Shown: piece by piece, positions 1 through 64,000 of the stretch
Position numbering within the stretch: the stretch's first letter is position 1
Layout: the number at the start of each line of letters is the position of its first letter
NCBI GenBank assembly: GCA_019828565.1
Contig: JAHDYR010000012.1
Span: 744,001-808,000, forward strand
Length of the DNA: 64,000 nucleotides
Origin: Carpediemonas membranifera BICM
Lineage: Eukaryota > Protista > Fornicata
Direction of reading: 5' to 3'
Translations under genes and position numbers: made by a program
Notes under the pieces: generated by a model
Databases searched by the model: none
The model's input: only the letters and a program-made list of their open reading frames with translations
Told to the model about the DNA's origin: nothing

Positions 1-3000
1 GCACCGTATTGTTCAGGGGGAAGAGGGTTGTCTCGGTCAATCGTGCGGATCATCATTGTGCCGAGCACCTTGTGGGCTGTGGAAAGTAGGGAGATAGGTC
101 TGAACGCCACAGGAGCATCGCTAGTAGAGCCGGGCTTTTTCAATGGAATTACCACGGCGGTATGCCACTCTGCTGGGGTCTTGAGTTGGTCAATGCACTT
201 CTGTAGCAGAGTCTTGAGCGCCTCCTTGAGGACTGGGCTATATTTGAAAATTGCCGGGGTTAGTCCATCACTGCCTGGGGCTGATCTATTCTTGGCAGAT
301 TTGAGAGCCCCTTCCAGGAGAGTGTCCGTGATTTCGAGCTCTATATCGGGGCGAGAGATGGATGGTTCTACTGCTCCTGCCACATATGATACTGACGCAT
401 ACCACTCCTCGAAGGCCTTGGCTACTTCTTCTCGGTTGGTGATCACTCTGCCTCCTACTGTGGTGGTAGCAGGAAGGCCGGGTCCTCTGAGTAAGCCTTC
501 CAGGTCTCTGCGAAGACCAGACACTCTGGCCTGCCCCTTCAAAAAGCTTCCAATGGACGTATCTAAAGAATTCAGGGGACATGACATCCATGCTCTCAGA
601 GACTCGCTTGGCTCGGGCATGGTAGGCTTTGAGTGTTGAGTGGGCGTGGCTCTCCGAGGATGCTAACGCTACTGATAGCATTGCTGATGATAGCTCAGAG
701 CACACGAGAGCTTTGGGGCCTCTGCTCGTCCTCTCCTTGAGCTGATGTTGGTGGCGATGATCCTCAATGATGAGCTCATAGAGCCGTTCAGGGGAAATAC
801 CGATCTGCTCTCCGGCGACAAACCAGTGGTCGTAGTCTTCTGCTCTCTCGACTTCTCTCACTTCATGTGAGGCCGCAGTGTCCACCAACGCCCATCGGTT
901 GATAGTCGACGTCAGGCTTTGAAAGGCTTGGTCGACATCAAGGTGGCTGATGTTCCTCAGGAGAGTCCTCGCCTTTCGATGATCCTTGCTGCATTCAAGT
1001 ACGTTAGCCACATGTCTTTCGTTGAGGACTGCTGTTGCCTTGCTCCTCGTGCGAAAGTAACCCGTTATGCCTGATCTTGCTACAACCGCTCTGTGTCCTT
1101 TGGGTTCAAGGGATACTGTGAGCGGCTTCTCGATGAGATCAGCCAGCTTAGGTGTTGCTGCGATGCCATCAATTACTCTGTCCATGAAGGTCGGGCCGTC
1201 GGGCACTACCAGTCTCAAGCCACACTCCTTTAGGGTGGTAGCCCACAGCGTCGATGGATCTAGTAGGTTCGTGTTGAAGTCTCCCATGACAAGAACTTGG
1301 AGCCCTTGCTCAATAGCTTTCTTCACCTCGGAGGACAGTAGAGTGTGGAACTCTTTCTTGGCTTGTGCTCCCGTGCATGGACTATAGATGGACATGACAC
1401 GGACCTTCAGTTTGCCAGCTGTTACAAACACGCAGCCTAGGTCAGCTTGAATCAACCTTGGAGAGTGGGGTTGGTTCTCGACGTATGTGCAGAGCTCAGC
1501 TAATTCCTTCCTCAGCATGATGCCTACGCCTAGATGCTTTGTCTCGGACTCTGACTTGATCACTCCGTGGTATAGCAGGACCTTGTCATTCGTTGTGGGC
1601 AGCTCCGGGGACTGGGCCCACCACCATAGCTCCTGAATGGACATGATGTCCACGTCTTGTACTAGAGCAAGAGTCATCTTGGTGATGTTGAGTGATGTGC
1701 AATTCCACGAGTAGAGGTGACCATTTACTGGTCGTCTACCTGCTTGACTTCGCCCTCTCTGATTCCTGAAGGTCGCAGGCGAGACTCGCGTGGCTAAGCT
1801 TGGAGCTGGCGTGGAAGAAGCCGGTGGCTCAACCTCACTCCAGTTACCGTCGTGAGCTCGGGCACTCTGGAGAGCTTTGAACACCGGAGAAAGGTCCCAC
1901 GCTTCGCTGACCCATGCTGTTTCTGCCTTCTGTATGAGGGCATCCATGTCTCCTCGAGTCATGGGCCCTCTCAGTCTGACTTTGCGGAGCCCTCGCACTG
2001 GCTTGTTGGGGATTCTCGGGACTAGAAACCAATGATCCGGCGCTCTGTAGGACCTCTTGACTACTCCTTTGGAGTTGTCTGCCGAGGGAGGAACGTTGAG
2101 AGCCAGAAGCTCTGCAGCAGATTGCGGTAGGTCTCGGTGAGGAGGGCACTCCCAGTAAACTTGCTGAGCCGTCAACTGATTGCTGAAGGAGCTGTCGTTA
2201 TTCACCGTCGCTATCCTGATGAATGGCTGTTCTAGGCTGTTTGGAGGGACTATGCCTGCCGCATCCGCCACCGCTATCATCTTGGCAAGAGGATCAAACC
2301 ATTCCCACCCTCGCCGAGCTGGGCTCCGCACTGCAATAAATTGACGGCGCGTCATAGCCTGTCTGGCCCTATCACCTGTGGGGAAGGAGCAGCCACCCTT
2401 AGGTGCTATTACGTACTCCTTGAGGATGTGGTGCAGCTCCTCAAGCGTTGGCAGGTGGAGGTCTTGGAGTAGTAGCACGGCCAGGTCGGGCAGGAGAGAG
2501 GACCAGTTGCCGATGAGGACATCCAAGTCTTTCCTCCATGCATCAGTGATTTCAGAGTACGTGGATGTGATAGCTCCCCTAGATGTTCGGTCGAGACATG
2601 AGACTGTGTGCAGTACCGCCGCGAAAGCTACAGTGTCACTGAGAGCACAATGGTAGCCTGGATCTGTTCCAATGTGGTACGGGCAGGGGCACTTCACCAT
2701 TGTGAGACATTGGGCTATCGACATCGCCTCAGAGAACTCGGGTGAACGGCAGTAGTCATGGATATGCCCAAAGGATCTTTTGTCTATGGACTCTAGATCA
2801 CTTATGTCATAGACCTTGTCAAGGAAGGGGGCATCGCTTTCCGAGACCCATGACTCTAGGACGGAGTTCTCAAGTCTCGGGTCTTTGGCGACCATGATGC
2901 AGTTCGGGAGGGAGCTCACTATGACCGTGAGGTGGTGAAGCCAGTCGGTCGGGCTGGGGAATGAGATCCCGGGGTGGTCGGGGTGTACTCTGAAGCTCAT

Positions 3001-4985
3001 GGGAGGACACCCATGAACAACTGCCGCTTGGTATAAAGCTGTCTGCATTAACTGCGCTGGGATATCAACTTCTAAGCCGCCCCAGTGGACCCCTGCGACG
3101 TCCCACATCATTATCCCCGTTTCAGGATCCTTGACGCGGGCTAGGAGTGTGGCGCCGGCCTCTACGGGATATGAGACGCGACTCTGTTTGGTGGCTCTGC
3201 GGTCTACGGCAGTTCCTAGTCCTTCAAAGTCGACCACTAGGATATGAGAAACAGGACCCTCTCTCTTGCCAGACAAGCCTATGAGAGCGCCATGGACGCC
3301 ATCACGGTTGTTGCGGGCCACACTAGAGGGGGCGCTATCGAGGCCTTCAGCGGCGATGTTGTTGCGAGCCACTCTAGAGGGGGCGCTATCGAGGCCTTCA
3401 GCGGCGATGTTGTTGCGAGCCACACTAGAGGGGGCTCTTCTTGGACGATATTCAGCATATTGCAGGCGCCTTGCTTCTGCGCTCCTCACAGACGGAAAAA
3501 GAGGCGTGAAGTGCAGAGCACTCAGTCTAATGAGGATGTAATCGGTTTTGAGCATCGTTTTGAGCGCGTCAATATTGAGAGGAAGTGTAGAGAACTCGGA
3601 TAATGCTGGGATGGTTACTGAGACTGTGTTGGCATCATATCGATGAGCAATAAGCACATTTTTTCCGAAGAGCGATGCAATATTGCGGAGGTCTGTGGTG
3701 GATAGGAAGGCACTACCAATGTCGCTAGCGGTGGTGTGTGTGGTTAAAGTGCGCACCGTGGATCTCCACGAGGAGTTAAGATCCACTGTACCATTCTGGA
3801 TGGCGGAGGCAAGTTTCGACACGGCTTCTCGTCTCGTCAGGCCCGTCATACCCAGAGAGACAGCAAGTGAGTGAAGGCCACAGTTGCCGTCGGCGTGAAC
3901 TGGGATGCTCATGAGAGGGCCCCAACGGGCGTTAGGCTCCTCAGCTACGATCGGGGATGATGGATAAATGCTGTTCTCTTCGCAAGACGATATTTCTTTC
4001 CGAATCTGCCGCGCAACCTCTTCCACGCTAACAGGGATCGGGCTTGCGAGCTCAACATCAGAGTTTGAACAGGAACTTATGGATATAGTAGAGTCATCGA
4101 CTGGATAGGCCTTCCGGCGAATGGGAGAGATAAGGCTGTCTGATAAGGTATTCGATAAGGAAGACTGAAGGTCGGCCGCTGTGGCTCCACCCCATTCGGC
4201 ATAAAGCTCAGTCATCGCATGTCCTCCCAACACGGGAGAGGCGCCATACAGTAAGTGGATTACCTCGAGGCCCATGAACGGCGTGAGGTTGAGACCATCC
4301 GGAGATACAATGGGGCCGGGCCGGCCGGAGTGAGCGATGCGGGGACCAAGAGGCTCTCTTTGACCGACTGCCTGCCATGTCAGGCTCGGAGAGTTCGGGA
4401 CAGTGGATATGGTTGGAGGCCAAGGATCGTTCCGTTGGTCTAACACTGTAGGGCATCTGGCGGAGATGAAATCTGCGAACTTGCTCCAGTCCATGCTGCT
4501 AGCTGGGGGAGTCCCGTGAACCTGCAGTGGATTAGGGCAGCCTTAAGCGTTCCAACCGTGTGGACAAGATCATAGGCAATGAGGGGAAAGAGTTTGAGGA
4601 TACCTTCCCGGATGGAGAGCCCAAATGCAGCTGCAAGGTGCTCAGCATCTTGGAGTAGGTCATTACAGGCATCCTTAGCCCGCTTATAGCGGGCGTTGTC
4701 CCGTTTTAGGTTTGGGATTGCCACCGAGACGAAATTGCCCGTCGATGAGTGTGTTGCAAGCTCAGTTTTGAAGGGATGGATGATTACGGGGTCCCCAATA
4801 AAGGCAATGCCTGCTAGTAGTTGTCTTTTGAGGACAGGAGGGGCGGATGAAACATATTTGAGGTGCTTCCTCGTCAGGAAGCGTTGGTCGGCGATACTGC
4901 TTTGAGCAGCAGTGGTACTTTGTGGTTGCGGACCAGTGTCTTTCGCTAAGATTGGGCCTCTGTAGCCAGAACTACTTTTGCCCAT
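1..4985 (-). CDS. LINE-A polyprotein: N-terminal region - OTU protease - MAEL/DEDDh exonuclease - unknown domain - APE endonuclease - RT (partial)
   Basis: ORFs 4440..4985, 286..4494 and the RT frame below ~540 join by single-base changes in homopolymers (G5 at 4505-4509, A5 at 541-545). OTU: HADGNCGLHSL...LHF (~3500-3915). DEDDh: VDFEG..PVE..CPYH..HCALSD (~2630-3246). APE: SWNC, IQEL, GVGI, IYSP, GDFN, IDGI, GH (~1085-1720). Confidence 0.85.
3307..3435. repeat. Coding tandem repeat, 51-bp unit x about 2.5 (APSSVARNNIAAEGLDS)
   Basis: Units start at 3307, 3358 and 3409; it forms the linker between the OTU and nuclease domains. Confidence 0.95.
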
Positions 4986-5021
4986 GGTGCGGAAATTTTT
5001 TTTTTTTTTTTTTTTTTTTTA

Positions 5022-6468
5022 TCGACGACTTCTTAGTGTCCCATGCCTCCCCATCGTACCTAGCTTCGGTCACCCCGCAGATCATCGACCTCATGCTATC
5101 GCTGGGGGCGATACCGGGCCTCAACAAGTGCGTCCTCACGCCGACCCAGCAGGTAGACTACCTAGGTGTCCACATAGACACCGCAAGCGAGTCCCTAAGA
5201 ATCTCAAAAGACAAGGCCGAGGCCTACACGGCCACGATCTCCAAGGCCCTCCGGGTCGGGTCCATCACAGCTTCAGACTGGCAGAAGCTCCTAGGCCGTC
5301 TGTCATTCTTCGCAGGGACCACACAGTTCGCCCGCCTCGCACTCAGACCACTGCAGGCCACCCCTACGACGGAGACCGTCCACCTCTCCAGCCAAATCCG
5401 CAGGCAGCTGGCGGCGTGGCAAGTCCTCCTCCGCGATCGCCCACCCAAGAGGTTCGCCGAAGCAAGAGCGGACTGGGAAATACGCGATACGCTCCAGATT
5501 TCTGTCACCTCAGACGCATCAACGTCCGGCTGGGGAGCATGCCTGTTCAATGGGGAGAAGGGAGCGGCATCACAGGGTGCCTTCCCCCTCATCTCAAGGG
5601 GGAACACATTGGCGTCAAGGAGCTCTTCGCGATCGCTCAGGCGATCAATCTCGTGCCCCAGCAGGAGTCACGCTCCTCTCTCACAGTCTTTGCCGACAAC
5701 TCAGCTGCCATCAGCTGGGTAAACAGACGGGGATCGCCGAACCTCCCCCCAGCCGCACACCAGATCCTACAGGACATCTACAACACGGCAGAAACCAAGC
5801 GCCTCGACGTCCACTGCTTCCATATTGCCGGACACCTGAATGTCCAGGCGGACAGGCTCTCCAGGTTCGCCAAGCTCGACTGGTCGTCACCCCGAGAAGT
5901 CTTGGAAACCATCATGCGCAAGTGGGGGCCGGTCGAGATCGACGTCACAGCACGCCCCGACAAGGTTCTGGCCTTACCAGGCTTTGCAGAAATAGCCTGG
6001 TCAATCCACGACAACGGCTTCCAGATGGACTGGAGGGGAGTCAGGATTTATATAGCTCCTCCTATAGCCCTTCTTGGAGTGACGTGTCGTCGCCTCCAGA
6101 CAATACGCGCCTCGACCCAGACTGGGAACCCTCGACACTGGAGATCAGCGGCGATAGTCCTGTGCCCGGACCTCAACTCGCCCGAGGTCCGAGCCATCAA
6201 ACGTTTGACACCCCTCAAGTTGTACCTCAGAGTCCAGGCGAAACACCTCCTGCAGTCCGAGCTAGCCTGGACAGCGACAGACAAGGGCAAGATCCGCTTC
6301 GTGGCGCTTATCCTGAGGACCCGTTCCAAGCCCTCCTCGCTGACGACCGACTATCACATTTCAGAAACGAATCGTCGCGCCGCACAGCAGCGGGCTGGGT
6401 CGCCAAATTCCTCCAATCCCGCAACGCGAGCCACTCACACGCGCAACAGCTCAAAGAGTTCCTTCTGA
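5022..6468 (+). pseudogene. DIRS-A RT-RNaseH-MT ORF, 5'-interrupted
   Basis: (YL)DDFLV, YLGV, SDAS..GWG, KEL, DN, ADRLSR, and MT-like WGPVEID..DW..YIAPP. One frameshift in the C run near 5585. Confidence 0.88.
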
Positions 6469-7226
6469 CCGAGGGTACCACGTCGGGCCCACAGTCGATA
6501 CACAGGAAAGGCTACTGGATTTGCGAGGCCGCCCCACTCGTGTCTGACTGGCGCCCCCCGATCGCTGCCAAGCAGATAATCGCCGCCGCCCGGAACGTCG
6601 CCTCTGTAGAAGGCCTGACCGGGGGTGCGAAGCCTGTCACGTCCGCGAGAGTCCGCAGGGTCATAGACAGACGTCGGAAGTCACCCCAAGCCTTCCAGGC
6701 CGCCCTCTTTTCTGCTCTCTGCTTTATCACCGTGAGTAGAGGCGCAGAGATCTTTGGGCTCAGACGAAGAGACGTCGAGTTCGACGCTGATGGCAATGCC
6801 CTCCTTCTGTTCGCGAGAACTAAGACTGCCACAGGCGTCCGCAAGCTGGTACCAAACCAATCGTGGGCCCGCTTTAACCCAGCAAGGGCCCTGAAGGCAT
6901 GGGTCCCCACGGCAACGCGCCGCGACGACGACCTCATCTGGCGGGAGATCACCTCAACCGGTGGTATTTCACTATCGAAGCCGCTACCGGCGTCAACCCT
7001 CCGCCACTGGATCCACCAGGCGTACGGCACCGACATTTCGTGGCACTCATTCCGCAAGGGCGCCACCACGGAGTTGGCGGTAGCCCACACGAGTACCGAA
7101 GTCCTCCTGTCCATGGGGACGTGGGCCTCCACGAAAAGCATGCTGAGATATATGGGCAACGGGGTCCGCACACACCCGGGGGTCCAGGGACACCTGGCCT
7201 CCATCCTTCTCCAACCACCACTTTAA
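5550..7226 (+). CDS. DIRS-A tyrosine recombinase (start uncertain; frame overlaps the RT ORF)
   Basis: Catalytic residues R (VSRGAEI), K (RTKT), HSFR, W (GTW) and Y (MLRY). Confidence 0.9.
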   Translation: MGRRERHHRVPSPSSQGGTHWRQGALRDRSGDQSRAPAGVTLLSHSLCRQLSCHQLGKQTGIAEPPPSRTPDPTGHLQHGRNQAPRRPLLPYCRTPECPGGQALQVRQARLVVTPRSLGNHHAQVGAGRDRRHSTPRQGSGLTRLCRNSLVNPRQRLPDGLEGSQDLYSSSYSPSWSDVSSPPDNTRLDPDWEPSTLEISGDSPVPGPQLARGPSHQTFDTPQVVPQSPGETPPAVRASLDSDRQGQDPLRGAYPEDPFQALLADDRLSHFRNESSRRTAAGWVAKFLQSRNASHSHAQQLKEFLLTEGTTSGPQSIHRKGYWICEAAPLVSDWRPPIAAKQIIAAARNVASVEGLTGGAKPVTSARVRRVIDRRRKSPQAFQAALFSALCFITVSRGAEIFGLRRRDVEFDADGNALLLFARTKTATGVRKLVPNQSWARFNPARALKAWVPTATRRDDDLIWREITSTGGISLSKPLPASTLRHWIHQAYGTDISWHSFRKGATTELAVAHTSTEVLLSMGTWASTKSMLRYMGNGVRTHPGVQGHLASILLQPPL

Positions 7227-7779
7227 ATCTCTGACGGGAGCTAGTGGCTGGGAGAGCTAGGTAGGGTGGGGCTGACACGCGTTACAACGGCAGATGTAAG
7301 CCACAACAGACATTCTTTGACGCGGTCTCTCGAGGAGACGGTCGGTTTGGGCTCGCAAGCGTGCCTGCAAGCCATTCCACTATGCTCGTTGCCGGTGGGA
7401 TATCCCCGTTGGGTAGAGCAAGTATGTCTAGAGGCTAGGACAGCTAGCTGGCGTTACATCGCGCTGACAGGTTACCTCGGGTAACGGGCCGTGAGCGGAG
7501 GGCAATGAGATCGCCTCGCTCCGGCATGGTGATGCGCCGACCAGGCGAGCCGCGCAGTTTATGCGGGCAGAATGGTAGAAAATTCGGAACATCCAGATCC
7601 GACGGCACGATACTGGTCAAGACCGGTATATCCGCCCAGTAGGTAAGCTGGCCGGAGTCCCCTGATCGTTTACACTAGCTCTCTTCTTTAATAAACGATC
7701 GCCCCCCGTTGGGTAGAGCAAGTATGTCTAGAGGCTAGGACAGCTAGCGCAGTTTAAGGATTCAGGAGAAGAAAACAAT

Positions 7780-7853
7780 TGTTTCCAGTGGGGCTCGAAC
7801 CCACGATCTTGTGCGTGTGAGGCACACGATATAGCCAACTAATCCATGGAAAC
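7780..7853 (-). tRNA. tRNA-Val(CAC)
   Basis: Cloverleaf: GTTTCCA/TGGAAAC acceptor, TGTGC-CTCACAC-GCACA anticodon arm, GTGGG-TTCGAGC-CCCAC T arm. Confidence 0.95.
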
Positions 7854-8243
7854 CGCCAGAAATATATATTGTAATATTTTGAGGAGTATACTTTGAATGT
7901 TGAAGACTAAAACTCGCTTTTCCACCCCGATAGCCCTAAATTCGCCGCGGAGCACTTTTGGTCTCGGCACCTTAAACTGCGAATCCAAGAAATGTTCAGG
8001 GAAACAGTCCAGATTGAAACTCGGAAAGGGAGTTGGGACACCGACCAGCTCGCTGTGCATGTGGGAAAATCCACACAATGGCCTGGCGATGTGAAGCGCG
8101 CACCCAAGACAAAAGAAAACAGCTGACTCACGCACCCAATTGCTGGGGCCCAGCTTATGATCAGGCAGGCCACTGCTCGGCAGCAGACATGCCGAGAACC
8201 ATCCAACGCACATTTACATAAATCCATTTACATCGGAGCTGCC

Positions 8244-10487
8244 TTACATAATCTGTCTCTCGCCGTCGACCAGGATACGGTCGCGGTACTTGATGGCGAC
8301 GCTGCTGACGCCGAACTCCGAGGCGACCGAGTCTAGCGCGATCTCGTACGGCGACACCAGGTGGTGTTTGATCATGCGGAGGTCGAGAACGATCCGGTCG
8401 AGCCGCTCGACCTCCCACACCGCGTACACAGGCCGGACGAAGTCCCGGATCACTAGCTTCTGGAACCGGCCCCACGTCAGCTCGTTGTCGAGCAGCTTCT
8501 GTCGTAGCAGGGCGAGCCGGCGGTCGTGCACCCGCAGCGCCGAGATGTGGCGGGGCGGCAGGGTGTGGATGAGGACGACCCGGCCGGGCGGGCCCAAGTC
8601 TGTCGTCGTCTTCGCCTCCCGCTCGAGCTGCCGGGCCTGGCGCACGGCGTCGCGGCGCTTGGCGATGTCGTCCTTCTCAGCCTGTGCGCGCTGCTGCAGC
8701 CGGCGCAAGGTCTCCTCCTGGACGGAGATCATGCCCAGCTCGCGGCGACGGCGATTCTCATCGATGAGCTGCTTCCGCCCTGCCTTCCACTGCTTGCGGT
8801 TGACTGTCTGGTTGAGTATAGACTTGCCAATGTGCAAGTACGTCGATGCGACGCCGATGGCCGCCCCGCCGATCATCGTCTTCGTACCCGCCTGCCCCAT
8901 CTTGATCGTCTCGTCGACGGCGTCCTTGACGGCTGCCCATTGCCTCAGCCCCAGCTTATGGACGCGGGAGTTGAGCTCCTTGATGGTGTTGTAGGATAGC
9001 CGCGGCACGACGTCTGTGCTATGAACAACAGAGATGCAGTACTCCTTCATCTCCTCCCGAAGCTCGTCGGACAGCACCGCGGGGCAGGCGAACGCGTAAC
9101 AGTGGACGTCGATGTCGGTCAGCTCCGCCGATTCCCTCAGGATGCGGGTCACGCAGGCGGCCGTACCAGCGCCCAGAGAGTGTCCCGTGACGACGAGCGA
9201 GCGGTAGCCGGTGTTGCGGAGGGTCGCGAGGACGTCCGCCAGTGCTGCTGCGACGACGGACTGGGCGCTGGCGATCATGCCCTTGTGGCCCTGCCCGCCG
9301 TAGAAGGAAGAAGTCGTCGCCAGGACGTCTGTGATGGCGTCGTGCACGCTATTCGTTCCCCTGATGGCGAGCACGACCGAGAGCCGCCTGGGATCACGGG
9401 CGACGAACCATGCCGGGTGGAAGGGTCGGTACGTCCACTCCGACGCCACGACGTTGGCTGGGTCCGTCCCGATGTACTCGCCGATGACACGGGCCTGCAC
9501 CCGGTCGACCTCGGCCTTGTCCAGCCCCAGCCCGGCCCGCTTCCTGCCCAGGTATGCCATTAGCTCCACCATCGCCAGGGAGGGCCCCGCCTCCTCCTCC
9601 TCGCCGTCGCTGTCGTCGCCGTCGTCAGGCGTCGGGTCGTTCGTCGGCCCGCCCCCCCTGGCAACCTCATCGCGGTAGCGAGCCCAGCGCTTGTCCTCCT
9701 TGGCCTGGCGGGCCGCCTTGCCATCGAGCTCCTTCTGTGTCTCTTTGGCACCGTACGCGGCCGTGGCGTACTTCATGTAGTAGCACAGCTCCTGCATCAC
9801 GTCGAGGTCGATGTCGATGTCCTTGCTGTCGGGCGGTGTCGAGATCAGGTCCTCCGCAGTCGCCTGGTACATCAGCTTGATCAGCCCGATGGTCGCGGCT
9901 GGGAGGGACATGTTCGCCTCATCCCCGAGCTTCATGAGGAGCCGGCCGATCTCCTTGACGACGCCGGTGAGCGAGTTTGTCACGTCCAGCGCGCCCGTCA
10001 CGTCGTCATCCTGCGGAAGGCACACCATCTCGAGGTCGTCGTCGTCTTCTTCGTCATGAATCTTCCGCCACCAGTGAAACCTACCCTGAAGCGTGCCCTT
10101 GCCAATCTGGTCCGGGTAGTCGGGTGACCCCTCCAGCTTCAGCTTCTTGGACATCTCCTTGTCCTCAACGAGGTCCCGCACGGACAGCCGACACGCGCCG
10201 AGGAAGGCGTCGTCGTTGTTGGCGTCGGTCACTGTCAGCTCGACGGTGGGGCGAGCAGTGATCTCACCGAGGCCGCGGATGAGGACAGGTTGTTCCCCGT
10301 CCCACGTGTAGCTCTTGCCCTCCTCCTCTGCAGTGAATGTCTGGCTGTGCGTCATGAATGCGATACGGACGCGGGCGCAGGGCGGTGAAGCCTTGTCCTC
10401 CTGCCGCAAGCCCTTAACACTTTCTAAGAGAACCTTCATGGTAAACACAAAGGCGTCTGTTTCGCTGTCGCTGTCAGATTGAGACAT
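8244..10487 (-). CDS. C2-domain + lipase class 3 (DAG-lipase-like) protein
   Basis: N-terminal C2-like region (DDAFLGACRLSVRDL); AIRGT, HKGM, GHSLGAG nucleophile elbow, DVVPRLS, and a C-terminal His (KHHLV). Confidence 0.88.
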   Translation of the reverse strand: MSQSDSDSETDAFVFTMKVLLESVKGLRQEDKASPPCARVRIAFMTHSQTFTAEEEGKSYTWDGEQPVLIRGLGEITARPTVELTVTDANNDDAFLGACRLSVRDLVEDKEMSKKLKLEGSPDYPDQIGKGTLQGRFHWWRKIHDEEDDDDLEMVCLPQDDDVTGALDVTNSLTGVVKEIGRLLMKLGDEANMSLPAATIGLIKLMYQATAEDLISTPPDSKDIDIDLDVMQELCYYMKYATAAYGAKETQKELDGKAARQAKEDKRWARYRDEVARGGGPTNDPTPDDGDDSDGEEEEAGPSLAMVELMAYLGRKRAGLGLDKAEVDRVQARVIGEYIGTDPANVVASEWTYRPFHPAWFVARDPRRLSVVLAIRGTNSVHDAITDVLATTSSFYGGQGHKGMIASAQSVVAAALADVLATLRNTGYRSLVVTGHSLGAGTAACVTRILRESAELTDIDVHCYAFACPAVLSDELREEMKEYCISVVHSTDVVPRLSYNTIKELNSRVHKLGLRQWAAVKDAVDETIKMGQAGTKTMIGGAAIGVASTYLHIGKSILNQTVNRKQWKAGRKQLIDENRRRRELGMISVQEETLRRLQQRAQAEKDDIAKRRDAVRQARQLEREAKTTTDLGPPGRVVLIHTLPPRHISALRVHDRRLALLRQKLLDNELTWGRFQKLVIRDFVRPVYAVWEVERLDRIVLDLRMIKHHLVSPYEIALDSVASEFGVSSVAIKYRDRILVDGERQIM

Positions 10488-10652
10488 GCGATTGTTTGTT
10501 CGATGTGAATTCGTGGTTTAGTGCATAACCTGCGGGACGGCTATTGACAGCCTGCCCGACCCTGCAGTACCCTGTATCGGTTGAACCACAGACGCTCAGC
10601 CACTCTCGGCGCCTGCCTGCCTTTCTCGGGCCCGAGCATCTTTGGGGGCAAC

Positions 10653-13600
10653 ATGCTCGCTGCTCTTCTCACTAGCTATGCCAAGACCAGTGACAGTGAA
10701 AAGCTCCCGAGCATACAAAAGCGAGTCTTAGACCTCATTCCGGTGATACGGTCACCGTCCGAGATCATTTCAGCAGAAAAATTTGTGATCGACCACCTAG
10801 GTGACCCTGAGCGTGCCATGGCCATCAGTATGATGATTCAGACGCTTTATCTACATCATGCTGCTGTTCTGGGCCCCACACGGTCACTTCCGTCTTTCTT
10901 ATCGATGCTGTCAATAACGTCATCCCCCACAACGCCCGCGAAGGTCCAGACAGCGGTGACACAGGCCGTCAAGGCCATCAGCGCCGTTGTGACAGCCGAC
11001 GACACTCGCCTCCAGGTTGTCCGGGCGGCGTGTGCCCGTGTGTCGGCCGACCTTGCCGCGACCCCCCTGCCCTCGACTCTGGGGTGTAACGTGGCCATCC
11101 TACGGCACATAGCGAACGCCAGCAAGGCAATCATGTGGACCCCGCCCAAAGAGCTGCTGGATAAGGCCGAGGCTGCCATTGACGGGCTCGACCGGGCGAG
11201 TGCGGACCCTGTCTGGGCCGGTGCCCTCATGCAGGCGTGTCTGAAGCTGTTACCCCCCGCCGACACGAAGAACAGGGACAGGATACTGATAGTGATGATG
11301 CGCAGGTGCCCCCGGACGGCCGTGCCGTCTCTCCGCGCGGCACTCCGGGCCGAGAGGGTCACACCGGGGCTCATCGGGGCGGCGACAGCCGTGTTTCACC
11401 AGCCCAGACCGCCCAGACACCAGCAGGTTGTGTCCACGTTGACCAACCGCGTGACTGCCGATGAGGGCGCGATGGCAGTCTTCGTCGAGTCCGTGCGGGC
11501 CTCCTACTGCAGCCGGGGCGACGGTAAGAACTCCGTCATGCCGTTCACCCTAGCCCTGTTCAACGCCGGGAACGCAGGGGCCGAGGAGACGCGCGCCCTG
11601 CTGGACTTCAGGACGAGCGGACACGCAGTGCCCCAGCTTGGTCGTGCCCTCGTTGACGTCGACCCGTCCAGCCCCAGCGGGCCCCATCTCAAGGTGCTGC
11701 ACCTCGCCATCGCGTCTCTGTCCGCGGGTGACGTCCCCAGCCATGCCCTGCGCCGGTTCCTGCCCAGGCCCAAGAGCGGACGGCACGCCCCGCTGCTGCC
11801 CGTGGTGGCCCGGCTCCTGGCCGAGCAGGGCGACCCCTTGTATGCCCGGTCCATCGCCCATCTGTGGGGGCAAGGCCGCGGGGTCGACCTGTCCGTCGTG
11901 CAGACCTTCCAGTTCCTGGCCGACCGGCCCCGGTTCAAACCGACCGCGGGCCTCGCCCCCTACATCGCAGCACTGGCCATCGGTCGGCCCAATGACAGCA
12001 GCCCCGGCCCAGCCCCTGCTGCACTGGGCGATCGCTGGTCCGTGGGGTATAACGAGTTCGTGGTGGCCATCGGGGCGGGTCTGGGGATCGACCAGAGCAG
12101 GGAGACCCTCGTGGACATGCTCGCGGCCACGGGGCAGGCTCTGGTGCGGGACCAGGTGGCGCTGTCTACGGCCGAGGTGTCCGAGGCTATCGTCGCGGCC
12201 CGTTTCCCTAATCTCAACCGCATGCCCTGCTTCCAGATCCTCGACCGGCTGCTGCAGGCCGTGCCGACCTCGACTACATGGCCCAATGACATCGCTGCCG
12301 TCACGGCGGTCGAGCTGGTCGCCCAGATTCACACGAGAGCCCTCGCCCTGCTGGCCGGGGCCACCAGCCCGCCCCTGCGGCACGCTGTCGGCGTCGACGT
12401 CCTCGCATGGGTGCGGTCCTCGGCAGTGGGGCTGATCAGGGCTGCCCTGCACATCGGATCGTTCGCTGCGGCCGCCACGGCTGCATTCATCCAGAGCACG
12501 CACCTTAAGGACAAGCTCGAGCGGTGTGGCGCCCTGGGGCTCTGTTCGCCGCCATCAGTCGGCACGGCGAAGAGCAGCGTTCCGTCGATCGCGGGCTTCG
12601 TCGCGCTTAACGTCCTCGAGTGCGCTGCCCTGCAAGCAATGGGCCACAACGCGCGGGCGGCGGGTGTCCTGGCGCAGCTGGAGCACCACACGCTGGCGCC
12701 CTCTGTCGGGCAGGCCGGCCATGACACCCTGGCCCTGGGGGTCCGGCTGTGCTCCGACCTTGCCGCCGTCCGACCCGACGACGTGGGGCCCCTTGTCGAG
12801 ATGTACCCGCCCTTCCCCGTGCCCGAGTTCCTGCATGTCTGCACCGCACTCGCCCTGCTGCAGCAGAACGCCAACCCCCCCGCCATCACTGGTCTGCCCC
12901 GCTGGCCCAAGCGGTCGGCCCCGGGAGGAGGCGGCTGGACGGGGCGAGTTGTCGCGGCGGGGCTGCTCAAGGGCGGGAACCAGCGCTGCCTCGTTGCCCG
13001 GGCGTATTCGCTGCATGCCTCGGCCTTCAGCGGGGTGGGTGCGCTTATCATCCGGCAGGCACCCCTCAGCACTCCCCTCTCCCTTGGACCCCGTCCCACA
13101 GCCGCGCCGGTCATTGCCGCAGACGTCGATGCTCTTATTGCGGCCGGCAAGCCCGCGTCTGCTGCCATAGCCCTGTCAGCCGAGGCTACCAGATCCGGGG
13201 TCGCGGCCGTCACGGACCGGGTCATGGCGATCGCCCAGTCGGGTCCCCAGGGCCGGTCCGTGCTCGACCGGCTGCTGCCCCTGCTCGTCGATTCCGCGCA
13301 CACCGCTGACGGCGCCGCCCTACTGAGAGCCGTCGCCGCGGTCGTGCCCGACTCTGTGAGGGTGAGGGCGCTCGCCCGGGCCAACACCTCTGGTGATCTC
13401 CCCCCGGTGTCGGTCGACCCCCGCTTCCAGGAGCTTCACCACTCGCCCCTGGAGCGGCTGTGCTTCTCACACCGGACGCCCCTCCTCAGCAAGGACGGCG
13501 GGCTGCTCCGGGCGTCGCTGCCATTCCTGGACTCCATCGACCTCCAGACGGCCATGGCCCCTGTCCGACGGGTTGCGACGTGGATGTCGTCCTTTGACCC

Positions 13601-15218
13601 GCAGCCTGGCTCCGTTATCACCGACGCCGTGACGCACGTCGAAGACCTCGTCGAGTCCGTCCTCGCCAGCCCCACCCGGTCGAGGCGAGCGATCCTCGAC
13701 ACTCTCGTAGCCTACCTCTTCGACCTGCCCCGCATCATCGAGGGCGCCCTCCCAGTCGGGCACCAGGCGGTGGGACCCGTGACGATGTCCGTGCCTGGCG
13801 TCGGGAAGGTCACCGTCGACGGGTGGCAGTCCCTCGAGACAAAGACACGCCCCAAGCTCGTCGGGCTGGGTCATGGCCGGTCAATGCTGGTCAAGTCCCG
13901 AGACGACCTCAGATCGGACGAGCGCGTCCTCACTCTGTTTGAGTCGATCGCGGAGCTCACAGGATTACCGGTCGAGACGTACGCCGTGACACCAGTCCGG
14001 GACGCGGTGCCGTCGTCACAGGCGATCGGCGGCGGCATCGTCGAGATCAGGCAGGGCTTCACGCCCCTCTTCACCCTGCTGCCGCCCGCTGCCCTCGCCA
14101 AGGCCATCTCAGATCCCGACAGCCGCAGTTTCGTCCGCCTTCCCGCGGCCCTGGCCGAGCTCGCCGTGGGCTCTAGGGCGCCCGTCCCGGATCCCATGCC
14201 CGCGGAGCTGGCGGGGCGGGTGTACCGGAAGGCGCGGTCGATGGTCGACCCCCTCATCGGGCTGTACCACCTCTCGGCCGCAAATGCATCCTCGGAGCGG
14301 CTCCTCGCTGCCTGCGATCGGGCCCTCCAGACGTCGATTGTCCCCTCGGCGGCCGGGACGCTGGTCGACCTCAGAGACCGTCACCTCCACAATATCATGC
14401 TGGCGGACAACGGGTCGGTGCTCCACATCGACCACAGCGTCACATTCGGCACGGACCGGCTGCTGCCCCACCCGGACACCGTCCCGTTCCGTCTCACAGG
14501 CATCATTCAGGGGATCGTCGGACCCGGCGGCGTCGGCGCTCTTGCTAGCGGTATCGACGACGTGTTTGCAGCGGTCGACCGGCCCACTATCGTCGATGGC
14601 CTGCTTGCCCCCCTGTGCGGCGGCCCCGGCCTGTCCGCCTGGGACTCACCTCACCGCCGGGCCGAGCTCGCCCGCTGCCAGCTGCTGACCCACACGGCCG
14701 CCGTCCTGGCCGCAATCCCCGACTTGTCCGCGCGGGATGCCTTCAGGTTCGAGGGGCGGTTTGAGACCGAGGCCGAATCCACGTTCGACCGACGCGTCCA
14801 GGGCCACCGCATGGCAGTCGCCCGATTCGCGGCTGACTGCAGGGAGCTCGTCGCTGCCATGCGCCGCGTGTGCGAGCTACCGGCCGCGGCCGAGCATACG
14901 TGGGAGGGCGACTTTGCCCGTGAGGCCCGCACCGTGTTGGCGTACATCGACCGCTGGTCTGCGGCCGACAGCGATGTGCTGGACTCGCCCAGCTCGGCAC
15001 TGACGGCCCTGAAGACGCTGGCGGCATCGATACCGCGCCATATCGTCACCGCGGGGACAACGAATGACTGCATTGTCAACAATGACGAGTCGAGCCGCCT
15101 GGACCGCTTCATGACTGCGGCAACTGGGCCATGTGAGGCCGGCTGGGACCTGGTGCGGCGTGCAACGGACCCCGAGACGCTGGCGGCCGTCTACAGCGGC
15201 TGGGTCGGGTACGTCTGA
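10653..15218 (+). CDS. SMG1: PIKK-family kinase, SMG1-like, shortened and divergent
   Basis: TKTRPKL, VKSRDDLRSDERV, DRHLHNIML, HIDHS, VPFRLT, and FATC end ATDPETLAAVYSGWVGYV. TKTxPK and DERxxx are SMG1-type motifs. First ATG at 10653. Confidence 0.78.
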   Translation: MLAALLTSYAKTSDSEKLPSIQKRVLDLIPVIRSPSEIISAEKFVIDHLGDPERAMAISMMIQTLYLHHAAVLGPTRSLPSFLSMLSITSSPTTPAKVQTAVTQAVKAISAVVTADDTRLQVVRAACARVSADLAATPLPSTLGCNVAILRHIANASKAIMWTPPKELLDKAEAAIDGLDRASADPVWAGALMQACLKLLPPADTKNRDRILIVMMRRCPRTAVPSLRAALRAERVTPGLIGAATAVFHQPRPPRHQQVVSTLTNRVTADEGAMAVFVESVRASYCSRGDGKNSVMPFTLALFNAGNAGAEETRALLDFRTSGHAVPQLGRALVDVDPSSPSGPHLKVLHLAIASLSAGDVPSHALRRFLPRPKSGRHAPLLPVVARLLAEQGDPLYARSIAHLWGQGRGVDLSVVQTFQFLADRPRFKPTAGLAPYIAALAIGRPNDSSPGPAPAALGDRWSVGYNEFVVAIGAGLGIDQSRETLVDMLAATGQALVRDQVALSTAEVSEAIVAARFPNLNRMPCFQILDRLLQAVPTSTTWPNDIAAVTAVELVAQIHTRALALLAGATSPPLRHAVGVDVLAWVRSSAVGLIRAALHIGSFAAAATAAFIQSTHLKDKLERCGALGLCSPPSVGTAKSSVPSIAGFVALNVLECAALQAMGHNARAAGVLAQLEHHTLAPSVGQAGHDTLALGVRLCSDLAAVRPDDVGPLVEMYPPFPVPEFLHVCTALALLQQNANPPAITGLPRWPKRSAPGGGGWTGRVVAAGLLKGGNQRCLVARAYSLHASAFSGVGALIIRQAPLSTPLSLGPRPTAAPVIAADVDALIAAGKPASAAIALSAEATRSGVAAVTDRVMAIAQSGPQGRSVLDRLLPLLVDSAHTADGAALLRAVAAVVPDSVRVRALARANTSGDLPPVSVDPRFQELHHSPLERLCFSHRTPLLSKDGGLLRASLPFLDSIDLQTAMAPVRRVATWMSSFDPQPGSVITDAVTHVEDLVESVLASPTRSRRAILDTLVAYLFDLPRIIEGALPVGHQAVGPVTMSVPGVGKVTVDGWQSLETKTRPKLVGLGHGRSMLVKSRDDLRSDERVLTLFESIAELTGLPVETYAVTPVRDAVPSSQAIGGGIVEIRQGFTPLFTLLPPAALAKAISDPDSRSFVRLPAALAELAVGSRAPVPDPMPAELAGRVYRKARSMVDPLIGLYHLSAANASSERLLAACDRALQTSIVPSAAGTLVDLRDRHLHNIMLADNGSVLHIDHSVTFGTDRLLPHPDTVPFRLTGIIQGIVGPGGVGALASGIDDVFAAVDRPTIVDGLLAPLCGGPGLSAWDSPHRRAELARCQLLTHTAAVLAAIPDLSARDAFRFEGRFETEAESTFDRRVQGHRMAVARFAADCRELVAAMRRVCELPAAAEHTWEGDFAREARTVLAYIDRWSAADSDVLDSPSSALTALKTLAASIPRHIVTAGTTNDCIVNNDESSRLDRFMTAATGPCEAGWDLVRRATDPETLAAVYSGWVGYV

Positions 15219-17220
15219 GGGCTCAGTGACAGGCCCAGGTCGCGAGCTGATATAAAGGCAGGCATGTGGGTTGAGTTCTATTCCACTTCTCCCTCTTCAA
15301 TGGTGGATTTCCCAATCCAATTGTATTCTGTAGAGACCAAACTTAAGCTCCAATCACACCGTGGAGATCACAAGTGCGATAGATAAGAAGAGACGGGTGT
15401 TCTCGGATAGTGAGAGAGGCCATCAGAGCTGCTGTGTGCTGGTGAACGGCTCGGGCCAAAAACAACAACAACAAACAGGAACAGAGACGGCAAGCAGCGA
15501 GGGCCTGCCAGGAACGATGCTCAGATTCCCCATTTTTTGGTTTTCTGTTGGGTTGAGCTTGGGTGAAAAGCTGCCGATTTCATCATCAACGATAGTCGAA
15601 TCAACGCAAAATGTATCCTGTGATTCCCGCTAACATCAATAGTGAGTAGAATCTGGGCTGATCGCCTTAATATTACCAAATTTTTGACAAATAGTGTGTG
15701 CACTATTGTCGAAGCCAGAATAAATGACGCATTCATTCTCGACTTCATGCGTCATAATTGTATTGATTCTCATGGCCTATGGGATTGAGACGCGAATACG
15801 TTTTGGTCTTATGATGGACCAAGGGGCCTCCGAGAAAGATATAATGAAGCAACTCGGCATAATAAGCCGGTCAACAGTCACACGTTGGAAACGGTTGTAC
15901 TATACGCACCAAGGAACGATCAAGAAGCGGAAGCGGGAACACAAATCGACTATGAAGCACGACAAGTTGATAATGCGAGCTGTTGCTAGGTGCGAGGATG
16001 AAGACAGACAGTTCACTGCTGCTGATCTTCGAGGCATGCTAGCAGGCTGGGTAGAAGACCCTCCCTCCGTATCTCACCTCCGCCGCTGGCTCAAGAAGCA
16101 CCGCTACAACTACAAGCTGGGCCTCAAGATGTGGTATGAGAGCGACCCCACACGTATCGGTGAGTTCTGGGCCGAGTACGCCACGGTAATCCGCCCTCAG
16201 CACGCGTTCAAAGATCTTGTCTTCTTAGACGAGACCTCCTTCGACCCCCATCAGGCACGAACCAAGGGGTGGATGGCCGTGGGCGACTCGGTGAGCAGGG
16301 CCAGCGGGAAAGTTGTGGAAAGAAAAGAAAGAAATTTATGGTGCTTGGATTCTGACCCCGGACTGAGCTTGTTTCCCGTTGTCTTGGAGCTGAGTGCCCC
16401 GGGGTACTGCCTATTTCCCGTGGCAAACTGGTCAGCAGCGTTTGCCTTGGGCTTTCGGTGCTACTGTCTCCGCGGAAAGCCGATTCCAATCGCCCCAGAG
16501 GCCCTGCGGCCATCTCCGTGCAAATATGCTTTCCTGTCTCCCTGAAAGTCCGGCAACTATCCGGGGAGCCTGGGGGTCTGTCCTCGGGGCATTGACAGGC
16601 AGGATCGTCCTGCAGAACCTTGACTATGACACTCCTTGCTTCCCTGCAGTCCTTGTAGAGCCGTTCAGCCACGGCACCCTCTCGTCTGTCCGGTTCCCCA
16701 ATTCCATGCCCCCTCGACTCTGTTAAGAGGCCTACCCGAAGGCGGGGAAAGTGAATAAGTCCATGCTGTCTACCCCGGTTAGGTGGCGTGGGTCAGCGGC
16801 AGCCCCAGGCACTAGGCCTGGTTGTCCTGTTACCCCTTACAACATTTCGCTTGCACTACATGTCCTTGGTTTCCCATGTCGTTAACAAGGGCGGCAGGGG
16901 CACCTGTGCCCCTCCGACCCCCGTGGCCAGTCCCTGCAGTTTCCTTGGGGTCCCAACGAGTGGTGCAACCATATGAATATGGATTTCCTTGACCTTATCC
17001 TTGCTCTGTCCTTGTTGCATGTCCTTTCTTTCTTATTTCTGGTCTGTCCTTCCTGTTAATTCCTTGCAGTCGTTCCTTCCCTTGCTTTGGTTCCTGGCTA
17101 CCGGGATACGTGGGGCCTTTCCTCACTGATCCCAGGAGCTTAGCACCAGCGAGGGTGGTCCATGGCTGATTCCTTGTCCATCCCCTCCCGGTCCTGGAGT
17201 CAGGGGTTCATGACATGCTT

Positions 17221-18339
17221 CTATTCCACCTTGAAGCTGTTGTAAACCTTTGCCAGTTCCCGTAGTCCTGCCGTGAGGCCTTCCCAAATGTCTATTTCTG
17301 TCCATGGGGTTCGCTGGAGTTCGCTCCACACTCCGTTCCCGAACACTTTGTCCCTTGCCTTTGCTCCCCTGTTGTTCACTGGGTCGCCCATGCATGCTCT
17401 TATAGTCTCTTCCCATTGGTCCGAGCTCTTGATCCTGTTCAGCTTTGAGACTGTGACTGGCCCCTCCTTCTTTTTCATGGGCCAGGTGTGCACCTCGGGT
17501 ATGGCCAGAGCCACGTCTCGCTCACTTCTGCCATAGTACCGTTGTTCCTTCCATGCTAGTGTGATTCCATTGTGTGCTGAGCCCCATACCCCGACCTTCT
17601 GAGACTCTACCACCTCAATCTCCGCCCCCTGGATTCCTGGTGTTGTCACTGCAAAGTCCGGGGTTGATGTTCCTGATGTGAGCGTCCCAGACTTGGGTAT
17701 GATGGCTTTGAGCCTGTGCTTCTCCATCATATCCTTCCACCGGGTGGATCTTTCCATCTGGCCTGGGTCGATGTTCCAGTCTCCCATAATTATGGCCTCC
17801 ATGCTCCCTTTCATGTCCATGATCTTCTGTATAGTGTCCCTGAATCCATCCTTCTCCTGCTTGCTGTGGCCGGATGGAGGGCCATACACGTTGATGACTA
17901 GTATGTCCCTGCCGGTTCTCATTATGCTGGCTTGCACTCTTCCCGATAGGCTGTCCGTTATGCCGATGTCCCACTTTGCAGTTGCGTGTGGGCTCACTCT
18001 CGTGCCGATGCCTTCCCTTGTTCCCTTCCATCTTGGCGCAGGTTCGTCATTGCCTGCTATGCCTAGTTGTCGGTTGATGCGGTGCTGACTTTTGACATCC
18101 GCCTTTCGTTTTTCGTTGGCTAAGACCAGGTCCTCTTCCGTCTCCCTCCCTGCTAGTGCGTAGTCAAGGTCCATGAAGCAATGAACCCTCGTATTCGCCG
18201 TTCTCCATGTCTCTTGTATGAGTACTGCCTCTATGTCCTTCAACCTTAGCTGAATCGCCGTTGCCATAGACGCCGTGAAGTCCTTTCCTCTTCCTATGTG
18301 TCCCTCTGTGTTCAGACTAAGTATCTTGTAGGTTACCAT
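17221..18339 (-). CDS. LINE-B ORF2: APE endonuclease fused in frame to the extreme C-terminus, RT absent
   Basis: LSLNTEG, IQETW, GIG, NVYGP, GDWN, PDF, SAHN; no RT motifs. Confidence 0.9.
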   Translation of the reverse strand: MVTYKILSLNTEGHIGRGKDFTASMATAIQLRLKDIEAVLIQETWRTANTRVHCFMDLDYALAGRETEEDLVLANEKRKADVKSQHRINRQLGIAGNDEPAPRWKGTREGIGTRVSPHATAKWDIGITDSLSGRVQASIMRTGRDILVINVYGPPSGHSKQEKDGFRDTIQKIMDMKGSMEAIIMGDWNIDPGQMERSTRWKDMMEKHRLKAIIPKSGTLTSGTSTPDFAVTTPGIQGAEIEVVESQKVGVWGSAHNGITLAWKEQRYYGRSERDVALAIPEVHTWPMKKKEGPVTVSKLNRIKSSDQWEETIRACMGDPVNNRGAKARDKVFGNGVWSELQRTPWTEIDIWEGLTAGLRELAKVYNSFKVE

Positions 18340-18669
18340 TGCCTTTGTCCTGTTTCCTTATCCTGCGAATTCCCAGAATTTGGGAGCCCCAGCTTCCCGC
18401 TCCTCTCCTGCTATCCTTGTCCTAACAAGGGGCCTAGATGCCGGTCTCGGTGACCCTTGTCAGGCCAACCTTGTTACCACCTGGTGACCTTCCATTCTTC
18501 GGGCAGGGTACTTAGGAGGGGACGATATGACGTGACCCCCCTTTGGCTGCCGCTACAGCCTACCGGCAGTGCATTTCAGCTAATGCCGGGCCCTGGGTGG
18601 GAGCCAGGGCTTGTGAATTATAAAGAAAATGTTGCTTGTTCCTTGAAAGAATACTGCTTTACCATGTCC

Positions 18670-21600
18670 TTACTCCTCCTCCGTGGACTCCCCACTGCCG
18701 CTGCAGCTGTCCTCGGCCTGACTCACTTGCTGTCCTTGTAGACTCTGCATTACCGTGATGAACTGGGTCATCAGGTCCATGGGTGAGATCTGCTTGGCCT
18801 TCTTAGCCTTCTTGTGCTTGTGCCGGGGGATCGTGGGCTTCTCCTTGCTGGGCTTAGTCGCGACGCCGGAGAGCACCAACCTTCCGTGGCCTTGCTCTTG
18901 CATGAGTCGGGCAGCCTTGAGCGCTGAGATCTCTTGTTGCGCCTCTGCCAACTGCTTTCGGAGCCGCAGCTTCTCCGAGTCCATGCCGGTTGCCTGTCTG
19001 CTTCCAGACTCCCAGTCCATGTCCTCTTCGTGCCTGCTTCTCTTTCCGCTGTCCGAGTCCATGATCCTACTCGTGCTGCCCTCCTTGCGCTTGAGCGTCG
19101 TGGAGGAAGAGTGATCCTTGCTGTTGTCCATGCCTCCCTCTGAGCCTCTACCGGCCCAGGTGTTCCCGCTGAACGAGCCTCTCATCTGCGTTCCCGTGTT
19201 GTCCTGTCTCTCCCTGTCGTCTCCTCCGTGGTTACGATCCGAGGTCCTGTTCATGTTACCAGCTCTGTCGCCGGTTCTGTCGTCAGCTCTGACACCAGCT
19301 CTACCGCCGGCTCCGTGTCCTACCCTTCTGTCCTCTTCCCTGTCTCCATGCTGGTCGTGATGTCCTTGATCCGCGTCCTGGCCGAAGTGCCTGCCCACCA
19401 TCCTGGTGCTAATCCGCCTCGCCTTTTCCTCCAGGCCGTTGTCGAAGAACCTACTTTGGTATGGCTGTTCGGACTTTCCGTCGATGGTGGGGACATACGT
19501 GATGCCTGGGACATTGACTGTGTTGGCTCTGGGCTCGTCCGGGATAGCTGCCGAGACTAGTCTGGCCCCTTCCTTGCGCATGCGGCTTAGGATGGTCCCA
19601 GCCTCGCTGACCCTGACCATGCCCCAGTCTCTCGGGATGAAGCTCGCCCCTAGGGTGATCCTACCCCTGTTCCTGGGGGCCTTGACGTTGACTATGACCT
19701 TCTCATAGTCCCTGAGGCTCTCTGCTAGGTCGTCGCAGCCCCAGACTCCTTGATGAGCCGTAGCCTCCTTCGAGGGCCACCACTCGTATAGCATGGCCAT
19801 GGTTATGATGTCCTCCTCCCTTGCTGCCCCTAGGCCCTTCCTGACGCGTACCATGCGGAGCTGGTTAGCCGTGGCTCTTCCATGATGGTCCATAGCGGGC
19901 TTCTCTCCAGTACACCTTCGTTGTCCATGATTGTGAGGGGGGGCCAGTAAGATGCCCTTCATGCCCAACAGAACCTCCCCGAACCCGAAGCCGATGCCGA
20001 AGCGGTGTCCGTTGTCCGGGACTACGAGGATCCTGTCGCCGACTTCCCTGCTGACGTCCCTTGCGTCCCCGATCGGGTACGTGCCGAAGATCTCAAAGGT
20101 GTCCCTCCTTGTCGCGAATTCCGGGCCTCCCATGATATCCATGCCCGGCTCCGCCTTCCCGACTGCTTCCATGGTCTTGTCGAGTGCCTTACCCATGTAG
20201 TGGTAGACGTCTGGGGTGCTCATCCTCTCCTTGCATAGGGCCCTGATCCTGGCTGTGAAGACTACTGTATCCGCCAACCCACAGTGGTAGCAACCCGCGG
20301 TGTGTCTGTGGTACGGACAGACTCCCTTGGGCTCGCTCCTGTTCTGCCATCCATTTGACCATGTTGTTACTGCTTCCAGGTAGTTGGCCTTGTCGAGGTT
20401 GTCCCTGAGGTTTTGGCCAGCCTCCTCCTTGCCGTTGTTCTCCAGGATCTCTGGTAGCTTCTTCTCGTCCACCAGCCTAGCTTGGAAGAATTCCCTGGTT
20501 CCTTGCTCCAGTCCATTTGTGGGGTTCGTGAGGAGGAAGCTTTCCATCTCCACCCCCTTTGCATACATGATTATCTTCCAACCCTCCGACCTTTCGATCC
20601 TTGCCAGCTGAGCCGCCAGGCGGTTGGCCCAGTCCCTGAAAGTATGTATGTGCTTCTCATACTCGATCGGCGGCCGCCCCGTCCCGACCTCCACGAAGGT
20701 GGCCGGCGGCAGCCCCGTCACTGCCCATGCCGTGTACCTCGCTTGGTCCATGCTTGCTGCCGGTATGTCCTGGTAATACAGGCCATGCCCGTGTCCAAGA
20801 ATGTCCCCAGTGCTGAGGTCAAAGAGTACGATCCCGCCCTCAACCGGGATGGCAGGGATCCCTGCCTTCTTGACGCCAGGGTCTGCGCACTCGAAGTCGA
20901 TGGCTCCGATCACCAGTCGTTTCTCCTTGTCCTTTCTAGGCATCCTCGGCGGCTGGCTGCTGACCTTGTTTGAGTCGACCTCCTCGTCCTGGTCGATCTT
21001 GCCTTGGTTGGCCCCGACCATGTCCTTGTTCACTTCCAGGAGGCTGTCGTCGAGGCTTCTTCTGCCGGGCATGGTGGCCTGCTGGCGTCGTTCCTCCTTG
21101 TCCTTGACATGTTGCTCCTCGTCTCCGTCGATGACCGTGCTAGCGGACGACCTGTCCAGATCGGCATGTTCGTCCCTATTGCTGCGGACCGAGGTGGCCT
21201 TGAGCACTTCCAGCCTCACCTTCCGGAACGGCGGCTCGTTGCTAAGGGGGTCTCCTCCCCTTCGCCCAGGATATTGGTTCTGCCCTTCAGGTAGATCCCT
21301 GACTTGTTCCATGCTGCCTGCCATATGGCCGGGGCCTCCGGTGCCTGAAGCCTGAGGATGTCCCTAGCCTCCTCCATGAAGCGGCTGATGGACCATGCTG
21401 ACGTGTCGCTTAGCTCTAGGATGACCCTGTACTTGCCGTCCTCTTGCTCGTAGGCCACTCTGGTGACCGGGCCTTGGTTTGCCGGATCCCATACCTTGTC
21501 GTAAGGCACGCCTTCTACGGCCTCGTCTCCATGAGCCCCTGATACCAGTATGAACGACCCTTCGGCCTTCTTGACGCTGTCCCTGTCTACATCCCATTCG

Positions 21601-22172
21601 ATGGGCCCATCTTCCTTCGGCTTGAGGATCGCCGTCTCGATGTCCTTCTCAGATGGCCATCTTGCCATGCCAGTGAAGCCCGCTTTCAGCGTCTTGGGCT
21701 CCAGTGCCTGTGCCATGTCCTTTGCTTCCTCGTCTCTGGGGTTGAGCGCCTCTGTGAGCATGTAGAAAAGGTCGCGGAGGCCGTGGATGCCGCATGGGTT
21801 CCTGAGGATGATGTCCTTGTTGTCAGTGACGCCGGTTGCGAAGAGGATGCGTCTGGCGTTCATGATTACTTCCTTGCGTCCTTTGGAGTTCGCATTGAGC
21901 GACTTTCCTGTAAACTTGCCTGTTCTACGAAGAAGTAGAGTCCTTGAATCGTTCCTTTCAGCGAGGAAGCTGTCCAGTAGTTCCCTGATGTCCTCCCACT
22001 GCTTCTGCGTGGAATCCCTGATCCTTGTCGGTATTTCTACCTGCATTGTTGAGTGCAAAATTTCTCCCCTTTTCCTAGTCCATAAACTGGGTCGGAATTT
22101 TTGGGTCCGAAAGTCGGGCCACATGTACATATCCGGGTGAGGTCTCCGTCCAGGCCTTCCAGTTTCTCCCAT
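18670..22172 (-). CDS. LINE-B ORF1 (about 1167 aa consensus) with MAEL/DEDDh exonuclease domain
   Basis: One frameshift in the G run near 21246, intact in copy 2. Motifs IDFEC..PVE..AKGVEME..CPYH..HCGLAD at ~20265-20916. Confidence 0.85.
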
Positions 22173-23161
22173 TGTCCATGCTCCGAACTATATAGGCCAT
22201 TCTTTCAAAAAGGCGCGGTCCTAAAAATGCGTCGCCCTTTTCTGAGTAGCGGGGCCTTTCTGTGTAGTTGTTGTTGCTTTGTTCGTAGTCTCCTTTTAGC
22301 CTCTATCGACGGCCCCTGTTTCCCTTTTGTGCTGCCCTTCCTTCCTTGTGGTCTTGACAAAACCATGTAGCCGCCGGTGCTAGCACTGGCCCTCGACGGT
22401 TGTTTTCCTTTTCCTTGTAAACATACGTTCCATGAAGACACTTTGATTCCTTGGTATGGGCGTGGAGCTCCCACTCGCGCCCAGCGGTATGCCCTGATAG
22501 CAACCCTTGAATGTTCAGACAGGAGGCCAAGGCCGCTCCTTCTGAGCTCCATGGGGCACTGCCCTATCCATATAGGCCAGGCCTGTTGGTCCTTGTCCAT
22601 CCATGATCGAAGTGTTTCCACTTTGCTGAAATCATTGGTGAACTGCGGGAAAGTTGTGGGCAAGCGCGTTTCAGTATGCGCCCTCCTCGGCGTAAATGGG
22701 ATCATAGACCGGGCTATCACCGAGGGAACGTACAACGCGGACGACTTCTTTACTGTTCTACGTCGCTTCTTAGAGCGTATCCGCGGTCAGCACAAGGTCA
22801 TGGTGCTCGATAACGCACGGAGTCATAAGACGGGACGCGCTGAGCTGTATGAGCCACTGAGCAAGGAGTACGGAGTAACCTTCTTCTTTCTACCTGGCTA
22901 TGCTCCTTTTTTGAACCCCATTGAGACAGTGTTTGCCTGTGTGAAGAGAGAAGTGATCAAAAACCGTGGCAGGAACGAAGATGCCCTGCCATACATCACC
23001 GAAGCCTTCGATAGCGTGTCAGAACTTGTCAACTTGCCCGCATTGTTCCGTAAAGTGGGGTATTGGTAAACGTGCAGTTTATGTCATCACCTCCAAGGCG
23101 CCATACACGGACCATGGGCAACACTGAGGATAATAAACGATCAAGAGGTGCAACCAAAGGT

Positions 23162-23632
23162 TTATTCTTCCACGTCGTCTTCCTCTGTACCGTCCAACCC
23201 AGACGCATCCAGCGCCTGAGATGGTGAGACAGTACTGACGCGACCAGCTGCCAGGCGCCTGTTGTGTAGCCACGTATAGAGATCAGCTACTGCTTCAGTA
23301 GGCACAGGAACATGCACGAAGCTTGCGTCGACTGGAAGAGCCGGTGGTGATGATACAGAGATGAAGGACCCGGATGACTGGGATGATGAACGGCTGTATT
23401 CGCGATGCGAAAGGCCCATTGGAATCTCAGTCATATCTGCCTTGTCGAGGATAACTTGAACCGCCCATGAAGCGATTCTCTCAACCGGAAGGCGCTTCGC
23501 TGTCCCATTCGCCGTCAGTATGTCTCGCATTGTCCCCAAAATGCTACACCCACCATCTAGCTTGTTTTTAAGGGTAACAAGCGGGCAGGTTCCGGCGTGA
23601 TGGCCTGTTGCGCGGCATATAGTACAAGGCAT
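23162..23632 (-). CDS. Passenger ORF of the DNA transposon with an N-terminal CCHC zinc knuckle
   Basis: CTICRATGHHAGTC (CX2CX4HX4C) and an acidic tail; lies inside the TIRs, convergent with the transposase. Confidence 0.75.
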   Translation of the reverse strand: MPCTICRATGHHAGTCPLVTLKNKLDGGCSILGTMRDILTANGTAKRLPVERIASWAVQVILDKADMTEIPMGLSHREYSRSSSQSSGSFISVSSPPALPVDASFVHVPVPTEAVADLYTWLHNRRLAAGRVSTVSPSQALDASGLDGTEEDDVEE

Positions 23633-23728
23633 TCCAACTTTCCTTTGAATGAATCAAAAATCCTTTTGGAATGCGTCATTTAGTTTGGTTCTCACAATAT
23701 CTAAAACCTCCAAAATCCAGGATTCGTC

Positions 23729-23801
23729 GTCTACGTAGCTCAGTCGGTAGAGCGTCTGCTTTGCATGCAGAAGGCCTGGGGTTCAAATCCCCACGTGGAC
23801 A
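23729..23801 (+). tRNA. tRNA with UGC (Ala) anticodon and non-canonical acceptor stem
   Basis: GTCTACG/CGTGGAC acceptor, GCTC/GAGC D stem, TCTGC-TTTGCAT-GCAGA anticodon arm, TGGGG-TTCAAAT-CCCCA T arm; T5 terminator at 23809-23813. Confidence 0.9.
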
Positions 23802-24365
23802 GATACCCTTTTTATTTTGGGCGAGATGTCCACAAAGTGTGGCGCTAGCTGTCCTAGCCTCTAGACATACTTGCTCTACCCAACGGGGGGCGATCGTTTA
23901 TTAAAGAAGAGAGCTAGTGTAAACGATCAGGGGACTCCGGCCAGCTTACCTACTGGGCGGATATACCGGTCTTGACCAGTATCGTGCCGTCGGATCTGGA
24001 TGTTCCGAATTTTCTACCATTCTGCCCGCATAAACTGCGCGGCTCGCCTGGTCGGCGCATCACCATGCCGGAGCGAGGCGATCTCATTGCCCTCCGCTCA
24101 CGGCCCGTTACCCGAGGTAACCTGTCAGCGCGATGTAACGCCAGCTAGCTGTCCTAGCCTCTAGACATACTTGCTCTACCCAACGGGGATATCCCACCGG
24201 CAACGAGCATAGTGGAATGGCTTGCAGGCACGCTTGCGAGCCCAAACCGACCGTCTCCTCGAGAGACCGCGTCAAAGAATGTCTGTTGTGGCTTACATCT
24301 GCCGTTGTAACGCGTGTCAGCCCCACCCTACCTAGCTCTCCCAGCCACTAGCTCCCGTCAGAGAT

Positions 24366-25940
24366 TTAAAGTGGTGGTTGGAGAAGGATGGAGGCCAGGT
24401 GTCCCTGGACCCCCGGGTGTGTGCGGACCCCGTTGCCCATATATCTCAGCATGCTTTTCGTGGAGGCCCACGTCCCCATGGACAGGAGGACTTCGGTACT
24501 CGTGTGGGCTACCGCCAACTCCGTGGTGGCGCCCTTGCGGAATGAGTGCCACGAAATGTCGGTGCCGTACGCCTGGTGGATCCAGTGGCGGAGGGTTGAC
24601 GCCGGTAGCGGCTTCGATAGTGAAATACCACCGGTTGAGGTGATCGCCCGCCAGATGAGGTCGTCGTCGCGGCGCGTTGCCGTGGGGACCCATGCCTTCA
24701 GGGCCCTTGCTGGGTTAAAGCGGGCCCACGATTGGTTTGGTACCAGCTTGCGGACGCCTGTGGCAGTCTTAGTTCTCGCGAACAGAAGGAGGGCATTGCC
24801 ATCAGCGTCGAACTCGACGTCTCTTCGTCTGAGCCCAAAGATCTCTGCGCCTCTACTCACGGTGATAAAGCAGAGAGCAGAAAAGAGGGCGGCCTGGAAG
24901 GCTTGGGGTGACTTCCGACGTCTGTCTATGACCCTGCGGACTCTCGCGGACGTGACAGGCTTCGCACCCCCGGTCAGGCCTTCTACAGAGGCGACGTTCC
25001 GGGCGGCGGCGATTATCTGCTTGGCAGCGATCGGGGGGCGCCAGTCAGACACGAGTGGGGCGGCCTCGCAAATCCAGTAGCCTTTCCTGTGTATCGACTG
25101 TGGGCCCGACGTGGTACCCTCGGTCAGAAGGAACTCTTTGAGCTGTTGCGCGTGTGAGTGGCTCGCGTTGCGGGATTGGAGGAATTTGGCGACCCAGCCC
25201 GCTGCTGTGCGGCGCGACGATTCGTTTCTGAAATGTGATAGTCGGTCGTCAGCGAGGAGGGCTTGGAACGGGTCCTCAGGATAAGCGCCACGAAGCGGAT
25301 CTTGCCCTTGTCTGTCGCTGTCCAGGCTAGCTCGGACTGCAGGAGGTGTTTCGCCTGGACTCTGAGGTACAACTTGAGGGGTGTCAAACGTTTGATGGCT
25401 CGGACCTCGGGCGAGTTGAGGTCCGGGCACAGGACTATCGCCGCTGATCTCCAGTGTCGAGGGTTCCCAGTCTGGGTCGAGGCGCGTATTGTCTGGAGGC
25501 GACGACACGTCACTCCAAGAAGGGCTATAGGAGGAGCTATATAAATCCTGACTCCCCTCCAGTCCATCTGGAAGCCGTTGTCGTGGATTGACCAGGCTAT
25601 TTATGCAAAGCCTGGTAAGGCCAGAACCTTGTCGGGGCGTGCTGTGACGTCGATCTCGACCGGCCCCCACTTGCGCATGATGGTTTCCAAGACTTCTCGG
25701 GGTGACGACCAGTCGAGCTTGGCGAACCTGGAGAGCCTGTCCGCCTGGACATTCAGGTGTCCGGCAATATGGAAGCAGTGGACGTCGAGGCGCTTGGTTT
25801 CTGCCGTGTTGTAGATGTCCTGTAGGATCTGGTGTGCGGCTGGGGGGGAGGTTCGGCGATCCCCGTCTGTTTACCCAGCTGATGGCAGCTGAGTTGTCGG
25901 CAAAGACTGTGAGAGAGGAGCGTGACTCCTGCTGGGGCAC
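24366..25940 (-). CDS. DIRS-A tyrosine recombinase (copy 1; start uncertain)
   Basis: Same R-K-HxxR-W-Y set as copy 0. Confidence 0.88.
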   Translation of the reverse strand: MPQQESRSSLTVFADNSAAISWVNRRGSPNLPPSRTPDPTGHLQHGRNQAPRRPLLPYCRTPECPGGQALQVRQARLVVTPRSLGNHHAQVGAGRDRRHSTPRQGSGLTRLCINSLVNPRQRLPDGLEGSQDLYSSSYSPSWSDVSSPPDNTRLDPDWEPSTLEISGDSPVPGPQLARGPSHQTFDTPQVVPQSPGETPPAVRASLDSDRQGQDPLRGAYPEDPFQALLADDRLSHFRNESSRRTAAGWVAKFLQSRNASHSHAQQLKEFLLTEGTTSGPQSIHRKGYWICEAAPLVSDWRPPIAAKQIIAAARNVASVEGLTGGAKPVTSARVRRVIDRRRKSPQAFQAALFSALCFITVSRGAEIFGLRRRDVEFDADGNALLLFARTKTATGVRKLVPNQSWARFNPARALKAWVPTATRRDDDLIWRAITSTGGISLSKPLPASTLRHWIHQAYGTDISWHSFRKGATTELAVAHTSTEVLLSMGTWASTKSMLRYMGNGVRTHPGVQGHLASILLQPPL

Positions 25941-27268
25941 GAGATTGATCGCCTGAGCGATCGCGAAGAGCTCCTTGACGCCAATGTGTTCCCCCTTGAG
26001 ATGAGGGGGGAAGGCACCCTGTGATGCCGCTCCCTTCTCCCCATTGAACAGGCATGCTCCCCAGCCGGACGTTGATGCGTCTGAGGTGACAGAAATCTGG
26101 AGCGTATCGCGTATTTCCCAGTCCGCTCTTGCTTCGGCGAACCTCTTGGGTGGGCGATCGCGGAGGAGGACTTGCCACGCCGCCAGCTGTGTAGTCCGTT
26201 AGGGACAAGAAAGCTTTACAGGGAAAAGAGACGACACCAAATGTGTCGACAGAAACCTGAAGACGATGTAAATAATACAACTATGTAAATATTGGGTAAG
26301 ACCCACGACAGCTGCCTGCGGATTTGGCTGGAGAGGTGGACGGTCTCCGTCGTAGGGGTGGCCTGCAGTGGTCTGAGTGCGAGGCGGGCGAACTGTGTGG
26401 TCCCTGCGAAGAATGACAGACGGCCTAGGAGCTTCTGCCAGTCTGAAGCTGTGATGGACCCGACCCGGAGGGCCTTGGAGATCGTGGCCGTGTAGGCCTC
26501 GGCCTTGTCTTTTGAGATTCTTAGGGACTCGCTTGCGGTGTCTATGTGGACACCTAGGTAGTCTACCTGCTGGGTCGGCGTGAGGACGCACTTGTTGAGG
26601 CCCGGTATCGCCCCCAGCGATAGCATGAGGTCGATGATCTGCGGGGTGACCGAAGCTAGGTACGATGGGGAGGCATGGGACACTAAGAAGTCGTCGAGAT
26701 AGACCGCGATGGTCACCCCGAACCTGTGTGCGATGATCTTTGCAAGCTGTATGGTCGTGCTCTGGAACACGTACGGCGCCGCTGTCCATCCGAAGCCGAG
26801 TGTGTTGTACCTGAATGCGCGGCCGTCCGGTAGGACCACGCCTAGGAGGGGGGAGTCTCGCGAGGCGACGCCAAGTTGGTGGTATCCCGATGCTAGGTCT
26901 ATCTTGATCATGTAGTCGTTCTTGTGCAGATTGCGGACCGCCCGTCTGATGCCGAACAGACGAAACACCCTCAGCTCTGCTGTCAACTCGTTCAGGGCTC
27001 GGAGGTCGTGCACGGGGCGGACATCGTCTTTGCCCTTCGACACCGCGAACAGGGGTGCGCTGTGACGCAGTTCGTCTATCGGGCACGGGGAGAGGACGCC
27101 CTTGGCGACTAGCTCTTCGATCTTCGGGAGTAGGCGGGGGTCCACTCGCCTTTGCGGTTCTGGTGGAGGGGGCGCAGAGGTGAGGTGGATAGGGACGCCA
27201 TCCCGCAGCCAGCTTACTACCTCGGGGGAGGCACCGAGTCTTGCCCACACCGGCCACTTTTTGTTCAT
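25124..27268 (-). pseudogene. DIRS-A RT-RNaseH-MT ORF interrupted by the solo LTR
   Basis: KIDLASGYHQ, LGFGW, YLDD; LTR at 26190-26310. Confidence 0.9.
26190..26310 (-). repeat. Solo LTR of Gypsy-1 (121 bp)
   Basis: TG...CA ends, GCTG TSD (26186-89, 26311-14), matches the LTRs at 41168 and 49268. Confidence 0.96.
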
Positions 27269-27297
27269 TGACGGGAACTGAACATCTGTGGCAAGGG

Positions 27298-27824
27298 CTA
27301 CTTCTTGTGCTTCTTGTGAAACCCCCCTTTGTTCTGGGGCTGGTCCTTTCTCTTACCCTTGGCTCTGGCTTTGGCTGCGCAGTAGGAGATGGCACGGGGG
27401 TTTTGGTCTGGGACGTGTTGAACAAGTCGAGAAACAGTTCGCAGGTTGCGTCCGACCAGTTGTCGTCCTTGAGGTCCAGAAGGGTACGGCGTGCTTGGAG
27501 TTCCACCAGGAGTCTTGCTTTGAGCGGCTCGTCGTCGAGGGCGTTGACGATCACCATCACGCGGCGAAGCCACTTTGCTTCCGCCTTAAGTGGTCTCTTT
27601 GTCGGAAGCTCGCCGTATGCATCCATCTCTGCCAGTGTTTGGTCAATATCCGCTTCATCTTGTTCAGGGAAGAAATCAATTTGAGATTCCTTCGGCGGCT
27701 CGGTCTCGGGCGGCGGAGGAGGCGGATTAAGCTTTGCAAGCTGTTGCGAGATGGTAGCGATTGAGGCTTCTAGGTTATTGAGCCTCGTTGCCGTCGGATC
27801 TGGATGTTCCGAATTTTCTACCAT
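27298..27824 (-). CDS. DIRS-A gag-like ORF (one homopolymer frameshift near 27397)
   Basis: Matches the intact 175-aa copy at 54419-54946; coiled-coil N-terminus and basic tail. Confidence 0.75.
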
Positions 27825-27954
27825 TCTGCCCGCATAAACTGCGCGGCTCGCCTGGTCGGCGCATCACCATGCCGGAGCGAGGCGATCTCATTGCCCTCCG
27901 CTCACGGCCCGTTACCCGAGGTAACCTGTCAGCGCGATGTAACGCCAAAGTGTG

Positions 27955-28179
27955 GCTCTATAACAGAGAGCCCTCCTCTTAAATCCAACCAAAATGGGGG
28001 GGGCGAGTATTTACTTCGGGTGGCTACCCCGAGCTCTTATGACAGACCCGGGTAAATCCTCGTCTTGCAATCCGGTCAGGTCCGGAACGGCTCCGACACC
28101 TGCCGATGCGTTTCGAAGTGTGACATAAAGTGCACATTGATCGGCGCGCGCAGGTGCCAGTGATGGTCCTGTGACAGGA
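27955..28179 (-). repeat. Solo A-B terminal remnant of DIRS-B (left boundary inferred)
   Basis: 28099-28179 matches the DIRS-B 5' repeat 38714-38794 with one mismatch; the upstream part mirrors the DIRS-A 3' end layout (terminal hairpin, CCAA..GGGGGGCG). Confidence 0.7.
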
Positions 28180-28687
28180 TTGTCAACCGTGCCGTCGTCT
28201 TGACCTTGTTACTCAACCAGAGAGGGGGAGTGTGTGAGCGATTAATTCGATTCACGGTGTTTTTAGTTGCCAAACTAGGGCCATCTATGACCCACCCTAT
28301 CCTGTTACGTCCCCTGTTTACAAATGGTTTGGCTAATTTGAGCATTTTCAGACTGAAACACAGTGTTAATGCAGCTTTTGGACAGTTAGGTCGTGCGAGG
28401 AGTTGTTCTAGGCGATGATCGTGTCGGGCTGACCTGGACGGGGCCACTGACCGGTGGTAATATGGCGGGTCTGCGCTGGATCGGGTGGTGTTACTGAGCT
28501 GTGAGACGTCTGTCGCCATGCGTTGGGTGGTCTGGCCGTCGCAGTGTTGGACACAGACAGATGCATCACACGACGTGTGCTTTGGTCTCAATAATTAGGT
28601 GGCACAAATGTCATGACTGTGTGACACGGCTTGTTACAGCACAAGACGGTCCGAGACGGTCGCTATGCCACTAATAGAACCAACTCA

Positions 28688-29181
28688 ATGATCGAATACG
28701 CCGAAGAGCTTTCCAATACTGTCCAGGTGATGACGAGGAACCGTGGCCTCGCTGCGCTTGATGAGAGCATTGGGACGATGGGGAAGCGCTTCATCGTCTT
28801 TGATATCGATAACACAGCTGAAAACAGACGACATTGGCGCGAGATCCTGCTTACCTCCTCTCCCGAGTTCACCATCGCCATTGGCGGCGTCATCCTCTTC
28901 ACCGAGCAGCTCGACCAGCGAGCCGACGACGGCAAGACCCTCCCCGAGCTCATCCAGGAGCTGGGCATGGTTACAGGCGTCAAGACGGACCTGGGCCAGG
29001 CCTCCATCGCGGGGACGGACGAGACGGTGCTCCAAGGGCTCGACAAGCTCCACGAGCGTTGCCACTGTTACCACAGCAAGGGAGCCCGCTTCTCCAAGTT
29101 CCGGGCCATTTTCTCCGTGGACGAGGCCAGGGGCTACCCGTCGGCCCGGGCGGTGCACATCAACGCCTTCACACTCGCCCG
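28688..29181 (+). pseudogene. 3'-truncated duplicate of the class I fructose-bisphosphate aldolase
   Basis: Matches 55810-56304, then switches abruptly to inverted transposase sequence. Confidence 0.92.
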
Positions 29182-29278
29182 TCCGCGTTGTACGTTCCCT
29201 CGGTGATAGCCCGGTCTATGATCCCATTTACGCCGAGGAGGGCGCATACTGAAACGCGCTTGCCCACAACTTTCCCGC
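29182..29278 (-). other. 97-bp inverted copy of the transposase flank 22645-22741
   Basis: Exact reverse complement, with 2-bp CG microhomology to the aldolase at 29180-29181. Confidence 0.93.
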
Positions 29279-29750
29279 AGTTCACCAATGATTTCAGCAA
29301 AGTGGAAACACTTCGATCATGGATGGACAAGGACCAACAGGCCTGGCCTATATGGATAGGGCAGTGCCCCATGGAGCTCAGAAGGAGCGGCCTTGGCCTC
29401 CTGTCTGAACATTCAAGGGTTGCTATCAGGGCATACCGCTGGGCGCGAGTGGGAGCTCCACGCCCATACCAAGGAATCAAAGTGTCTTCATGGAACGTAT
29501 GTTTACAAGGAAAAGGAAAACAACCGTCGAGGGCCAGTGCTAGCACCGGCGGCTACATGGTTTTGTCAAGACCACAAGGAAGGAAGGGCAGCACAAAAGG
29601 GAAACAGGGGCCGTCGATAGAGGCTAAAAGGAGACTACGAACAAAGCAACAACAACTACACAGAAAGGCCCCGCTACTCAGAAAAGGGCGACGCATTTTT
29701 AGGACCGCGCCTTTTTGAAAGAATGGCCTATATAGTTCGGAGCATGGACA

Positions 29751-32700
29751 ATGGGAGAAACTGGAAGGCCTGGACGGAGACCTCACCCGGATATGTACAT
29801 GTGGCCCGACTTTCGGACCCAAAAATTCCGACCCAGTTTATGGACTAGGAAAAGGGGAGAAATTTTGCACTCAACAATGCAGGTAGAAATACCGACAAGG
29901 ATCAGGGATTCCACGCAGAAGCAGTGGGAGGACATCAGGGAACTACTGGACAGCTTCCTCGCTGAAAGGAACGATTCAAGGACTCTACTTCTTCGTAGAA
30001 CAGGCAAGTTTACAGGAAAGTCGCTCAATGCGAACTCCAAAGGACGCAAGGAAGTAATCATGAACGCCAGACGCATCCTCTTCGCAACCGGCGTCACTGA
30101 CAACAAGGACATCATCCTCAGGAACCCATGCGGCATCCACGGCCTCCGCGACCTTTTCTACATGCTCACAGAGGCGCTCAACCCCAGAGACGAGGAAGCA
30201 AAGGACATGGCACAGGCACTGGAGCCCAAGACGCTGAAAGCGGGCTTCACTGGCATGGCAAGATGGCCATCTGAGAAGGACATCGAGACGGCGATCCTCA
30301 AGCCGAAGGAAGATGGGCCCATCGAATGGGATGTAGACAGGGACAGCGTCAAGAAGGCCGAAGGGTCGTTCATACTGGTATCAGGGGCTCATGGAGACGA
30401 GGCCGTAGAAGGCGTGCCTTACGACAAGGTATGGGATCCGGCAAACCAAGGCCCGGTCACCAGAGTGGCCTACGAGCAAGAGGACGGCAAGTACAGGGTC
30501 ATCCTAGAGCTAAGCGACACGTCAGCATGGTCCATCAGCCGCTTCATGGAGGAGGCTAGGGACATCCTCAGGCTTCAGGCACCGGAGGCCCCGGCCATAT
30601 GGCAGGCAGCATGGAACAAGTCAGGGATCTACCTGAAGGGCAGAACCAATATCCTGGGCGAAGGGGAGGAGACCCCCCTTAGCAACGAGCCGCCGTTCCG
30701 GAAGGTGAGGCTGGAAGTGCTCAAGGCCACCTCGGTCCGCAGCAATAGGGACGAACATGCCGATCTGGACAGGTCGTCCGCTAGCACGGTCATCGACGGA
30801 GACGAGGAGCAACATGTCAAGGACAAGGAGGAACGACGCCAGCAGGCCACCATGCCCGGCAGAAGAAGCCTCGACGACAGCCTCCTGGAAGTGAACAAGG
30901 ACATGGTCGGGGCCAACCAAGGCAAGATCGACCAGGACGAGGAGGTCGACTCAAACAAGGTCAGCAGCCAGCCGCCGAGGATGCCTAGAAAGGACAAGGA
31001 GAAACGACTGGTGATCGGAGCCATCGACTTCGAGTGCGCAGACCCTGGCGTCAAGAAGGCAGGGATCCCTGCCATCCCGGTTGAGGGCGGGATCGTACTC
31101 TTTGACCTCAGCACTGGGGACATTCTTGGACACGGGCATGGCCTGTATTACCAGGACATACCGGCAGCAAGCATGGACCAAGCGAGGTACACGGCATGGG
31201 CAGTGACGGGGCTGCCGCCGGCCACCTTCGTGGAGGTCGGGACGGGGCGGCCGCCGATCGAGTATGAGAAGCACATACATACTTTCAGGGACTGGGCCAA
31301 CCGCCTGGCGGCTCAGCTGGCAAGGATCGAAAGGTCGGAGGGTTGGAAGATAATCATGTATGCAAAGGGGGTGGAGATGGAAAGCTTCCTCCTCACGAAC
31401 CCCACAAATGGACTGGAGCAAGGAACCAGGGAATTCTTCCAAGCTAGGCTGGTGGACGAGAAGAAGCTACCAGAGATCCTGGAGAACAACGGCAAGGGAG
31501 GAGGCTGGCCAAAACCTCAGGGACAACCTCGACAAGGCCAACTACCTGGAAGCAGTAACAACATGGTCAAATGGATGGCAGAACAGGAGCGAGCCCAAGG
31601 GAGTCTGTCCGTACCACAGACACACCGCGGGTTGCTACCACTGTGGGTTGGCGGATACAGTAGTCTTCACAGCCAGGATCAGGGCCCTATGCAAGGAGAG
31701 GATGAGCACCCCAGACGTCTACCACTACATGGGTAAGGCACTCGACAAGACCATGGAAGCAGTCGGGAAGGCGGAGCCGGGCATGGATATCATGGGAGGC
31801 CCGGAATTCGCGACAAGGAGGGACACCTTTGAGATCTTCGGCACGTACCCGATCGGGGACGCAAGGGACGTCAGCAGGGAAGTCGGCGACAGGATCCTCG
31901 TAGTCCCGGACAACGGACACCGCTTCGGCATCGGCTTCGGGTTCGGGGAGGTTCTGTTGGGCATGAAGGGCATCTTACTGGCCCCCCTCACAATCATGGA
32001 CAACGAAGGAGTGCTGGAGAGAAGCCCACTATGGACCATCATGGAAGAGCCACGGCTAACCAGCTCCGCATGGTACGCGTCAGGAAGGGCCTAGGGGCAG
32101 CAAGGGAGGAGGACATCATAACCATGGCCATGCTATACGAGTGGTGGCCCTCGAAGGAGGCTACGGCTCATCAAGGAGTCTGGGGCTGCGACGACCTAGC
32201 AGAGAGCCTCAGGGACTATGAGAAGGTCATAGTCAACGTCAAGGCCCCCAGGAACAGGGGTAGGATCACCCTAGGGGCGAGCTTCATCCCGAGAGACTGG
32301 GGCATGGTCAGGGTCAGCGAGGCTGGGACCATCCTAAGCCGCATGCGCAAGGAAGGGGCCAGACTAGTCTCGGCAGCTATCCCGGACGAGCCCAGAGCCA
32401 ACACAGTCAATGTCCCAGGCATCACGTATGTCCCCACCATCGACGGAAAGTCCGAACAGCCATACCAAAGTAGGTTCTTCGACAACGGCCTGGAGGAAAA
32501 GGCGAGGCGGATTAGCACCAGGATGGTGGGCAGGCACTTCGGCCAGGACGCGGATCAAGGACATCACGACCAGCATGGAGACAGGGAAGAGGACAGAAGG
32601 GTAGGACACGGAGCCGGCGGTAGAGCTGGTGTCAGAGCTGACGACAGAACCGGCGACAGAGCTGGTAACATGAACAGGACCTCGGATCGTAACCACGGAG

Positions 32701-33255
32701 GAGACGACAGGGAGAGACAGGACAACACGGGAACGCAGATGAGAGGCTCGTTCAGCGGGAACACCTGGGCCGGTAGAGGCTCAGAGGGAGGCATGGACAA
32801 CAGCAAGGATCACTCTTCCTCCACGACGCTCAAGCGCAAGGAGGGCAGCACGAGTAGGATCATGGACTCGGACAGCGGAAAGAGAAGCAGGCACGAAGAG
32901 GACATGGACTGGGAGTCTGGAAGCAGACAGGCAACCGGCATGGACTCGGAGAAGCTGCGGCTCCGAAAGCAGTTGGCAGAGGCGCAACAAGAGATCTCAG
33001 CGCTCAAGGCTGCCCGACTCATGCAAGAGCAAGGCCACGGAAGGTTGGTGCTCTCCGGCGTCGCGACTAAGCCCAGCAAGGAGAAGCCCACGATCCCCCG
33101 GCACAAGCACAAGAAGGCTAAGAAGGCCAAGCAGATCTCACCCATGGACCTGATGACCCAGTTCATCACGGTAATGCAGAGTCTACAAGGACAGCAAGTG
33201 AGTCAGGCCGAGGACAGCTGCAGCGGCAGTGGGGGAGTCCACGGAGGAGGAGTAA
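29751..33255 (+). CDS. LINE-B ORF1 copy 2 (MAEL/DEDDh domain at ~31008-31656)
   Basis: Homopolymer indels near 31497, 31985 and 33233, all at positions that are intact in copy 1. Confidence 0.83.
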
Positions 33256-33586
33256 GGACATGGTAAAGCAGTATTCTTTCAAGGAACAAGCAACATTTTC
33301 TTTATAATTCACAAGCCCTGGCTCCCACCCAGGGCCCGGCATTAGCTGAAATGCACTGCCGGTAGGCTGTAGCGGCAGCCAAAGGGGGGTCACGTCATAT
33401 CGTCCCCCTCCTAAGTACCCTGCCCGAAGAATGGAAGGTCACCAGGTGGTAACAAGGTTGGCCTGACAAGGGTCACCGAGACCGGCATCTAGGCCCCTTG
33501 TCAGGACAAGGATAGCAGGAGAGGAGCGGGAAGCTGGGGCTCCCAAATTCTGGGAATTCGCAGGATAAGGAAACAGGACAAAGGCA

Positions 33587-35078
33587 ATGGTAACCTACAA
33601 GATACTTAGTCTGAACACAGAGGGACACATAGGAAGAGGAAAGGACTTCACGGCGTCTATGGCAACGGCGATTCAGCTAAGGTTGAAGGACATAGAGGCA
33701 GTACTCATACAAGAGACATGGAGAACGGCGAATACGAGGGTTCATTGCTTCATGGACCTTGACTACGCACTAGCAGGGAGGGAGACGGAAGAGGACCTGG
33801 TCTTAGCCAACGAAAAACGAAAGGCGGATGTCAAAAGTCAGCACCGCATCAACCGACAACTAGGCATAGCAGGCAATGACGAACCTGCGCCAAGATGGAA
33901 GGGAACAAGGGAAGGCATCGGCACGATAGTGAGCCCACACGCAACTGCAAAGTGGGACATCGGCATAACGGACAGCCTATCGGGAAGAGTGCAAGCCAGC
34001 ATAATGAGAACCGGCAGGGACATACTAGTCATCAACGTGTATGGCCCTCCATCCGGCCACAGCAAGCAGGAGAAGGATGGATTCAGGGACACTATACAGA
34101 AGATCATGGACATGAAAGGGAGCATGGAGGCCATAATTATGGGAGACTGGAACATCGACCCAGGCCAGATGGAAAGATCCACCCGGTGGAAGGATATGAT
34201 GGAGAAGCACAGGCTCAAAGCCATCATACCCAAGTCTGGGACACTCACATCAGGAACATCAACCCCGGACTTTGCAGTGACAACACCAGGAATCCAGGGG
34301 GCGGAGATTGAGGTGGTAGAGTCTCAGAAGGTCGGGGTATGGGGCTCAGCACACAATGGAATCACACTAGCATGGAAGGAACAACGGTACTATGGCAGAA
34401 GTGAGCGAGACGTGGCTCTGGCCATACCCGAGGTGCACACCTGGCCCATGAAAAAGAAGGAGGGGCCAGTCACAGTCTCAAAGCTGAACAGGATCAAGAG
34501 CTCGGACCAATGGGAAGAGACTATAAGAGCATGCATGGGCGACCCAGTGAACAACAGGGGAGCAAAGGCAAGGGACAAAGTGTTCGGGAACGGAGTGTGG
34601 AGCGAACTCCAGCGAACCCCATGGACAGAAATAGGCAACAGGACCTATGAGAGCCATCACAGAGCTGGCCCAAGGCGCTGACCTGAAGAGAGAAATTAGC
34701 AGACTATGCCCCCTATGCTCGGAGGAGTCGGAGGTGAGCCTGTTCTACAGGATCATTAGGGAAAAGCCAGGACCAGCAAGGAAGCAGGAAATGATCAGGG
34801 AGTGGGCAGAGGGCCAGAGGCTAGGATCGGCAGCGCACATAATCTGTGAATGCCCGGCAGTAGACAGGGGAGAAGCTTGGACAAAGCTGTGGACAGCAGC
34901 GAAGCACAAAACTAAGGACTTGGAAGTAAGGCAGGGCCCCCAGGGCGAATGGTACCAGGAAAGACCCATCCTAGAATTACAGCAACTAATAATATGGGGC
35001 TCGGAGGACATTTGGGAAGGCCTCACGGCAGGACTACGGGAACTGGCAAAGGTTTACAACAGCTTCAAGGTGGAATAG
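33587..35078 (+). pseudogene. LINE-B ORF2: APE endonuclease plus out-of-frame C-terminal CCHC domain, RT deleted
   Basis: APE motifs in 33587..34681; CPLC...HIICEC in 34647..35078. Confidence 0.88.
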
Positions 35079-35990
35079 AAGCATGTCATGAACCCCTGAC
35101 TCCAGGACCGGGAAGGGATGGACAAGGAATCAGCCATGGACCACCCTCGCTGGTGCTAAGCTCCTGGGATCAGTGAGGAAAGGCCCCACGTATCCCGGTA
35201 GCCAGGAACCAAAGCAAGGGAAGGAACGACTGCAAGGAAATAACAGGAAGGACAGACCAGAAATAAGAAAGAAAGGACATGCGACAAGGACAGAGCAAGG
35301 ATAAGGTCAAGGAAATCCATATTCATATGGTTGCACCACTCGTTGGGACCCCAAGGAAACTGCAGGGACTGGCCACGGGGGTCGGAGGGGCACAGGTGCC
35401 CCTGCCGCCCTTGTTAACGACATGGGAAACCAAGGACATGTAGTGCAAGCGAAATGTTGTAAGGGGTAACAGGACAACCAGGCCTAGTGCCTGGGGGTAC
35501 ACCACCCATGCCCTGACCCACGCCACCTAACCGGGGTAGACAGCATGGACTTAGTCACTTTCCCCGCCTTCGGGTAGGCTTCTTAACAGAGTCGAGGGGG
35601 CATGGAATTGGGGAACCGGACAGACGAGAGGGTGCCGTGGCTGAACGGCTCTGCAAGGACTGCAGGGAAGCAAGGAGTGTCATAGTCAAGGTTCTGCAGG
35701 ACGATCCTGCCTGTCAATGCCCCGAGGACAGACCCCCAGGCTCCCCGGATAGTTGCCGGACTTTCAGGGAGACAGGAAAGCATATTTGCACGGAGATGGC
35801 CGCAGGGCCTCTGGGGCGATTGGAATCGGCTTTCCGCGGAGACAGTAGCACCGAAAGCCCAAGGCAAACGCTGCTGACCAGTTTGCCACGGGAAATAGGC
35901 AGTACCCCGGGGCACTCAGCTCCAAGACAACGGGAAACAAGCTCAGTCCGGGGTCAGAATCCAAGCACCATAAATTTCTTTCTTTCTTTC

Positions 35991-38295
35991 TGAGTAGCTC
36001 CAGGTCGGCCGGGCATAGGGAGAGTATCTCGATGCCTCTGGACACCGTCAGATAGGCGACTGCCCCAAAGAGACATGCCTGATATGACTCAAAGTCGTCA
36101 CTCCGGCGCCCCAGTGCCTCGATCATCTCAGCCTTGGTGATGGCGCGCGAGCCGCCGGTAGTTCCCGCCGTGCTGGCGCCCTTAGCCGCCTGCTTAACGA
36201 TGTACTTGGAGTTGGCGGGCGGATGCCAGTCTTTGAGGAACTCCTGTAGCTGAACAATCCAGTAGCCCTTCCTCGCCACGTTCGATGGCCCGCAGAAGGA
36301 GCCTTCGTCCTTGAGGAAGGCTACAAGCTGGTCTCGATCCGACAGGCTGCGATCGCGAGAGCCTTCGAACCTGGCCACCCAGCCGGCCACCGTCCGAGCA
36401 GACGCGTGATTAAGGTGAATCACTCTGTCCGACCTGAGGACTCTGTGGAAAACGTCCTGAACGCCATCACATTGAACCGTAGGCGTCCTCTGTCCTGTAG
36501 GTGAAGTAGGTGGGCCAGATCTGAGCTCGAAGCCGGGACGGAGAGACGGAGTTTCCAGGACGTCCAACTCTTGAGGAGTCTCATCTCCGGCGCTTGAACC
36601 TCTGGGTAGAGGAGAAAGACTGCTGAGGTCCAAGACCTCGGGTGTCCAGTCTGAGTCTGAACTCTCGCTGTCGCTATCTTCTGGACTATGGCTGCCATAG
36701 ACGAATTGGGGGCCCAGAGGACGCGACATCCAAGCCTTACGTCTACGTCCGCTGAGACTGTCTGGACTGGACCCCACTCCGCGAGGACAGATTCCATGCT
36801 GGACTCCAGAGAGGAAGGGAGTCGTGAGAAGCCTCTGGACAGCCGATCTGCTGCCAGGTTGATGATGCCCGGAGTGTGTAGTCCACGGAGTGTCAGGTTC
36901 CGGTCCTCCGCCTCCTTCTGGATCTGGGCTAGAATGTGCAGGGCCTGAGGTGGAGCCTTCGTAGACCCCGCCTTGTTGAGCCAGGCCAGAGCTGATGTGT
37001 TGTCTGAGAAGATCGATAGCTCGCGTTGGGAACTCTGTCTGCCGATCAGACGGATGCCCTGTAGGATTCCCGCGAGCTCCTTCACGTTGATAGATTCTGC
37101 TCTTAGTTCTGGAGTGAACGTGCCCGAGGCTGAGGTCCCATACTCGCCGTGCACGGCTGCTCCCCACTTGACTCCAGATGCGTCTGTCGATACGACGAGG
37201 TCTAAGGAGGGGTGAGCGCCCCAAAGCGACTGAAGTTCTCTGATGTCTCGGACTGGGCGCTCTCTTAGCAGTAGCAGCCACTCTTGCAGTAGCTCCTTGG
37301 AGAGTGGGTCCTGTTGAAGGTGTCTCAGCCGGAGGAAAGCCCCGTGGGCGGTTGTAGCGAAGTAAGTCAGTCTCCCGAGGATCTTGGCCCAAGTCTCCTG
37401 ATCGATGGTCTTGCCTGCCAGAGCCTGATGAATGTGAGAGGAGTAACGTTTGGCCTTGTCCGCCGGGAGGCGTATTGTAAAACTCGCGGAGTCTATCACG
37501 AGCCCCAGATAGACCAATGACTGAGTCGGTGCCCATTCTGACTTCTCCTCTGAGGTGAGGACACAGAGGTCGGCTAGAGTCCGCCTGATGCGCGGCACCG
37601 CCCTCCTCAGGATTTCTCGGTCGCGGTGAAATAAGAGGAAGTCGTCGAGGTAGACAACGATGGTAAGACCCGTCCGAAGGGCTAGTATCTTGGCGAGTTG
37701 GTTGGTGATCGTCTGAAACACGAACGGCGATGCGCGCCAGCCGAAGCCTAGCACTCTGTACTGAAACGCTCGTCCGTCTGGAAGATAGACTCCTAGCAGC
37801 TTGCGGTCCTCCTTCCGTACTGGTACTTGATGGTACCCGGACTTGAGGTCGAACTTGACCATCCAGTCGCCCCTCTGGAGAAGGGAGAGAGCTCTGCGCA
37901 GACCGTAGAGCCGGAAGGATGAGCGCTCTGCCGAGCAGTCGTTCAGTATCGTGAGGTTGTGAATGATCCTCTTCGACTCGCCCTTCGGCACAGTAAACAG
38001 CGAGGCGGTGTGTCGCAGGGAAGAGGGATTCACTTGCTCTATGACGCCTGTCTCTATCAAGGAAGGAATCTGCTGGACAATGAATGGGTCGACTGTCGGC
38101 TGTTGCCTTGGTGCTGGTGGTTGACTTCTCAGACGGATCTCGACCCCGTATCGTAACCAGTTGATCACCCGTTGTGATGCTCCCAACCTCTGCCACTCCC
38201 TCCACGCCGCGTTCATGCATGGAAAGAGGGTTAGGTGTGGGCTCTCTTGCCGGAGGATCCTGTCTGAGTGCGACCTCGGTCCTGAGCGCGGCCAC
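35991..38295 (-). pseudogene. DIRS-B tyrosine recombinase frame, truncated after the first catalytic Arg
   Basis: AGWVARF, RKGYWI and LTVSRGIEI align with the DIRS-A YR; the frame overlaps the whole RT ORF. Confidence 0.82.
36420..38216 (-). CDS. DIRS-B RT-RNaseH (with reduced MT-like tail), intact ORF
   Basis: KFDLKSGYHQ, LGFGW, YLDD, STDAS, INVKEL, SDN, ADRLSR. Confidence 0.93.
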   Translation of the reverse strand: MNAAWREWQRLGASQRVINWLRYGVEIRLRSQPPAPRQQPTVDPFIVQQIPSLIETGVIEQVNPSSLRHTASLFTVPKGESKRIIHNLTILNDCSAERSSFRLYGLRRALSLLQRGDWMVKFDLKSGYHQVPVRKEDRKLLGVYLPDGRAFQYRVLGFGWRASPFVFQTITNQLAKILALRTGLTIVVYLDDFLLFHRDREILRRAVPRIRRTLADLCVLTSEEKSEWAPTQSLVYLGLVIDSASFTIRLPADKAKRYSSHIHQALAGKTIDQETWAKILGRLTYFATTAHGAFLRLRHLQQDPLSKELLQEWLLLLRERPVRDIRELQSLWGAHPSLDLVVSTDASGVKWGAAVHGEYGTSASGTFTPELRAESINVKELAGILQGIRLIGRQSSQRELSIFSDNTSALAWLNKAGSTKAPPQALHILAQIQKEAEDRNLTLRGLHTPGIINLAADRLSRGFSRLPSSLESSMESVLAEWGPVQTVSADVDVRLGCRVLWAPNSSMAAIVQKIATARVQTQTGHPRSWTSAVFLLYPEVQAPEMRLLKSWTSWKLRLSVPASSSDLAHLLHLQDRGRLRFNVMAFRTFSTESSGRTE

Positions 38296-38713
38296 CGCGG
38301 CGAAAATTAGCGTCGCGCTTATCGCCCTTAGACTTGGCGCGGGCCGCCAGTTCCAGGACCTCGTCGCGATCAGGCACGCCCTTCGCCTTGCAATAGTTCT
38401 CGAACCGCTCTGCAGTAGCGTCAGTGTACACGTCCTTGATTAGAAGGTACTGGATTCTTGCAAAGAGAATGTTCCCGATCTCCTTCATCTTTGCGCCGTT
38501 CTCGATCCTATTCATGGTCTTGTATACGAATCTGGCCTCATCTTCGAGGCCGAACCTCTTTGGCATCTCCAGGAACAGTGGACGGCGAGCTGCTTCTGCT
38601 TGCTGCTCCAAAATTGCTTCCGATTGTATCTTAACCAAGCGCTCCAGCTTCTCGATACGCTTGTTAAGCTCATCGGGACTGTCTTGCGGCGGCAGGTCTT
38701 CGTTATCAGACAT
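38231..38713 (-). CDS. DIRS-B gag-like ORF
   Basis: ATG directly after repeat A1; AARAKSKGDKRD resembles DIRS-A AAKARAKGKRKD. Confidence 0.75.
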   Translation of the reverse strand: MSDNEDLPPQDSPDELNKRIEKLERLVKIQSEAILEQQAEAARRPLFLEMPKRFGLEDEARFVYKTMNRIENGAKMKEIGNILFARIQYLLIKDVYTDATAERFENYCKAKGVPDRDEVLELAARAKSKGDKRDANFRRGGRAQDRGRTQTGSSGKRAHT

Positions 38714-39346
38714 CCTGCCGATGCGTTTCGAAGTGTGACCTAAAGTGCACATTGATCGGCGCGCGCAGGTGCCAGTGATGGTCCTGTGACAGGAATTTAC
38801 CTGCCATAGCCAGGCTTTCACAGCTAGCTGTCCTAGCCTCTAGACATACTTGCTCTACCCAACGGGGGGGGCGATCGTTTATTAAAGAAGAGAGCTAGTG
38901 TAAACGATCAGGGGACTCCGGCCAGCTTACCTACTGGGCGGATATACCGGTCTTGACCAGTATCGTGCCGTCGGATCTGGATGTTCCGAATTTTCTACCA
39001 TTCTGCCCGCATAAACTGCGCGGCTCGCCTGGTCGGCGCATCACCATGCCGGAGCGAGGCGATCTCATTGCCCTCCGCTCACGGCCCGTTACCCGAGGTA
39101 ACCTGTCAGCGCGATGTAACGCCAGCTAGCTGTCCTAGCCTCTAGACATACTTGCTCTACCCAACGGGGATATCCCACCGGCAACGAGCATAGTGGAATG
39201 GCTTGCAGGCACGCTTGCGAGCCCAAACCGACCGTCTCCTCGAGAGACCGCGTCAAAGAATGTCTGTTGTGGCTTACATCTGCCGTTGTAACGCGTGTCA
39301 GCCCCACCCTACCTAGCTCTCCCAGCCACTAGCTCCCGTCAGAGAT

Positions 39347-40280
39347 TTAAAGTGGTGGTTGGAGAAGGATGGAGGCCAGGTGTCCCTGGACCCCCGGGTG
39401 TGTGCGGACCCCGTTGCCCATATATCTCAGCATGCTTTTCGTGGAGGCCCACGTCCCCATGGACAGGAGGACTTCGGTACTCGTGTGGGCTACCGCCAAC
39501 TCCGTGGTGGCGCCCTTGCGGAATGAGTGCCACGAAATGTCGGTGCCGTACGCCTGGTGGATCCAGTGGCGGAGGGTTGACGCCGGTAGCGGCTTCGATA
39601 GTGAAATACCACCGGTTGAGGTGATCGCCCGCCAGATGAGGTCGTCGTCGCGGCGCGTTGCCGTGGGGACCCATGCCTTCAGGGCCCTTGCTGGGTTAAA
39701 GCGGGCCCACGATTGGTTTGGTACCAGCTTGCGGACGCCTGTGGCAGTCTTAGTTCTCGCGAACAGAAGGAGGGCATTGCCATCAGCGTCGAACTCGACG
39801 TCTCTTCGTCTGAGCCCAAAGATCTCTGCGCCTCTACTCACGGTGATAAAGCAGAGAGCAGAAAAGAGGGCGGCCTGGAAGGCTTGGGGTGACTTCCGAC
39901 GTCTGTCTATGACCCTGCGGACTCTCGCGGACGTGACAGGCTTCGCACCCCCGGTCAGGCCTTCTACAGAGGCGACGTTCCGGGTGGCGGCGATTATCTG
40001 CTTGGCAGCGATCGGGGGCGCCAGTCAGACACGAGTGGGGCGGCCTCGCAAATCCAGTAGCCTTTCCTGTGTATCGACTGTGGGCCCGACGTGGTACCCT
40101 CGGTCAGAAGGAACTCTTTGAGCTGTTGCGCGTGTGAGTGGCTCGCGTTGCGGGATTGGAGGAATTTGGCGACCCAGCCCGCTGCTGTGCGGCGCGACGA
40201 TTCGTTTCTGAAATGTGATAGTCGGTCGTCAGCGAGGAGGGCTTGGAACGGGTCCTCAGGATAAGCGCCACGAAGCGGAT
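39347..40280 (-). pseudogene. DIRS-A tyrosine recombinase copy 2 (apparent frameshift near 40016)
   Basis: Same sequence as the other copies, with a G run one base shorter. Confidence 0.8.
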
Positions 40281-41901
40281 CTTGCCCTTGTCTGTCGCTG
40301 TCCAGGCTAGCTCGGACTGCAGGAGGTGTTTCGCCTGGACTCTGAGGTACAACTTGAGGGGTGTCAAACGTTTGATGGCTCGGACCTCGGGCGAGTTGAG
40401 GTCCGGGCACAGGACTATCGCCGCTGATCTCCAGTGTCGAGGGTTCCCAGTCTGGGTCGAGGCGCGTATTGTCTGGAGGCGACGACACGTCACTCCAAGA
40501 AGGGCTATAGGAGGAGCTATATAAATCCTGACTCCCCTCCAGTCCATCTGGAAGCCGTTGTCGTGGATTGACCAGGCTATTTCTGCAAAAGCCTGGTAAG
40601 GCCAGAACCTTGTCGGGGCGTGCTGTGACGTCGATCTCGACCGGCCCCCACTTGCGCATGATGGTTTCCAAGACTTCTCGGGGTGACGACCAGTCGAGCT
40701 TGGCGAACCTGGAGAGCCTGTCCGCCTGGACATTCAGGTGTCCGGCAATATGGAAGCAGTGGACGTCGAGGCGCTTGGTTTCTGCCGTGTTGTAGATGTC
40801 CTGTAGGATCTGGTGTGCGGCTGGGGGAGGTTCGGCGATCCCCGTCTGTTTACCCAGCTGATGGCAGCTGAGTTGTCGGCAAAGACTGTGAGAGAGGAGC
40901 GTGACTCCTGCTGGGGCACGAGATTGATCGCCTGAGCGATCGCGAAGAGCTCCTTGACGCCAATGTGTTCCCCCTTGAGATGAGGGGGAAGGCACCCTGT
41001 GATGCCGCTCCCTTCTCCCCATTGAACAGGCATGCTCCCCAGCCGGACGTTGATGCGTCTGAGGTGACAGAAATCTGGAGCGTATCGCGTATTTCCCAGT
41101 CCGCTCTTGCTTCGGCGAACCTCTTGGGTGGGCGATCGCGGAGGAGGACTTGCCACGCCGCCAGCTGTGTAGTCCGTTAGGGACAAGAAAGCTTTACAGG
41201 GAAAAGAGACGACACCAAATGTGTCGACAGAAACCTGAAGACGATGTAAATAATACAACTATGTAAATATTGGGTAAGACCCACGACACCGCCCCTCCAT
41301 GGACCCCAAAGGGGCCATGGCCTCAGGCGTATGCCACTCGAACGAATGTGCGATGAGGGACTTGACCAGTCCCGAGACCTCCGATGCCACTCATTGGTCT
41401 ACGAGACTCTGTACCATGGCAGGGTACAGGGTGAATGCCTTGTTCAAGTCGGGAGCCAGAATTAGCGGGGTGAATCTGAAAGATTCGGAAAATATCTGCG
41501 GATCTCAAAATCCTATCGTGGTACCACTTGTTAGCGCGCTGTGTAATTAGAATGATCTTACGTGAGGCATTCCGCCCCTCCACGGTCGTAAAACGGCCGT
41601 TTGAATATTGATTAGATCAAATGAGCGCCTAAAACTGCTCACTGTGATGATCTTTGTGTTTCTCTTGGTATGTACTTCACGTCGCCGTCCTTATTTTTTT
41701 TTATTATTACATAGAGATCGAAAAACGTCATTAGAAGCCTCAATTCGGCTTCGTTCGCGAGTTCTCGCGTTTTTTGCTCTCGACGGTGCGACGTTCTCTC
41801 TCGCGGCTGCAAAAGGCCGCGTTCATCCTTAATAACATCAATCGGGCTTGAATTAGCCGTAAAACAGTGTCTTTCAGGTTCCATTGAGGTTGGTTGCTAC
41901 T

Positions 41902-43951
41902 CAAAACAGGACAAAGGCAATGGTAACCTACAAGATACTTAGTCTGAACACAGAGGGACACATAGGAAGAGGAAAGGACTTCACGGCGTCTATGGCAACG
42001 GCGATTCAGCTAAGGTTGAAGGACATAGAGGCAGTACTCATACAAGAGACATGGAGAACGGCGAATACGAGGGTTCATTGCTTCATGGACCTTGACTACG
42101 CACTAGCAGGGAGGGAGACGGAAGAGGACCTGGTCTTAGCCAACGAAAAACGAAAGGCGGATGTCAAAAGTCAGCACCGCATCAACCGACAACTAGGCAT
42201 AGCAGGCAATGACGAACCTGCGCCAAGATGGAAGGGAACAAGGGAAGGCATCGGCACGATAGTGAGCCCACACGCAACTGCAAAGTGGGACATCGGCATA
42301 TCGGACAGCCTATCGGGAAGAGTGCAAGCCAGCATAATGAGAACCGGCAGGGACATACTAGTCATCAACGTGTATGGCCCTCCATCCGGCCACAGCAAGC
42401 AGGAGAAGGATGGATTCAGGGACACTATACAGAAGATCATGGACATGAAAGGGAGCATGGAGGCCATAATTATGGGAGACTGGAACATCGACCCAGGCCA
42501 GATGGAAAGATCCACCCGGTGGAAGGATATGATGGAGAAGCACAGGCTCAAAGCCATCATACCCAAGTCTGGGACACTCACATCAGGAACATCAACCCCG
42601 GACTTTGCAGTGACAACACCAGGAATCCAGGGGGCGGAGATTGAGGTGGTAGAGTCTCAGAAGGTCGGGGTATGGGGCTCAGCACACAATGGAATCACAC
42701 TAGCATGGAAGGAACAACGGTACTATGGCAGAAGTGAGCGAGACGTGGCTCTGGCCATACCCGAGGTGCACACCTGGCCCATGAAAAAGAAGGAGGGGCC
42801 AGTCACAGTCTCAAAGCTGAACAGGATCAAGAGCTCGGACCAATGGGAAGAGACTATAAGAGCATGCATGGGCGACCCAGTGAACAACAGGGGAGCAAAG
42901 GCAAGGGACAAAGTGTTCGGGAACGGAGTGTGGAGCGAACTCCAGCGAACCCCATGGACAGAAATAGACATTTGGGAAGGCCTCACGGCAGGACTACGGG
43001 AACTGGCAAAGGTTTACAACAGCTTCTAGGTGGAATAGAAGCATGTCATGAACCCCTGACTCCAGGACCGGGAAGGGATGGACAAGGAATCAGCCATGGA
43101 CCACCCTCGCTGGGTGCTAAGCTCCTGGGATCAGTGAGGAAAGGCCCCACGTATCCCGATAGCCAGGAACCAAAGCAAGGGAAGGAACGACTGCAAGGAA
43201 TTAACAGGAAGGACAGACCAGAAATAAGAAAGAAAGGACATGCAACAAGGACAGAGCAAGGATAAGGTCAAGGAAATCCATATTCATATGGTTGCACCAC
43301 TCGTTGGGACCCCAAGGAAACTGCAGGGACTGGCCACGGGGGTCGGAGGGGCACAGGTGCCCCTGCCGCCCTTGTTAACGACATGGGAAACCAAGGACAT
43401 GTAGTGCAAGCGAAATGTTGTAAGGGGTAACAGGACAACCAGGCCTAGTGCCTGGGGGTACACCACCCATGCCCTGACCCACGCCACCTAACCGGGGTAG
43501 ACAGCATGGACTTAGTCACTTTCCCCGCCTTCGGGTAGGCTTCTTAACAGAGTCGAGGGGGCATGGAATTGGGGAACCGGACAGACGAGAGGGTGCCGTG
43601 GCTGAACGGCTCTACAAGGACTGCAGGGAAGCAAGGAGTGTCATAGTCAAGGTTCTGCAGGACGATCCTGCCTGTCAATGCCCCGAGGACAGACCCCCAG
43701 GCTCCCCGGATAGTTGCCGGACTTTCAGGGAGACAGGAAAGCATATTTGCACGGAGATGGCCGCAGGGCCTCTGGGGCGATTGGAATCGGCTTTCCGCGG
43801 AGACAGTAGCACCGAAAGCCCAAGGCAAACGCTGCTGACCAGTTTGCCACGGGAAATAGGCAGTACCCCGGGGCACTCAGCTCCAAGACAACGGGAAACA
43901 AGCTCAGTCCGGGGTCAGAATCCAAGCACCATAAATTTCTTTCTTTCTTTC
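41902..43951 (+). mobile_element. LINE-B copy 3: 5'-truncated, RT-less
   Basis: 14-bp TSD GGTTGGTTGCTACT (41888-41901, 43952-43965), (TTTC)4 tail, APE ORF 41920-43029. Confidence 0.94.
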
Positions 43952-44015
43952 GGTTGGTTGCTACTTCTTTCGAGTTGTTGTTTTCTCAGTGAAAACGGGA
44001 AGTGACGAACGAGCA

Positions 44016-45263
44016 ATGTCCGACGTACGTGAGCAGATTACGCAGATGCTGGCGCTATTTGATGAGGAGAAAGCCCGAAAGGCCTTCAAACGCTTCTTGA
44101 ACCGCTATCTCGATCGTGCCCGTTTTTTCAACTCAGCCAGCGACTACCACGCTTTGTTCAGCGCACCTGCTCCTACAAACGTGACATCTATCCGGGACAC
44201 CTCTACTGAGAGCGTTACGAGTGCTCCGGTCACTTCTTGTGTGCGTTCGCCGACGCCGGGCGGTGACGAAAGCCCGGAGGAGGCTGAGACGGTGAGTTGT
44301 GATGCTGGCTCTCCACGTGAGAACCGTGGTGACTCGTGCGAGGCCGAGACCGCTCGTAGCGATGATGAATCCCGGCCGACGGGTCACGGCGACTCGGGGT
44401 CGGGGAGTGAGGAAACCGAGGTCTCGCCGCTCTTCTCTCTGGAGGAGATGATCACCGCTGTTGCCGCAGAGGGCGTGAGTTACATCACTCTAGACATGTC
44501 TGGTACCTTGCGGGCGCTCCGCGCCGGGATGCTCAACTCATATGGGCATCTCGCCGCAACGGAGAACTCTTCTTCCGTTGCGCGTGACATCTGTCGCGAT
44601 GGTCTCGTGTTGCTGGCGCTATCGCGCGAGTACCACACTCGGGCTATGTGTGGTCGGCCTGGCGATCCCACCGATCAGGATCTGGTGGCTTTGCACCTCT
44701 GCCGCCTCGACGCGACCTCGCGTACGCTCTGTCATCAGGGTTTGCGCGAGCGTATTCAGCTTCTCTCGGGGCGTGGTTACACCGTCATGACCCCTCATCT
44801 GCGCCGCGCCATAATGTTAGGTAATGACCCAGACCTGTATGACATGATGGTCGTGGGCCATGCGCAGGGCATCCTAGACGCTGCTGACGTGCGAGAGTTC
44901 AGCCGCCAATACATTGAAGCAATCCGGACCCCCACTGGTTTCGGTCATGTGCGCCACTCTTTGATGGACAACTTCCTGTTCGATGTCCCCAGCAATGACG
45001 TCCTGCCCGTCGCGCTCGATCATAACGAGCCACGTCGTGTGTATGTGCTTGAGGCAATCGTTGGCCACCATCTGCATGAGAATTCCCTGCGTCTGCTCGT
45101 GCACTATGCTCGACGCGAGTACAGCTCGATTATCCTGGCAACCGAGGCAATCCGTGATAGTCAGGCTGGGGTCAAGTTCTTTGCTGCTCATCCCGAGCTA
45201 GTTCGCTATTGTACCCGGTCTGAGGACGCGAACGGTGCTCTCAGCGGGGGTGTTTTGGAGTGA
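44016..45263 (+). CDS. Antisense cargo ORF of Gypsy-1, 415 aa, unknown function
   Basis: Long ATG-initiated ORF inside the LTRs with no long ORF on the opposite strand; convergent with pol. Confidence 0.75.
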   Translation: MSDVREQITQMLALFDEEKARKAFKRFLNRYLDRARFFNSASDYHALFSAPAPTNVTSIRDTSTESVTSAPVTSCVRSPTPGGDESPEEAETVSCDAGSPRENRGDSCEAETARSDDESRPTGHGDSGSGSEETEVSPLFSLEEMITAVAAEGVSYITLDMSGTLRALRAGMLNSYGHLAATENSSSVARDICRDGLVLLALSREYHTRAMCGRPGDPTDQDLVALHLCRLDATSRTLCHQGLRERIQLLSGRGYTVMTPHLRRAIMLGNDPDLYDMMVVGHAQGILDAADVREFSRQYIEAIRTPTGFGHVRHSLMDNFLFDVPSNDVLPVALDHNEPRRVYVLEAIVGHHLHENSLRLLVHYARREYSSIILATEAIRDSQAGVKFFAAHPELVRYCTRSEDANGALSGGVLE

Positions 45264-45296
45264 GATAAAGGTTTGGATTGAGTAGCTGCTGAAGGT

Positions 45297-48200
45297 TTAC
45301 AGACCGGCTCGCTTGGCCTCGTCTGACTTCAGGAATATGTCTAGCGCCTCTAGGTCCTTGACTGACGAATAGTCTTGCCACGTAGCCTCTTCGTCTTCGC
45401 ACCCAGCCCAATGGACGAGGTATTCCCGCTTGGACATCGGGCCTCGACCTCGAGATCGACTGATTCGCTCAACTTCCCACTCGTCGTCAGCCGTGGCTGC
45501 GAGTGCTTTGATCTGATCTTCTGTCAGCCTGCCGGGATTGAACTTCCGAACTCTCGATGCGTCTACCGTGATCGCTTTCGAGTTGTCCTTCTCAGCTAGG
45601 TCTAAAACCTTATACGCGACAACGACACCGTGTTGTTTCACTCCGGCGAGCCTTCGCATTGGCCCTCTCCATCCAGGTGACAACTTGTTCGGTGGTCTAG
45701 AGGGGTACTTGACTAGGACGAACCTGCTAATAATCTCATTCCTCGAGGCAGTAGCCTTTGCGAGGGCGTCCTCTCTCATCGCCTGGACTCGGCTGCTGGC
45801 GAGTTGGACAGCCGCTGCGGCCGCTTCCCTGTGAGACTCACTCGCGCTCGCTGTACTAGAATCAGTCACATACACGTTCTGTGGTATTCTCAGGTCGTAC
45901 CCGAGAACTATCTCGGCTGGTGACAGGCGTGTAGACGTGCGCGGGGATGAATTAACGATGAACTGGGCGACAGGTAGATTCTCGATCCAGGTTGACCCTC
46001 TGAGCTGAAACTTACGCGCCTTGAGGATGCGTAATACTTGCTGGTTGGCGCGCTCTACCATCCCATTGGATTGCGGGTGGTGAGCCGTGGTAATATGGAT
46101 CTTGAACCCCATCTCATCTGCGATGCGCTTGAAGAGTTGGTTCTTGAACTCTGGTCCTCCGTCGGATTGGAGAACCTCAGGGCACCCGAAACGCAATATC
46201 CAGTTGTTGACCAGGGCGTCCGCTGCTGCCGCGCCGGTGGTACTCGAAGATGCGACTAGCTCAGTCCACCGACTGCACATGTCGATCATGACTGTGATGT
46301 AAGCCTTGCCGTCGACGGAGGGGAAAGGCCCCATCGTGTCAACTGCCACCCTACGGAACGGGCGATCTACGGCTGTGTGCAATCCTGACGGGCTGTCAAC
46401 CGGAGGGCGTCTAATCACCTGGCACACCGGGCAGTTTTCGATGACCTTGCTGACAGTCTCACGTGATACTGACTTGCCTTGGTCCTTGAGTCGTTCAGTA
46501 ACTACACGTCGGGAGAGGTGGGCCCCGGCGGTGAGGTGTTCTGCTTCAACGTCATCTTCTGATGCGGACTGCATAACGTACACTCGCGATAAGCCGTCTG
46601 CCCCACCGTTATCAAGGCCAGCGACGTGCTTGACGTCGAAGTCCATGTCGGACATAGCCTCAGCCCATCTGCGGACCTTGGCGTTAGTCGACTTGTACAT
46701 GTAAATCAGGTTGCGATGGTCCGTGAGAAGGGTGAACTTTCCCCAGGAGAGGTACTTGTTCCATCGCTTAATGGCGGCGACGATGGCGAATGCCTCCTTC
46801 TCTCCGACCGACCATCGCGATTGCACTTGGTCAAAGGCCTTGCTCATAAAGCACACGGGTTGGCCTTCCTGCAATAGCACAGCGCCGTAGCCAACTCCTG
46901 ACGCGTCGGTCATGATGGTGTGTTCCTTGGACGCATCGAAGATGGCGAGTGCTTCTGCTTGGGCGAGGAGTGTCTTGACTTTGCGTAGGGCTTGCTCTTG
47001 CTCGTCGCCACCCAGCGGGATCTTGGAGGCCATCGCTTGAGTTAAGGGGTGTACTACTTCTGCGAAACCAGGGACATGATCCCGGAAATAGTTAAGAAAT
47101 CCGACGAGCGCTTGCATTCCCTTGACCGACTTAGGCATTTCGAGATCCAGGATGTCTTGAATGCGGTCCGCTGCGATGCGTTGACAGCCATGGGATATGA
47201 CCCTGCCCAGGAACTCGACCTCGGCCCTCGAAAACTGGCACTTGTCACGGTTGAGTTGTAACTTGATCTGTCTAGTACGCTGCAGCACGCTCTCCAGGTT
47301 CTTGAGGTAATCCTCCTCGTTTTCCCCGAAGACAATGATATCGTCGATATAGATATAACAGGCGTGACCAACCAGTTCGGCGAAAGCCGACTCCATGGCA
47401 CGCTGAAAGTGAGCTCCTGCGTTCCTTAGCCCGAAGGGCATCCTAGTGTATTGATATTGACCTAGAATGGTGGTGAACGCAGTGTACTTGCGGCAGCGTT
47501 TGGTCAGTTCGACCTGGTGATAACCCGACGACAGGTCTAGTGTGGCGAAGATCTTCTTGTTGGGTAGTTGGGCGATCACCTCGTCGATCATTGGGATCGG
47601 GTAGTCGAAAGTGGGGGTGATCTCGTTGATCTGCCGGAAATCCACGACGAAGCGCGACTTCCCGCCCTTCTTCGGCACCGTCATGGCCGGGGATGCGTAC
47701 GGTGAGTTGCTTCTCTCGATAAACCCCTTCAAGGACAGCTCGTCGATGTGCTCCCCGTATTATGTCGACCTTGGCTGGTGGGGCGAAGTATGGTCTGGCG
47801 TTGACCACTCGGTCCTCGCGTAGGATGAGGTCATACGGCTCGAGGCGGCTGGGTTCGCTACGGTCCTCGAACACGTCGCTATAACGTCTGATTAGCTCGG
47901 CCTGCCGGTCGATGCTGGTCTGCGACAAAGAAAACAATGGTGCCTGATACTTGTACACGTCCGGAATCTCGATCTCGTCATCATCTTGCTCGTCTGTGTA
48001 GGCTTGGGGAAGGATTCCCAGTGCTACCATGTCTGGATATCCGATAATCATGTCGAACTCAGTGTCAAGTAGCAGCATACGTGGCTTGTAGGAGCACGCC
48101 TTGGGTGTAAACGCTGACGCTAGCAGTCTTACGTCGCCTTCAACAGCGCCTTGCGCGTGAAGAATACCCTTGTTGGCGGTACGGATCGGAATAACCTCGG

Positions 48201-49249
48201 AGCTAACTTTTGTCAAGCTTGGACGCCCACGTGCTCTTGATGATCGTGACTCCGGCACCTGAATCAAGTAGAGCAGTGAGGTTGTGACCATTAATCTGGA
48301 CTTTGATCAAGGGAACAGATGGCTTAGTCTCGGTCTCGCCCTTAGTCTTTGACGGTTCGCCCTCGGCCGGTGACTCCTTGGAACTTAAAACACACACGCA
48401 CTTGGAGGATTTACAGTAATCCTCCAGGTGGCCGACACGACCACACTTCTTACATGTGTGCTTGGGCTTCTTACACTTGAACACCGAGTGACCCTTGCCA
48501 CCGCAGTTATAGCAGGTGTAGTTAGAGTAGTCCTTTGCCGGCTTCTCCTTCTTGATTGCCTTGTGGCCCTTGTTGGTTTCAGCCGACCGGTTATCGGACG
48601 AGGGCTTCTTCGGGATCACAGACGAGTCGTGTCTGCGGTCATGGCGGGACGTGTAGGGTTGACGAGAGGGAGCGTCTTCGAAAGCGCTTAGTAGATCCCG
48701 TGACTCTTGGACTTCACGTGCTAGGGCTAGGACGGCGGGCATAGCCTTTTCCAGAGGCTGGTCCTCGATGAGCTCTTGGATGCGGTACATGGCCTTGGGG
48801 TTGCTCTTAAAGGCACGCGTATACGCCTCCTTGAGGTTGTCCTCGTTGAGGGACTTCCCATCGAACAGGGACAAGAGGAGAGTGAACTTCCGATTGACGC
48901 GTGCGACCTGTACCGTGTCGAAGCTGTTGGCTCTTAGACGGAACAGCTGGAGGCGTGAGGTCTTGGTTCTGGGTTGCAGGGCTTGTCCGAGCCGCTTGAG
49001 AGTTCTCTGATCCTTCAGATCGCGGATGTTCTTCCTTGAGGCTACTAGGGGAGTGTGATCGTCGTCTTCGTCCTGCGTAGTGGATAGGATCGTGGCAATG
49101 AGGTCTTGTACCGAGCTATCAATCAAGTCTGAGATATCCCGATGGCCTCCGTAAGCGCGATAGTCGCGGAAGGCCTCGGCGAAAGTGATGAGAGCCTCAA
49201 CTGACGGAACCGTTAGTAGAGGAGGTATAAGGCGTTTCTTATCGTTCAT
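45297..49249 (-). CDS. Gypsy-1 gag-pol (2 CCHC knuckles, protease, RT, RNase H, integrase, chromodomain)
   Basis: CYNCGGKGHSVFKC, LLDSGA, YIDD, TDAS, HLS..CPVC, VAVD..SDGG..VER, WRGP, WEVERI..YLVHW. Two apparent frameshifts near 48208 and 47755. Confidence 0.93.
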
Positions 49250-50330
49250 GGCTTGAATTTCTAGAAATGTAGTCCGTTAGGGACAAGAAAGCTTTACAGG
49301 GAAAAGAGACGACACCAAATGTGTCGACAGAAACCTGAAGACGATGTAAATAATACAACTATGTAAATATTGGGTAAGACCCACGACAGCTGCCTGCGGA
49401 TTTGGCTGGAGAGGTGGACGGTCTCCGTCGTAGGGGTGGCCTGCAGTGGTCTGAGTGCGAGGCGGGCGAACTGTGTGGTCCCTGCGAAGAATGACAGACG
49501 GCCTAGGAGCTTCTGCCAGTCTGAAGCTGTGATGGACCCGACCCGGAGGGCCTTGGAGATCGTGGCCGTGTAGGCCTCGGCCTTGTCTTTTGAGATTCTT
49601 AGGGACTCGCTTGCGGTGTCTATGTGGACACCTAGGTAGTCTACCTGCTGGGTCGGCGTGAGGACGCACTTGTTGAGGCCCGGTATCGCCCCCAGCGATA
49701 GCATGAGGTCGATGATCTGCGGGGTGACCGAAGCTAGGTACGATGGGGAGGCATGGGACACTAAGAAGTCGTCGAGATAGACCGCGATGGTCACCCCGAA
49801 CCTGTGTGCGATGATCTTTGCAAGCTGTATGGTCGTGCTCTGGAACACGTACGGCGCCGCTGTCCATCCGAAGCCGAGTGTGTTGTACCTGAATGCGCGG
49901 CCGTCCGGTAGGACCACGCCTAGGAGGGGGGAGTCTCGCGAGGCGACGCCAAGTTGGTGGTATCCCGATGCTAGGTCTATCTTGATCATGTAGTCGTTCT
50001 TGTGCAGATTGCGGACCGCCCGTCTGATGCCGAACAGACGAAACACCCTCAGCTCTGCTGTCAACTCGTTCAGGGCTCGGAGGTCGTGCACGGGGCGGAC
50101 ATCGTCTTTGCCCTTCGACACCGCGAACAGGGGTGCGCTGTGACGCAGTTCGTCTATCGGGCACGGGGAGAGGACGCCCTTGGCGACTAGCTCTTCGATC
50201 TTCGGGAGTAGGCGGGGGTCCACTCGCCTTTGCGGTTCTGGTGGAGGGGGCGCAGAGGTGAGGTGGATAGGGACGCCATCCCGCAGCCAGCTTACTACCT
50301 CGGGGGAGGCACCGAGTCTTGCCCACACCG

Positions 50331-53300
50331 TGTTGGGCAATTTTAGTTATAACCATTTTTGCCCTTGATCGGGTTTCGAATAAACCTCACTTCGTCATTA
50401 GTTCTCTTTATTTGGCCACAGTAAGCTTACTCACCGCCATGGACTATCAAACGATTTCAGCCCCTTTTCTCAACGACATTCGTTCCGAAACGGCCTTCTG
50501 CAGCTTCAACGACAAGTTCGAGGCCTATTCCGCCCAAGTTCCCGACGACAGAGCACTATCTGTCCGTATGCTCATTTCCAGCCGTGTTTTACGCCTGATC
50601 CGCCTTCGCATTGACAACTTTGACGACCTTCCAGATGAAAACGTCCTGTCGGCGATCTACTCCGCTTTCTTCGCTCCCAAGAGCACTCAGGCCGTTCTGT
50701 CTAAGCTGGAAGCAACCGCCATGTCCTCCACGACGGCCAGCAACAGCGCTCTGCTCGCCTACCTCGACAGGTTCGACCGCGTCGAGGACCTCTGTTCCAC
50801 TTACCTCCCCGACGAGAAGACACTACGCCGCACTTTCATCCGCGGACTGTCCCCAGATTCACTGCGCCGCCGGGTCAAGGCCTCCGAACCTGAGACGCTC
50901 GCCGACGCCAAGCGTGCCGCCTTCCAAGAGGTCGAGACCTTGGCTGAGGCCAAGCGCACCATCGCCGAGTTCGGTCAGCCCGAGGTCCCGCGCCCTCAGG
51001 CCACACGTCCGCCTCCGAGCTTCCACCCCACTCGTCCTCACGCTACCGCAGCGCCTGCTCCACACTTCCCATCCAACAAACCAGACAACCATAAGCCTGC
51101 CGGTACCCCCTGCCAAGCCGCAGCCTGTCTGCCATGGATGCGGCCTCTCCGGCCACCTTAGGCCTGACTGCCCCAACAAGTCCAAGCCCGGCTTCTTCGC
51201 TACGGGCCGCCGGACGACGCCCATCTCTCTGAAGATGGCAACAAGCGGACCAGTCATGCGCCTCAGCACCAACGTACGAGCCTTCGCGCCCGTCGGCTCC
51301 CCTGCTCCCCAGAGCACCGACCGCGTCGACGCCCTGGTCGACACAGGCGCCTCCTCATCCTTCATCAGCCCAGTGCTGGCCAAGTCTCTGGGCCTGGTCA
51401 TGATCCCTGATGAGCTCAAGATAAGCACGGCCAATGGCATCGCCACGTCTGCCCATCGCACGCTCCTTGACATCAAGGTCAACAGGTCTCCCCACTCAGT
51501 CGGAGGTACTATCAGCGCCCACGTCCTCAACACCGGTGAGCCCCTCATCCTTGGGTTCGACGTGATCCAAACGTTCAACCTACTGGATCCTCCCGCGACT
51601 GAGCCTCAGGACCTCGGCGAGGTTACACCCCTTGACGAAGATGGCCAGATCGAGCTCGATGAAAACGTCGCAGCCCTCGCTCGCGAGTTCGAAGACATCT
51701 TCGGTCCCATCCCTCGTGAGCCTGCCAAGGTTCAGCCTATGGAGATCGCCGTCACGGACGAAACTCCGACCCACGTTCCCCCTCGCCGGCTCTCCCCGGC
51801 CATGACTGAGGTCATCGATCGAGAGGTCGAGGCCCTCCTTGAGGCTGGCATCATCCGCCTATCGGAGTCGGCTTACTCCGCCCCTTGCTTCGTCGTGCCA
51901 AAGACGAACGGTGAACATAGGATGGTCGTAGACTACCGCCTCCTCAACTCAGTCAGCCGCGACTTCCGATTCCCCCTGCAGAACATTAAGTCCATCTTGT
52001 CTCGCCTGAATGGCAGCAAGTACTTCACCACGCTTGACCTGCGCAGTGGCTACCACCAGTTCCCCCTCGACGCAACAGCTGTTCCTCGGACTGCATTTGC
52101 CACGCACAACGGCCTGTACGAGTTCGTTAGAGTCCCCTTCGGTCTCAAGAACGCGCCTTCCTACTTCCAGCGAGGCATGATGCGGATCTTAGCTCCACTC
52201 TTGGGCCGCGGGGTCGAGTGCTACCTTGATGATGTCATCGTACACGCGTCTACGATCGAGGGCCACAACTCCCTTCTGCATCAGGTCTTCGAACTCGTCC
52301 GCGCCCACAACTTACGCCTGAAGCTGAGCAAGTGCGTCTTCCTCCGCACCGAGCTCGAGTTCGTCGGCCACACGGTCTGCTCACAGGGCATCAGCATCTC
52401 CAGCTGGCGCAAGGAAGCCCTCGGCTCAATGACCGTTCCGTCAAACCCCTCCGAGCTGCGAAGCTTCTGCGGTCTCGCGAACTATTACCGTGACCATGTC
52501 GCAGATTTCGCCCGTATCATGGCTCCCCTGTACGACCTCTGCGGCTCCAAGACCGTTTTCGAGTGGGGTGAGTCCGAACAGACTGCTTGGGACACCGTCA
52601 AGCGCGCTATCGTCCAGGCACCCCTCCTATCTTTCCCAGACTACTCGAAGCCCCTGGTGATCAAGACCGACGCTTCTTCGCTCGGCTGTGGCGCTCTCCT
52701 CGCGCAGCAAGATCCCGTCTCCGGCAAGGGAGGCACCTGTCGCCTTCGTCTCGCGCCGCTTCACGATGACTGAGTCAGCTTGGGCCACGATCGAGCAAGA
52801 AGCATATGGAATCTTCTTCGCCATCACCAAGTTCGATCCGTTCATCCGAGGCCAGTTCTTCGAGGTCCAGACCGATCATAAGAACTTGATCTACATGTCG
52901 CGCAGTGAGACCCCGAAGGTCGTGCGCTGGAGCCTCCGTCTCCAAGAGTATGTCTTCGTGATTCATCACATCCCCGGCCTCGACAACGCGGCCGCAGATG
53001 TCCTCTCTCGCTGTCTCAAGGCTGTCACTTCCCTGTCTGACCATCATGTGGACATTGAGTCCGTGCATGGTCCCGTCGCCGGCCATATGGGCGCCGTGAC
53101 CACCATGGAGCGCCTCAAGCTCCGCGGCATCGAATGGACCAACATGCTGGATGACATCAAGGGCTTTATTGCCTCATGCCCCATCTGTCAGAAGGTCCGC
53201 GAGACAGCCAAGAAGACGACTTCTACCCTGCGTCCTACGTTCTCCTCTGACCCGTTCGTGGCCGTCTCCATCGACACTATGGGTCCCTTCCCGGAGGATG

Positions 53301-54369
53301 ACTTTGGTAACAAGTTTATCATCGTCACGGTTGACAACTTCTCACGCTTTACAGAGCTAGTTGCTGTCCCTTCAACTTCCTCCGAGTCTGCCTGCCGCGC
53401 ATTCATCCAGTTCGCCGGCCACTACGGATTCCCTCAGACCGTCCGCACTGATGGCGGCTCCCAGTTCACTGCCAAACTCTTCAAGGAGATCTTGGCCTCC
53501 CTGCACGTGGCCCACACCGTCACGCTGCCCTACCACCACCGCGCGAACGGCCTAGTCGAGAGGGTCAACCGCGAGGTGAACCGTCATCTCGTCGCCTTGA
53601 CCTCTGAACTCAGACTCTCCTCCAAGTGGTCTCTGTACCTGCCCATGGTCCAACGCCTTCTTAACGCTACCACCAACTCTAGCATTGGCATGTCACCCGC
53701 TGCCCTCGTCTTCGGCACCGCCGTCAACCTCGACCGCAGCATCATCGACGTAGTGTCACAGGGAGAGGGAGAGCACCCAGACATCGTCCAAATCCAGGAG
53801 ATCCTCGTTCAAGCAGCCCGCCTTAACCAGGATCAGACCTTCAACCCCGGCCCTTCAACCTCGGACGTCTTTGCCATCGGCGACCAGGTCTTAGTAACCT
53901 ACCCGACGCGTCCCGACAGCAAGTTGACCCCCCAAGCTCATGGGCCCCTACACCATAACTTCCCGCTCGAACGACATTTACGAGGTTATCAATCCTGCGA
54001 CTCGTCGCACCCAGACCTATCACGCCACACGCCTCCGCCGCTTCGTCTCCAATGGCCTCCTCACTGACATCGAGCTCGTCGCCATGGACGAGGACTCCTA
54101 CCTTGTACAAGAGATCCTGGCCCACCGTGGCGGCCCCAACAAGACCTCCTTCGAGTTTCTCATCCGCTGGGATGGCTATGGTGCCGAGGACGACCAATGG
54201 CTTCCCTACCTCGAGGTCAGGGACCTCGAGGCTCTCGACTATTATCTCGAGTGTCACCCACTCTTCTAAGAGAGAGAAGTGTTGGGCAATTTTAGTTATA
54301 ACCATTTTTGCCCTTGATCGGGTTTCGAATAAACCTCACTTCGTCATTAGTTCTCTTTATTTGGCCACA
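50331..54369 (+). mobile_element. Gypsy-2: minimal 4039-bp chromodomain Ty3/Gypsy element
   Basis: Identical 90-bp LTRs at 50331-50420 and 54280-54369, ACCG TSD, PPT AAGAGAGAGAAG at 54268-54279. Confidence 0.96.
50439..54269 (+). CDS. Gypsy-2 gag-pol with chromodomain
   Basis: CHGCGLSGHLRPDC, LVDTGA, YLDD, KTDAS, GHMG..CPIC, TDGG, GPY, YLVQEIL..FLIRW. Apparent homopolymer frameshifts near 51108, 52729 and 53930. Confidence 0.93.
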
Positions 54370-54418
54370 ACCGGCCACTTTTTGTTCATTGACGGGAACT
54401 GAACATCTGTGGCAAGGG

Positions 54419-54946
54419 CTACTTCTTGTGCTTCTTGTGAAACCCCCCTTTGTTCTGGGGCTGGTCCTTTCTCTTACCCTTGGCTCTGGCTTTGGCTGCG
54501 CAGTAGGAGATGGCACGGGGGGTTTTGGTCTGGGACGTGTTGAACAAGTCGAGAAACAGTTCGCAGGTTGCGTCCGACCAGTTGTCGTCCTTGAGGTCCA
54601 GAAGGGTACGGCGTGCTTGGAGTTCCACCAGGAGTCTTGCTTTGAGCGGCTCGTCGTCGAGGGCGTTGACGATCACCATCACGCGGCGAAGCCACTTTGC
54701 TTCCGCCTTAAGTGGTCTCTTTGTCGGAAGCTCGCCGTATGCATCCATCTCTGCCAGTGTTTGGTCAATATCCGCTTCATCTTGTTCAGGGAAGAAATCA
54801 ATTTGAGATTCCTTCGGCGGCTCGGTCTCGGGCGGCGGAGGAGGCGGATTAAGCTTTGCAAGCTGTTGCGAGATGGTAGCGATTGAGGCTTCTAGGTTAT
54901 TGAGCCTCGTTGCCGTCGGATCTGGATGTTCCGAATTTTCTACCAT
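54419..54946 (-). CDS. DIRS-A gag-like ORF, 175 aa
   Basis: First ORF of the element, starting inside repeat A1. Confidence 0.8.
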   Translation of the reverse strand: MVENSEHPDPTATRLNNLEASIATISQQLAKLNPPPPPPETEPPKESQIDFFPEQDEADIDQTLAEMDAYGELPTKRPLKAEAKWLRRVMVIVNALDDEPLKARLLVELQARRTLLDLKDDNWSDATCELFLDLFNTSQTKTPRAISYCAAKARAKGKRKDQPQNKGGFHKKHKK

Positions 54947-55076
54947 TCTGCCCGCATAAACTGCGCGGCTCGCCTGGTCGGCGCATCACCATGCCGGAGC
55001 GAGGCGATCTCATTGCCCTCCGCTCACGGCCCGTTACCCGAGGTAACCTGTCAGCGCGATGTAACGCCAAAGTGTG

Positions 55077-55301
55077 GCTCTATAACAGAGAGCCCTCCTC
55101 TTAAATCCAACCAAAATGGGGGGGGCGAGTATTTACTTCGGGTGGCTACCCCGAGCTCTTATGACAGACCCGGGTAAATCCTCGTCTTGCAATCCGGTCA
55201 GGTCCGGAACGGCTCCGACACCTGCCGATGCGTTTCGAAGTGTGACATAAAGTGCACATTGATCGGCGCGCGCAGGTGCCAGTGATGGTCCTGTGACAGG
55301 A
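55077..55301 (-). repeat. Duplicate solo A-B remnant of DIRS-B
   Basis: Same sequence as 27955-28179. Confidence 0.7.
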
Positions 55302-55809
55302 TTGTCAACCGTGCCGTCGTCTTGACCTTGTTACTCAACCAGAGAGGGGGAGTGTGTGAGCGATTAATTCGATTCACGGTGTTTTTAGTTGCCAAACTAG
55401 GGCCATCTATGACCCACCCTATCCTGTTACGTCCCCTGTTTACAAATGGTTTGGCTAATTTGAGCATTTTCAGACTGAAACACAGTGTTAATGCAGCTTT
55501 TGGACAGTTAGGTCGTGCGAGGAGTTGTTCTAGGCGATGATCGTGTCGGGCTGACCTGGACGGGGCCACTGACCGGTGGTATTATGGCGGGTCTGCGCTG
55601 GATCGGGTGGTGTTACTGAGCTGTGAGACGTCTGTCGCCATGCGTTGGGTGGTCTGGCCGTCGCAGTGTTGGACACAGACAGATGCATCACACGACGTGT
55701 GCTTTGGTCTCAATAATTAGGTGGCACAAATGTCATGACTGTGTGACACGGCTTGTTACAGCACAAGACGGTCCGAGACGGTCGCTATGCCACTAATAGA
55801 ACCAACTCA

Positions 55810-56935
55810 ATGATCGAATACGCCGAAGAGCTTTCCAATACTGTCCAGGTGATGACGAGGAACCGTGGCCTCGCTGCGCTTGATGAGAGCATTGGGACGA
55901 TGGGGAAGCGCTTCATCGTCTTTGATATCGATAACACAGCTGAAAACAGACGACATTGGCGCGAGATCCTGCTTACCTCCTCTCCCCGAGTTCACCATCG
56001 CCATTGGCGGCGTCATCCTCTTCACCGAGCAGCTCGACCAGCGAGCCGACGACGGCAAGACCCTCCCCGAGCTCATCCAGGAGCTGGGCATGGTTACAGG
56101 CGTCAAGACGGACCTGGGCCAGGCCTCCATCGCGGGGACGGACGAGACGGTGCTCCAAGGGCTCGACAAGCTCCACGAGCGTTGCCACTGTTACCACAGC
56201 AAGGGAGCCCGCTTCTCCAAGTTCCGGGCCATTTTCTCCGTGGACGAGGCCAGGGGCTACCCGTCGGCCCGGGCGGTGCACATCAACGCCTTCACACTCG
56301 CCCGCATGGCATCCATATGCCAGCAGTGCGGCCTGGTACCAGTTGTCGAGCCCGAGATCCTGGCGAACGGCACCCACACCATCGAGCAGCACGCCAACGC
56401 CTGCACACGGGTCTGGACTGCTGTGTTTGACGAGCTCAAGGCGCAAGAGGTCGACCTGACCCGAATGATCCTGAAGACGAGCATGGTAGCCCCCGGGCTC
56501 GACTCGACCCAGCGCATGATCCCGGCCGACATCGCCCAAACGACGCTCAACACGCTCATGTCGACGGTGCCTGCCGCTGTGCCCGCGGTCTGCTTCCTCT
56601 CGGGCGGCTTCAAGGAGCAGGAGTCGACCGGCATACTCAACGCCATCAACCTCCACGCCGCCCGCCTGGGCAAGGCGAATGTGCCATGGCAGCTGTCGTT
56701 CAGCTTCGCCCGAGCCCTCCAGGGCAGTGCGATGAAGGCGTGGGCAGGCAACCCCGCCAACGAAGAGACCGCGCAGCAGTGCTTCGTGAAGCGGTGCAGG
56801 GCCAACCATCTGGCCGCCCAAGGGCTGTACAAGGGCGAAGACGCGCTCGACCGAGAGACCAAGGCGCATGTGTTCGCCGAGATGACTGGGCAATTTGAAC
56901 CTGACAGTGTGCTCCCGACCGAGAATGTTGCATAA
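55810..56935 (+). CDS. Class I fructose-bisphosphate aldolase
   Basis: GLAALDES, GGVILF, GVKTD, QGLDKL, GARFSKFR, VVEPEIL, ILKTSMV (Schiff-base Lys), FLSGG, FSFARALQ. The extra C near 55985 is absent in the duplicate. Confidence 0.93.
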
Positions 56936-57043
56936 ACAACCTTGTCAGCGGATTTACTCGACGATATGGTTGAAATTTGAGCGTGTCATTTGGTTCGACT
57001 CCGCTGACTTTGAGCCGATCGAAACAACCTCATAGAATAGAAC

Positions 57044-59023
57044 ATGGCTCGGTTATCTGAGCGTAAAGCGAGCCCTCCGCGTTTAACACCGGCGCAGAGG
57101 AAGCGCGCGCAGTTGAAAGCTGCGCGGGAACGCTCTGGCGTTCGCGTTGTTACGTTCCTCAACCCGAAAACGCGCAATTCATCTGACGATACCGATGTGC
57201 GCCGCTCTTTTCAGATGTCGCTCGATGATCCAAAGAACCTCATCATGGAATTGGAGCACGCCGATCGTGCCAAGAACGGAGAGATGACCGGGAAGGTCTC
57301 GAGGACCACCTTCTCACGCCTGATCAGAGAGAAGGCCCATATGGGCCTGGACACGCTCAGCATGGACAAGCTCATGGAGGCGCTGACGGGCACCAAGCAG
57401 GAGCATTTCACCGGGGACGCCGAGCAGTGCGTCGACTACGAGAAGGTGATGAAGAAGTACGCCCTCCCGCCCGCCACGAAGCCCCACCCCATCGGCGAGG
57501 CCATCCACGAGAAGCTGTCGCAGCGCTACCACGACGTGCACGCGATGTTCCGCTTCTTCGACGCACAGGGCACTGCGGCCATCCACCGGCAGGACCTTGC
57601 TAGGTACGTCCGGGAGATCGACCCCCACATGCCCCAGGCCAGCGTCGACGCCTTCTTCGACGACGTCGCCCGCGGCCAGGAGACGATCGACATCAACCAG
57701 TTCGCCCGCGGCCTCGTGGGGCAGCCCGCCACTGTGCCTGATGCCCCGCCGCCCCCGGCCACGCCCCGCAGACGCCCCGGGGCCGTCGTTTCTGCCTTCA
57801 GGAACGCCGAGGTGGACGCAGACATCCACCAGGAGAACTCAGACGCGGCCAAGGACTTCGCGGCCCGGTGCTACGCCCACACGCCGGCCCTGCCGCCGCC
57901 CGACCCCCTCCCCGCGGACCTCCAGGCCGCTGCCTTCCTGCTGGCTGACCGCATCGAGCAGCGCGGCAGTGTCGCCAGCCTGCTGTCGTCGATCGAGGGC
58001 CTCGAGCGGGTCTCGTTCGAGAAGGAGCTGCACCGCATCGGCGTCGACCCCCTCACGGCAGGCGCCCTGGCCGAGAACTGCTGCACGCCCAGCGGGCTCA
58101 TCTCCCCCTACCTCGTCGCCCAGGTCGCCCGGACAGCCGTCCCACTGCAGGCGAAGGCCGCCGAGCAGCAGCGCCTGCACCACCAGCCCGCGACCCCCCG
58201 CACCCCCCGCCACGTACAGCCCGCCGCGGACCTGCCCCAGCTGATGGAGGACGCGGGGCTGACGCGCCGAACCCTGGCATACGCCCTCTCGGAGCTGCCC
58301 GACCGACCGGCCGCCCACACCGTCGAGACGGCCATGCGGGCCATGGCGGGGAAGACCAAGCTCGCCCGCGAGCTGTGCGACGCCGCCCTCGACCCCCGCG
58401 GCCTGGAGCAGACGCTTGGGCTGCCCTCCGTGTCGACGCCGTCGTACGGCGATCTCGACCCCCGCCACGCTAAGCTGCGGGAGATACGAGGCTGCGGCAT
58501 CCTGACCCCAGCCCCACGGCCCGCCCCCAAGGAGGCCAACATGACGCAGGACTCCCGCAGGTTCGCCGAGAACCTCTTCTCGGAGGGCGTTGAGCTCCCC
58601 GCCCGCCCCAAGTCCGCGCCGCGCCTGCGGGTGAACAACGGCACGATGCGGGACATCATTCAGGCTACGGGCACCCCAGACCAGCCCCGCCGCATGAGGG
58701 GCGCCACCGGCACGCACCACTGCAACTCGGACCACCTGAAGTTCCGGAAAAACGCCGTCGTCGGCGGCCGCACGTGGGAAACCACCCGCGCGAACCGCAC
58801 CCCCACCGGTAACCTGGTCCTGGGCGCTGTGGTCCCGTCGAGCCCCATGGAGAAGCCCCGCGGCAAGGTGCACATCACCCCCGCCAAGTCCGAGAACGAC
58901 GGTAGCGCCCGCCTTTTCAGCGTGTCCGCCTTCTCGACGGGCCACAACCCGGTGCGGATGTCCCTACCGGGCACCCCCAACACGGGGCGCTGGGCGCAGA
59001 GCCTGGAGGGGTGCTTTGACTGA
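57044..59023 (+). CDS. EF-hand-like protein with Pro-rich disordered tail (start may be 57216)
   Basis: Degenerate EF-hands such as AMFRFFDAQGTAAIHRQDL; strong GC3 bias from about 57216. Confidence 0.7.
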   Translation: MARLSERKASPPRLTPAQRKRAQLKAARERSGVRVVTFLNPKTRNSSDDTDVRRSFQMSLDDPKNLIMELEHADRAKNGEMTGKVSRTTFSRLIREKAHMGLDTLSMDKLMEALTGTKQEHFTGDAEQCVDYEKVMKKYALPPATKPHPIGEAIHEKLSQRYHDVHAMFRFFDAQGTAAIHRQDLARYVREIDPHMPQASVDAFFDDVARGQETIDINQFARGLVGQPATVPDAPPPPATPRRRPGAVVSAFRNAEVDADIHQENSDAAKDFAARCYAHTPALPPPDPLPADLQAAAFLLADRIEQRGSVASLLSSIEGLERVSFEKELHRIGVDPLTAGALAENCCTPSGLISPYLVAQVARTAVPLQAKAAEQQRLHHQPATPRTPRHVQPAADLPQLMEDAGLTRRTLAYALSELPDRPAAHTVETAMRAMAGKTKLARELCDAALDPRGLEQTLGLPSVSTPSYGDLDPRHAKLREIRGCGILTPAPRPAPKEANMTQDSRRFAENLFSEGVELPARPKSAPRLRVNNGTMRDIIQATGTPDQPRRMRGATGTHHCNSDHLKFRKNAVVGGRTWETTRANRTPTGNLVLGAVVPSSPMEKPRGKVHITPAKSENDGSARLFSVSAFSTGHNPVRMSLPGTPNTGRWAQSLEGCFD

Positions 59024-59108
59024 TAAACGGATGAAGTTTGGCGTGGTGAATACGAGAGCTGTAATGAAATGACACGACGCTGCGATCCCGCCATGAAGAA
59101 GCACAATT

Positions 59109-59657
59109 ATGTTGTTTAAGCCCATACTAACAAAGAGTGACCGCGAGCGTCGCCTTGTCTTTCTCATCGGGGAGGTCTCTCGTCGCAGCGGCAATGTGAG
59201 GGTTCTTACACACATGCGGGAGGCATACCGCATCGAGTTTGATAAGGCGAGGCTAACGTGGACTGAAATAAGCGCCCTGAAGGCCCGGAGGCCAGACGAT
59301 TGCGGCCACCGCACGTTGGACGACGTCATCGACGACATTGCTGCCCTGCGCCTCCGCTCGGACGAGGCCCATGTCCATATGGTCATGGCGTGCGGCTGGC
59401 TGTCCGGCAGGGCCAGCGTACGCCTCTACCCCCCCGCAGCCCCCCTCGACCTGGGGCCCCCGGCGGGGGCACTGCTCGTGACCCCCGTGCCCCCGGTGGC
59501 ATGGCTGTCGCAACAGACGACACAGCGGCTTGTCCGGCAGACGTTCGGCAAGGGCGTCACGGCATACACCTTCCTGTTCCGGCGGCTGTGGGCCGACCAC
59601 GGGCCACCGACGGTGCGGGAGGAGGTGGCCGGCCCGGCGGACGAGGGCTGCACATAA
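59109..59657 (+). CDS. Hypothetical protein
   Basis: ATG ORF filling the gap between neighbours, with host-like codon bias. Confidence 0.6.
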   Translation: MLFKPILTKSDRERRLVFLIGEVSRRSGNVRVLTHMREAYRIEFDKARLTWTEISALKARRPDDCGHRTLDDVIDDIAALRLRSDEAHVHMVMACGWLSGRASVRLYPPAAPLDLGPPAGALLVTPVPPVAWLSQQTTQRLVRQTFGKGVTAYTFLFRRLWADHGPPTVREEVAGPADEGCT

Positions 59658-59673
59658 AGACTAAGCAACCCGT

Positions 59674-60996
59674 TTACTGCTCCATGTCGAACCCGGTGTT
59701 ACCGCCCAGCATGACGTATATCGTCATGATTAGGAATACGGCCACCACGACGAAAGCACCGTTCCTCAGAGCCTCGCCCAGCACCGCCATGCCGCCCGCC
59801 CGCTTCAGCTCGGTCCGGAAGTGGTCCAGGTCTGTGGTCGCGAGCTCGTCGAGGCTGCCGATGAGGGCGGCCCGGACGCCGGCCTTGACCTTGTGGGGGA
59901 GGGCCGGGAACCGCTGCCCGACGTCCAGCAGCAGCGACGTCGCCGCGGGGACGTCCTCGGACCAGACGGAGCAGTCGAACCGCCCCATCCCCGCGAGGGT
60001 GCGGACGACGACCTGCGTCACGGTGGCGGTGCGGGTCAGGGCGGGTGCCACAGCAAGGGCGGCCTGGGCGTCGATGTCGACCATGGTCGTCAGGGCGTCG
60101 AACTGGAAGGACTCGGGGCGGGTCGGGAGGACGGACGCCAGCAGGGGCCGGACGGCGCGGAGGTCCTCGGGGGAGCAGAGGCTAAGCGCCTCCAGGGCCA
60201 GGGCGGCGAACTGCTCTCCGCTGGGAGCCAGCAGACGCGTCATCAGCACACGCACGGCGGCCCTGGCGCTGACGAGGGAGGCGAGCCAAGCGACGTGGCG
60301 GATGTCAGAGCCGATGCCAGAGAGCAGCGAGACGCAGTCATCGTCGGGCACAAGCGGCATCACACTCTCCAGAAGAAGCATGGCACCAACCCGCGGGGAC
60401 CTCGTCTCAAGGGCCATCATAGCGCCTGCCAGGGCGGCCCGGGCGGCGTCGACAACCGCGGTGGTGGGGGCGGCGGACAGGTTGGCCGTGACGGCGTCAT
60501 CGACGGCTTCCATACCGTGGAAGAGGCTGTAGCCCTTCAGAGCGGCAAGCGTGGGCGGGGGCATCTTGGGCAGGCGGTACGGGGCGAGTCTTGTCACGAG
60601 GTCGTCCATGATCATCCGCACCCGCTGGCCGTGTGCGTCCCGGTACTTCCGCTGCATGTCCCGGTACGAGCGAGCCAGCTCTTCGCCGTTGATGTCGTCT
60701 GCGGCGGCGCTGAAGGGGCGCTTCTTCTCAGCCTCTTTGTGATCGACGACCTTGCGCTTCTTCTGCTTGGGTTTCTCCTTAATCGATTCCACAATGGCCT
60801 CAAACGGGTTTTCAGGCTCCATCGGGTCGTCAATAACGTCATCAGTGATCTCAGGCTCCTGGATGGAAGCGAAGCGGCCGCCGTACTTTGATTCGCCGTT
60901 CCCTTCCTTCTTCTTTGCCGCTGAGGACTCCTCAGGGCGTCTGTTTCTTCTCCGCTCAGGGACCTTGATCCAACCGTCCTCACTCACGATAACCAT
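59674..60996 (-). CDS. Hypothetical protein with C-terminal TM helix (weak TMEM214-like layout)
   Basis: N-terminal GWIKV plus basic region, helical core, terminal hydrophobic segment AFVVVAVFLIMTIYVML. Confidence 0.65.
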   Translation of the reverse strand: MVIVSEDGWIKVPERRRNRRPEESSAAKKKEGNGESKYGGRFASIQEPEITDDVIDDPMEPENPFEAIVESIKEKPKQKKRKVVDHKEAEKKRPFSAAADDINGEELARSYRDMQRKYRDAHGQRVRMIMDDLVTRLAPYRLPKMPPPTLAALKGYSLFHGMEAVDDAVTANLSAAPTTAVVDAARAALAGAMMALETRSPRVGAMLLLESVMPLVPDDDCVSLLSGIGSDIRHVAWLASLVSARAAVRVLMTRLLAPSGEQFAALALEALSLCSPEDLRAVRPLLASVLPTRPESFQFDALTTMVDIDAQAALAVAPALTRTATVTQVVVRTLAGMGRFDCSVWSEDVPAATSLLLDVGQRFPALPHKVKAGVRAALIGSLDELATTDLDHFRTELKRAGGMAVLGEALRNGAFVVVAVFLIMTIYVMLGGNTGFDMEQ

Positions 60997-61161
60997 TGTC
61001 GAGGCGTTTTCTGTCTGCCGTGCGATACCCCGACATCTCACAAATCGTCAGGGGGCAGCCAGGCGTTCGCATGCATGCAGATGGTCAGTGTAGATGCTCG
61101 TGTCGTTTTCAAATGACGGCCTCATTTCTCGGGTCTTCAGCAACACTTGCAAATAATACTC

Positions 61162-61614
61162 ATGAGCGATAATCTTGGTGACACGGCGCCCCCGCCTGAA
61201 ATTGATATGGTGGAAGTGAATGAGGCCGTTGTGGAGGTCAAAGAGCAGACCCCGGTCCCTGATGCTCTCGAAGAGCCAGCGACGGTGCGCGACAACTCCC
61301 AGGAGCAGCTTGGAGACGCAGAGGTTGCCATCCCCGACATGGTACGCGTAGTGACCTGCGATGGCTTCGAGTTCCTGCTCCCGCGGCACACAGTGCTGTC
61401 GCCAGTGCTGCGGCGGACATTCCAGGTCAACGCTGGCAAGCCGGACGGCGACACGCACCACCTGGAGACAGTGGACGGTGCCACCATGCACTGTCTTGTG
61501 GAGTACTGGTTCTACAAGTTGCGGTACCCGCTGGGCACGACCCGGCCGCAGTTCGACGTCCCCGAGGATCTCGCCCTGCGCCTCATGGCCGCCGCCGACC
61601 TACTCCAGACCTGA
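61162..61614 (+). CDS. ELOC: Elongin C (SKP1/BTB fold)
   Basis: VRVVTCDGFEFLL, LVEYWFYKLRY, PQFDVPEDLALRLMAAADLL. Confidence 0.85.
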   Translation: MSDNLGDTAPPPEIDMVEVNEAVVEVKEQTPVPDALEEPATVRDNSQEQLGDAEVAIPDMVRVVTCDGFEFLLPRHTVLSPVLRRTFQVNAGKPDGDTHHLETVDGATMHCLVEYWFYKLRYPLGTTRPQFDVPEDLALRLMAAADLLQT

Positions 61615-61648
61615 CTTGAGCCAGACCCATGCTGTACATAAACCGATG

Positions 61649-62239
61649 TTACTTACTTTTACTCCCTCCCAGCCCCAGCTCGGGGCAGGCCCGCCCGACC
61701 CCCGCCACGGATCCGTGGGTCGACAGCAGGGACGCCGCGGTGGTTGGGCCCACGCCGGGGATGACCGACAGCATGCCCTCAGCACCCCTGCCGACGGAGG
61801 CCCGGGCCGGGCGGCTGGACCTGTCACGGGTGTAGGAGGCGACGATGGCAGCGGCCTCGGCAGGCACCCCGACGAAGCGCACATCGGCCACGCCACCCAG
61901 TAGCAGCTCGGCTGCGGTGTCAGGGAGGGCGGTGCTGTCGGTGAGGATGGCGACGACGCGGTCCGCGTCTGGAATTGGCAGTAGCGGGGGGATGGCGAAC
62001 GCCACCGAGCCGCTGCTGAGCTCCAAGCGAAGGCCAGAGGTCGATGACCTCAATTCAATCGGTAAGCTGCTGAGAGCGGCCGCCAGAGAGGGCCAGTGGC
62101 GCTTGATCTCTGGGCCGACGAGCAATACGGGCCCAGCAGAGCAGGAGCTGCCCTCGTCGTCCGAGGAGACCTCAATAACGCTTTCAACGCACTGAGCTGC
62201 CTGGCTTTGCTCGATTCGGGCAACAAGCCGCGTCAGCAT
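61649..62239 (-). CDS. HhH-containing protein, possibly an inactive ERCC4-family (EME1/ERCC1-like) subunit
   Basis: MLSVIPGVGPTTAASLL helix-hairpin-helix motif near the C-terminus. Confidence 0.55.
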   Translation of the reverse strand: MLTRLVARIEQSQAAQCVESVIEVSSDDEGSSCSAGPVLLVGPEIKRHWPSLAAALSSLPIELRSSTSGLRLELSSGSVAFAIPPLLPIPDADRVVAILTDSTALPDTAAELLLGGVADVRFVGVPAEAAAIVASYTRDRSSRPARASVGRGAEGMLSVIPGVGPTTAASLLSTHGSVAGVGRACPELGLGGSKSK

Positions 62240-62389
62240 TCCATCATGCCGGGACCTACAAAACCCGCAGGCGGCCCTCTGGTGTGGCTGGAGGAGGCAG
62301 CGTCGGGCTGACCAGACACATGCTGAGCCAGCTGTGGGGTGCACTTTTGGGAGGTGTCATTAGACTCAACAATTCTAACGAACAAGAAC

Positions 62390-62842
62390 ATGGAGAGGAC
62401 GCCGCAATTGCTGGATGCTCTTGTGAAGAACGATCTCAAACTCTTTCACACACTCCTACAGAATGCTCAAAGAACCCCAGAAAACCTTTATCTGGTAAAA
62501 CTCGCGAGTGCCCTTGAAACTGGGTTCACAACCACTATAGTCGAGACGATCACATCCTGCTCGTTCTTGCAGTTTCACGAGGCCCTTGGACTGATTCTGC
62601 AGCACGTCCAGGCGTCCGCGCTCGCCAACCTCCGCGTGGCCACCCGATCAATCCCCGTGGAGGCCGCCCCCAGCCTTCTCGCGGTGCCCCCGGACCAGCT
62701 GGAGGCCTACTGCGCGGCCAATGACATGAATGTGTCCGGCGGTGTCATCGACATCCACCACCCGTCGGGCCGCGGGCTGCGGGACCTACCCGGTCTCTCG
62801 TCACTGACCCAGTTCGTCGCCACCGTCGAGAGCGTCGTCTGA
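62390..62842 (+). CDS. PCI-domain protein of the CSN8/PSMD8/eIF3K family (eIF3K-like)
   Basis: ETITSCSFLQFHEAL..LRVATRSIPV..SLL pattern and size. Confidence 0.55.
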   Translation: MERTPQLLDALVKNDLKLFHTLLQNAQRTPENLYLVKLASALETGFTTTIVETITSCSFLQFHEALGLILQHVQASALANLRVATRSIPVEAAPSLLAVPPDQLEAYCAANDMNVSGGVIDIHHPSGRGLRDLPGLSSLTQFVATVESVV

Positions 62843-62866
62843 GAGTAAAGCACATAGCCGTCTAGT

Positions 62867-64000
62867 TTAGTACTCCTCGGGCTCGGGGGCCGGCGGGTCC
62901 GGCAGGGGCAGTGTCTCGAGCAGGGCGAACGACTCGTCCTCATCGATCAGCGGGCTCACGCGGCGGGCCTCACCGAGCGCCACCGCACGCACGCGAGCCG
63001 CTAATATTCGCGCAACGTGCTCAGCAATGACGTTGTCGGGCTGGCGCAGGGCGTCGACGTCATCGTCCGTGACGGCCTTTCGCTTCTGCTTCTTAAGTGC
63101 GGCCTTGACGACCTGGCTGGACGCCGCGGCCTTCTTCTTGCGGGCCTCCTTGAGTGCACGGTCCCGCTCCCGCGTGAGCCGCAGGGTCAGCCACACCCGC
63201 TCCCAGTCCCTTAAACTGCGGGTTAGTACGACCTCCTTCGCCTCGAGGGACAGACGATGCCGCCGGTACGTCCGCTGGACAGTGACAACGCACCACCGGA
63301 ACTGTCGGATGGCCGTGTTGATGCCCGCCGTGTGGCGCAGTTCGGCGATGAACTCCACCACAGTCGTTGTCGCCCGGGCCTTGCTCTGGACCCGTCGCCG
63401 GAGCATGTAGCTGAAGATCACCGCCTGTATGGACCCCATTGCCGCCTCCCGCCGAGCCTGTACCGCCCGCAGGATCTTACCGCGCCAGGCGGTCTGGACG
63501 AGGGTCGCGGCCGTGTCTCGCTTGACCTGCTCCAGCCGGGTCGCCCGCACGGACACCAGCAGCGACACAATCGCCTGGTGCCGCGCCAGCATCGCTGTGG
63601 CCAGGCGCCACCGCCCTCTCTGGAGCTGCAGGGCCGTCGACCGCACCGCCAGCCGCTGGAGGGCCGTCATGCCGTTGTCCCTTCGGCCCGACCGCGACAG
63701 CACGAGCTCCCGCCGCATCTGCTCGCGCTCCTTGTTGTGCTTGACGACGAACTCCAACCGGGCGTTGTGGGCCTCGGCGCGCTGCTCGAGCCGGGTCCGG
63801 ACAAGGTCGGGCGTCCGTGCCCCAGCCGCGCGCTTGTTGTCGACTATCATGTTCCGCCGCCCGTACGACCGCACGAACGCCGCGGCCCTCTCGCTTCTCA
63901 CAACGGCGGCCCGGGCCTCGAGCTCCTTGCGGCCCTGGTCGTCCCGGTACTGCGCCATGCGGAGCTGGAGCCGCTTGCTGGTCGTCATGTGCTCGTCGTC
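62867..64000 (-). CDS. IQ-motif coiled-coil protein (5' end may lie beyond the window)
   Basis: AATLVQTAWRG and VVTVQRTYRRH IQ-like motifs. Confidence 0.7.
   Translation of the reverse strand, partial: DDEHMTTSKRLQLRMAQYRDDQGRKELEARAAVVRSERAAAFVRSYGRRNMIVDNKRAAGARTPDLVRTRLEQRAEAHNARLEFVVKHNKEREQMRRELVLSRSGRRDNGMTALQRLAVRSTALQLQRGRWRLATAMLARHQAIVSLLVSVRATRLEQVKRDTAATLVQTAWRGKILRAVQARREAAMGSIQAVIFSYMLRRRVQSKARATTTVVEFIAELRHTAGINTAIRQFRWCVVTVQRTYRRHRLSLEAKEVVLTRSLRDWERVWLTLRLTRERDRALKEARKKKAAASSQVVKAALKKQKRKAVTDDDVDALRQPDNVIAEHVARILAARVRAVALGEARRVSPLIDEDESFALLETLPLPDPPAPEPEEY

Follow-up and report, generated by a model that had tools for sequence, protein, structure and literature searches.

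Two LINE families in the 64,000-nucleotide stretch of the Carpediemonas membranifera genome analysed here (the window) are predicted to encode a protist-type, Maelstrom (MAEL)-like DEDDh domain in which the catalytic and zinc-binding residues are intact. The domain is kept across many diverged families and is under purifying selection.

The domain and its host elements

The LINE-A domain lies on the minus strand at positions 2587..3258 and is defined by its motifs, by an AlphaFold2 model and by fold searches. Its motifs follow one another as VDFEG (3234), PVE (3168), HGCP (3015), AKDPRLE (2889), CPYH (2685) and, after a spacer of seven residues, HCALSD (2652), all within the open reading frame (ORF) 286–4542. 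Every motif quoted in a first-pass annotation of this DNA is present, with the correction that VDFEG and PVE are separated by 17 residues and not by 16. The predicted catalytic residues are D 3231, E 3225, the ExoII E 2871, H 2652 and D 2637, and the predicted zinc ligands are E 3162, C 2685, H 2676 and C 2649, again on the minus strand. LINE-B carries the domain in copy 1 at 20227..20919 (minus strand) and in copy 2 at 31005..31690 (plus strand), where it is split by a single-base shift within the G run at 31496. The motifs in copy 1 are IDFEC (20901), PVE (20847) after 13 residues, TGLP (20718), AKGVEME (20562), CPYH (20319) and, seven residues further on, HCGLAD (20286); those of copy 2 span 31023–31656, and the earlier assignment of the motifs to both ORF1 copies is borne out. 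The C-terminal zinc/ExoIII pattern occurs three times across the six frames of the window, each time at a known domain site, and not once in 200 base-shuffled windows.

The LINE-A and LINE-B domains, each of about 220 residues, are 29% identical (tblastn E 6e-13), and their local alignment score of 140 compares with 29.9 ± 4.6 for shuffled sequences, none of the 1000 shuffles reaching it. The families had been said to have no similarity at the DNA level, and blastn with a word size of 7 indeed gave no match longer than 14 bases.

In LINE-A, a main ORF of 1418 residues (286..4542, minus strand) comprises an OTU-like motif region, a 17-residue repeat, the MAEL-like domain, a conserved downstream region and an APE endonuclease. 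It is overlapped by an N-terminal ORF (4440..4985, minus strand, ATG at 4985), which has no family match; the change of frame between the two falls at a C run and is possibly a sequence error. Ten bases ahead of the ATG, a run of 25 A residues (4996..5020, minus strand) marks the 5′ junction of the element, adjoining a DIRS reverse-transcriptase gene that is interrupted. Downstream of the nuclease, a region (approximately 2010..2586, minus strand) is conserved in ORF1s of the LINE-B type and only weakly alignable in elements of the LINE-A type. The APE domain (approximately 1030..1720, minus strand; Pfam PF03372, E 1e-6) is followed in another frame by a linker and the start of a LINE-type reverse transcriptase (RT) (3..662, minus strand; match to L1 ORF2p, E 8e-5), which is cut by the window edge. 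This A-type arrangement, with the MAEL-like domain ahead of APE in one long ORF, recurs in the homologue P0003, where the two domains likewise share an ORF. The motif pair DGNCG ... HFTP (3502..3912, minus strand) belongs to what we take, from the shape of the motifs, to be an OTU-like cysteine protease; the region has no Pfam or PDB match. The OTU domain type is one that viruses use against host defence, and the putative OTU-like motif of LINE-A was counted toward the counter-defence role discussed below.

LINE-B copy 1 (16319..22644, minus strand, 6.3 kb) is flanked by a 15-bp target-site duplication (16304–16318 and 22645–22659) and sits inside an IS630/Tc1-like transposase gene. Its ORF1 (18670..22187, minus strand) is in two frames, as the frame changes within a C run near 21250 that is read straight through in copy 2. 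In this B-type arrangement the domain belongs to ORF1 and is separate from APE and RT. The ORF2 remnant of copy 1 (17221..18339, minus strand) consists of APE (PF14529, E 4e-7) joined in frame to the last 22 codons. Copy 2 (29279..35990, plus strand), for which no target-site duplication was found, exceeds copy 1 by 373 bp after APE and alone retains a C-terminal piece with the pattern CxxC ... HxxxxC (34635..35078, plus strand); this piece has no Pfam match and is presumably Cys/His knuckle-like, by resemblance to LINE ORF2 C-termini. Copy 3 (41904..43951, plus strand; 14-bp target-site duplication at 41888–41901 and 43952–43965) is truncated at its 5′ end and has neither ORF1 nor the MAEL-like domain. 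All three copies share one end point, in a short (TTTC)n tail, and none has poly(A).

The description of the elements as two LINE families is sound in that APE is present in both, but none of the three LINE-B copies in the window has a reverse transcriptase. We rejected the idea that these copies are autonomous on this ground; mere deletion after insertion was also rejected, because copies 1 and 3 have the same deletion and different target-site duplications. With duplications at two of three copies, the tail at all three and one 5′ truncation, the LINE-B copies are non-autonomous LINE derivatives. HAL1 and HeT-A are non-autonomous LINE derivatives that retain ORF1; the RT-less LINE-B copies, with their target-site duplications and 5′ truncation, resemble them, but unlike them retain APE too.

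Fold and kinship of the domain

The AlphaFold2 models of the LINE-A and LINE-B domains (pLDDT 82; pTM 0.81 and 0.79) have the DEDDh (DnaQ-H) fold. Ranking by VIA-align against 48,161 representative PDB chains places MAEL first or tied first, at ranks 2, 4 and 11 for LINE-A and 1, 2 and 13 for LINE-B (Z 10.6–12.8, 168–189 residues aligned), and MAEL gives the longest structural alignments for both, of 179 and 189 residues, respectively. Among the Foldseek matches listed, the top TM-score is that of Drosophila MAEL (4ybg), at 0.60 for LINE-A and 0.52 for LINE-B. A match to the DEDDh/MAEL fold, proposed as a check in the first-pass annotation, was returned by both programs. The label given there, Maelstrom/arenavirus-NP-like, is apt in its first part; the arenavirus nucleoprotein (NP) is less close, with Z 8.0–8.9 over 144–150 residues and ranks of 25–32.

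RNase T and the DinG exonuclease fall within 1 Z unit of MAEL, RNase T is matched by Foldseek with E 4e-7, and DnaQ and TREX1 also score level or nearly level. Because RNase T and DinG tie with MAEL, the assignment rests on the zinc motif and the fold together, not on the fold alone. The predicted E-C-H-C ligands match E137, C290, H293 and C302 of Bombyx MAEL in sequence spacing and in secondary-structure position. The models agree with the Bombyx structure in placing the first D and E on strand 1, the zinc Glu on strand 2 and C-x2-H-x8-C ahead of the last helix, and the spacing C-x2-H-x8-C-x3-D is identical to that of Bombyx C290-H293-C302-R306 and is the same in Entamoeba MAEL. Compared by eye with published alignments (PMC2628886, supplement 1), the C-terminal motif is identical to that of Entamoeba MAEL throughout YHCALSD and its spacer is likewise seven residues, and the ExoII motif KG..M[DE] is shared with trypanosomatid MAELs. 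The Entamoeba protein, in which both motif sets are present, is active as a Mg/Mn exoribonuclease (PMC4408791). The ExoII acid in the LINE domains is Glu, giving D-E-E-H-D. The two further histidines of the EHHCHC set, at positions located by eye, are present in 9 and 5, respectively, of 12 rows of the homologue alignment, with LINE-A and LINE-B keeping one each.

Pfam Maelstrom (PF13017) matches neither the window domains nor 16 homologues, and for this reason we file the domain as MAEL-like and not as a member of PF13017. Nor was it placed by PDB sequence searches (phmmer and profile), where the sole match, to a designed helical protein at E 0.002, was rejected, by NCBIfam, where one weak V-ATPase match was rejected, or by PHROGs. 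BFVD gave only generic phage and giant-virus exonucleases, and the neighbours in the ESM Atlas are likewise generic exonucleases, from phages, giant viruses and bacteria, with PF16473 and PF00929 among them. The missing MAEL profile match and these neighbours would suit an unrelated DEDDh exonuclease of RNase AS, RNase T or viral type with a convergent zinc site and no kinship to MAEL. We consider this very unlikely, as the four zinc ligands stand on the same elements with the same spacing as in MAEL, more motifs are common with protist MAELs, and the structural alignments are longest with MAEL.

The near-equal scores of RNase T, DinG, DnaQ and TREX1 are also consistent with an exonuclease acting 3′-5′ on DNA or RNA/DNA hybrids at the insertion site, where it would cut back flaps, proofread cDNA or stand in for RNase H in removing template RNA. 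The union of domain and APE in one ORF of LINE-A and P0003 would favour such a role, but the B-type domain is separate from APE and RT, and the ECHC signature occurs in RNA-acting MAEL and arenavirus proteins and is absent from those DNA exonucleases. This role is, in our judgement, improbable.

Homologues and selection

A search of 1.84 billion proteins with a two-sequence profile gave 15 matches, host MAEL not being among them. One (P0016), a repeat protein without the motifs, was dropped, and P0004, which is almost identical to part of LINE-B ORF1, was excluded from alignments. All real homologues found, which include several C. membranifera proteins, appear to be parts of elements. Two loci in a second assembly (L001 and L002) have a MAEL-bearing ORF1 followed by an APE ORF, and stop within APE or just past its start. 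Scans of viral contigs and of prokaryote genomes and a first metagenome scan yielded no homologue.

Pairwise identity among the homologues is 23–54% in 35 of 36 pairs and 69% in the remaining one, and almost no variation is seen in the catalytic (D-E-E-H-D) and zinc (E-C-H-C) residues. In the alignment (A4), the first D is found in 11 of 12 rows, the first E in 12 of 12, the ExoII E in 13 of 13, the H in 12 of 13 and the last D in 13 of 13, and the zinc C, H and C are each present in all 13; the DEDDh form of ExoIII, H-x4-D, occurs in 12 of 13. Between L001 and L002, dN/dS is 0.27 over 213 codons of the MAEL-like domain and 0.18 for APE. A tree of nine domains is unrooted, with no outgroup, and is silent on the direction of transfer.

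This conservation bears on whether the domain might be chiefly an RNA-binding module of the ORF1 protein (ORF1p) with catalysis incidental, as metazoan MAEL binds RNA uncut. Bombyx MAEL is inactive and binds single-stranded RNA at about 130–220 nM (PMC4408791), the present ORF1s give no RRM or CCHC match, and P0002 and P0012 each lack one catalytic residue. Metazoan MAELs, however, lost acidic residues, whereas the LINE families keep all five catalytic positions down to 23% identity, and we hold a mainly RNA-binding function to be quite unlikely.

Possible roles and relation to known systems

Our tentative proposal is that the MAEL-like nuclease clears silencing RNA off the element's own transcript, both activity and role being putative. 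An ORF1 protein binds in cis to the mRNA that encodes it, as is established for L1. The ORF1 protein with its MAEL-like domain would ride on the RNA–protein particle of its element, such cis-binding holding many nuclease copies on the transcript. With its predicted two-metal active site and structural zinc site, the domain would act as a 3′-5′ exoribonuclease, removing from the transcript any antisense or small guide RNA that is base-paired with it. The benefit would fall to the encoding element, in an arrangement much like that of the arenavirus nucleoprotein, where RNA coating is coupled with a related nuclease. Host MAEL works in transposon silencing, and its arenavirus relative suppresses innate sensing. 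Paper searches, and a term search of PMC8516963 and ten of the eleven files supplementing it, gave nothing for or against with regard to host Argonaute, Dicer, Piwi or RNAi.

Several observations weigh against this counter-silencing role. Lassa NP has a projecting basic arm that acts on the second RNA strand, an arm we place in the loop between zinc ligands. In the LINE domains the loop from the zinc His to the catalytic His is just seven residues, and an arm of the Lassa type is therefore missing. Entamoeba MAEL degrades single-stranded RNA and not dsRNA (PMC4408791), and RNase T and DinG, which tie with MAEL, also act on DNA. That the domain has been conserved over the long term in every family is explained by a core step of replication no less well than by an arms-race function.

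The main rival is such a step: the exoribonuclease would trim the element's transcript from its 3′ end to a protected structure, giving a defined, poly(A)-free end for target-primed reverse transcription. Short tandem repeats also terminate many LINEs that have no exonuclease, which tempers the support that 3′ trimming draws from the common (TTTC)n ends of the three LINE-B copies; the 3′ end of LINE-A falls outside the window. The single-strand activity of the Entamoeba enzyme (PMC4408791) and a constraint near that of APE are in its favour, and the role has already been proposed for rotifer DEDDy ORFs (PMC5408684). On the other hand, a single-strand nuclease acting without restraint in an RNA-coating protein present in many copies would endanger its own RNA. 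We regard 3′ trimming as possible, if doubtful.

Returning to counter-silencing, we can also entertain, as a speculation we hold no more than loosely, that a lineage of metamonad LINEs turned Maelstrom, a host anti-transposon fold, into a silencing suppressor forming part of ORF1p. This would be the LINE equivalent of the arenavirus nucleoprotein, and such elements may also be a mobile reservoir linking host MAEL and the arenavirus exonuclease. If the domain does suppress silencing, a LINE would thereby possess a defined enzymatic counter-defence. Whatever the role, the MAEL/ECHC nuclease, known in host piRNA genes, some protists and arenaviruses, now appears on the transposon side of the conflict and adds to LINEs an ORF1 type and a cargo enzyme, none such having been found described in the literature searched. 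The dozen small, probably active (as predicted) MAEL-type enzymes offer material for studying the substrate of the ancestral MAEL nuclease, and they add a third branch to the question of MAEL–arenavirus exonuclease kinship.

The first-pass annotation knew of no LINE clade with this domain, and the literature searched likewise contained no report of a MAEL-type domain in any LINE. An exonuclease in retroelements is not itself new. As described in PMC5408684 and PMC6431247, rotifer Juno and Vesta LTR elements and Athena/Terminon elements carry a DEDDy ORF3, a 3′-5′ exonuclease as retroelement cargo with putative function, and some Vesta ORFs have a Cys-His-Cys motif. Those enzymes belong to the RNase D/mut-7 type, are encoded by ORFs of their own in LTR and Penelope-like elements, and are nearly neutral within the genome. 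The LINE domain, in contrast, is of DEDDh/MAEL type, with H-x4-D prevailing in ExoIII and DEDDh proteins as the best folds, and is subject to purifying selection within non-LTR elements, where it is part of ORF1 or of the main ORF. The esterase-type (type IV) ORF1 of CR1, L2 and RTEX LINEs is alike in being a captured enzyme in ORF1 with a coiled-coil-like region; here the enzyme is a nuclease, and none of ORF1 types I–IV is described with one in the sections consulted of PMC4120745 and PMC5408684.

The arenavirus NP exonuclease (Lassa 3r3l, LCMV 4o6h) shares the DEDDh fold and ECHC site, and differs in its lower structural scores and in the basic arm. There the nuclease is joined to an RNA-coating protein, to which LINE ORF1 is likened by its position; no arenavirus nucleocapsid Pfam or NP core domain was matched in the element ORFs. 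The closest likeness is to protist MAEL, represented by EhMael of Entamoeba histolytica (PMC4408791, PMC2628886), with which the LINE domains share the DEDDh fold, ECHC spacing, catalytic set and a near-identical C-terminal motif. They differ from it in being retrotransposon-encoded and not a host gene, in the ExoII Glu, in partial retention of the two extra MAEL histidines, in a divergence too great for PF13017 and in having no HMG box.

The nuclease domain and its predicted fold

The first-pass annotation had quoted motifs for a Maelstrom (MAEL)/arenavirus nucleoprotein (NP)-like DEDDh exonuclease in two LINE families, and all of these were found in the sequence where it had placed them, the sole change being a spacer given as 16 residues that is in fact 17 long. 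The domain spans 2587–3258 (minus strand) in LINE-A, 20227–20919 (minus) in LINE-B copy 1 and 31005–31690 (plus) in copy 2. Comparison by tblastn reveals that the LINE-A and LINE-B domains are homologous (29% identity, E = 6e-13), and their local alignment score of 140 was reached by none of 1000 shuffles, which scored 29.9 ± 4.6. No similarity between the two domains was found by blastn, as expected from the claim that the families have no visible DNA-level similarity. The window contains the zinc/ExoIII pattern at three places, each inside a LINE-A or LINE-B element, and none of 200 shuffled windows contains it.

Confident AF2 models (pLDDT 82) were obtained from alignments of 14 and 16 rows, and Foldseek and VIA-align comparisons with the models of both domains return DEDDh exonucleases throughout, in support of the fold proposed. 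For LINE-A, the best group within 1 Z unit comprises RNase T, DinG and MAEL (Z 12–13); for LINE-B, MAEL takes ranks 1 and 2 (Z 12.1 and 11.7), with DinG, RNase AS and ERI1 within 1 unit. The longest alignments are to MAEL, as are the highest Foldseek TM-scores among the matches listed. Arenavirus NP scores lower, at 8.0–8.9.

It is the zinc signature that points to MAEL in particular, since the fold by itself would not distinguish it. According to PMC4408791, the zinc ligands of Bombyx MAEL are E137 (strand 2), C290, H293 and C302, and R306 occupies the last catalytic position. The LINE-A domain has a strand-2 Glu together with C192, H195, C204 and D208, with H203 as the DEDDh base, and the layout in LINE-B is similar. 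The claimed ECHC zinc signature with DEDDh residues is thus present in both families, at the Bombyx MAEL spacing. In supplement 1 of PMC2628886, Entamoeba MAELs end in C-x-Y-H-x7-H-C-[AG]-L-x-D, as do the LINE domains, and trypanosomatid MAELs have the KG..M[DE] ExoII motif in common with the LINE family, whose ExoII acid is Glu. Zinc and catalytic positions are nearly invariant across the family (alignment A4); at the zinc Glu, two rows (P0008 and P0009) are misaligned in A4, and Glu is present in 11 of 11 covering rows of alignment A3. Pfam PF13017 did not match the domains, which counts against strict MAEL membership. We file the domain as a divergent MAEL-like family on its zinc signature and modelled fold, the zinc site and active site being likewise predicted.

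The elements that carry the domain

LINE-A has broken a DIRS reverse transcriptase (RT) gene at 5022. At its 5′ end (minus strand), the sense strand has a run of 25 A at the junction (4996–5020), then a leader of 10 bases, then an ATG at 4985; the run may have been left by the target, may serve as a leader or may be what remains of the tail of a tandem copy since lost. A short N-terminal ORF (4440–4985, minus) overlaps the main ORF of 1418 aa (286–4542, minus), in which an OTU-like motif pair (3502–3912, minus), a 17-aa repeat, the nuclease, a conserved region and the APE endonuclease (PF03372, E = 1e-6) follow in order. The motif pair resembles that of an OTU protease; the region has no match in Pfam or the PDB. 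RT begins in another frame (3–662, minus; human L1 ORF2p match, E = 8e-5), where the window ends. The earlier of the two changes of frame lies in a run of C, so LINE-A may encode one polyprotein.

Three LINE-B copies lie in the window, all terminating in (TTTC)n at the 3′ end. Copy 1 (16319–22644), with a 15-bp target-site duplication, splits an IS630/Tc1-like transposase gene (15724–16318 and 22645–23180, plus); copy 3 (41904–43951) is 5′-truncated, with a 14-bp duplication. The nuclease resides in a long ORF1 and APE in a separate ORF2, consistent with a second nuclease-bearing LINE family as first proposed, but RT is missing from all three copies, in which neither a Pfam RT match, a tblastn match to the RT piece of LINE-A nor a YxDD-type motif was found. 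One deletion form is common to copies 1 and 3, and copy 2 has 373 extra bases with a knuckle-like C-terminal piece. From the duplications at two copies, the deletion forms and the absence of RT, we conclude that these are mobile, non-autonomous derivatives keeping ORF1 and APE.

At 34634–35007 in copy 2 and 17292 in copy 1, the two RT-less forms have a common 5′ breakpoint and different 3′ breakpoints, and in copy 2 AG directly precedes the rejoining point of copies 1 and 3; the forms could be isoforms that arose from a single parent by alternative splicing and were then retrotransposed. About 100 bases of the transposase flank seen at copy 1 recur at the 5′ end of copy 2, which itself lies where a duplicated aldolase region is broken. 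Across ORF1 and the following spacer, copies 1 and 2 show five single-base length differences, all in C or G runs, a pattern expected of long-read errors.

Elsewhere, DIRS-type tyrosine-recombinase retrotransposons of two families form near-identical pieces (5022–7748, 23842–27950, 38823–41288, 49268–50420; 35764–38839). One of their ORFs has a weak Dam methylase match (PF05869, E = 0.015), which agrees with the Carpediemonadida DAM clade listed in a preprint (bioRxiv 10.64898/2026.05.21.726589). Of the two Ty3/gypsy LTR retrotransposons present (45297–49276, minus; 50599–54067, plus), one has a chromodomain. A 1556-aa ORF without stops (10548–15218, plus) resembles a PI3K-related kinase in its C-terminal part. 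Duplicated blocks of near-identical sequence (26190–29181 and 49268–56304), which take in a portion of a class I aldolase gene, hint that this stretch, crowded with elements, was recently rearranged or is misassembled.

Relatives and selection

The domain has its place within the elements, is conserved and is under selection. A profile of the two domains, run against 1.84 billion representatives (E up to 0.001), gave 15 matches: eight Carpediemonas membranifera proteins, six proteins from short contigs and a spurious one (P0016), which was discarded. Among these relatives, P0004 is 99% identical to LINE-B ORF1, which makes C. membranifera or a very close relative the likely source of the window, and P0003, from C. 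membranifera, has the nuclease and APE layout of LINE-A with 54% domain identity; P0003 also retains a decayed-looking counterpart of the OTU-like motif pair. Although its source annotates P0011 as 'Splicing factor U2AF', this protein is a fragment of an ORF1 of LINE-B type. Word-based searches added P0001, and a metagenome scan with P0006 yielded the loci L001 and L002, neither of which is similar to the window in DNA sequence. At each metagenome locus a B-type ORF1 carries the nuclease, and some 300 bases further on an APE ORF related to the LINE-B one begins (E = 5e-8 and 1e-7); both contigs stop ahead of any RT. Between the two loci, dN/dS is 0.27 for the nuclease (213 codons, dS about 1), 0.18 for APE, 0.33 for the ORF1 N-terminus and 0.36 for the ORF1 tail. 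The profile, word-based and metagenome results contained no host MAEL or viral protein.

Possible roles and precedents

From its likeness to Entamoeba MAEL, described in PMC4408791 as a Mg/Mn exoribonuclease assayed on single strands, we infer that the LINE domain is an exoribonuclease; pure RNA binding seems very improbable, and action on DNA or hybrids at the site of insertion only slightly less so. The role we tentatively favour, assuming host RNAi, is local counter-silencing, in which ORF1p would hold the nuclease on the element's own transcript and the nuclease would remove antisense or guide RNA. We favour it because each of the two known relatives takes part in a conflict fought through RNA; the single-stranded substrate of the Entamoeba assay counts against it, as does the absence from the LINE domain of the basic arm of Lassa NP. 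Trimming of the element's 3′ end, which would fit the uniform, poly(A)-free LINE-B termini, is rather unlikely, and counter-silencing remains our preferred reading.

In the literature searched, which included few subscription papers and neither Repbase nor Dfam, no non-LTR retrotransposon with a MAEL-type or DEDDh domain was found, in agreement with the earlier statement that no described LINE clade is known to have this domain. The LINE ORF1 types described in PMC4120745 include an esterase and no nuclease. The nearest precedent comes from rotifers, whose LTR and Penelope-like elements can carry DEDDy ORFs (PMC5408684, PMC6431247).
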